Assembly (NCBI RefSeq): GCF_000757865.1
Contig: NZ_CP007754.1
Location: 420,001-452,000, forward strand
From: Prochlorococcus sp. MIT 0801
GTDB taxonomy: Bacteria; Cyanobacteriota; Cyanobacteriia; PCC-6307; Cyanobiaceae
Reading direction: 5' to 3'
Length of the DNA stretch: 32,000 nt
Part shown: piece by piece, positions 1 through 32,000 of the stretch
Position numbering within the stretch: position 1 is the stretch's first letter
Layout of the letters: each line of letters opens with the position of its first letter
The notes under the pieces: generated by a model
The model's input: the letters and a program-made list of their open reading frames with translations, nothing else
Told to the model about the DNA's origin: nothing
Databases searched by the model: none
Translations under genes and position numbers: made by a program

Positions 1-1
1 T

Positions 2-220
2 CAAGGTAGATTCTCAGGACAAACAGTACGAATGATTGTAAGAGAGGGCAAAATTGTTGAGAAGGTTTTTTTAACTCCTAAAGGAAATAGAATTTTTGTT
101 AAGAGAAGTGATCTAGAGATATGGCTTAGATCGATGCCGACTATACAAATAAAGCTCAGGTTAAGGTTCAGATCGATGCCGACTATGCTTCTTGACTTAA
201 GACCTCTTGCAGTACAGTAA
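2..220 (+). CDS. excisionase/MerR-type HTH (HTH_17-like) DNA-binding protein, 5'-partial (frame open to window edge)
   Basis: The frame of ORF 32..220 stays open back to nt 2. The translation ...SGQTVRMIVREGKIVEKVFLTPKGNRIFVKRSDLEIWL resembles the C-terminal half of excisionase-family HTH domains (G-K-I...G-x-R-x-F...DLExWL). The last ~38 codons are atypical and contain a 17-nt direct repeat. Confidence 0.4.
   Translation, partial: QGRFSGQTVRMIVREGKIVEKVFLTPKGNRIFVKRSDLEIWLRSMPTIQIKLRLRFRSMPTMLLDLRPLAVQ
128..186. repeat. 17-nt perfect direct repeat AGATCGATGCCGACTAT x2 (128-144 and 170-186)
   Basis: Read directly from the sequence. The two copies start 42 nt apart. Each contains the palindrome ATCGAT and encodes the repeated peptide RSMPT in the 3' tail of the HTH ORF. 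Confidence 0.9.
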
Positions 221-386
221 GTCTTTCGTAAGGCTCTCTGGAGGTAGTTGTATCAATTTTAAACGTGTCATCTTTTTCTCTTTGATACTCGTTAGACTTT
301 GTTCCAATGTAGTTGCCATTTATATAACTAGCATTAACCGCAGATAAATATAATTGATTCGCATATGATCGATTATAAGACGACAT
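183..386 (-). CDS. hypothetical protein (67 aa), weak call
   Basis: ORF track only. It lies about 170 nt downstream (minus strand) of repeat R1-A and overlaps the tail of the convergent HTH ORF. No recognisable motif. Confidence 0.2.
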   Translation of the reverse strand: MSSYNRSYANQLYLSAVNASYINGNYIGTKSNEYQREKDDTFKIDTTTSREPYERLTVLQEVLSQEA

Positions 387-557
387 TCACTTTTACAATA
401 ATAAATATAGAGTTTTCTGATTGAATTTCATTTGATCTAGATTTAATAAATCCCGTCATGCCAGTAAAAAGCATTTGTACTTCACTGGTAATTGACCAAA
501 ATCATGGAAATCATAGATTACTAGATCATCTAGTCTTTCTTAAATCAAATGTTGATG

Positions 558-650
558 ATTGTGAATCTAACTTGATCCAATCCACCTCAAGCTTTCCTCT
601 GTTGGCTTGATTTTTTACCTTTACCAATGATCTCAGTAGACTCATCAGCC
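558..650. repeat. R1 repeat, copy A (~90 nt)
   Basis: Aligns by eye with 10417-10506 and 15325-15416 in the same orientation. Shared plus-strand blocks are CTAAC-TGATCCAATCCA-CT-A-GCTTTC-CTG-TGGCTTGATCTTTTTACCTTTACCA...GACTCA. Confidence 0.85.
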
Positions 651-658
651 CTGCAATT

Positions 659-2158
659 TTAAAGCTTGAGGGTTAATTGTTTATGTAGAACGGGATTGTT
701 TTGCTTCTTTTTCAACTTTGACTTTCTCCTTTTTCTTGAGCTATGTTTCTCAAGGATATTATTAGCGATGTCAAAGAAGCCTGGTTTATTTCTTATCTCT
801 TTTAGCTTTGCTCGTGCTGTATTTGTACTAATAATTGGATCTACAATAGGGAATGGATAATTTTTTCCAAGAACTAATGATGAATCATCTTGATGAAATA
901 GATCAATTTTCCATGGTGCATGGATGAATTTGCTTGGAAGGTATTGTAATTCTTTTACCCAAGTTCGAATAAATATTCCCTCTGGGTCATGATCATATCC
1001 TTGTTTAATTGGGTTATAAATTCTCATCGTATTAATCGATGTCGTACCCGATTGCATTTGGCATTGTGTCCAGTGAATTCCTGGCTCGTAGTCAATAAAT
1101 TTGCGTGCTAGGCATAAGCCACTCTCTTGCCATGGAAGCCATAGTTGGTAGCTAGCAAATGACATAAGCATTGCTCTCATTCGGAAATTAATCCACCCAT
1201 GACTATTTAGGGATCTCATGCATGCATCTATAAAAGGTATTCCAGTTAGACCTTGACTCCATGCTTTTAAAAAAATTTGATTTGACTTCCTGATACCACT
1301 CATGTATGGATGGTACTCACGACTTTCTAATTCAGGCTCTGATTCAAGCTTTTGAATAAAATGGCAATGCCAATGTAATCTTGAGTTAATTGCTCTAGAT
1401 CCTCTTTTCTTCGTTCTTCTAATTGTCTGGACTACCTCTCTAACTGATAGACAACCCCAAGTTAAGTAAGGCGATAAGCGAGAACATCCATCAAATGCTT
1501 TTAAAGGACTTGATAGAGAATATTGATAATTATCTATTTTGTATTTCAGAAACTCATATAGTTTATTCAGCCCTTGCTTTCTTCCTCCTTGAATTCGATG
1601 ACTACATTTATCTAAATTTAACTTTAGACTTTTAGAGGAGGGTAAATTATGACTTGGAATATCAATAAAGTAATTTACTCTTCTGGGATCATTGATGAGT
1701 TCCTGTGACATATGTTGTTCCCACTTTCGAGACCAATTTTTACGTGTTTTGAGACCTCTAAAAACACCAAATTGTCTGTATTCATACCAGTGTATGTTTT
1801 CGTTTTTTGTAAAACGCCTTAGATCTTGATCACGTTTAAATGTCCATTCATTGCCGGTTTCTTCATGACTATAAATACCTTTAACATGAAACCTTTCCGT
1901 AAATTCTTTAATTACATCTTCGATATTCCCAACTCTTATAATTAATTTCAAACCAATATCATTTAATGAGTTGTTTAAATCAATTAAACATTCTCGTACA
2001 AATTCCCATTGTCTTGAAGAATGATCAGGTAATTTCCAGAGATCTGGTTCAATAACAAAGATTGGTATTACATTCTCGGTTTTAAGCGCTTCATTAAGTG
2101 CTTCATTATCAAATGTTCTTAAGTCTTTTTTGAACCAAACTAGATTTATCGTCTCCAC
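659..2158 (-). CDS. cryptochrome/photolyase-family FAD-binding protein
   Basis: 499-aa ORF. The N-terminal photolyase alpha/beta domain starts LVWFKKDLRTFDNEAL. The FAD-domain hallmarks are present: SRLSPYLTWGCLSVREV, GWINFRMRAMLMSFASYQLWLPW and YNPIKQGYDHDPEGIFIRTWVKEL. The subclass (CPD, 6-4 or cryptochrome) cannot be assigned by eye. Confidence 0.9.
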   Translation of the reverse strand: METINLVWFKKDLRTFDNEALNEALKTENVIPIFVIEPDLWKLPDHSSRQWEFVRECLIDLNNSLNDIGLKLIIRVGNIEDVIKEFTERFHVKGIYSHEETGNEWTFKRDQDLRRFTKNENIHWYEYRQFGVFRGLKTRKNWSRKWEQHMSQELINDPRRVNYFIDIPSHNLPSSKSLKLNLDKCSHRIQGGRKQGLNKLYEFLKYKIDNYQYSLSSPLKAFDGCSRLSPYLTWGCLSVREVVQTIRRTKKRGSRAINSRLHWHCHFIQKLESEPELESREYHPYMSGIRKSNQIFLKAWSQGLTGIPFIDACMRSLNSHGWINFRMRAMLMSFASYQLWLPWQESGLCLARKFIDYEPGIHWTQCQMQSGTTSINTMRIYNPIKQGYDHDPEGIFIRTWVKELQYLPSKFIHAPWKIDLFHQDDSSLVLGKNYPFPIVDPIISTNTARAKLKEIRNKPGFFDIANNILEKHSSRKRRKSKLKKKQNNPVLHKQLTLKL

Positions 2159-2325
2159 TTTTTAAAGTTAAACAAGATTGTAAACTAAAAGTTCATGAAA
2201 AATTTTATCTAAAAGTTGATTTAGTCGTGAGTAATTAGGAATAAAAAAGCTTTCGTTTGAATGTTCTTTTCATATTCATTTAACAAGTAATAACCACGGT
2301 GCTTTTTTGGCTTGAATAAGATCCG

Positions 2326-2529
2326 ATGATGGATATTAGTCATCGACTCATCATTGCATGGGCTACTCAAAGAGTAAATTACCTCGATGAGTTACAGAGG
2401 TATGAAGATAGTTATGCAGTTAGCCAAGAATTTTGTGAGTGGACAACATCATTCAATGTCTACCCTGAAGTACTTCAAGCTGCAACACTTAAAGTACCAA
2501 CCTTTAATAAGGAAAACCGTGCTGATTAA
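2326..2529 (+). CDS. hypothetical protein (67 aa)
   Basis: ORF track only; no motif recognised. It sits in an otherwise ORF-poor spacer. Confidence 0.3.
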   Translation: MMDISHRLIIAWATQRVNYLDELQRYEDSYAVSQEFCEWTTSFNVYPEVLQAATLKVPTFNKENRAD

Positions 2530-2649
2530 CCAACTCGATAGCTCAATTACCTAGTCAAAATATTCTTTACGTTGTGTAGGTCAGTCAATCACCTGCATGT
2601 GATTAAAGAGGGTTTTGCAATGCACCTTTTTGACACCCACCTAGGGCCA

Positions 2650-2677
2650 GGGAAATTGTTCTTTATAGCAATTTCCC
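2650..2677 (+). promoter_or_regulatory. perfect 9-bp inverted repeat GGGAAATTG-N10-CAATTTCCC upstream of the R3' small ORF
   Basis: Read directly. It lies about 35 nt upstream of the ATG at 2711. The homologous position upstream of the intact paralog (near 15815-15850) is only partly palindromic. Confidence 0.3.
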
Positions 2678-2710
2678 TTTCTCGATAAGAAGTTAATCAA
2701 ATTCATTCTA

Positions 2711-2938
2711 ATGAGCCACCACAATGCCTCTTTAAACTTTTCGCATGCACCTAATAAGCATAATGTTGCATTTAGAGAGAAGTCTCTGCATGAAATATAA
2801 ATGCAGCTTATGAATAAACAAGAACTAAGGCTTAGATATATACAGCTCATGAATGATGCACAAAAGATACTTGGTAGAGATGAGGCTATTGACTTGATCA
2901 AAGAATCTGAGGTGATCTGGGAAAAACTTAGTGCTTAG
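2711..2938 (+). pseudogene. R3 small-protein paralog interrupted by an in-frame TAA (2798-2800)
   Basis: Translation is MSHHNASLNFSHAPNKHNVAFREKSLHEI*MQLMNKQELRLRYIQLMNDAQKILGRDEAIDLIKESEVIWEKLSA. It is collinear with ORF 15908..16120 (MSNHNSTLNSSHAPYKRR...EIEMGQLRLRYIQLMRDAQKSLGEEDAINLIKDSEKIWEKLSA). The TAA aligns with GAA (Glu) of the paralog and is followed immediately by an ATG, so a 45-aa restart product from 2801..2938 is possible. Confidence 0.6.
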
Positions 2939-2952
2939 ATAGTTATTTTTGT

Positions 2953-3117
2953 TTAACGCTTGTTTTCCCAATAACTCTTTGCAGAGTCAATCATTTTAAC
3001 TATTTCGCTATCAGGACAACCAGTTTGCTCTTGCAGCAATTTGCATTGAGAATTGATATCTCTCCAGATTTCTCTGATCTCGATAAATTGTTCATCCGTG
3101 AATTGGAAGTGATTCAT
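2953..3117 (-). CDS. hypothetical small protein (54 aa)
   Basis: My own translation gives MNHFQFTDEQFIEIREIWRDINSQCKLLQEQTGCPDSEIVKMIDSAKSYWENKR. The tail (DSEIVKMIDSAKSYWE) weakly resembles the R3 family tail (EDAINLIKDSEKIWE). It is below the ORF-track cutoff. Confidence 0.3.
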   Translation of the reverse strand: MNHFQFTDEQFIEIREIWRDINSQCKLLQEQTGCPDSEIVKMIDSAKSYWENKR

Positions 3118-3314
3118 GTTCCTAGATTTCTTTGTTTATTAATAGATACGAGGAATGCCAAAATAGCAACTCTTATTTTATAAGTTACTTTTATTAGGAC
3201 TCATTTATTTATAAATAGTTTCTATTCCTATTGGCTTTAAGGAGTTAACCGAACATTGAAAACTCACAGTTGCTAATCAGTTGATAGATCATTAATGATA
3301 ACTAATAGGTGGTT

Positions 3315-3488
3315 ATGAAAAAATTCATTCCTTACTTAATTTTTTCGGCAACTACTCTACATACAGTTCTTGGCATTTCACCAGTAATGGCATTGGGTTG
3401 TAGCTCACATTCAGACAAAGCTGAGGTTGTCTGTGAGGAAGGAGATACCGATTGTGAGGAGAAAATTTCTGCTTCAAAAATCAACTAA
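3315..3488 (+). CDS. small secreted/lipoprotein-like acidic Cys-containing protein (57 aa)
   Basis: My own translation gives MKKFIPYLIFSATTLHTVLGISPVMALGCSSHSDKAEVVCEEGDTDCEEKISASKIN. It has a hydrophobic leader followed by a lipobox-like ALGC. AGGTGG lies just upstream of the ATG. Confidence 0.45.
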   Translation: MKKFIPYLIFSATTLHTVLGISPVMALGCSSHSDKAEVVCEEGDTDCEEKISASKIN

Positions 3489-3660
3489 AACAATGCCAAA
3501 GGATATTCCAGAACTTTATGAATCTATTTTAGAAGCTTCTTAACGAGGTGAATTATGGGGGATAAGTTCAGAACAAAGCCATCTGACACAACTGGAAATT
3601 GACCTCAATTCTTGTATGAATAGTTAAGACTTATTGTTTTCTGGTTTGAAATTTTTTCAT

Positions 3661-3840
3661 CTACATCAACTGCTCCTCTAAAAGCTTTTGTTCTCTTTCT
3701 TGCTTCGGTGGCAATGGTATCTTGATATTGCATAGATCTAATTCGAAAACTCCTCCTGCACCAAAGTGATTGGTGTCTGATTGTGAAGGAGAAGGGAAGA
3801 GAAGTGAAGTGGTTAGAGCGACTATCAAAAAGTTATTCAT
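3661..3840 (-). CDS. small signal-peptide protein (59 aa) immediately downstream of the protease-adhesin gene
   Basis: My own translation gives MNNFLIVALTTSLLFPSPSQSDTNHFGAGGVFELDLCNIKIPLPPKQEREQKLLEEQLM. The ATG at 3840 is 3 nt after the stop (3844-3846) of ORF 3844..7083, so co-transcription is likely. The N-terminus looks like a Sec leader. Confidence 0.35.
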   Translation of the reverse strand: MNNFLIVALTTSLLFPSPSQSDTNHFGAGGVFELDLCNIKIPLPPKQEREQKLLEEQLM

Positions 3841-3843
3841 TAG

Positions 3844-6800
3844 TTAACCAAACCCAGTCATCTCAGTAAATAATCCTTTATTTTCTGCTGATTCTGCAAA
3901 GCCTAAAAGAACTTCATATCTTGTTTCTGCTCCGCTATTTAATTGACCTACCCAATAATTGTGACCATTGCTATCGGCTGCTCTATTAAGTATGTCTCCA
4001 TACAAATTATCTATATATTCTTGATTAGTTAAATGATTTGATAACTCAACATAATTTAGTTTGTAGTTAATATTTGGAGCATGAGAAATATTTGAGCTGT
4101 TGATATTTGTTGTATCTGGTTGTCTTAGATTGTCTAAAGAATAATCTGATAAATTATCCAAAGTTAGACCAGTAATAACATCTATTGAATTGCTTGGATT
4201 GCTGACAGGACTTAATTGAAGATTACTTGAGGTACTACTGAATTTTGTAATACTATTTTGGATCTCTGAAAGTGTCGCAACTGTTGAATAGCCGATTTCA
4301 TTAATAAATGTTTTTGCCTCGGTAAGGTTATTTCCTGTAATCCAAGGACTAGTAGATGCTGGTTGATAGGCAAGTATATCGGAAGTACTTTTTCTTATTT
4401 CATATGTATATTGAATAGCAGCATTTGTTTTATGAGTTAACGTTTTTTTATCGACTTCGCTCCCATCATTATTTAGGGCAGCCCAAGTTAAATCGTTTGC
4501 AATTGAAGCAAGTTCAAGATTTCCTGAATCGATTTGACTAGACCAATAAGTTAATCCTGCGGTATCTCCATTTCTATTAAATAGGTTTAAATAGATTTGA
4601 TTGACTTGAGCTGTCGTACTTAGATTTCCATTAACCGAATTAAATTCAGGTTGCAAATACATATTTGCAGCAAAAGCTTTTTTAGTTACTTTTTGGCCCA
4701 GCCAATAATCTAATCCATTTGGATCACAAGGTCTCCCAAAATAACCAATATATAATTGTTGTAATTCAGTTGATGTCGCAGATGTAGAAGAGGTATTACT
4801 TTCATCTTCTACATCAGTAATTACTACTCGAAACCAATTTGAATTATTTACATTCTCATTAGTGTCAGTAGAGTTAATACTCATTATGTATAAATTATTA
4901 TCACCACCTGCTTGCGGGTTTTCATAGTCAAGATTTCCATTAATAGACAGAGATCCTGTGATTGGGTCTATTGAAAAATGTTGATAATCATTATTATCAA
5001 ATAGTTGTGATATAGACCAAGTGACTTCTTCATTGGCAATGAATCTGTAAATTTCTTGGTTAGTACCTTCTTGAATATCTATGGATGTCGATGAAGCAAA
5101 AGTGCCAGAGGTAGTGGAATAAAGTACATCATTATTTACTCCATAGATGATTGGTTTTTCCGTATCCCCTTCTTCTAAAGCATTAACAGACAGAGTGAAT
5201 GCTTCGGCATAGGTTTCACCACCACTATCAGTTGTTTGTAAGCGAATCTTGTAGGAGGATTTTGTTTCGTAATCCGGAGAGGCTTTAATTTTTAAGGATG
5301 ATCCATCAATCGTAAAGGAGCTGTTATCTGTATCATCAGTACCGGTGACTAAAGAGTAGGTATGCGTATCGGATGTATCATCATCTGTCGTAGAGAGAGT
5401 TGCGACCGTAGAAGCAGCAGCAATATTTTCATTAAAACTGCTTGAAGATAAGGTTAATGCTGTAGGTGTTTCATTGAGATCATTCACCGAGAGTGTGAAA
5501 GCTTTAGCGTAGGTTTCACCACCACTATCAGTGACTTGTAAGCGGATATTGTAGGAAGACTTTGTCTCGTAATCAGGAGAAGAATTTATCTTTAAATATG
5601 TTATTGCTACTCCTTTATAGATGGTGAATAAACTGTTATCGGTGTCACCATTACCACTGATTAAAGAGTAGGTTCGTAGATCGGAAGTATCAGCATCTGT
5701 ACTACCTATTGCCGAGACGATTGTAGAGGCAGCAATATTTTCATTGAAACTTGTTGAGATTAATCGAAGGTCTGTAGGCGCTTCATTAACATCGGCAATA
5801 GTAGTCTCAATCCATTGATTAGAAGAATTCCCAGCGAGGTCTGTCGCTTTTACATATATCGAATAAATGCCATTGGAATTGCTATCAAGATGATTTTCAT
5901 AATCAGGAGCATTATTAAATGTTAATAGACCAGTAGTGGAATTAATTGAAAAGAATGTGGGGTCATTTCCTCCATTAATTGACCAAGTAACAGCTTCGTT
6001 GGCAGTAAAGGTATGAACAGTTGTCGTATTCTCATTGATTGTTTTCTTACTATTTTCCGCACCAGCACTTCCTGAAGGACCCGTAATTAATGGCTTTATC
6101 TCATCTGTAGACGTATCATTAATGGATATTGATTTTGTTTTTTCGCCAATTGATAATGTGAAGTTTTCTGTGCCTTCAGTTTTTTGATCTGTACTAATAC
6201 CAATACTGAAGGTAGCCTCACCATTTTCATCAATGGTTGTTATTCCGCTAAGTGCACCACTTGAGAAATCAGAGGAGGATACTCCACTTAATGTATATGT
6301 ATATTGTGTATTCTCTTCCTTTTTATGAGTTTTAAAAGTGAATGAAATACTGCTACCTTCATTTACACTGTTAGCAGATGTTATCGTCGCAAAACTCTTG
6401 TCATATAGATAATTATTTAATTCTCTTTCTTCTAATAACCAATCAGAGTGTGCATTGAGTGCACATGCCCAACTATTAGTACTGACTACTCCAATTACTT
6501 GATATTCAAGGCTTGCACCTGAATACACATAGACAGGACCACCTGAATCACCGCTGTTAACTTCAATATCACTAGTATTCCAAGAAAAGAAATTATCTAT
6601 TGAATTTTTATAAACTATACCTTCGTCATACATCAACCTGTAATTGTATTGACCTGGATGTCCAAGTTTTGAAGCAGTTCCACTATCAAAATCAAATTTC
6701 AAACCCATCCAACCATAAGTGGAACCAATATCTGTCCCGAGAGAAATTAAGCCAATATCTTTCTCTAGTTCTAATAGTGTGCCGGGGACACCATCACCTG

Positions 6801-7083
6801 CAGTTACTAACTCATCACCATTTTCGTCCCAATCAAATGTGTTATACCATTCGGCATTATAATAAGTATTTGAACTGCTGTTAGGGTCGTATGAAGGATA
6901 TATCCTACATGCATCCGGCAAACCCCCTAGCTTCTTATCATAGATAACATGAGCAGCAGTCAGGATATCATTTTCTCCAATAATAATACCGCTACCTGAA
7001 AAAGTTTCGCTTCCATAATCAGCCTCTATATATACAACCCGCCTGAACGGTGAAATATCGTCATTTACTTCGTAAGTAGCCAT
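3844..7083 (-). CDS. leaderless multidomain exoprotein: S1 trypsin-like serine protease head, Calx-beta-like segment, cadherin-like repeats, several DUF4214-type repeats
   Basis: 1079 aa. The catalytic motifs are ILTAAHV (His), KDIGLISL (Asp candidate) and GDSGGPVYV (Ser). The Calx-like stretch reads SVNEGSSISFTF...EGTENFTLSI. There are ~100-aa repeats with FNENIAA...DxDxxD...YSL..G.(D)TDN..F.I....L......DYE.K.SY.I.LQ.TDSGGETY. DUF4214-like LYxxxFxRxxDxxGLxYW motifs occur several times. The protein ends LLGFAESAENKGLFTEMTGFG. Confidence 0.9.
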   Translation of the reverse strand: MATYEVNDDISPFRRVVYIEADYGSETFSGSGIIIGENDILTAAHVIYDKKLGGLPDACRIYPSYDPNSSSNTYYNAEWYNTFDWDENGDELVTAGDGVPGTLLELEKDIGLISLGTDIGSTYGWMGLKFDFDSGTASKLGHPGQYNYRLMYDEGIVYKNSIDNFFSWNTSDIEVNSGDSGGPVYVYSGASLEYQVIGVVSTNSWACALNAHSDWLLEERELNNYLYDKSFATITSANSVNEGSSISFTFKTHKKEENTQYTYTLSGVSSSDFSSGALSGITTIDENGEATFSIGISTDQKTEGTENFTLSIGEKTKSISINDTSTDEIKPLITGPSGSAGAENSKKTINENTTTVHTFTANEAVTWSINGGNDPTFFSINSTTGLLTFNNAPDYENHLDSNSNGIYSIYVKATDLAGNSSNQWIETTIADVNEAPTDLRLISTSFNENIAASTIVSAIGSTDADTSDLRTYSLISGNGDTDNSLFTIYKGVAITYLKINSSPDYETKSSYNIRLQVTDSGGETYAKAFTLSVNDLNETPTALTLSSSSFNENIAAASTVATLSTTDDDTSDTHTYSLVTGTDDTDNSSFTIDGSSLKIKASPDYETKSSYKIRLQTTDSGGETYAEAFTLSVNALEEGDTEKPIIYGVNNDVLYSTTSGTFASSTSIDIQEGTNQEIYRFIANEEVTWSISQLFDNNDYQHFSIDPITGSLSINGNLDYENPQAGGDNNLYIMSINSTDTNENVNNSNWFRVVITDVEDESNTSSTSATSTELQQLYIGYFGRPCDPNGLDYWLGQKVTKKAFAANMYLQPEFNSVNGNLSTTAQVNQIYLNLFNRNGDTAGLTYWSSQIDSGNLELASIANDLTWAALNNDGSEVDKKTLTHKTNAAIQYTYEIRKSTSDILAYQPASTSPWITGNNLTEAKTFINEIGYSTVATLSEIQNSITKFSSTSSNLQLSPVSNPSNSIDVITGLTLDNLSDYSLDNLRQPDTTNINSSNISHAPNINYKLNYVELSNHLTNQEYIDNLYGDILNRAADSNGHNYWVGQLNSGAETRYEVLLGFAESAENKGLFTEMTGFG

Positions 7084-7384
7084 ATCTTGAAACTTCTTCT
7101 TTAATTAAATATCATTGATTTTTTTATGATATATTATTCAAGATTAATCCAGTAAATCGATATTAATTCTGATTGTACCATGTAACTTGAGATCTATTGG
7201 TATCAATAAGATTAAAGGGCGTTAAACTTAGCTGCTCACGTATAATCTGCACATAGTTGGATTGATACAAAGAGAGATATTTTATTCCTCTCAGCATAGC
7301 TAAAGAGTAGTGGTGTCTGGGGTATATGATAGGTGATTCGATCAATAATGATCGTGAAGAAATTTGTGGTGGATACTTAGGTGT

Positions 7385-10300
7385 TTAACCAAAACCTGTC
7401 ATTTCAGTAAAGAGAGTCTTGTTTTCAGCTGATTCAGCAAAACCCAAAAGCAATTCATGTCGAGTTTCAGTACCGTTATTTAAATTGCCAAGCCAATAGT
7501 TATAGCCCTCTTGGTCATAGTCTCTACCTAAGACATTGGTGTAAAGAGTTTCTACATACTTTGCGTTAGTCACATTATCTCCATACCGCTGTTTAAATTC
7601 AGCAGAGACAAGAAATGATTGTGCAACAGCACGTTCATCATTCTCTCCAGAAGAATATTTGCCAATCCAATATTTCAAACCATCCGCATCAGGAAGGCGT
7701 TTAAAGGAAGCATTATATAAACGGAACATACGCCCTGAATCTGTATCTAAACCAGTGACTTGATCAAAGGTTCCTTTGATATCTGCGATGGCACTCACAT
7801 CACGGAACGAACTGGTGCTTGCCTCTCCGCTAAATTTTAACGATGGATAACCAGTGATGTCGTCATAACCAGAATCAGTTTTGATTTCATATTTTCCATT
7901 ACCTTTGTTATAGAACTTGTAATCACTAAATTCACCGGTATAAGTTTTCACTACGTCTACTTTGGATTCTTCTACGGTTTGATCTGAGAACTGAATATAT
8001 TCAATATTTTTAAGAGTATCGGTTCCATCAGTTGTTCCAGTCGTCCGTTGATCTGAGATTTGTAGCGTATCTGTGCCACGTGTAAAGCTGTAATTAGAAA
8101 ACTTGCCAGAATAGATCAACGTGTCAGTCTCTGTTCCGCCGTCTAAATAGTCATTTTTTGAGGTGCTTGTTATTGTATCTTTTCCTGTTGTTCCAGAAAG
8201 TTCATTTAAATCGTTGACAGTAAGCGTTTTAGTGAATGTTGCTTGACTTGGAACTGAGTACTCTCCATTGGGCAGAACAGTGGGTAATTTATATTGAGTG
8301 TCGGTTAAAAGTGAGTACAGCTTTGTATCTGTGGATTGTACTTTTGCTGATGTATTTGGTGTCCATTCATTTTTGATAGAGTCAAGTCTTCCAGTAAAAT
8401 CTTGAGCTCCTAAGATAGAGGTCAAACCCCAGTAGAAATACTCCGTTGCTTGAGTAGCATAATCACTTGTTTCGTCATAATAGGTATACCAGGCGCCAGC
8501 GGGATAAGAGCTAGGTATTGTTTGAAAATTTCCACCTCTTGCAATGTCCATGGCTTCAGTTAATAACGATGTTGTATTAACAGAAAACGCCGTTGGGTAT
8601 ACTTTGGCATATCCATAGTCGGTAATTAAATGCAGGACTTCTTCTAAAGAAGCATCAAATTTACCTGTGGCGGCACCGTTAGGGATTGTTTCTTCTCCAA
8701 AGAGGTTTTGTGCATTTAACCCTGTACTTTCTAAAACACTTAAATCTGCCGAGTCATTTTCTGCTTCGTCTTTGAACATCACTAAGGTCGCCTTGCTATT
8801 AATCATTGATGTGATAACCGCACTATCATCAGCTACTCCGTCTTCGTCATTATCAAGATATTCAGCCATGATTTTCGCAGCATGCTGTATATCACTATCA
8901 AGAGTTGTTGATGTTGCGTAAATTTTTATCCCAAAGACCTCTGCCTCTTTTGAAAAAGTCTGAGATATACCACTTGGAGCATCACTCGAAATACTTCCAA
9001 TTGAAAATGCTTTAGCTTGCTTCTGACCACTATCAGTAGTTTGTAGCCTGATGCTGTAGGAAGACTTTGTCTCGTAGTCAGGGGCTGCTTTAATTTTTAG
9101 AGATGTACCATCAATGGTAAATGAATCGTTATCAGTATCACCAGTGCCAGTTACAAAGGAGTATGTATGCGTATCTGAAGAATCAGCATCTGTTGTGGAG
9201 AGAGTTGCGACTGTAGAAGTAGCTGCAACATTTTCATTAAAACTAGTTGAGGATAATGTTATGGCTGTGGGCACTTCATTAAGATCGTTGACTGAGAGGG
9301 TGAAAGCTTTAGCGTAGGTTTCACCACCGCTATCAGTAGTTTGTAGCCTGATGCTGTAGGAAGACTTTGTCTCGTAGTCAGGGGCTGCTTTAATTTTTAG
9401 AGATGTACCATCAATGGTAAATGAATCGTTATCAGTATCACCAGTGCCAGTTACAAAGGAGTATGTATGCGTATCTGAAGAATCAGCATCTGTTGTGGTG
9501 AGAGTTGCGACTGTAGAAGTAGCTGCAACATTTTCATTAAAACTACTTGAAGATAAGACTAGTGCTGTAGGTGCGTTGACATCAAGAACCGAAATAGTAA
9601 CTGTTTGCTTAGCTATAGTTCCAGAACTATTACTTGCTTTGACGACTGGGACATAATCATTATTTGTATCACTATCAGTAGGAGTTTCATAATCGGGTGC
9701 AGTTTTAAACGTTAAAGCACCTGAACTTGAATCAATACTAAATTTAGACGCATCATTTAAATCACTTATACCTAATAAACTTTCATTCGTTGGAATATCA
9801 GAGAAAGTAAATGTTCCATCGATTTTCTCTAGATAGTAATGATCTAAATACTCAGTTCCACTACTGTTTATATATTTGAAATCAAAACGTAACGAGTCTG
9901 TCCCATTCCATTCATCAATCCAATATTGCCTAGATCTTGTAGTGGTATCTCCTCTATAGTCATTGCCATTCTGCAGGCTACTTCCATCTATTTGAACGAA
10001 CTTATCTTGAGCAGAATCATATGAAAAAGTGGACAGACTTTTAAACCCTTTTGTTCCATCATCGTTTCCACCAACATCAAGGAGAGAATTTTCTGCTTGT
10101 GTTTTAAATGTTAAGGCAATATCTCCAGATCCACTATCTTTGACCTCACCGCTTTTAAAAAAGTTTTGAGTATCAGTTATTGAGGCAGAAGAAAGTGACC
10201 AGGTAGCACTTTCAGTTGCTAAAAAAGTATGAATAGTTGTTGAATTCTCATTGATGGACTTAGTGCTTGTCAAATCAACAGCACTTCCTGATGGACCTGA

Positions 10301-10444
10301 AATTAAAAAGGAGGATGACACAATATCAATGGTATTTATCAATAAAGTAATATAACTCTTTTTGATACTTTGTAAGTGTTTTGCTTTAGAGCTAATTTTT
10401 ATACTATTTGTAGTTTTGAGTCTAACTTGACCGACCCAATCCAC
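7385..10444 (-). CDS. large exoprotein: cadherin-like repeats, unknown ~260-aa central domain, Ca-binding RTX-flanking-like segment, shared C-terminal DUF4214 module; start codon uncertain
   Basis: 1019-aa ORF. Its track start is a GTG that lies inside repeat R1-B, and there is no in-frame ATG for hundreds of codons. Alternative starts are TTG at 10342 and GTG at 10321. It contains two near-identical 100-aa cadherin-like repeats. The tail DIKGTFDQVTGLDTDSGRMFRLYNASFKRLPDADGLKYW...LLGFAESAENKTLFTEMTGFG is shared with its neighbours. Confidence 0.8.
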   Translation of the reverse strand: MDWVGQVRLKTTNSIKISSKAKHLQSIKKSYITLLINTIDIVSSSFLISGPSGSAVDLTSTKSINENSTTIHTFLATESATWSLSSASITDTQNFFKSGEVKDSGSGDIALTFKTQAENSLLDVGGNDDGTKGFKSLSTFSYDSAQDKFVQIDGSSLQNGNDYRGDTTTRSRQYWIDEWNGTDSLRFDFKYINSSGTEYLDHYYLEKIDGTFTFSDIPTNESLLGISDLNDASKFSIDSSSGALTFKTAPDYETPTDSDTNNDYVPVVKASNSSGTIAKQTVTISVLDVNAPTALVLSSSSFNENVAATSTVATLTTTDADSSDTHTYSFVTGTGDTDNDSFTIDGTSLKIKAAPDYETKSSYSIRLQTTDSGGETYAKAFTLSVNDLNEVPTAITLSSTSFNENVAATSTVATLSTTDADSSDTHTYSFVTGTGDTDNDSFTIDGTSLKIKAAPDYETKSSYSIRLQTTDSGQKQAKAFSIGSISSDAPSGISQTFSKEAEVFGIKIYATSTTLDSDIQHAAKIMAEYLDNDEDGVADDSAVITSMINSKATLVMFKDEAENDSADLSVLESTGLNAQNLFGEETIPNGAATGKFDASLEEVLHLITDYGYAKVYPTAFSVNTTSLLTEAMDIARGGNFQTIPSSYPAGAWYTYYDETSDYATQATEYFYWGLTSILGAQDFTGRLDSIKNEWTPNTSAKVQSTDTKLYSLLTDTQYKLPTVLPNGEYSVPSQATFTKTLTVNDLNELSGTTGKDTITSTSKNDYLDGGTETDTLIYSGKFSNYSFTRGTDTLQISDQRTTGTTDGTDTLKNIEYIQFSDQTVEESKVDVVKTYTGEFSDYKFYNKGNGKYEIKTDSGYDDITGYPSLKFSGEASTSSFRDVSAIADIKGTFDQVTGLDTDSGRMFRLYNASFKRLPDADGLKYWIGKYSSGENDERAVAQSFLVSAEFKQRYGDNVTNAKYVETLYTNVLGRDYDQEGYNYWLGNLNNGTETRHELLLGFAESAENKTLFTEMTGFG
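9027..9626. repeat. 2 x 300-bp tandem duplication inside ORF 7385..10444
   Basis: 9031-9250 versus 9331-9550 has a period of exactly 300 nt and only about 3 mismatches by eye (9199, 9246, 9251). Each unit encodes one cadherin-like repeat. Similarity decays after about 9555. Confidence 0.95.
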
Positions 10445-10506
10445 CTCAAACTTTCCACTGCTGGCTTTATCTTTAGACCTTTACCAAGGATTCAGTGGAC
10501 TCATCT
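10417..10506. repeat. R1 repeat, copy B (~90 nt)
   Basis: Aligns with copies A and C. It carries a 3-nt insertion (GGGTCGGTCAAG versus GGATCAAG/GGATCAGG on the minus strand) and a few other indels. It sits between the stop of ORF 10540..11952 and the 5' end of ORF 7385..10444. Confidence 0.85.
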
Positions 10507-10539
10507 GCTCTGTAATGGGAGTAATAAGTTTTTCATTGT

Positions 10540-11952
10540 TTAGGCAAATCCAGTCATCTCAGTAAAGAGAGCTTTATTTTCTGCTGATTCGGAGAAGCCA
10601 AGGAGAACTTCATATCTTGTTTCTGCTCCGCTATTTAATTGACCTAACCAATAGTTCAATCCACCGGTATCAGCATCTCTGCTTAGGACATTTCTATACA
10701 GAGTATTGACATAGATTGAATCCGAGACGTTGTCTCCATAACGCTGCTTAAATTCAGCAGAAGCTAAAAAAGATGAAGCTACGGCTCGTTCATCATCTTT
10801 CCCAGAACTGAAATTACTAATCCAATATCGTAGTCCATCGGGGTCAGGTAGACGTTTAAAGGAGGCATTGTATAGGCGGAACATTTTTCCAGAGTCTGTA
10901 TTCAGCCCAGTGACTTGATCAAAAGTTGCTTTTATATCGTTTGTAAGATTTAAATTTTTATCTTCAAACTTTAAAAGGTTAATGCCAGTTAGAGGATCAA
11001 TAGTTGTTCCATTTTTACTCTTTATCCCATATTGAGAATTCCCTAAATTGTAAAATTTAAAATCATAACTTTTATCAGAAAAAGTCATAATTTTTGATTT
11101 TCCCCATATAACTTCAAGTGATTTTATATCGACACTTTGGAACCATATGTCTTTATAATTAGTGTCATCGACATAGCTACCATTCCAACCCATCAATGAG
11201 TATTCATAGGGAAACAGTGGTTCACTTCTAAGATAGGAAAAATTTTCAGGATAATATGGGTTAAGCACATCATCATCAATTAAATCAAATGGGTGTTCCA
11301 ATCCAAGTAGATGTCCTAATTCATGAACGAAAGTTGCTTTCTGCATCTTTTTGCTGAAGTCAGTGTGATTTAAGAGATCTAAATTGTTTTCAGTGGTATA
11401 CAGTCCAGATTGATAACTTACAGAGAGTAAATTGCCACTTTTTCCTCTCTCTGTATCTGCTGATAAGAAATTATTATCGGCCAATGGTGAGATTACAATG
11501 GTGTAATCAGCTTCATCTCTTTTATTTACTAGCTTTAAGTCTATGTCGATATATTCATTTATTTTTTCAAGAGAGTCAATTACATATGACTTTTGCCATT
11601 CTTCTGGTATTAATGAATAGTATTTCTTGTTTTCTGATTCTCCTAGGTTGATATCTATTAATTCATCTCCACCAGTTGATAGATATACTTTGATTTCCCT
11701 ATTGGTTCCTGCGTATTCTTTCCTTATAGCAATTTCATCTCGTCCATCTGCAAATCCCATTATTAAATATTTAGGATCTATTGGCTTAAATGAATCTGTT
11801 TCCTGGAAATTAGTGGGAGCTGATAAATATTCTTTAGATTGAAGTCCGTTTGTTTCTTCAGCATTAACTGATAATTGGGAACTCCTTGTAAGTTCAATAA
11901 CTGTTGCAATATCAGTTTCAAACCCTTTCGATTGTAAGCAAATAAAGCACAT
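10540..11952 (-). CDS. leaderless zinc metalloprotease (metzincin, M10-like) with shared C-terminal DUF4214 module
   Basis: 470 aa. HELGHLLGLEHP fits HExxHxxGxxHP and YSLMGW is a Met-turn candidate. The C-terminal ~176 aa (SYDFKFYNLG...LLGFSESAENKALFTEMTGFA) is shared, and 122 of those residues are identical to ORF 12309..14177. Confidence 0.88.
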   Translation of the reverse strand: MCFICLQSKGFETDIATVIELTRSSQLSVNAEETNGLQSKEYLSAPTNFQETDSFKPIDPKYLIMGFADGRDEIAIRKEYAGTNREIKVYLSTGGDELIDINLGESENKKYYSLIPEEWQKSYVIDSLEKINEYIDIDLKLVNKRDEADYTIVISPLADNNFLSADTERGKSGNLLSVSYQSGLYTTENNLDLLNHTDFSKKMQKATFVHELGHLLGLEHPFDLIDDDVLNPYYPENFSYLRSEPLFPYEYSLMGWNGSYVDDTNYKDIWFQSVDIKSLEVIWGKSKIMTFSDKSYDFKFYNLGNSQYGIKSKNGTTIDPLTGINLLKFEDKNLNLTNDIKATFDQVTGLNTDSGKMFRLYNASFKRLPDPDGLRYWISNFSSGKDDERAVASSFLASAEFKQRYGDNVSDSIYVNTLYRNVLSRDADTGGLNYWLGQLNSGAETRYEVLLGFSESAENKALFTEMTGFA

Positions 11953-12001
11953 ACTTTGATATAGGCTGAAAATTAATAGCTTTTATGAAAATTTATAATG
12001 G

Positions 12002-12205
12002 CTATTTGATCTGGTCTACTGATTTTATCTTTCCGTTCCACTGGTTTGAGTTCTCATTGCTATTCACTCCCTCAATAGCTTTGTACTGGTACTTCTTAGT
12101 GTTAGGGACAAGCTCTCGATAGCAGAAAACGTTTGGATCTCTCTTGAATGACAAGACAACGCCCTTACCTTCTAGCACTTTTGTTTTTACGGCGATATTC
12201 GGCAT
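12002..12205 (-). CDS. R2 small protein (67 aa), hypothetical
   Basis: ORF track sequence MPNIAVKTKVLEGKGVVLSFKRDPNVFCYRELVPNTKKYQYKAIEG.... A decayed paralog exists at 16305-16615, which argues that this was a real gene. Function unknown. Confidence 0.45.
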   Translation of the reverse strand: MPNIAVKTKVLEGKGVVLSFKRDPNVFCYRELVPNTKKYQYKAIEGVNSNENSNQWNGKIKSVDQIK

Positions 12206-12308
12206 GAAAAACGCTTGCCTTACTGCAAATAGATTAGCAAGAGTTTGACAAAAGCTTGACCTGAGTGGTTAGAAACAAGTAATAGACTAGCTCTAAGCTT
12301 TTCATTGG
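12040..12308. repeat. R2 repeat, copy 2 (5' part of the small gene plus ~100-nt upstream region)
   Basis: Aligns by eye with 16470-16719. Long shared blocks include TTAGCAAGAGTTTGACAAAAG, GAAAACGTTTGGATCTCT, AATGACAAGACA and GTAATAGA-TAGCTCTAA-CTTTTC. Confidence 0.85.
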
Positions 12309-14177
12309 TTATGCATATCCTGTCATTTCAGTAAAGAGTCCTTTGTTTTCTGCTGATTCAGAGAAGCCAAGGAGAACTTCATATCTTGTTTCTGCTCCGC
12401 TATTTAATTGACCTAACCAATAGTTCAATCCACCGGTATCAGCATCTCTGCTTAGGACATTTCTATACAGAGTATTGACATAGATTGAATCCGAGACATT
12501 GTCTCCATAACGCTGCTTAAATTCAGCAGAAGCTAAAAAAGATGAAGCTACGGCTCGTTCATCATCTTTCCCAGAACTGAAATTACTAATCCAATATCGT
12601 AGTCCATCGGGGTCAGGTAGACGTTTAAAGGAGGCATTGTATAGGCGGAACATTTTTCCAGAGTCTGTATTCAGCCCAGTGACTTGATCAAAAGTTGCTT
12701 TGATGTCATTAGCTAGATGCATATTTTTATCATCAAATTTTAAGATCGAGGCACCTGTTAATTCATCGATTCCACTTGTTGTCTCGACTCCATATTTATC
12801 ACTTCCTAAATCATAGAATTTATAACTATCACTTTTGCCTGAATATATTTTTTCTGATTTAAATCCTAATGAAGTAATACCTTTAACTTCCTTGCTTGTT
12901 ACTAAGGCATTTTTATCTGCGAAGGTCAGCTTTTCAATATTAGATAAGGTATCAGTCCCATCATTTGTAGATGATCGATTATCTACAACAGTTACTTTTT
13001 TATTAGAAATTGTGAATGTGTAATCTGAGAATTTCCCGGAGTAGGTTGCTATATCATAGTTACTGCCACCATCAATTATATCGTCACCACTATTACCTTG
13101 AATATTGTTTTTGTACTTATTACCTGTAATTTGATCAGCACCGGAACCACCTTTAGCATTCTCAATGATGGAATTGAATGCAATACCTAAATGGTTTTTT
13201 GCAGACCAATTATTATCAAAACTTAAATCGCAAAATTCACCCTGTGAAAGATTAATTATTTGGCTCTTTGTAAAATTACCAAAATCTAACGTATCAACTC
13301 CACCCGCATCCCAAATAGTTGCAAAGAGTGGTTCGTTTGGTGAGTAGCTATAGATTGTATCTCCTACATTATATTGGTTATTTGCTCCATATAGATACTG
13401 TAAAGGTGCTATATCGTATATTCCAGGATCCATCGAAATAATATTGTTATCGTCTATAAATGTGTTTTCACCGTCGGGGCCGAATAAAGTATGTGGTCTT
13501 TTGTTTTTAGATTCAGGAAATTTAATTGTTGGATGATCTCCAGGGTGCTCGGTTCCTAAAGCATGAAAAATTTCGTGGTATAAAATTTTTAGATCCCCAT
13601 CACTTATTCCATTGTCAGGCACTGTGCCAGAAGCAAAGTTACCAATATTTTCATATTGCTTATTAAAAAAAATGTCACCTCCTCGCGGCTGATCTCCAGG
13701 GATTGAAGCTGTTGCACCAATGCCTTCTCTATAAACTCCAGATTCGTCAGTAATTGTTCTTATAGCTAATCTGATTGTTCCAACTTTTGAAATTGTCTCA
13801 CCATTCTCCTCAACGTCTTCTTCATCAACTTCGACAAAAGTTATATTTACAAAATCACTTATGCGTTCAAATGCTTTTCTGATATCACTTGCTTGTTTTT
13901 CTGTGAAAGCGGTAGCTTTGACTAACCCAAGAAACTCTTCTTCAGCATAACTATATCTTGCTGTCTTCCCATTTAATCCTGGCAAGCTATAGGTAATGAC
14001 TGTTGAGGAATTTACAGAATGATCCTTTGTATAAACTGGATCCGAGACCCATCTAATAGGTTGTCCTTGTGAGTTGTTAAAAAGAGAATCTATATAGTCA
14101 ATGCCAGAATTGTTTACGAATTCAATTGATTGATTGGCAGTTTTGTGGGTTTGTTGTTTTGGTGTCATATATTTCAA
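12309..14177 (-). CDS. leaderless serralysin-like metalloprotease (M10B-like) with RTX Ca-binding repeats and shared C-terminal DUF4214 module
   Basis: 622 aa. HEIFHALGTEHPGDH fits HExxHxxGxxHP. The RTX nonapeptides are GGSGADQIT...GNSGDDIIDGG. The RTX-flanking pattern is YSGKFSDYTF...DGTDTLSNIEKLTFADK. The tail is DIKATFDQVTGLNTDSGKMFRLY...LLGFSESAENKGLFTEMTGYA. Confidence 0.9.
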   Translation of the reverse strand: MKYMTPKQQTHKTANQSIEFVNNSGIDYIDSLFNNSQGQPIRWVSDPVYTKDHSVNSSTVITYSLPGLNGKTARYSYAEEEFLGLVKATAFTEKQASDIRKAFERISDFVNITFVEVDEEDVEENGETISKVGTIRLAIRTITDESGVYREGIGATASIPGDQPRGGDIFFNKQYENIGNFASGTVPDNGISDGDLKILYHEIFHALGTEHPGDHPTIKFPESKNKRPHTLFGPDGENTFIDDNNIISMDPGIYDIAPLQYLYGANNQYNVGDTIYSYSPNEPLFATIWDAGGVDTLDFGNFTKSQIINLSQGEFCDLSFDNNWSAKNHLGIAFNSIIENAKGGSGADQITGNKYKNNIQGNSGDDIIDGGSNYDIATYSGKFSDYTFTISNKKVTVVDNRSSTNDGTDTLSNIEKLTFADKNALVTSKEVKGITSLGFKSEKIYSGKSDSYKFYDLGSDKYGVETTSGIDELTGASILKFDDKNMHLANDIKATFDQVTGLNTDSGKMFRLYNASFKRLPDPDGLRYWISNFSSGKDDERAVASSFLASAEFKQRYGDNVSDSIYVNTLYRNVLSRDADTGGLNYWLGQLNSGAETRYEVLLGFSESAENKGLFTEMTGYA

Positions 14178-14235
14178 CTATGGATTGATAGATAAGCCTC
14201 CGATTACTATTGGGAATAAACTGCAAGGAAAAGAT

Positions 14236-14853
14236 TCATTCGCAATTTTCCCTAAAGAATTTTGCAGCATCGTCATCCCCAAGCTCTGCAGCTTTTCTCC
14301 AATCTTCACATGCACCTTTCATCTCTCCCATTTCTTTTTTTACATGACCACGATTAAAAAATGCATCTGAATCTTTTGGGTTGATTTTTATAACTTGTGA
14401 ATAGTCTTCAATTGCATCATCAAAATCTCCCTTTTTAAATTTGGCAATACCTCTATTGAAATATCCATCTGCATATAAAGGATCGAAATCTAATGCCTTA
14501 TTTTGATCGGAGATTGCACCTTCAAAATCACCTGAATTACGTTTTGCATTACCGCGCATTGAGTAGACAAGGCAAATCTCAGTAGGTGAAAGTTCCAAAG
14601 CTTTGTTGTAGTCAAGTATTGCCTCTTCATAATCTGCGAGTTCAAATTTATCTTGTGCTCTATTAAAAAAATATTCATAATCTCTTGCTTTTTTATTTAG
14701 CTCGATCTTATCTTTTAAAGCAATCATTAATCCTGCACCCACAACTACAGCAGTAGATCCAACAACAAGATCCTTATTAACTTTTAGTAGCGATAAACCA
14801 GTAGCAGTGGCAGCACTAATGCCTAAGGAAATCAATGTTTTACGGAGTTTCAT
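14236..14853 (-). CDS. membrane-anchored tetratricopeptide-repeat (TPR) protein
   Basis: 205 aa. There are two N-terminal hydrophobic segments, then 3-4 TPR units (AILDYNKALELSP, AISDQNKALDFDP, AIEDYSQVIKINP, ACEDWRKAAELG). Its start overlaps the nuclease stop (ATGA at 14850-14853). Confidence 0.85.
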   Translation of the reverse strand: MKLRKTLISLGISAATATGLSLLKVNKDLVVGSTAVVVGAGLMIALKDKIELNKKARDYEYFFNRAQDKFELADYEEAILDYNKALELSPTEICLVYSMRGNAKRNSGDFEGAISDQNKALDFDPLYADGYFNRGIAKFKKGDFDDAIEDYSQVIKINPKDSDAFFNRGHVKKEMGEMKGACEDWRKAAELGDDDAAKFFRENCE

Positions 14854-15323
14854 ATTTTATTCATGCTCCACTCACATTGACTTGAATACCTTTTATAGAT
14901 ACGTGCAAAGCCTTTTTCAACTAGGTGTTCTTGAATATTAATAGGACCTTTTGATAACTCCGCGACTGTTCTTCCATATCGATCTTCACTGATACGGCGA
15001 ATGCTTATTGCTGATCCGGCAACTAAATCATTTAAATAATCTCTTGCTGCTTTAGCAGCAATTAGATCAGCTTTTTTTTCTCTCAATTCAGGAGTATCAA
15101 TACAAGCAAGTTGGATCTGTTCTCCTTCGGTAGTTGTACAAGTATCCACGTCGTAGCAGTTTTGTATGGTGACTATTGGCAGATCAGAAGCGCTTGGATA
15201 AGTGGTTAGTGTCTGGAAGAGCGTAATCATCGCTAATACAAAGACAATAAATAATGCTGAGAAAAATCCAATAAGTAGATTTCTTATAAATCGCTGTTCA
15301 GAGTTCAGTTTATATTTTGGCAT
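14850..15323 (-). CDS. membrane-anchored staphylococcal-nuclease-like (SNase/thermonuclease family) protein
   Basis: The SNase signature order is present: DVDT (for DGDT), QLACIDTPE, DRYGRTVAEL and LVEKGFARIYKRY. A TM helix (LLIGFFSALFIVFVLAMITLF) precedes it. I prefer the ATG at 15323 (MPKYKL...) because the track's TTG start at 15416 lies inside the non-coding repeat R1-C. Confidence 0.8.
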   Translation of the reverse strand: MPKYKLNSEQRFIRNLLIGFFSALFIVFVLAMITLFQTLTTYPSASDLPIVTIQNCYDVDTCTTTEGEQIQLACIDTPELREKKADLIAAKAARDYLNDLVAGSAISIRRISEDRYGRTVAELSKGPINIQEHLVEKGFARIYKRYSSQCEWSMNKI

Positions 15324-15324
15324 T

Positions 15325-15416
15325 GTGATTGTGAACCTAACCTGATCCAATCCATCTGAGGCTTTCTTCTGATGGCTTGATCTTTTTACCTTTACCAGGA
15401 ATGTCCGAAGACTCAA
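15325..15416. repeat. R1 repeat, copy C (~90 nt), directly abutting the nuclease ATG
   Basis: Aligns with copies A and B. The repeat ends 1-2 nt before the ATG at 15323 when read on the minus strand. Confidence 0.85.
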
Positions 15417-15420
15417 TAGT

Positions 15421-15426
15421 ATTTTA
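15421..15426 (-). promoter_or_regulatory. candidate -10 box TAAAAT just upstream of R1-C (minus strand)
   Basis: The minus strand reads GTTATAAAATACTATTGAGTC. The identical hexamer TAAAAT lies upstream of R1-A (656-661, minus strand), but there is no clear equivalent upstream of R1-B. No convincing -35 element was seen. Confidence 0.3.
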
Positions 15427-15530
15427 TAACGAACTCCTGTTTTGCTTGCATCATGAGAAGTAATTGCTGTTAGTGAATCAGATATATCTTCTATTTAAAT
15501 GGCAAGAATATTATTAATCCATTAATCTTG

Positions 15531-15680
15531 ATGCCGCAGATTACTCTTCTGCTATCTCAGTTTTTATTCTTGACAGTATTTGCTAGCGGTTTGTCTTTAA
15601 TATCGATGCTATTTTTACGGCTTGTGAAAGAGCCTTTCTCCCCTGTACACAGAGGGGCATTGTACTCTCTGTATGATTGA
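15531..15680 (+). CDS. hypothetical small hydrophobic protein (49 aa), weak call
   Basis: My own translation gives MPQITLLLSQFLFLTVFASGLSLISMLFLRLVKEPFSPVHRGALYSLYD, with one clear TM-like segment. There is no other support. Confidence 0.2.
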   Translation: MPQITLLLSQFLFLTVFASGLSLISMLFLRLVKEPFSPVHRGALYSLYD

Positions 15681-15907
15681 GAACATCTTCCGTGTTAAAG
15701 CACTTCCAAGACATCTTTAGGATAGAAAGGGAACCGAACAAATTTCCAACACACTCATTAAAACTGTTAGTCAGAATATTTAAATGTTGGGATCAGCACC
15801 AACTAGGGTAGAGAAGCTTATGCGATGTGAATTTCTTTCTTGAATCAAGGGATTTGGAGTTTTCTGTGGTCAGCTCTCTACTCTTTCCTAACTTTTATTG
15901 AGGCTTG

Positions 15908-16120
15908 ATGATGAGCAATCACAACTCCACGCTAAATTCCTCACATGCACCATACAAGAGACGGACTTCTTTGAGTGAATTGGATCGAGAAATTGAAATG
16001 GGTCAATTAAGATTGAGATATATACAGTTGATGAGAGATGCTCAAAAGAGCCTTGGAGAGGAAGATGCTATAAACTTAATTAAAGATTCTGAAAAGATCT
16101 GGGAAAAACTTAGTGCCTAA
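15908..16120 (+). CDS. R3 small protein (about 70 aa), hypothetical
   Basis: The ORF track gives 15905..16120, where the first codon is TTG and ATGs follow at 15908 and 15911. A paralog exists at 2711..2938. The conserved C-terminal half is LRLRYIQLMxDAQKxLGxxxAIxLIKxSExIWEKLSA. Confidence 0.55.
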   Translation: MMSNHNSTLNSSHAPYKRRTSLSELDREIEMGQLRLRYIQLMRDAQKSLGEEDAINLIKDSEKIWEKLSA

Positions 16121-16304
16121 TCAAGTTTTACTCAAGGGGGTTGTAGGTAGAAGTTCGTTAAATCTGTCTAAATATAGCTACCTGTAATATTCTTTCTCAG
16201 CCCTTTGTTTTGAAGAGATTTTTCTTTTAATAGATCAGCAGAACTTTCTTCTGCTCTTCTTCAAGAAAGTTGTGGAGGAATTTCTTTATGCTGACTTCCT
16301 TGGA

Positions 16305-16615
16305 CTAAACCATATTCTCGCCAATCATTCTTGATCTTCTTCTAGGTTTATTGGTTTCTATTTCGTACTGAGCTTTTGCGAATGCTGCTTCCTCAACCTG
16401 ATCTGCGATCTCGTTCCTTAGTGCTTTATGTGCATCAAGTGATTTATCAATTGAATCACCTACGGTATGTACATCCTTAACAACTTTGTACTTGTACTTC
16501 TTATTATTAAATTGGGACTAGCTCTCAATACCAGAAAACGTTTGGATCTCTTTAAAATGACAAGACAGAGCCTTTACCTCCAAGCATTTTTGTTTTTTTC
16601 GGGGATATTCGAAAT
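16305..16615 (-). pseudogene. decayed R2 gene copy next to rpsD
   Basis: Relative to 12002..12205, the start ATG is ATT here (16613-16615). There is a 1-nt insertion in the first ~20 codons. CGA has become TGA (TATTGAGAG versus TATCGAGAG). TAA triplets occur near 16505-16515. A longer ancestral tail remains readable: ...KDVHTVGDSIDKSLDAHKALRNEIADQVEEAAFAKAQYEIE.... Confidence 0.7.
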
Positions 16616-16703
16616 AAAAAAACTCTCACCTTACTGAAAACAGCTTAGCAAGAGTTTGACAAAAGTTTGAACTGAGTCGTCAGAAGAAAGTAATAGATTA
16701 GCT

Positions 16704-17312
16704 CTAAACTTTTCTTGAGTAATACTCAACAACTAACAATTCATTAATTTCAATAGCAACCCATTCCCTATCTGTCTTTGCAGATATCTTTGCCGAGAGT
16801 TTGGTTTTATCAAGCTCAAGGTGCGGAGGAACATTAGCAAGACCTGGGAATTCTAAGTTAGCTTGAGCCAGTTGCTTACTAGCTTTGTTGTCTCTGATAG
16901 CAATCACATCTCCAGCCTTGCATTGGTAACTTGCAATGTCAGTGATTTTGCCATTAACAGTTACATGCCCATGGTTTACTAACTGTCTTGAACCTGGGAT
17001 GGTAGGTCCAAATCCAAGCCTAAAACAAACATTATCAAGCCTATTTTCCAGAAGCTTTAAGAGATTTGTTCCTGTGGAACCCTCCTGAGCACGAGCTTTC
17101 TTTACGTAGCGAACAAGCTGGCGTTCAGAAATACCATAGTTGAATCGAAGTTTTTGCTTTTCTTCGAGTCGGATCGCGTATTCAGAGCGCTTGCGACGGG
17201 CTTGGCCGTGCTGACCTGGTGGATGAGACCTTTTTGCGGCCTTCCGGGTGAGACCAGGTAGGTCTCCCAAGCGTCGCGTGATCCTCAAACGAGGTCCGCG
17301 GTATCTAGACAT
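16704..17312 (-). CDS. rpsD: 30S ribosomal protein S4
   Basis: [22 protein letters not shown]..., [13 protein letters not shown] and the S4 RNA-binding domain are present. It is full length at 202 aa. Confidence 0.98.
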
Positions 17313-17403
17313 AAGGGTTTAATTTAGAAAATGTTCACTGGTAAGGGTAATCTGGAATAAATCCATTGCCCCCTGATTCACCAGTTCATTATTCTATCTA
17401 AAG

Positions 17404-17643
17404 ATGCTTACAAAGATCAATAAAGCCATTGCACTTATTTTTGTTAGTTTGATTTCCTTTTATCAGAAGTGGATTTCACCATTGTTTGGACCGAGTTGTC
17501 GATTTATCCCTAGTTGCAGTGCTTATGGGATAGAAGCCGTTAATAGGCATGGTCCTTGGAGAGGTGGTTGGTTGACCTTGAAAAGATTAAGTAAATGTCA
17601 TCCTTTTACCCCATGTGGGTGTGACCCAGTTCCAGAAAAATGA
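17404..17643 (+). CDS. yidD: membrane protein insertion efficiency factor YidD
   Basis: 79 aa with [28 protein letters not shown]...[15 protein letters not shown], the canonical YidD signature. Confidence 0.93.
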
Positions 17644-17951
17644 ACTCAGAGGTATTGATCTTATATTCACGTAAAGGCTGCTGCTTGTGTCAAACACTTG
17701 AGGAGAAATTATCTAGGATATGTCTAGATAATTTAAACCCTTCTGTTGTGCTTTCCATTATCGATATAGATAGTAAAACAGTGTCTTTAGATATACAAAT
17801 GAAGTATACAAATGAAGTTCCAGTAATAGTTCTTGACTCAACTAGATTGTTAAAAAAGATTGAATTGCCTCGGGTCTCACCACGTTTAAAGGAAGACATG
17901 CTTTTATCTTGGATACAAAAGAATTTGAATATTTTGTACAAAAAAGTTTAA
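17640..17951 (+). CDS. glutaredoxin-like thioredoxin-fold protein (DUF836-like)
   Basis: The N-terminus reads [19 protein letters not shown] (CxxC after a beta-strand). ATGA start/stop coupling with yidD at 17640-17643. Confidence 0.7.
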
Positions 17952-18140
17952 GAAAATAACCAATTCTTCTTTTTAATAAAGTTCTTTATTGATTTCAAAG
18001 AGAAAAACATAATTTATTTTTTTAATAACTAAAATTATTTTATGAAGAAGATTAAATTTCTTTTTAATTACTGAATAGTAAGTAGATTTCTTTTGTGGTG
18101 AAAATCATGCAGATCTTTTTATACTTGAAATGATCCTTCA

Positions 18141-19697
18141 TTGATTTTTCATTATCCGAGGTTTGTTTTGTCGCGTTATCTGCACACTTTGTTGAAAGCA
18201 ATTGATCTTCAGGTCCGCTCAGGGTTAGCAAATCCAGAAATAAAAAATCTGTCCACTGATTCTAGAGAAATTGAGAAAGGTGATTTGTTCTTAGGTTTAG
18301 AAGGTGAAAAAGTTGATGGGGGGAACTTTTGGGCAAAAGCACTTGAGAGAGGTGCTTGTGCAGCCATTATTAGTAAAAAGGCTTCTCTTTTAAATCCGCC
18401 AGCTAACGAAGACCCCGTAGTTATTCTCCCAGAGCCTGTATCACTATTTATGGGTAAATTAGCTGCAGATTTTTGGGGTAAGCCATCTAGTGAGATTTGT
18501 TTGATAGGTATTACTGGTACTAACGGAAAAACGACTACATCATTTTTAATTGAATTTCTGACTACTTCGCTTGGCCATCCATCCGCTTTGTTTGGAACAT
18601 TAATTAATAGATGGCCTAATCATGAGGAAACTTCAAAATATACAACTACTTTTGCGGTCCCTTTGCAGGCAAAACTTAGGAAAGCCGTTCAGGCAGGAGT
18701 TGAATATGCAGCAATGGAAGTAAGTTCACATGCGTTGTCTCAGAATAGAGTCGCTGGTTGTGATTTTAATGGGGCAATATTTACAAACCTTTCAAGAGAC
18801 CATTTAGATTATCACGATTCAATGGAATCTTATTTTGAGGCTAAAGCTAGTTTGTTCCGATCACATCTGATAGACGATGATGGTCCTAGATCAGTAATTA
18901 ATATAGACGATAAATGGGGTTCAATATTAGCAAAAGAGCTCAACAAAAAATGTTGGACATGTTCATTAAAAGAGAACTCCCAAACCAGAGAGAAACCAGA
19001 TTTATATATTAGCAATCTTCAAATTATGCAAGACGGATACATGGGAAAATTGCATACGCCATTTGGGGTGGGAAATTTTATTTCACCACTAATAGGTGAG
19101 TTTAATTTAATGAATATGTTGCAAGCAGTAGGAATTTTAGTTCAAAGGGGACTCCCATTAAATGATCTTTTAGAAGCTTTAAACAAGTTCCCTGGAGTGC
19201 CAGGGAGAATGCAACTGATAAACATGGATGGATTTAAAGTAAAAGACGGCTATCCACTAGTGATAGTAGATTATGCTCATACACCAGATGGTTTACAAAA
19301 TGCTTTAATCGCATCAAGATCATTGACGAAAAAAAGATTAATTTGTGTCTTTGGTTGTGGTGGTGATAGAGATAAAGGTAAAAGATCTAAGATGGGGGAA
19401 GTTGCTGCTAAGTTTGCAGATTGTATAGTTGTGACATCTGATAATCCTCGACAAGAAGACCCAATCGAAATTATTAAAGATATTGAAAAGGGTATAACAA
19501 TTGATTCTGAAATTTCTGTTGAGCCAGAGAGATCCATTGCAATTCAATTTGCCATAGCAAAAGCCAAGAAAAACGATGTTGTTTTAATCGCAGGGAAAGG
19601 TCATGAGGATTATCAAATTCTAAAAGATCAGACAATTTATTTTGACGATCGTGAACAAGCTAGAAAAGCACTATCTTTAAGAACAGATGTTATTTGA
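18141..19697 (+). CDS. murE: UDP-N-acetylmuramoyl-L-alanyl-D-glutamate--2,6-diaminopimelate ligase
   Basis: Mur ligase P-loop GITGTNGKTTT. Also EVSSHAL, DYAHTPD and the DAP-specific DNPR motif (SDNPRQEDP). The track start is a TTG, and the true start may be the TTG at 18168 (LSRYLHTLLK...). Confidence 0.93.
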   Translation: MIFHYPRFVLSRYLHTLLKAIDLQVRSGLANPEIKNLSTDSREIEKGDLFLGLEGEKVDGGNFWAKALERGACAAIISKKASLLNPPANEDPVVILPEPVSLFMGKLAADFWGKPSSEICLIGITGTNGKTTTSFLIEFLTTSLGHPSALFGTLINRWPNHEETSKYTTTFAVPLQAKLRKAVQAGVEYAAMEVSSHALSQNRVAGCDFNGAIFTNLSRDHLDYHDSMESYFEAKASLFRSHLIDDDGPRSVINIDDKWGSILAKELNKKCWTCSLKENSQTREKPDLYISNLQIMQDGYMGKLHTPFGVGNFISPLIGEFNLMNMLQAVGILVQRGLPLNDLLEALNKFPGVPGRMQLINMDGFKVKDGYPLVIVDYAHTPDGLQNALIASRSLTKKRLICVFGCGGDRDKGKRSKMGEVAAKFADCIVVTSDNPRQEDPIEIIKDIEKGITIDSEISVEPERSIAIQFAIAKAKKNDVVLIAGKGHEDYQILKDQTIYFDDREQARKALSLRTDVI

Positions 19698-20900
19698 CTA
19701 CTTAGTCGAGATGAAATTTTTTAGACCAATAACAAGGTTATCTATTTCGTTTGAATCTGTAGTTATGTGAACGCAAGCACGAAGCCATTTAGGATCCTCG
19801 AGGACTCTTATCCATAAATTCTCTTTACCAAGATAATCGACAACCTCTTCAGGAGAATGGTTCCCATTAATGGTAAAACTTATAATTCCTGAAGGTGGAG
19901 GACTATTTAAAACAAGTTCAATGTTTTTGATTTGGTTGAGTTTCTCCCACAGGATACAGCTGAGGCTTTTAATCTTAAAAAAGCGCTCAGTCTCATTACC
20001 TTCGTTTTTTAGCATTGCTAGAGAGCTTCTGAGACCAGCTAAAAGAGGGATACAAGAAGTCGCTATCTCAAAACGTCTGGCATCAGAATGAAAAGGAGCT
20101 TTATTATTTATATGTATTCCTTCTTCAGCTTTTAAGCTTTTCCAACCAATCAATGTTGGGCTAGATTCTTCTAGAACTCTTGCTGAAAGAACAACAGCGC
20201 CCAAGCCCTCAGGCCCGTAAGCCCATTTATGTCCTGTAAACGCATAGATGTCCGCAGTATCACAAGCACCTTTGCTTGGAATATGACAAAAGCTTTGAGC
20301 AGCATCAACTAATAAATAAGGTTTGCTTGAATGCTCTTTAAGTCTTTTTGAAATAAGTTCAATTGGCATAATTTGCCCTGTATTCCAAAGGAGATGTGAA
20401 AGAACAATAAGCTTCGTATTTTTTTGAAGATATTCATCTATCAATTTCAGTACTGTGTTATACGTCTCATCTTTCTTGTCGTTACCATTGCATAACTTTG
20501 ATACAGGAAGTATTGCTATTGTTAGATTCTTTTTTCGAGCTAACTCTTTGCATGCTGCAATTATCCCCGGATGCTCACAATCGCTAAGTAATAAATTATC
20601 ACCATCAGAAAATGGTAGCCCTAGTAAAGGCAAGACACATCCGGAGGTGACATTTTCAGTAAATGCAATTCTCTTAGGATGTATAGAGCAAATCTCCGCT
20701 ATAAGATTTTTTGTGGTTATTACCTCTTTCGTGATGTATGGCCAAACATTATTTGTGAATGGACCTAATTTTTGAATTGTTTGCCAACTAGAAGTTATTG
20801 CATTTAATGATTGAGTTGGGAGTGGACCTTGACCTCCATAATTGAAATAAGCTTTATTTTGCAGCGCGGGCATATTGTCTTTGAACAATATTGGTGACAT
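19698..20900 (-). CDS. class-V aminotransferase (cysteine desulfurase / isopenicillin-N-epimerase-like), PLP-dependent
   Basis: 400 aa. DAAQSF...IYAFTGHKWAYGPEGLGA carries the PLP-lysine motif GHKW. The overall layout is class-V. Confidence 0.8.
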   Translation of the reverse strand: MSPILFKDNMPALQNKAYFNYGGQGPLPTQSLNAITSSWQTIQKLGPFTNNVWPYITKEVITTKNLIAEICSIHPKRIAFTENVTSGCVLPLLGLPFSDGDNLLLSDCEHPGIIAACKELARKKNLTIAILPVSKLCNGNDKKDETYNTVLKLIDEYLQKNTKLIVLSHLLWNTGQIMPIELISKRLKEHSSKPYLLVDAAQSFCHIPSKGACDTADIYAFTGHKWAYGPEGLGAVVLSARVLEESSPTLIGWKSLKAEEGIHINNKAPFHSDARRFEIATSCIPLLAGLRSSLAMLKNEGNETERFFKIKSLSCILWEKLNQIKNIELVLNSPPPSGIISFTINGNHSPEEVVDYLGKENLWIRVLEDPKWLRACVHITTDSNEIDNLVIGLKNFISTK

Positions 20901-21683
20901 ATCTTTTTTTTTCTTAGTTGTGGTTACTAAGAATATCTTTTTTTTGCCAACTTACCAATTTGTGTCTGTCTTCTAGTTATGTCAACCTAACGCCTACAAT
21001 TTTTTTTTGTATTTTATAAGCGATTAAAAAAAACATGTTATTAAAGTATGATGGTTTTAATTTTTTATTGGTTCATGAATATTAAAAAAGAACAAAAAAT
21101 CAAAGCTCAAGAATGGGTGGTTATGTTCGATGGGCAAATAAAAAAAAGTGAGAAACAGATCGATTCTGATGAGCATCATTTAGAAGTTAATAATCAAAAG
21201 AGTGATTAGCTTTTGGTTTTGTTGGGCAAATTAGTGGAAATGATATTTTTTTGAACTTTTGAATTTATTTCTTTTAAAAGTGTTTCACTTTTTATGGGTT
21301 TTATATTAAAATGCTATTCCTAATTAAGTTTCAAGATGAAAATCGATTTTGGCCCCATAACTTTTAGCAGGATTGCTAGCATCCTTTTGATATTGGGCTT
21401 TTTCGGTCTTTTAGCTTATAATTCCACTCTTTAATATTATATTAATTGATAAAAAAACAATATAATATTCTGATTACACATATATAAACTAAATTATTTT
21501 CTATCGCTGGTAATTAATTATTTTTTAAAGTATTTATCACTTCAAAATCCTTTATATACAAATGTCTTTTCAATTATTGATCCATTGAATTTAAGATTAT
21601 AATAGGCCAATTTAAGTAGTTTCCTTTTGTAGCTCTCGATGTCTGTATTCATACAGTAGAATCACTTGAATTAATCAATACAA

Positions 21684-21920
21684 ATGGAAACTTCAACTAC
21701 TGATCCAACCTTATTGATGCTGATAGGAGGAATTGTTGTTTTACTAGCCGGCTCAGTAGCCTATGGCGTTTATTCAACATTCGGTTCGGGCTCAAAAGAG
21801 CTCAGAGACACTATTGATGAGCATGCGAAAATGCATGAATTAGGTATTGCGCATGGTCATGGTGGAAGTTCAGAGGCCTATGAGATGTCTGGAAAACTTC
21901 AAAAGGATCAAATTTCGTAA
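21684..21920 (+). CDS. hypothetical small membrane protein (78 aa)
   Basis: ORF track. It has a single N-terminal TM helix (LLMLIGGIVVLLAGSVAYGVY) followed by a charged tail. Confidence 0.4.
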   Translation: METSTTDPTLLMLIGGIVVLLAGSVAYGVYSTFGSGSKELRDTIDEHAKMHELGIAHGHGGSSEAYEMSGKLQKDQIS

Positions 21921-22091
21921 AAACGAAAGTCTCAAAACTTTATTTTGATGAAAAATTTTGTTTATACAAAATTTCATCAACATATTTAAACTGCTGGGAT
22001 GTAATATTGAAGAATTGATTTTAGATAAATTGTTCCCATTGAATGAAGATAATAATTTCTTCAAGAAAGTAATCTTATCTGATCTGTTCTC

Positions 22092-22760
22092 ATGTTGATC
22101 AGCGTCTTGACTGGCTTTTCTTCTGGGGCGGTGCATGTAGTTAGTGGTGCTGATCATATGGTGGCAATGGCTCCTTCCTCTGTCAGAAACCCTCGAGTAG
22201 CTTTGATAAATGGGTTGGCATGGGGGATTGGGCACTCAGCAGGGGTTTTAATTCTCTCGATATTAGGGATTTTGGCTAAGGACCTAATAAACATTGAACT
22301 AATGTCTTCTTATGCAGAGTTTCTTGTTGGTATAAGCCTTTTGATTGTCGGGGGAGTCGCTATTAGGACTTCCTTGAAAGTAAACATTCACATGCATCAG
22401 CATATGCATGGAGAAGAAGCGACTCATAAACATTTTCATTTCCATTCACTTGGAAATAAACTTCACAGAAGTCATACACATGCTGCAACTGGATTAGGGG
22501 TTTTACACGGGTTCGCTGGAGCCAGTCATTTGGTTGCAGTTATTCCAGCATTAGCATTGCCTTTGTTTGGAGCATTGGCTTATCTATTTTCATATTTACT
22601 TGGATCAATTTTTGCAATGGGATGCGTTGTTTTAGGAATATCTTTTGCAACGAGTAAAGCTAATAAAATGTTTTATCCTTTCTTGATGAGATCAATAGGA
22701 GCACTATCAATAGTGACTGGAATATTTTGGCTTCAAAAGACCTCAATTCTAACTTTTTAA
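22092..22760 (+). CDS. integral-membrane divalent-metal (Ni/Co-type) transporter-like protein with His-rich loop
   Basis: About 6 hydrophobic segments. The HVVSGADHM motif sits near the N-terminus. The central loop is NIHMHQHMHGEEATHKHFHFHSLGNKLHRSHTH. This resembles NicO/RcnA or HupE/UreJ-type proteins, but the family was not resolved by eye. Confidence 0.7.
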   Translation: MLISVLTGFSSGAVHVVSGADHMVAMAPSSVRNPRVALINGLAWGIGHSAGVLILSILGILAKDLINIELMSSYAEFLVGISLLIVGGVAIRTSLKVNIHMHQHMHGEEATHKHFHFHSLGNKLHRSHTHAATGLGVLHGFAGASHLVAVIPALALPLFGALAYLFSYLLGSIFAMGCVVLGISFATSKANKMFYPFLMRSIGALSIVTGIFWLQKTSILTF

Positions 22761-22772
22761 AAGTATTGCTTC

Positions 22773-22907
22773 ATGAATTACACAGCTAGCCTTTTTGCTT
22801 TGGGGGGCTTCTTTTTGTGGGTTGTTATCGCGACACTTATATGGGCAAGAAGAATGAGAAAACTTAAAAAAGAATATTCTCTAAATAAATCAAAGTTCAA
22901 AAATTAA
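22773..22907 (+). CDS. hypothetical tiny membrane protein (44 aa)
   Basis: My own translation gives MNYTASLFALGGFFLWVVIATLIWARRMRKLKKEYSLNKSKFKN, a TM helix plus a basic tail. It starts 12 nt after the transporter stop. Confidence 0.3.
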   Translation: MNYTASLFALGGFFLWVVIATLIWARRMRKLKKEYSLNKSKFKN

Positions 22908-22996
22908 TTGATACATCATTTTTCATCTTTAGATACATATTTATCAGTGAAAATTATTAAAGATTATGTATGATTAATTAACTATCAAGAAGAGTA

Positions 22997-23257
22997 ATGA
23001 AAGGTGTTTTGTTTTTTTTAGGTTCTATCTTTAGATGGCCTGTTCAAAATAGTAAAGAATTTTTGATTCTGCATGTTTATCTTTTAGGGATTTATGGAAT
23101 AACTTTTTTGCTAAGAAACTTAGGTTTAGAAGTGTCTAATCTTATTTTTACTGTTGGACTAATGGCTCCAATCGGTTATCTAATCTATAATGGTCTGCCT
23201 TTAGATTGTCTTGATTATAAGTCTGCAATTAAAAGAGAATTAAGTTCTCTAAATTAA
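22997..23257 (+). CDS. hypothetical membrane protein (86 aa)
   Basis: ORF track with 2-3 hydrophobic segments. No motif recognised. Confidence 0.4.
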   Translation: MKGVLFFLGSIFRWPVQNSKEFLILHVYLLGIYGITFLLRNLGLEVSNLIFTVGLMAPIGYLIYNGLPLDCLDYKSAIKRELSSLN

Positions 23258-23284
23258 ACAATAATGGTTAATTAGAAAGTTAAT

Positions 23285-23530
23285 TTATAAAACTTGTATT
23301 ACCTCGCTAACCTCCGGAATCATTTCCCTTAGTTTTCTTTCAATACCCATTTTTAAAGTCATTGTGCTACTAGGGCAACTTCCGCAAGCCCCCTGAAGTC
23401 TAACTTTGACGATTGGTCCATCTATTTCAGCTATCTCTACATTTCCTCCATCAGCCATCAGAAAAGGTCTTAATTCATCAAGAACCTTTTCAACGTTTTC
23501 TGTCGTCAGTGCAAGAGTTTCGTCGCTCAT
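23285..23530 (-). CDS. nfu: NifU C-terminal-domain (Nfu-type) Fe-S cluster scaffold protein
   Basis: 81 aa with [16 protein letters not shown]...[16 protein letters not shown], the Nfu CxxC signature. Confidence 0.9.
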
Positions 23531-23568
23531 TTCGATTTACTTAATTTAATTTTGCTTAGCTTAGTTAA

Positions 23569-25095
23569 TTGCAGGATAGTCTGTATGTAATCTTGATAAA
23601 GATTTTGTTTAATACCGGCACTCCAGATTCAGAAAATACTTATGACGCAATATTAGTAGGTGCAGGAATCATGAGCTCAACTCTTGCAGTACTTCTGCAT
23701 GAGCTTGAGCCGGATTTACGGTTGTTGGTTGTTGAAAAACTATCTTCTGCTGGCTTGGAAAGTAGCTGCGCTAAGAATAATGCTGGAACAGGACATGCTG
23801 CTAACTGTGAGCTTAATTACACTCCAATCCAAGAGGATGGCCAACTTAGTACTACCAAAGCTTTTGAAATAAATAAATCCTTTGAGCAAAGCTTAGAATT
23901 TTGGGCATCTTTGGCAGAAAAAGGGAAATTGATACCAAAAACTTTTTTAAATAAGTTGCCACACATCAGCCTTGTCTTTGGAGATGAGGATATTTCTTTG
24001 CTTAAAAAAAGGTTTTCTAAACTTAGTTCTCATGCCGCTTTTGCCAAAATGGAATTCACTATGGACCATTGTGAATTACAAGATTGGATTCCATTGATTA
24101 TGGATGGTAGGAAACAGAGTGAGAAGATTGCCGCGACAAGAATTAAAAGAGGTACTGATATTGATTTTGGCAATTTAACTCGCTCATATATCAATCAAAT
24201 TGAAGGAGCAAAATCTATTGATATTAACTACTCTACTAATGTTGAAAATCTTCAACAAGATAGTGAAGGAGATTGGTATTTATCTTTAGAAGGAGCCAAA
24301 AAAAATAGAATTGTTAGATCAAAGTTTGTTTTCCTGGGGGCAGGTGGAGGAGCTTTATCCCTTTTGCAAAAATCGAGAATTCCAGAAGGCTTGTTATATG
24401 CAGGATTCCCTGTTAGCGGCAAGTGGTTGATTTGTGATGAGGAGAAATCAACAAAAACACATAATGCAAAGGTTTATGGAAAGGCAGCAGTTGGAGCCCC
24501 GCCAATGTCAGTCCCGCACTTAGATACAAGATGGATAGATAAAAAAAAATCTCTTTTGTTTGGTCCTTTCGCAGGATTTAGTTCAAATTTTTTAAAATAC
24601 GGATCAAAGTTGGATTTGTTTAGATCAATCAAAACAACTAATCTTTTCTCAATGTTGCAAGCAGGATTAGACAATATAGACTTAGGAAAATACTTGTTAA
24701 ATCAATTAATACAAACAAATGAGGATCGAATAAATACTTTAAAAAGATTTCTTCCTCAGGTTTCACCTAATGATTGGAAGCTTTCAACTGCAGGACAGCG
24801 TGTTCAAATAATTAAACAAACCTCTAAAGGTGGTGTTTTAAAAATGGGGACAGAAGTGGTTACTTCATCAGATGGATCTTTAGCTGCTTTGCTTGGTGCT
24901 TCTCCGGGCGCAAGCACAGCAGTAACAATCATGATTGAAGTTCTAAACCGCTGCTGGAAGGAAAAAATGAAATCAAGTAAATGGAAAAATAAAATGTTAG
25001 AGCTTTTCCCCAGTATTGGTACAGATATTAATTCAGATCAAGAAGCTCTTTTGGCAATTCGAAAAAGAAACGATTTCTTACTTAAATTAATTTAA
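23569..25095 (+). CDS. mqo: malate:quinone oxidoreductase
   Basis: FAD fold YDAILVGAGIMSSTLA. The conserved motifs are NAGTGHAANCELNYTP, GKAAVGAPPMSVPHLDTR and LLGASPGASTAV. The track start is a TTG and the real start is probably a few codons downstream. Confidence 0.9.
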   Translation: MQDSLYVILIKILFNTGTPDSENTYDAILVGAGIMSSTLAVLLHELEPDLRLLVVEKLSSAGLESSCAKNNAGTGHAANCELNYTPIQEDGQLSTTKAFEINKSFEQSLEFWASLAEKGKLIPKTFLNKLPHISLVFGDEDISLLKKRFSKLSSHAAFAKMEFTMDHCELQDWIPLIMDGRKQSEKIAATRIKRGTDIDFGNLTRSYINQIEGAKSIDINYSTNVENLQQDSEGDWYLSLEGAKKNRIVRSKFVFLGAGGGALSLLQKSRIPEGLLYAGFPVSGKWLICDEEKSTKTHNAKVYGKAAVGAPPMSVPHLDTRWIDKKKSLLFGPFAGFSSNFLKYGSKLDLFRSIKTTNLFSMLQAGLDNIDLGKYLLNQLIQTNEDRINTLKRFLPQVSPNDWKLSTAGQRVQIIKQTSKGGVLKMGTEVVTSSDGSLAALLGASPGASTAVTIMIEVLNRCWKEKMKSSKWKNKMLELFPSIGTDINSDQEALLAIRKRNDFLLKLI

Positions 25096-25179
25096 AACTT
25101 TAGTACTGGTGAGCTATATTTAATTTTTATTCAGAGTTGAATTGATAAATGAAGATCTTGCTCCTTTAATTGCTTTCGT

Positions 25180-26991
25180 ATGACTAATGTGCCCATTTCT
25201 CGTCTGAGGAACTTCTGCATAATTGCTCATATTGACCATGGTAAATCAACCTTGGCAGATAGGCTTCTTCAGGATACTGGCACTGTCTCCTCTAGAGACA
25301 TGCAAGAACAATTCTTGGATAATATGGACCTTGAGAGAGAGAGAGGAATAACTATAAAATTACAGGCTGCGAGGATGAATTATAAAGCGGATGATGGAGA
25401 GGAATATGTCCTGAATTTGATTGATACTCCTGGCCATGTTGACTTCTCTTATGAGGTGAGTCGATCATTACAGGCTTGTGAGGGGGCCTTGCTGGTTGTT
25501 GATGCTAGTCAAGGAGTAGAAGCTCAAACTTTGGCCAATGTTTACCTCGCCTTGGAAAATGATTTAGAAATTATTCCTGTTCTCAATAAAGTTGATTTAC
25601 CTGGAGCTGATCCTGAGAAAATAAAAAATGAAATTGAATCAATTATTGGTTTAGATACATCTAAGGCAATTTCCTGTTCTGCTAAAACAGGGGTTGGTAT
25701 TCCAGAAATACTGCAAGCAGTAGTAGATAGAATACCTTCTCCGAAAGATAATACTGATCAAGCTACAAAAGCACTTATTTTTGATTCCTATTACGACCCT
25801 TACAGAGGCGTGATTGTTTATTTCAGAATCATGAGTGGTGGCATAAGTAAGAAAGACAAGGTTTTGCTTATGTCTAGTAAAAAAAGTTATGAGTTAGATG
25901 AAATAGGTGTTATGGCACCTGATCAAGTAAAAGTAAATTCTCTTCATGCTGGTGAAGTTGGATATTTAGCTGCATCTATCAAAGCAGTTGCTGATGCGAG
26001 AGTAGGGGACACGATTACGTTGGTGAATAGACCTGCTGAAGATGCTTTGCCAGGTTATGCCGAAGCCAAACCAATGGTTTTTTGTGGATTGTTTCCCACG
26101 GATGCAGATCAATATCCAGATTTAAGAGAGGCTCTAGATAAATTACAGCTATCTGATGCTGCATTGAAATATGAGCCTGAAACAAGTAGTGCAATGGGAT
26201 TTGGCTTCCGTTGTGGATTTTTAGGTTTATTGCATATGGAAATTGTTCAAGAGCGTTTAGAACGTGAATATGATTTGGATTTAATTGTTACTGCTCCATC
26301 AGTTATTTATAAAGTGAGAATGATAGATGGAGACGTTAGGATGATCGATAATCCAGCTACACTTCCAGATCCTCAAAAACGTGAAACTATAGAAGAACCC
26401 TACGTTCGAATGGAAATTTATGCTCCCAATGACTACAACGGAACTTTGATGGGTCTTTGTCAGGATAGAAGAGGAGACTTTATCGATATGAAGTACATAA
26501 CGACTGATCGAGTTACGCTTATTTATGAAATACCTCTTGCAGAAGTTGTGACAGATTTCTTTGATCAGATGAAAAGTAGAACTAAAGGATATGCCTCTAT
26601 GGAGTATCACTTGATTGGTTATAGGGAAAATGATTTAGTCAGATTAGACGTTTTAATTAATTCAGAACGGGCAGACCCTTTAACAACGATTGTTCATAAA
26701 GATAACGCTTATGGTGTCGGGAAAGGACTTGTTGAGAAATTGAAAGAACTTATTCCAAAACAGCAATTTAAGATTCCTTTACAGGCTTCAATTGGGAGTC
26801 GAATTATTGCAAGTGAAGGTATTAGTGCTTTACGAAAAGATGTTTTGTCAAAATGCTACGGAGGAGATATATCAAGAAAAAAGAAATTGTTGAAGAAACA
26901 GGCAAAAGGGAAAAAACGAATGAAGTCTATGGGGAAAGTAGATGTTCCCCAAGAGGCTTTTATGGCTGTCTTGAAATTAAATAGTGATTAA
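25180..26991 (+). CDS. lepA: translation elongation factor 4 (LepA)
   Basis: [30 protein letters not shown] and NKVDL form the GTPase domain. The LepA-specific C-terminal domain is present ([25 protein letters not shown]). Confidence 0.98.
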
Positions 26992-27007
26992 TAGATATTA
27001 ATATGGT

Positions 27008-27175
27008 CTATGTTTGTCTTGTAGAGCTTATTTCTATTGAATTATTTATAAACATTGAGACCTCCTGATTCCTTTTATCTTTGGTTAGGTTTGTCCATAT
27101 AAAACCTATAACTATTAATACTGCAATAGTTGTTGTGAGTTCCCCTACGGTGAGACCATCATTTTTTAAATGCAT
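27008..27175 (-). CDS. hypothetical small membrane protein (55 aa), weak call
   Basis: My own translation gives MHLKNDGLTVGELTTTIAVLIVIGFIWTNLTKDKRNQEVSMFINNSIEISSTRQT, with one TM-like segment. No other support. Confidence 0.25.
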   Translation of the reverse strand: MHLKNDGLTVGELTTTIAVLIVIGFIWTNLTKDKRNQEVSMFINNSIEISSTRQT

Positions 27176-27266
27176 ATAAAAATGTATGTATTCATTTATT
27201 TAAGCAATCTTTTTCTTTATTTCTACCTTTTACAGCTAAATTTAATTAGCTCTTATTATTTGATCA

Positions 27267-28124
27267 TTGAATTTGAGTGATTTTTTAAGACGAAAGAATT
27301 TGTCGACACGGTTATTTTTTGCTGGGCTGATAATTTTATCCATATATATATGCATCTCTATTTTTATACCACTATTAATATCTTTAAAGATTGTCCCTAA
27401 TGGTGAGTTTGGGTTGGGGAACCCGATTTTTTCGGCTCCATCCATAGATCACTGGTGTGGAACTGATCGACTAGGAAGAGATGTTTGTATTAGAACTTTA
27501 GCTGCGAGTGGAATTGCGTTACAAGTTGTTTTTGTTGCCGTATCTCTTGCCGTTCTTGTAGGAATTCCTCTGGGACTTTTAAGTGGCTACATCGGTGGGC
27601 TTTTAGATAGGGTTTTGGTTCTTTTAATGGATACTCTTTATACAATTCCTGTCCTTCTTCTTTCTGTTGTGATGGCATTTTTATTGGGCAGAGGTATATT
27701 GAATGCATCAATAGCATTGTGCGTCGTTTATATTCCTCAATATTTTCGACTTGTTAGGAACCAGACTGCACAGGTTAAATCAGAACTTTATATTGAGGCA
27801 GCAATATCAATGGGAGCCTCCCCTTTGTGGGTAATAAGAAAGTACCTCCTTAAAAATGTTCTTACTTCTGTACCTGTGGTTTTAACACTTAATGCTGCAG
27901 ATGCTGTATTAGTTCTTGGGGGATTGGGATTTCTTGGATTAGGTCTTCCTGAGAATATTCCAGAATGGGGAAGTGATTTAAATATGGCATTAGTTGCATT
28001 GCCTACTGGTATCTGGTGGACAGCGATATATCCTGGTATGGCTATGTTCGTTTTAGTACTGGGACTATCTTTTATTGGAGAAGGCTTAGAGAAAGTTATA
28101 AGTGAAACTAGTCTGCAGAATTAA
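27267..28124 (+). CDS. ABC transporter permease, DppC/OppC-like (binding-protein-dependent family)
   Basis: About 6 TM segments. The EAA loop is IEAAISMGASPLWVIRKYLLKNV and the N-terminal GTDRLGRDV motif is typical of DppC/OppC. TTG start. No partner ABC genes lie adjacent. Confidence 0.85.
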   Translation: MNLSDFLRRKNLSTRLFFAGLIILSIYICISIFIPLLISLKIVPNGEFGLGNPIFSAPSIDHWCGTDRLGRDVCIRTLAASGIALQVVFVAVSLAVLVGIPLGLLSGYIGGLLDRVLVLLMDTLYTIPVLLLSVVMAFLLGRGILNASIALCVVYIPQYFRLVRNQTAQVKSELYIEAAISMGASPLWVIRKYLLKNVLTSVPVVLTLNAADAVLVLGGLGFLGLGLPENIPEWGSDLNMALVALPTGIWWTAIYPGMAMFVLVLGLSFIGEGLEKVISETSLQN

Positions 28125-28145
28125 ATCATATTTTACATTTGGAAT

Positions 28146-28835
28146 TTAATATCTCATTTTTTTTGTTCTTGGAAGATCATCGATAATTTCTCCTTTATCA
28201 TTAAGTTCTGGATATTTTGTGCCTTCACTCTTGCACCATTGAGCAACCTCGGGGTAAGCCCACTCGAAAAGCTTTTCTTTGTATGTTTCTTTGCTCATGC
28301 CTTCCCCAGATTCAGGAACCATATTGGCTACTTGTCGTTGCCTTGTCGCCTCAAACAATAATGCCGATGCCGCAACTGATACATTCAAAGATTCAACCAT
28401 CCCTCTCATTGGAATATGAATATGCTCGTCCATTAAACTTGCTGCTTCCTCACTGATACCCCATTTCTCGGCACCTAGTACAAATGCAGTTGGCCCTTTG
28501 AAATCACATTTTCTGTAATCAATTGATCTGGGATTCAAGTTCGTTCCGTACAATTTAAACCCTTTTTCTTTAAGAACTTTTATTGCCTCGGTGGTCTTTT
28601 TATATTGGTTTATTTTGACCCACTTTTGACTTCCTTGAGCCGTACTATTAAATGTTAAAAACTTCTCTTTGTTAAAGATTGCATAGGCCTCAAGAATACC
28701 AACTGCATCACAACTTCGTATTATCGCTGAGAGATTATGAGGCTTTTCAACATTCTCAATTAATACAGTGAGATCTGAAATCCTTTTATTTAGTACTGAT
28801 TTTAGACGTTCAAAACGTCTAGTTAGGATCGGCAT
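28146..28835 (-). CDS. SpoU/TrmH-family RNA 2'-O-methyltransferase
   Basis: The SpoU motifs are NLSAIIRSCDAVG, FVLGAEKWGIS and IPMRGMVESLNVSVAASALLFE. Confidence 0.85.
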   Translation of the reverse strand: MPILTRRFERLKSVLNKRISDLTVLIENVEKPHNLSAIIRSCDAVGILEAYAIFNKEKFLTFNSTAQGSQKWVKINQYKKTTEAIKVLKEKGFKLYGTNLNPRSIDYRKCDFKGPTAFVLGAEKWGISEEAASLMDEHIHIPMRGMVESLNVSVAASALLFEATRQRQVANMVPESGEGMSKETYKEKLFEWAYPEVAQWCKSEGTKYPELNDKGEIIDDLPRTKKMRY

Positions 28836-28964
28836 TTCTAATCATATATAGAACAGTTGGTGTTCCTTAATGAGAATAGTAGAAAAGAGGGTTTAATTGA
28901 TTATGGAGAACTAAATTAAATAACTAATATTAAATTAAAGCAATTTATTGGAATATTAAATAAA

Positions 28965-28999
28965 GAAAAAGCTCCTGTCCATTGGACAGGAGCTTTTTC
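28965..28999 (-). terminator. Rho-independent terminator downstream of the porin gene (potentially bidirectional)
   Basis: GAAAAAGCTCCTGTCC-ATT-GGACAGGAGCTTTTTC forms a perfect ~16-bp stem with a GC-rich core and A/T runs on both sides. It lies about 30 nt after the porin stop. Confidence 0.85.
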
Positions 29000-29030
29000 T
29001 TTGTCTTTGAGAATTTAGGTTTCTAGTTAA

Positions 29031-30041
29031 TTAGAAGCTAAATACAGTTTCAACAACAACACCAGAGTCATCATCACCAGTATTGTCTTCTACAGTGAAG
29101 AAACCAGGAGTGATTGTGACGCTGTCGTTCACTGCATAAGTGTAAGAGACTTCAAAGCCTGTTACATCCTTATCGCTACCACCGTCAACATCAGTTTCAT
29201 TGTAAGCAGCACTTAGTGTTCCAGGACCAACTTCATAGTCGATACCGATGAATAGATCGGTTTCGTCTTTAGCTGTTCCTTCTGGATCTTTTGTGTCGTA
29301 AGCAATGCTGATAGTTGCTGGGATTGACTCAGGGGTGTAGTAGATACCACCACCAAATGTGTCATATCCAGTAGTTCCAGCTTCGCCGTCGTTAGAAGCG
29401 ATCACTAGACCACCGCCAAATCCGTCGCCGTTATAGCCAAGAGTGAATGTTGAAACATCATCACCATTGTCAGCACCGATTCCAACAGTTGAATCGTTAC
29501 CACCAACAGAAACGAAACTTACAGAAGCAACAACACCGTTGTCATTAGAGTAAGCAACACCAAGTCCAGGACCAGTTTCGCTACCAGCTAGAGAATAAGG
29601 CATGCTGCCTAGTCTGAAAGCATCTGAGTAAGCAGAAGTTGTTGCCGCAACAACATCATCTTGGTCAACCAAAGGACCAGCAGTTACTGAAAGATCGCCA
29701 ACTGGGAATGCATAGTAAAGAGATGAAACTGAAAGTGTTCCGCCACCTGTTTCAGCACTATCCATGTTCGCTAAAGGACCACTAGCATTACCAGTGATAA
29801 TTCCAGCTGTGAATAGGTCTTCGCCAGTAAAACTAGTATTTATATCAAGGCCATATGCATATTGCATATAAAGCTCTTCTTGGTTGTCTGCAGTTCCGCC
29901 GTCAGCAACTGAACCAACAGTAAAAACAGCGCTACCAGAAAGAGTTGTAGTTGATGAAAATGCAGAATCCGCATTAGCTGCAACTGGAGCCATTAGGCCC
30001 AAAGCTGCTGGAGCTACTAATAAACGTGAAAAAAGCTTCAT
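29031..30041 (-). CDS. outer-membrane beta-barrel porin-like protein
   Basis: The signal peptide is MKLFSRLLVAPAALGLMAPVAANA. The body is rich in Gly/Asp/Thr/Ser with alternating beta-strand patterns, and the C-terminus is ...VVVETVFSF (terminal Phe). I prefer the ATG at 30041 because GAGGA lies 4 nt upstream (30046-30050, minus strand). No SLH domain was seen. Confidence 0.7.
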   Translation of the reverse strand: MKLFSRLLVAPAALGLMAPVAANADSAFSSTTTLSGSAVFTVGSVADGGTADNQEELYMQYAYGLDINTSFTGEDLFTAGIITGNASGPLANMDSAETGGGTLSVSSLYYAFPVGDLSVTAGPLVDQDDVVAATTSAYSDAFRLGSMPYSLAGSETGPGLGVAYSNDNGVVASVSFVSVGGNDSTVGIGADNGDDVSTFTLGYNGDGFGGGLVIASNDGEAGTTGYDTFGGGIYYTPESIPATISIAYDTKDPEGTAKDETDLFIGIDYEVGPGTLSAAYNETDVDGGSDKDVTGFEVSYTYAVNDSVTITPGFFTVEDNTGDDDSGVVVETVFSF

Positions 30042-30244
30042 AGTGTCCTCACACATTAAAGAAGTTATATAAAATTTAACTACCTTAAGAGGAGGTTAAA
30101 AGTATCTTATGTTACACCTTTTTAGTTGGCCTACCTCCGACTATTGCTTTGAAAGTCACTGCGGTAAAAGACTTTCTGGGGGATTTGAGCTATGATTTAT
30201 TTGATACACACTTTACTGTGAACTGAATTTTTAAATAATCGCTC

Positions 30245-31582
30245 TTGAGTGGAAACCAGTCATCCATAAAAGGCTTAGATGCCAGAAAGGCTGCTTGGGA
30301 GGTTATCCAAGCAGTGGGTGGAGGTGCGTTCGCAGATGTTGCTTTGGATAGAATTTTTAATCTTTATTCCTTTAAGTCGATCGATAAAGCCTTAATAACT
30401 GAACTTTCTTATGGTGCAATTCGCCAAAGATATTTTTTAGATTGTTGGATTGATTATTTAGGGAAAGTACCCGCTAAAAAACAACCTCCTTTGTTGAGAT
30501 GGCTATTGCATCTTGGGCTTTATCAGGTTTTAAAAATGGAGAGAATGCCTCCAGCTGCTGCAATTAACACAACTGTAGAGCTTGCTAAAACTCATAATTT
30601 AAAAAAGCTGGCCCCTGTTGTTAATGGAATCTTGCGATCTGCTCTTAGAAGCAAAGAGAGAGGTCTACTGCTACCTAAATCAAATAATCCGAGTTTAGAA
30701 TTAGCTAAAAACGAATCCCTTCCTCTTTGGTTGGCAGATGAATTGATTAATTGGAAGGGAGTAGAAGATGCTAAGAAGATTGCTAAAGCATTTAATTGCA
30801 TTAGTCCTATTGACATAAGAGTGAATAAATTGCGTGCAGATTTAAAAGAAGTAAAAGAAATTTTTGATTCCTGTGGTATTCATAATCATCTGATACCAAA
30901 CTGTCCTTACGGATTGGAAGTTCAAGTTGGTGTTGGTGAACCTAGGAAATGGCCCGGTTATGTAGAAGGGAAATGGAGTGTTCAAGATAGATCTTCTCAG
31001 CTAATTTCCCCATCATTAGGACCTTTGCCTGGAGAAAAGATTCTTGATGCTTGTGCTGCACCAGGAGGAAAATCAACACATATTGCTGAATTAATCAATA
31101 ATAAGGGCGAGGTGTGGTCTGTTGATCGATCATTCAGAAGATCAAAAAAAATAATAGCCAACTCAGAGAGGCTTGGGACTAAATGCTTGCAAATATTGGT
31201 TGCTGATTCCAATGAGCTATTACTCAAAAATCCCGCTTGGAAAGGGTTCTTTGATCGAATACTTATTGATGCGCCATGCTCAGGATTGGGTACTCTTGCG
31301 CGCCACCCTGATGCGAGATGGAGAATGAACCAAGAAAATATTCAGGAGCTTGTCGCTGTTCAAAGTCATTTACTTAACTCGTTAACTCCTTTATTAAAAA
31401 GTGGAGGAACATTGGTCTATTCCACCTGTACTATTCATCCTGAAGAAAATTTCAATCAGATAAAAAACTTTCTTCAATTAAAGTCTGATTTTTTATTAGA
31501 ATTTGAAAAACAGATATGGCCTGGTGAGGAAGATAATGGAGATGGTTTTTATATTGCTGTTTTAAATAAATTAAAAAATTAA
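30245..31582 (+). CDS. rsmB: 16S rRNA (cytosine-C5)-methyltransferase RsmB/Sun
   Basis: An N-terminal NusB-like domain is followed by the SAM motif ILDACAAPGGKSTH and the catalytic motifs IDAPCSGLGTLARHPD and TLVYSTCTIHPEEN. TTG start. Confidence 0.9.
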   Translation: MSGNQSSIKGLDARKAAWEVIQAVGGGAFADVALDRIFNLYSFKSIDKALITELSYGAIRQRYFLDCWIDYLGKVPAKKQPPLLRWLLHLGLYQVLKMERMPPAAAINTTVELAKTHNLKKLAPVVNGILRSALRSKERGLLLPKSNNPSLELAKNESLPLWLADELINWKGVEDAKKIAKAFNCISPIDIRVNKLRADLKEVKEIFDSCGIHNHLIPNCPYGLEVQVGVGEPRKWPGYVEGKWSVQDRSSQLISPSLGPLPGEKILDACAAPGGKSTHIAELINNKGEVWSVDRSFRRSKKIIANSERLGTKCLQILVADSNELLLKNPAWKGFFDRILIDAPCSGLGTLARHPDARWRMNQENIQELVAVQSHLLNSLTPLLKSGGTLVYSTCTIHPEENFNQIKNFLQLKSDFLLEFEKQIWPGEEDNGDGFYIAVLNKLKN

Positions 31583-31658
31583 TCAAAGGACTTATACATA
31601 GGATGTCAACCCTTTTAAAATATTTATCATTCTAATTTTATAGAATTAAAAATTAATT

Positions 31659-32000
31659 TTATAAACTAATTAATGAACTATGGCCTATGGCTATTGCAGT
31701 TACAAGCATTCCTAAAATTAGGAATGGTTGTGCACTGGCTTGGTATTTAACGTCAAATTTTAATGGATCACGTAATAGCCATATGTCTTGAAATGTGATT
31801 TGAGGAATTATTAGTAAAACCAGAATGACAGATGCAAAATTTTGTCCTATCGCGATTAAAACTACCACCATTGCAAGCTGAAAGATATCTATCATTCCTG
31901 CACTAATACGACTTGCATTTTTAATACCAAAAACAACAGGAAGTGATTCAAGTCCTAGGCTTTTATCACCTTCCACGCTTTTAAAATCATTTATCACAGC
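31659..32000 (-). CDS. chlG: chlorophyll synthase, C-terminal part (5' end beyond window)
   Basis: (A)VINDFKSVEGDKSLGLESLPVVFG is the ChlG/UbiA-type second Asp-rich region context, followed by TM helices. The frame is open to the window edge, so the track's start codon is an artefact. Confidence 0.9.
   Translation of the reverse strand, partial: AVINDFKSVEGDKSLGLESLPVVFGIKNASRISAGMIDIFQLAMVVVLIAIGQNFASVILVLLIIPQITFQDIWLLRDPLKFDVKYQASAQPFLILGMLVTAIAIGHSSLISL

Follow-up and report, generated by a model that had tools for sequence, protein, structure and literature searches.

Serralysin-family proteases are classic type I secretion substrates, and their C-terminal signals are uncleaved. For cyanobacteria, the published criteria for such substrates are the lack of a leader, a pI below 5, few or no cysteines and Ca-binding repeats (PMC11424642), and RTX, serralysin, cadherin and RCC1-type proteins have been detected experimentally in Synechococcus exoproteomes (PMC4949707). 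Psh (PP_1794) of Pseudomonas putida KT2440, a phage-shielding protein that gives neighbouring cells no cross-protection, is exported only with a restored AprD/HlyD/OMF type I system; its authors propose, from localisation and modelling without a binding assay, that it binds O-antigen, and they list DUF4214 proteins whose heads are of serralysin, cadherin and S-layer type (bioRxiv 10.64898/2026.09.02.748959). DUF4214 has also been described as a likely surface-anchoring domain in segmented filamentous bacteria, and DUF4214 proteins have been found in Serratia culture supernatant. An earlier note on the DNA analysed here held that DUF4214 has no established function, a view now being overtaken by the 2026 preprint on Psh.

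The window, a stretch of 32,000 nucleotides of Prochlorococcus sp. MIT 0801, carries four DUF4214 proteins. By its published description, Psh shares the layout of those Prochlorococcus relatives that consist of the tail without an enzyme: it lacks a leader, and its RTX repeats precede a helical DUF4214 domain at the C-terminus. Psh differs in having no enzyme head and in adjoining its own type I system and O-antigen genes, neither of which is found in the window. Leaderless exoproteins of the sister genus, marine Synechococcus (RTX, haemolysin-like and giant proteins such as EAR19380.1, EAR17767.1 and SwmA/SwmB), are alike in their serralysin, cadherin, RCC1 and RTX domains, the comparison being one of head domains. 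In segmented filamentous bacteria and "Ca. Dechloromonas occultata" the DUF4214 domain of Pfam is likewise found on several predicted surface proteins as a proposed anchor; the former differ in their single-membrane envelope and Sec-dependent proteins, and there too anchoring is only proposed.

Four heads on one cluster of proteins

All four minus-strand ORFs listed in the earlier note are present, and they match AIQ96576 to AIQ96579 exactly, proteins annotated in the database as "DUF4214 domain-containing protein" and nothing more. Each start lies 0 to 12 codons from an upstream in-frame stop. ORF1 (AIQ96576, 3844..7083, minus strand, 1079 aa) has an S1 serine protease head at residues ~28-210, with TAAH at residue 42 and GDSGG at residue 178 (Trypsin_2, 32.4 bits; Trypsin, 29.3 bits; both over cutoff). 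The head is followed by a beta-rich region, four cadherin repeats (80.9 bits, 4 stretches) and a pair of internal DUF4214 units (~794-950); past a low-complexity linker, a last DUF4214 unit closes the protein with ...LLGFAESAENKGLFTEMTGFG (DUF4214 in total 117 bits, 2 stretches). A protein library search returned a 1079-aa entry, the same length as ORF1, with its best stretch at 794-950. The "Calx-like" repeats that had been claimed for ORF1 gained no Pfam match at E<=0.01.

ORF2 (AIQ96577, 7385..10444, minus strand) encodes 1019 aa from a GTG at 10444; RefSeq has its start 41 codons further downstream, at a GTG at about 10321, and so a protein of 978 aa. Its cadherin repeats (66.8 bits) are followed by an unannotated domain of ~280 aa, a weak RTX signal (17 bits, sub-cutoff), two beta "cap" units and a full tail (DUF4214, 121.7 bits). 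The unannotated domain (residues 455-760; 8165..9082, minus strand) belongs to a widespread family without a Pfam model, with 1567 homologues of about 50% identity in different phyla. AlphaFold2 models it at pLDDT 90.3, Foldseek gives weak matches to anthrax lethal factor, PPEP-2 and collagenase H (E 0.06-0.4), and E147, E148 and H151 are invariant. This domain may have a zincin-like fold.

The remaining two proteins carry metzincin heads. In ORF3 (AIQ96578, 10540..11952, minus strand, 470 aa) the head is fused directly onto a full tail (DUF4214, 127.5 bits). It carries the motif HELGHLLGLEH(P) (HELGHLLGLEHP, residues 210-221), although Peptidase_M10 scores just 18.9 bits against a cutoff of 24. 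The ORF3 N-terminus, MCFICxQxKGFETDI, is also found in other members of the family. ORF4 (AIQ96579, 12309..14177, minus strand) encodes 619 aa from an ATG at 14168, the start given in RefSeq, and its cluster at 90% identity comprises 37 members, among them complete 619-aa genes of ocean metagenomes. A serralysin-like metzincin with the motif HEIFHALGTEH (HEIFHALGTEHP) is followed by a Peptidase_M10_C/RTX beta-roll (Peptidase_M10_C, 51.9 bits; HemolysinCabind, 24.8 bits) with two GGxGxD-type motifs (GGSGAD and GNSGDD), one beta cap unit and a full tail (DUF4214, 124.4 bits). ORF4 resembles the M10B serralysins (AprA, PrtA, ZapA) and Caulobacter SapA in its HEXXHXXGXXHP motif, its beta-roll and its lack of a leader, but it falls far under the NCBIfam cutoffs (Zn_serralysin, 120.7 bits against 500; SapA, 133.3 bits against 1200) and carries an extra ~180-aa beta and DUF4214 module past the beta-roll. 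Pfam and motif searches detected no RTX repeats in ORF1 or ORF3 and the sub-threshold signal alone in ORF2. With the reservations given for the Calx label and ORF3, the Pfam and NCBIfam models bear out what was first assigned from the sequence alone: protease, cadherin, RTX and DUF4214 domains.

The common C-terminal tail and its fold

The four proteins all end in ...LLGF[AS]ESAENKxLFTEMTG[FY][GA]-stop, and a tblastn search of the window with the tail gives exactly four copies. Alignment and tblastn agree with the proposal of one ending on all four proteins and a longer module (~175 aa in the earlier note, ~183 aa here) on ORF2, ORF3 and ORF4. ORF1 has the short form only, a terminal DUF4214 unit at residues 1016-1079 (3847..4038, minus strand; Pfam best stretch 1016-1072), and is 41% identical to the query over tail residues 21-182. 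The full tail of ORF2 (7388..7942, minus strand) comprises a beta domain, a DIKGTFDQVTGL linker and a DUF4214 pair, and is 64% identical to that of ORF4. The full tail of ORF3 (10543..11085, minus strand) is 86% identical to the ORF4 tail at the amino-acid level.

We modelled the 183-aa tail of ORF4 (12312..12860, minus strand) with AlphaFold2 (pLDDT 96.2, pTM 0.89). The model comprises a beta domain at residues 1-48 and a nine-helix domain at residues 49-180, which corresponds to the two DUF4214 repeats; the general layout of the module is one or two small beta cap units, often after RTX Ca-binding repeats, and then the helical DUF4214 domain. The extreme C-terminus is modelled inside the helical bundle and not as a free peptide. 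In Foldseek the helical part resembles the phycobilisome linker domain PF00427 (3osj, 2ky4, 3nph; probability 1.0, E about 1e-2), but with 13-16% identity, a TM-score of about 0.37-0.49 (about 0.47 on the target) and a different cellular setting, and no sequence-level match between tail and linker was better than E 0.018. The relation is confined to fold resemblance.

A lineage-expanded family with exchanged heads

A near-identical DNA block, with 1 mismatch in about 336 nt, is shared by the tail of ORF3 (10600..10935, minus strand) and that of ORF4 (12369-12704), and the heads of the two proteins are less than 45% identical. Such tails beneath unrelated heads record a recent event of gene conversion or of recombination between cassettes. 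Conserved elements also flank the tails. The ORF2-ORF1 spacer is filled by a non-coding element of ~270 nt (7108..7387, minus strand) that begins at the ORF2 stop codon and follows tail genes at at least 22 other loci; it has no conserved ORF, no consensus RNA structure and no Rfam match. Three nucleotides past the ORF1 stop lies a small ORF of 59 aa (3661..3840, minus strand) whose N-terminus resembles a signal peptide and leads into DTNHFGAGGVFELDL...KQEREQKLLEEQL; intact copies stand behind tail genes at six other loci, and degraded stubs behind ORF3 and ORF4. The tail and its conserved 3' flank would act as portable homology that lets heads be exchanged and makes tails more alike.

The four genes belong to a large family that has expanded in one lineage, low-light (LLI-type) Prochlorococcus. 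A genome scan gave 199 tail-encoding stretches, 80 of which were kept, all from Prochlorococcus genomes save one contig of a MAG labelled Pelagibacter; about 100 tail-bearing ORFs were found in 26 related genomes. ORF lengths range from 250 to 2584 aa with frames intact. The heads of 99 members include RTX, cadherin, Calx-beta, PPC, Big_5, FG-GAP, M10, M8, S1, S8 and GH114 domains, with RCC1 and cyclophilin as further types in the family. These are extracellular-type heads, with no typical cytoplasmic enzymes among the 99. Pfam detects RTX repeats in 43 of the 99 heads.

None of the 88 complete members has a hydrophobic N-terminus (12-residue window, hydrophobicity >= 2.0), which extends the absence of leaders reported for the four proteins. 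The pI is 4.05-5.05 in all 101 family members and 67 of them contain no cysteine, features which, with the missing leader and the Ca-binding repeats, fit the published description of cyanobacterial type I substrates (PMC11424642). Of 98 distinct tails, 94 place the stop exactly 10 residues past ES.ENK. A library of 1.84 billion representative proteins was searched as well: among the 105 best matches reaching the end of the profile, 103 stop within 2 residues of the protein C-terminus; in some giant proteins of this library DUF4214 occurs as 3 to 10 internal tandem copies.

Outside Prochlorococcus, the whole module is found at 33-46% identity at the end of leaderless proteins on proteobacterial plasmids, including P. 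putida plasmid DUF4214 proteins with 36% identity to the window tail over 91% of its length. Proteobacterial tails run on to ...DDGIWYV or ...NGGLWLV, whereas Prochlorococcus tails stop 10 residues after ES.ENK. Among these cases are leaderless metzincins within proteobacterial O-antigen gene clusters: a Sulfitobacter metzincin with the architecture of ORF3 lies amid rfbBCD and glycosyltransferase genes. In another case, a Pseudomonas putida mannose/glycosyltransferase cluster has three tandem module genes beside trypsin-like proteases.

Probable export and surface retention

We consider it probable, on the combined analyses, that the four proteins are type I secretion substrates held at the surface via the tail. 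A type I system (ABC transporter, periplasmic adaptor and outer-membrane channel) would recognise the invariant free C-terminus and export the protein unfolded, C-terminus first, in one step. Outside the cell, Ca2+ would fold the RTX and cap part, and the DUF4214 domain would hold the protein on the surface, with O-antigen or another surface glycan as its most likely ligand. Several observations run against this scheme. RTX repeats are missing from ORF1 and ORF3 and sub-threshold in ORF2, and the extreme C-terminus lies inside the modelled bundle. As the earlier note had reported, the window contains no ABC, adaptor or TolC gene, and about 1 Mb of fetched loci yielded no TolC-like ORF. The only two candidates near tail genes in related genomes are an ABC exporter of 611 aa (best score MsbA/HepA-like, below every NCBIfam cutoff) and an HlyD-family adaptor of 357 aa; both are core genes across Prochlorococcus clades, with no specific link to the family.

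If the tail were a secretion and folding module alone, combining a signal with a C-terminal folding nucleus, the enzymes would be released free into seawater. The invariant stop, the strong conservation of the last 12 tail residues, the RTX repeats just upstream of the tail in many members and the proteins in Serratia supernatant are consistent with this, but we regard it as unlikely. A confidently folded, nine-helix domain of 130 aa far exceeds the needs of known type I signals. Multiple internal tandem copies are typical of a binding module over a mere signal; the location in O-antigen clusters and the failure of Psh to protect neighbours likewise argue against release, and free enzyme would presumably be costly for a dilute planktonic cell. 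The tail might instead dock onto other proteins, as cellulosome dockerins and S-layer SLH anchors place many catalytic heads at the surface through one terminal module, a works-like comparison without homology. It would then bring heads onto one scaffold, or self-assemble into a variable coat masking phage and grazer receptors. Phycobilisome linkers, whose fold it resembles, are protein-protein connectors; many members consist of little beyond RTX, cap units and tail, as in phage-shielding Psh; and the family is hypervariable among genomes in island-like positions (a photolyase gene, for example, adjoins it in the window and at locus L001). We nevertheless hold docking to be distinctly doubtful, since no conserved partner gene emerged except the small signal-peptide ORF, at some loci only, and the O-antigen link points to a glycan ligand.

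Two further readings have far less in their favour. The earlier note took the tail for an export and/or surface- or vesicle-anchoring handle, and its export and surface parts withstood attempts at refutation in silico. Prochlorococcus does shed vesicles, and an outer-membrane surface anchor would take cargo onto them passively; however, none of the analyses points to vesicles in particular and the module is unlike any known vesicle-sorting signal, which makes vesicle targeting very improbable. That the proteins stay inside the cell, with the tail an intracellular interaction domain or a recombination-spread repeat without common function, we find hardly credible. The linker domains are indeed cytoplasmic and gene conversion homogenises tails, but RTX, cadherin, Calx-beta and PPC domains, like secreted-type proteases, belong outside the cell, acidity and scarce cysteines run throughout the family, reading frames of 250-2584 aa are intact with complete copies in ocean metagenomes, and S1 and metzincin proteases that are active would presumably harm the cytoplasm in the absence of inhibitors.

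Under the preferred reading, surface retention after type I secretion, the outcome would be hydrolases and adhesins displayed on the surface as an exchangeable set. DUF4214-tailed exoproteins are a known kind; in one lineage of Prochlorococcus they have expanded into a large and shuffling family of genes.

The four-gene cluster and its common tail

Four adjacent minus-strand ORFs, ORF1 (3844..7083), ORF2 (7385..10444), ORF3 (10540..11952) and ORF4 (12309..14177), had been described from sequence in an earlier note as sharing one C-terminal module. All four were recovered with this tail and match AIQ96576 to AIQ96579, each of which is named in RefSeq (exact look-up) "DUF4214 domain-containing protein" and nothing more. 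In RefSeq, ORF2 starts at a GTG that lies 41 codons further downstream than the start used here, and ORF4 starts at an ATG at 14168. The genome of MIT 0801, which we take to be a member of the low-light LLI clade, is 1.93 Mb, and the G+C content of the window is ~35%. Pfam searches of the larger window ORFs identified core genes on the flanks of the cluster (photolyase, rpsD, murE, mqo and lepA) and no O-antigen genes adjoining it. No tRNA genes were found in the window, and no terminator-like sites were found on the minus strand between the four genes. Between the photolyase gene and ORF1 the DNA is otherwise poor in ORFs but contains, at 3309-3488, a 59-aa plus-strand ORF with a lipoprotein-like start (MVMKKFIPYLIFSATTLHTVLGISPVMALGCSS...).

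The common end, LLGF[AS]ESAENKxLFTEMTG[FY][GA], is present in all four proteins, and the longer module ascribed to three of them aligned over ~183 aa in ORF2, ORF3 and ORF4. The window contains exactly four copies of the tail. Assignment to DUF4214 was borne out, with scores of 117-127 bits in all four proteins against a PF13946 gathering score of 23.2 bits. Extra beta "cap" units (YSGxFSxYxF...DTLxNIExxxFxD) lie upstream of the module in ORF2 and ORF4. We modeled the tail with AlphaFold2 from a 124-sequence alignment, and the resulting model (pLDDT 96.2, pTM 0.89) has six short strands in residues 1-48 followed by nine helices at residues 49-180, the final helix being formed by the last conserved residues. 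Neither a solved structure for DUF4214 nor a sequence match to the tail in the PDB was found. Searches with Foldseek showed that the helical part consistently but weakly matches phycobilisome linker domains. This likeness is one of fold only and does not extend to membership at the sequence level: the four proteins have no Pfam match to PF00427, and a profile search of the PDB with the tail gave no E value better than 0.018. The distance from ES.ENK to the stop is exactly 10 residues in 94 of 98 distinct tails, with near-invariant L, F, M, T and G at positions -9, -8, -5, -4 and -3 from the C-terminus. The strong conservation and fixed position of the C-terminus in these 94 tails would fit an uncleaved type I signal, which is expected in the last ~50-60 residues.

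A query with the tail alone returned 426 relatives, all of them from marine metagenomes. Scanning one genome per species gave 199 tail-encoding stretches, 80 of which were kept, from Prochlorococcus single-cell genomes and the complete genomes of MIT 0916 and MIT 1012. Across 26 genomes we counted ~100 ORFs with the tail, 250 to 2584 aa long and numbering 1 to at least 7 per genome. Of 1.84 billion representative proteins searched with the tail profile, which takes in the DUF4214 pair, 34,856 matched. Among the best hits reaching the profile end, the match ends no more than 2 residues from the protein's C-terminus in 103 of 105; other DUF4214 proteins carry three to ten internal copies. The whole module also closes proteins on plasmids of Sulfitobacter, Pseudomonas, Rhizobium, Roseomonas and others (33-46% identity), where the proteobacterial proteins instead end ...DDGIWYV or ...NGGLWLV. 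One contig, NZIO01000063, from a metagenome-assembled genome labelled Candidatus Pelagibacter, carries two tail genes and a small downstream ORF; its G+C content of 35% is Prochlorococcus-like, and the contig probably belongs to Prochlorococcus and was mis-binned. Our literature search found no earlier account specific to the tail family.

Variable heads on the tail

The S1 serine-protease head proposed for ORF1 was upheld by Pfam matches to Trypsin (29.3 bits, cutoff 20.6) and Trypsin_2 (32.4 bits, cutoff 27.6) and by the location of the motifs TAAH and GDSGG, the catalytic Asp being assigned by eye only (DIGLISL). Beyond the protease head, ORF1 has four cadherin repeats and two DUF4214 regions, one an internal pair and the other a terminal unit. 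The "Calx-like" repeats reported for it were not recovered, as there was no Pfam PF03160 match at E<=0.01; Calx-beta was found in three other members of the tail family in the Pfam census. ORF3 had been called a metzincin. Its zinc-site motif HELGHLLGLEHP is present but its Peptidase_M10 score of 18.9 bits is below the gathering score of 24 bits, and ORF3 is therefore a metzincin by motif only. ORF4 carries the zinc site HEIFHALGTEHP (HEXXHXXGXXHP type), a Peptidase_M10_C/RTX beta-roll (51.9 bits, cutoff 20.7) and two GGxGxD motifs (RTX repeat score 24.8 bits, cutoff 23). However, the NCBIfam Zn_serralysin model scored 120.7 bits, far below its cutoff of 500 bits. On these sequence features ORF4 is serralysin-like, as had been proposed, yet it is no member of the serralysin family under that model.

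The head of ORF2 consists of cadherin repeats and an unannotated domain (8165-9082, minus strand; ORF2 residues 455-760) that belongs to a widespread ~280-aa family without a Pfam model. We found 1567 homologues of this domain at ~50% identity, often stand-alone, in Planctomycetota, SAR324, Opitutae and others. Structure searches with its AlphaFold2 model (pLDDT 90.3) gave weak fold matches to the zincin proteases anthrax lethal factor, PPEP-2 and collagenase H. The domain has invariant E147, E148 and H151, which form an "EExxH" where zincins carry HExxH.

Single-linkage clustering of the heads across the family was uninformative because common RTX and cadherin pieces chained the heads, which mostly merged; a Pfam census of 99 members was used in its place. 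RTX repeats were present in 43 of the 99. The census also recorded cadherin, cyclophilin, RCC1, M10, Calx-beta, PPC, Big_5, FG-GAP, leishmanolysin, trypsin, subtilase and CopC, with GH114 near cutoff. The most conserved member is a leaderless protein of ~600 aa (MTAPLIQGASG...; L006:8714-10552, L-numbers denoting fetched genomic loci with tail genes in related genomes) in which a cyclophilin-type prolyl isomerase is joined to a cadherin-like piece, RTX repeats and the tail; it has orthologues in L003, L005, L007-L011, L013, L014, L016, L019 and L068. In ten of its genomes, ~5 kb separates this gene from that of a 611-aa ABC exporter.

Tail conversion and conserved 3' flanks

The tails of ORF3 (10600-10935) and ORF4 (12369-12704) differ by 1 mismatch in ~336 nt, and their similarity runs on beyond the stop codon. 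The heads of the two proteins are unrelated, at <45% identity. Near-identical tails on such divergent heads indicate recent gene conversion between the neighboring paralogues.

A conserved ~270-nt non-coding element at 7108-7387 (minus strand) begins at the tail-gene stop codon (TAACCACTTAGATATCCACCACAAATTTCTTCAC...); further copies include L023:10562-10841, L042:12946-13225 and L064:16800-17079. At least 22 further loci have this element 3' of their tail genes, its first ~80 nt are >90% identical in 22 loci, and its core lies no more than 40 nt past the tail-gene stop in 24 of 28 copies. The 3' end of the element is a TATAAT-like box shortly ahead of the next gene. We examined the element as a coding sequence, as a structured RNA and as a member of a known RNA family; an ORF was not conserved, the RNA gave no consensus structure, and Rfam returned no match. 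A family of small ORFs of ~60 aa, each with a signal-peptide-like N-terminus followed by DTNHFGAGGVFELDLGDSEIPLTPKQEREQKLLEEQLKK, also occurs 3' of tail genes, starting 3-7 nt past their stops. It is intact after ORF1 (3661-3840, minus strand) and has copies at L012:10556-10744, L030:1073-1264, L032:7169-7396 (the contig labelled Pelagibacter), L044:4900-5115, L048:6844-7035 and L060:1167-1334, whereas after ORF3 and ORF4 it is degraded to remnants of 11 and 23 aa. The small ORF may encode an accessory partner of the tail proteins, e.g., an inhibitor, anchor or chaperone.

In the single-cell genome GCA_003212855.1 (L001, contig QCOQ01000006), the neighbors of the same photolyase gene are a restriction-modification methylase and three tail genes that differ from those of the window. 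The photolyase-adjacent site is therefore a variable island. A phage-integrase-like gene lies close to tail genes at L046:18989-20311. The conversion of the tail, the recurrent 3' contexts and the varying photolyase site together show that tail and flank behave as a recombination handle for head swaps. A tblastn search of phage genomes gave a single weak match, in an EBPR siphovirus protease, and thus no link to cyanophages.

Probable export and surface association, and their significance

Leaderless, acidic, Cys-poor proteins with Ca repeats are the criteria used for cyanobacterial type I secretion substrates, and no secretion machinery other than type I, IV and V systems and type IV pili has so far been identified in cyanobacteria (PMC11424642). 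Similar RTX, serralysin, cadherin and RCC1 proteins have been detected experimentally in Synechococcus exoproteomes (PMC4949707). The absence of N-terminal leaders claimed previously was corroborated: the ORFs begin 0-12 codons past an upstream in-frame stop, and a hydrophobic N-terminus was found in 0 of 88 complete members, the top 12-residue hydropathy within the first 40 aa being <=1.42 by a hydropathy heuristic. The four proteins have a pI of 4.17-4.69 and 0-3 Cys; in the tail family the pI is 4.05-5.05 in 101 of 101 members, and 67 of 101 have no Cys. GGxGxD RTX repeats N-terminal to the tail are present in ORF4, sub-threshold in ORF2 (17 bits) and absent from ORF1 and ORF3. The want of clear RTX repeats in three of the four sequences is a weak point of a type I assignment.

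No gene for an ABC exporter, an adaptor or TolC turned up when all larger ORFs of the window were searched with Pfam, in agreement with the earlier note. We then screened 900 ORFs of the fetched loci for Walker-A/LSGGQ motifs and by phmmer with Escherichia coli HlyB, HlyD and TolC. This yielded only the 611-aa ABC exporter, amino-acid importer ATPases and a 357-aa HlyD-family adaptor; phmmer gave no match to TolC among the 900 ORFs. The 611-aa exporter scored best as MsbA/HepA-like, has no adaptor beside it and is a core gene, and the 357-aa adaptor is a core Prochlorococcus gene that sits between ychF and polA. Both lie near some tail genes, have no specific link to the tail family and cannot be named its exporter; these exporter results are further weak points of the type I reading. 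A literature search found nothing specific on type I secretion or TolC in Prochlorococcus.

Some relatives outside cyanobacteria occur in glycan-related settings. Sulfitobacter faviae encodes a leaderless metzincin with the ORF3 architecture amid rfbBCD and glycosyltransferase genes, and a Pseudomonas putida plasmid carries three tandem DUF4214 genes and two adjoining trypsin-like proteases within a mannose/glycosyltransferase cluster. The RTX-DUF4214 protein Psh of P. putida is exported only upon restoration of an AprD/HlyD/OMF type I system and then confers cell-bound phage resistance; its authors proposed that it binds O-antigen and noted that further DUF4214 proteins have heads of the peptidase, cadherin and peroxidase types (bioRxiv 10.64898/2026.09.02.748959). 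Psh and the window proteins have architecture alone in common. In segmented filamentous bacteria, DUF4214 has been described as a likely surface anchor.

We conclude that the products of the four genes are exoproteins of the type I secretion class, with an export route that we infer. Our data directly show their architecture, fold and composition and the evidence from the family. The common module would provide a C-terminal recognition element for type I export, and the DUF4214 domain would most likely hold the proteins at the cell surface on glycan. The reading of the earlier note, that the tail is an export and/or surface handle, is the best one and remains unproven.

We consider rather unlikely a broader reading, in which the DUF4214 tail of LLI Prochlorococcus is a universal "plug" mounting exchangeable, strain-specific proteases, glycosidases, isomerases and adhesins on surface glycan. 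Tail, ~270-nt 3' flank and small signal-peptide ORF would then form a cassette system whose heads are shuffled by homologous recombination. If this is true, a photoautotroph that is supposed to be minimalist would have extracellular proteolysis bound to its cells, of use in acquiring organic nitrogen at the base of the euphotic zone, as well as particle or cell adhesion and a hypervariable protein coat altering phage and grazer recognition.

RTX/DUF4214 proteins with diverse heads, type I export and a proposed surface association have already been described elsewhere, and no new principle is involved; added here are the expansion, shuffling and protease content of such type I-type exoproteins in Prochlorococcus. 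DUF4214 gains a concrete, testable role and a high-confidence predicted fold, and Prochlorococcus is tied to the Psh result in Pseudomonas. In the usual view, Prochlorococcus is a free-living and streamlined photoautotroph that secretes very few enzymes. If the tail is indeed an export and/or surface handle, one low-light lineage would carry up to at least seven leaderless tail-tagged hydrolases and adhesins per genome. This set would vary between cells, and three or four proteases would be clustered in that of MIT 0801. Such a repertoire would bear on mixotrophy (proteins and peptides), on attachment to particles or cells and on phage and grazer recognition.

Follow-up and report, generated by a model that had tools for sequence, protein, structure and literature searches.

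Integration of a mobile element into the 3' end of a gene by a lambda-type integrase is already a textbook mechanism, and elements of this kind are well known. In Prochlorococcus, tycheposons have been described at 7 tRNA/tmRNA genes, and 'non-tRNA-associated' integrases have been mentioned as well (Hackl et al., bioRxiv 10.1101/2020.12.28.424599). In the accessible portions of the text and supplements of that preprint, rpsD is not named. rpsD was also not found described as an integration target for Prochlorococcus in the literature that we searched. In Streptococcus agalactiae, SagCI and the elements PICI1 and PICI2 integrate in the 3' end of rpsD (PMC4129442, PMC7487436). In this study, we analyzed a window of 32,000 nucleotides from Prochlorococcus sp. 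MIT 0801 (positions 420,001 to 452,000 of contig NZ_CP007754.1; coordinates below are those of the window), which has a low GC content of 36%. We found that the sequence adjoining rpsD is the left junction of an island of about 18 kb that was inserted by a site-specific integrase into the last codons of rpsD.

The locus shares features with each of these systems. Like lambda-type elements, it has an integrase gene that adjoins the attachment site and faces inward, repeated motifs in both arms, and direct repeats of the target end, and the element restores the coding end of its target and supplies a terminator. The modelled integrase appears to have three domains, and its best structural match is full-length lambda Int. 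Unlike in the known lambda-type elements, the integrase is very divergent, with no sequence match in PDB or among phages, and it is a pseudogene in the window. Tycheposons are found in the same host genus, and they likewise carry an inward-facing tyrosine integrase at one end, a cargo island beside the attachment site, and degenerate integrase fragments scattered through the island. In contrast to tycheposons, the attachment site here lies in the protein-coding gene rpsD, and no primase, helicase or polymerase hallmark gene was found by Pfam among the non-nested ORFs of at least 60 aa in the window part of the island. ARAGORN detected no tRNA or tmRNA in the window; since the window has no tRNA and the attachment site is in rpsD, the locus falls outside the tRNA-based definition of tycheposons. 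SagCI and the PICIs use the same target gene at the same end and with the same rationale, in which an essential gene is left intact. However, they belong to another phylum, have 398-aa integrases, and represent satellites of about 15 kb that encode a primase and can be induced by phages. The two groups apparently represent independent uses of the same kind of target.

rpsD encodes the 202-aa 30S ribosomal protein S4 and occupies positions 16704-17312 on the minus strand; the attachment site consists of the final 14 nt of the gene. The window rpsD is 97-100% identical to rpsD of the Prochlorococcus low-light clade I (LLI). We compared the region with 80 loci fetched around rpsD homologues. Seven LLI loci (L001, L002, L006, L007, L009, L012, and L013) were found to be empty, with rpsD followed by a terminator (GCCCC-T7-GGGGC, the ancestral form) and metB within about 100 nt, and without an island. 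In L002, the flanks are 98% identical to the window, and nothing is shared with window positions 1-16703. In all seven empty loci rpsD ends with AAG GTA TAR, that is, with TCAAGAAAGGTA followed by TAG or TAA. In the eight occupied loci (L003, L004, L008, L010, L011, the metagenome contigs L081 and L082, and the window), it ends with TCAAGAAAAGTT followed by TAG and then by the arm of the repeat R2 described below; the ending of this type is AAA GTT TAG (AAAGTTTAG). The last two codons of rpsD thus track occupancy and are synonymous, AAGGTA in empty and AAAGTT in occupied loci, while L005 has the hybrid end AAAGTA. The core of the attachment site, or crossover region, is CAAGAAA (16711-16717, minus strand), which is common to attB, attL, and attR when the empty L002 is compared with L005, L011, and L090. 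Next to it, AGTTTAG (16704-16710, minus strand; the A of the Lys codon, GTT, and TAG) is supplied by the element and replaces the chromosomal GGTATAG or GGTATAA.

The far end of the island was located in relatives and in a second contig of the same strain. In L005 and L011 it lies inside the locus, where the rpsD tail recurs just ahead of the ancestral terminator and metB. This attR copy reads CAAGAAAGGTATAG in L005 and has a one-base variant, GGTATGG, in L011. The chromosomal attR sequence CAAGAAAGGTATAG was not found within the window, and a P arm of the L005/L011 type was not found anywhere in it. The window starts inside the island: contig L090, from the same strain, is 100% identical to window positions 1-2520 and extends 2.7 kb further, where it carries TTTTACTAAAGAAAGGTATAG (attR at about 3640-3659 of L090) followed by the terminator and metB. 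The island therefore covers window positions 1-16710 and runs about 1.13 kb past window position 1 to attR (ACTAAAGAAAGGTATAG), beyond which come the ancestral terminator and metB, and its total length between attL (core 16711-16717) and attR is about 17.8 kb. Because relatives have empty sites and second copies of the rpsD tail stand at the far ends of islands, we conclude that the element is attached at the 3' end of rpsD and that att-like direct repeats of this gene's tail delimit the island. The sequence-only reading of the window had proposed an island anchored at the rpsD 3' end with att-like repeats, and had suggested comparing the junction downstream of rpsD in genomes with and without the island. 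The seven empty LLI sites, in which the boundary falls at the repeat, the attR copies in L005, L011, and L090, and a 19-nt repeat in a strain of another clade bear the proposal out.

Pfam searches with the island ORFs of at least 60 aa (non-nested) returned only proteases, cadherin/DUF4214, TPR, SNase, and photolyase domains. A conserved 71-aa ORF (15905-16120, plus strand) is convergent with the integrase gene and lies 3' of the integrase in every relative; it had blastn matches in L003, L004, L008, L010, L011, L081, L083, and L086, and no match in Pfam or PHROG. Other duplicated modules are abundant in the island, and its modules stand in a scrambled order that does not allow the events that built it to be counted or put in sequence. 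No excised circle or attP was recovered: viral contigs had no match, and the metagenome contigs L081 and L082 have rpsD followed by the integrase gene, so that the integrated state alone is represented.

R2 is present in two copies in the window, an internal copy (copy A) and an rpsD-proximal copy (copy B). A repeat search gave three gapless blocks, 12207-12312/16618-16723 (83%), 12105-12188/16514-16597 (86%), and 12061-12104/16466-16509 (77%). A global alignment of 12053-12293 with 16462-16703 had 193 identical columns among 236 aligned (82%) and 3 indels. In copy B the start codon is changed from ATG to ATT at 16613-16615, a 1-nt insertion follows directly, a further 4-nt insertion is present, and in-frame stops are found (LSF*RDPNVFWY*ELV). 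The gapless match between the copies continues beyond the rpsD stop (16704-16706): of the 18 nt made up of the stop and the 15 final coding nucleotides of rpsD, 13 are identical to 12293-12310. Among about 64,000 other window positions, just 6 matched equally well, or about 1e-4 per position, so the extension exceeds chance. The repeat, the decay of its rpsD-proximal copy, and the continuation of the alignment past the rpsD stop were all claimed from the window alone and are reproduced here. The same reading had allowed that the overlap with coding sequence could be chance, which the rate of about 1e-4 per position argues against; it had placed a quoted 30-mer at 12279-12308 that actually lies at 12277-12306; and it had set the edge of the decayed copy at 16305, a position that is a stop codon within the remnant, as homology to the integrase continues to 16201.

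We then identified R2 from its relatives. In L008 (P. marinus MIT 1012) and L010, another LLI genome, an intact 475-aa ORF starting MPNIAEKSKVFGGKGVVLSF begins about 90 nt after the rpsD stop. The L008 protein matches Pfam Phage_integrase (PF00589) over residues 312-445 with 35.8 bits against a cut-off of 27.1, and PHROG integrase families match the 475-aa protein with E about 1e-17. Across the 31 homologues that were aligned, R326 and R410 never vary, and conservation is at least 90% at H433 and Y441/442; catalytic roles were assigned to R326, R410, H433, and Y441/Y442 by their position in the PF00589 match. An AlphaFold model of the integrase had a mean pLDDT of 79.8, with 85-91 for an N-terminal domain made of a beta-sheet plus helix. 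The best structural match in PDB was full-length lambda Int (1z1b_B, E 1.2e-7, 449 columns), yet with an rmsd of 18 A, and a sequence search of PDB with the integrase gave no match. The integrase family comprises 34 clusters at E <= 1e-5 among 5.8 billion proteins. It had no relative in IMG/VR and matched none of 50,697 phage records by tblastn, and no excisionase was recognized. As judged from these sequence comparisons, R2 is the P' (upstream) arm together with the 5' end of the gene for a predicted lambda-Int-like tyrosine integrase of 475 aa.

Both copies in the window lack the catalytic domain, and neither is a complete integrase gene. Copy B is an integrase pseudogene (16201-16615, minus strand) that covers residues ~1-137 and has two frameshifts and several stops in addition to the ATG to ATT change. 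With the L008 integrase as the query, tblastn matched copy B at residues 6-137 in three frames. By blastn, window positions 16203-16701 correspond to L008 positions 11106-10612 and the match resumes at L008 position 12147, so that a deletion of about 1.0 kb has removed the coding sequence for the remainder of the protein, and with it the catalytic domain, from copy B. Copy A is a 5' remnant of the integrase gene (12002-12205, minus strand) that kept its ATG and forms a 67-aa ORF, in which residues 1-51 (12053-12205) are in frame and are fused to 16 unrelated codons; these residues are 68.6% identical to residues 1-51 of the L008 integrase by tblastn. Frameshifts in the integrase gene are found in L003 and L004 as well. 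The identity between copies A and B is 79-82%, as against 71-73% between either copy and the L008 type, and no relative is closer. Since they share derived states and are closer to each other than to L008, they belong to one element lineage. R2 had been taken for a gene of about 100 aa from the window alone and is here a fragment of the 475-aa integrase gene, whereas its assignment to the element-proximal end agrees with our result, because the P' arm and the integrase 5' end mark the integrase-proximal end. A profile search with the reconstructed R2 peptide (102 aa), which had been suggested, and with the 67-aa ORF gave no Pfam match, and the identity of R2 emerged only through its full-length relatives.

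The P' arm of copy B (16616-16703, minus strand) was aligned with those of L003, L004, L008, L010, L081, and L082. In the relatives, pairs of AGTCMAAC motifs 11 nt apart are present between the rpsD stop and the integrase start (P') and also in the P arm beside attR. We infer from their sequence and placement that they are putative arm-type sites for the N-terminal domain of the integrase. A degenerate tandem pair of these repeats remains in the P' arm of copy B at 16652-16673. The P' arm also contains a hairpin. In L008, a hairpin with a T7 run is located directly 5' of the integrase ATG (-18 kcal/mol, z -5.7). The hairpin with its T-run is retained in copy B (16620-16657; -16.9 kcal/mol, z -4.7), and the two substitutions that it carries both keep pairing as G-U wobbles. 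In copy A, the P' arm is at 12206-12293 (minus strand) and the terminator hairpin at 12209-12246 has decayed, with only -10.6 kcal/mol and z -2.2. The element hairpin would terminate the rpsD transcript after integration, and it was probably kept beside rpsD because it now ends that transcript.

We next examined the flank of copy A. It adjoins a cargo gene of the island that encodes a 622-aa serralysin-like DUF4214 protein (12309-14177, minus strand; Pfam Peptidase_M10_C, DUF4214, and RTX). The stop of this gene is 2 nt from the remnant ATG of a small ORF. Orthologues of the gene with 90-93% identity (P0035, 93%) are found in the Prochlorococcus contigs L091-L093, and those of L091 and L092 share the SNase-TPR gene context with the window. 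In these contigs the gene is followed by TAA CCAATGAAACGCTTCTTACTACTC (TAA CCAATGAAACGCTTC), which is the start of a 69-aa signal-peptide ORF, and R2 is absent. The window flank reads TAA CCAATGAAAAGCTT followed by AGAGCTAGTC, and matches the orthologous flank at 13 of 15 positions and rpsD at 11 of 15. BLAST orthology between L091 and the window extends from 15415 to exactly 12295. As the reference for the sequence expected after 12309, we used a complete small signal-peptide ORF of 59 aa (MNNFLIVALTT..., 3661-3840, minus strand) located 3' of the serralysin paralogue at 3844-7083. It has homologues in L008 (16608-16814) and in the small ORFs of L091 and L095. The post-stop motif recurs after the serralysin paralogues at 10540 and 3844, and at the latter the sequence runs on into the complete small ORF. 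Because orthologous flanks without R2 carry the same start, the approximately 13 rpsD-like nucleotides of copy A appear to be the conserved first codons of the small ORF and not to be derived from rpsD. The proposal that rpsD codons were duplicated in the internal copy thus gives way to a small-ORF start that is present in the orthologous contigs. The junction of copy A lies within a 9-nt microhomology, GAAA(A/C)G(C/T)TT; the sequence GAAAAGCTTA (12294-12303, minus strand) matches both the start of the small ORF and the rpsD tail of the attachment site.

Two mechanisms for the joining of copy A were considered, since the microhomology coincides with the region of the att core. The first is illegitimate microhomology recombination or unequal crossing-over between the rpsD tail (attL) and the start of the small ORF without the integrase, in which the P' arm and the integrase 5' end were duplicated or transposed within the island. 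We regard this as a serious candidate that falls somewhat short of an even chance. It is supported by the 9-nt microhomology at the junction, by the abundance of other duplicated modules in the island, and by the mutual identity of copies A and B (79-82% against 71-73% to any relative). A second island junction, in ATTACT, where the flank of the 10540 gene is joined to the tail of another integrase gene, is also in its favor. However, a breakpoint so near the att core would then be a coincidence, and the 18% divergence between copies A and B exceeds the core-flank divergence between the window and most LLI relatives (98% identity with the empty L002). If the duplication took place in situ, it must accordingly be old, and the island must have been transferred as a unit.

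The second mechanism is the integration of an element of the same lineage at a secondary site, the pseudo-att CAATGAAACGCTT at the start of the small ORF, inside a resident island. The resemblance of this site to the rpsD tail would then be the reason for the position of the junction. The junction is within about 10 nt of the crossover that was defined independently from attB, attL, and attR, and the pseudo-site and the core have CAA-GAAA-G-TT in common. That tyrosine integrases can act at secondary att sites is established in lambda and in integrative conjugative elements, which also supports this possibility. Against it, the reciprocal junction, in which a P arm and core are joined to the rest of the small ORF, was not found in the window, and the C of AGCTTAG matches the small ORF although it is located on that side of the presumed crossover which belongs to the element. 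Taken on its own, this mechanism likewise falls short of an even chance. The action of the integrase at a pseudo-att site and microhomology-mediated recombination are about equally likely, true tandem integration is less likely, and the position of the junction is likely to have a cause that is in some way related to att.

In true tandem integration, copy A would be an internal att site (P-O-P') left by a second integration at the rpsD attachment site, and the approximately 13 nt would be a genuine copy of the rpsD tail. Tycheposons integrate in tandem at one att, with the older elements pushed inward (bioRxiv 10.1101/2020.12.28.424599). In the window, the match to rpsD is in register, 13/18 with about 1e-4 per position, and the AGCTTAG of copy A is nearer to the element AGTTTAG than to the chromosomal GGTATAG. 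In contrast, L091-L093, which have no R2, carry the same small-ORF start after the TAA, the orthologous flank matches better than rpsD does, and the orthology runs to 12295. The post-stop motif shared by the paralogues points the same way. The P arm seen at attR of L005, L011, and L090 is found neither to the left of copy A nor elsewhere in the window, so that copy A cannot be called a clean tandem att site at rpsD. A tandem att site, the edge of which coincides with the core, was dropped as the leading model once the orthologous flanks were recovered, and we now consider it improbable. The earlier suggestion that at least two events were anchored at rpsD stands only in part: two integrase remnants of one lineage are consistent with more than one event, but copy A lacks the P arm expected of an event at rpsD. 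Finally, the idea that R2 is an ordinary chromosomal small gene after rpsD that was duplicated without a mobile element or att, for which one could cite the intact 67-aa ORF of copy A with its start codon and a peptide without a Pfam match, is refuted and has practically no probability, because the first 51 residues are the N-terminus of the 475-aa integrase that is intact in relatives, and the empty sites, the attR copies, and the rpsD codon switch mark an insertion.

It is thus very probable that a lambda-Int-like element entered the 3' end of rpsD and has since decayed, and that copy A was joined at the microhomology of the small ORF. In this integration, the integrase would recombine an element site (P arm, CAAGAAA, AGTTTAG, P' arm, and integrase gene, in this order) with the chromosomal TACTCAAGAAA followed by GGTATAG. 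rpsD would be kept whole, as the element brings synonymous last two codons, a stop, and its own terminator hairpin; S4 is unchanged, since the rpsD tail that the element carries (AGTTTAG) has synonymous codons. The tail displaced from the chromosomal gene (AAGAAAGGTATAG) would come to lie about 17.8 kb away at attR, together with the former terminator and metB. The later decay of the integrase gene, with loss of the start, frameshifts, stops, and a deletion of about 1 kb, would then have fixed the island in place. Copy A would be a second remnant of the same integrase lineage, made of the P' arm and 51 codons, and it may have been fused with the initial codons of the small ORF either by the integrase at a pseudo-att site or by microhomology-mediated illegitimate recombination or duplication.

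Related elements were found in other clades. In strain MIT 1201 (L087) of the low-light clade IV (LLIV), a homologous integrase with 53% identity is encoded in an rpsD-metB island whose two ends share the 19-nt end of rpsD as a perfect repeat. The integrase gene is located at the metB-proximal end of this island and faces inward. In L088 it lies beside metB in the same position, in a locus that does not reach rpsD. The orientation of the integrase in the LLIV relatives is thus opposite and metB-proximal, and the architecture of the elements is not uniform. In marine Synechococcus (L022, L033, and L059), what remains of a P' arm and of an integrase N-terminus lies after rpsD. L096 and L097 encode a 46%-identical integrase without rpsD, plus an RNA polymerase, and no recognizable rpsD fragment or attP was found upstream of their integrase. 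L008 and L096 carry a T7-like RNA polymerase. A search for attR-type repeats in the islands of L014-L016, L021, L022, L027, L048, L059, and L060 gave weak, ambiguous matches only. We tentatively suggest that these represent a separate lineage of picocyanobacterial elements at the rpsD 3' end in place of a tRNA gene, for which we found no description in the literature that we searched, with a recurrent rpsD-metB island in LLI and LLIV and remnants in Synechococcus. The very divergent T7-like RNA polymerase of some members suggests a new phage-like or satellite element, and the integrase may use att-like pseudo-sites within islands.

For annotation, these results mean that the 67-aa ORF and the other ORFs in R2 should be labelled as integrase pseudogene fragments. 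The locus is also a clear example of an element that swaps the last codons and the terminator of its host gene, in which the predicted terminator has outlasted the integrase. Prochlorococcus islands are now explained largely by tycheposons, and the rpsD end is a further attachment site that seeds islands. This site has its own small and divergent integrase family, which occurs in at least two Prochlorococcus clades and as remnants in Synechococcus.

The array of four large secreted-protein genes in the island at the rpsD 3' end is tandem, and the proteins share a DUF4214 C-terminus. It comprises a trypsin-cadherin gene (3844-7083), a cadherin gene (7385-10444), a metalloprotease gene (10540-11952), and a serralysin-like gene (12309-14177). 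The final 300 nt of the metalloprotease and serralysin-like genes are 96% identical even though their N-terminal parts are unlike, a pattern that points to gene conversion or recombination in the recent past. Near its attR end, the island also carries a DNA photolyase gene as cargo (659-2158; FAD_binding_7, E 1e-60), and an identical gene was found in contig L090 of the same strain.

We found that a module of ~100 nt occurs in three copies in the window, at 556-657, 10415-10516, and 15326-15415, which are 69-87% identical. The module overlaps the 5' end of an SNase-like gene, and the full SNase gene (14850-15416) is attached only to the third copy. It is homologous to an ORF of P. marinus MIT 1012 (L008, 13508-13783) that matches PHROG integrase families. 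The module is the 3' tail of a second tyrosine integrase gene, different from the integrase whose decayed copies lie in the window. The flank of the metalloprotease gene (10520-10539) retains the initial 17 nt of the small signal-peptide ORF (ATGAAAAACTTATTACT), and beyond them, from an ATTACT microhomology onward, the tail of the second integrase gene follows. This segment is a second microhomology junction within the island.

A conserved ORF of 71-74 aa (15905-16120) has a second, truncated copy at 2801-2938 with 77% identity. In every relative it lies downstream of the integrase gene in convergent orientation, and no match to it was found in Pfam or PHROG. One possible role for its product is in the maintenance or excision of the element.

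Islands or contigs bearing the rpsD-targeting integrase family also encode a T7-like single-subunit RNA polymerase of ~800 aa (L008 16872-19316; L096 5478-7880; Pfam RNA_pol, E 6e-44), and this gene is not present in the window. The identity to its best phage matches, from T7-like cyanopodoviruses, is only 26-28%. The polymerase hints at a phage-like parent element.

In the rpsD-metB island of LLIV Prochlorococcus (L087, L088), a homologous integrase is located at the end nearer metB and has the orientation opposite to that of the LLI arrangement. In LLIV strain MIT 1201 (L087), a 19-nt stretch of the rpsD end is repeated perfectly on both sides of the island (9870-9888 and 19574-19592), and a different arm repeat, TCTATACAATAA, lies close to both ends (9952; 19286 and 19308). 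In many other Prochlorococcus and Synechococcus genomes (L014-L016, L019, L020, L022, L024, L027, L033, L059), a tandem xxCAAAC-N3-xxCAAAC motif, a hairpin, and a T-run directly follow rpsD within the first ~100 nt, and a gap of 0.9-9 kb precedes metB at the same loci. Given these features, the rpsD-metB junction is apparently a hotspot for islands in a wide range of genomes, with old arm remnants.
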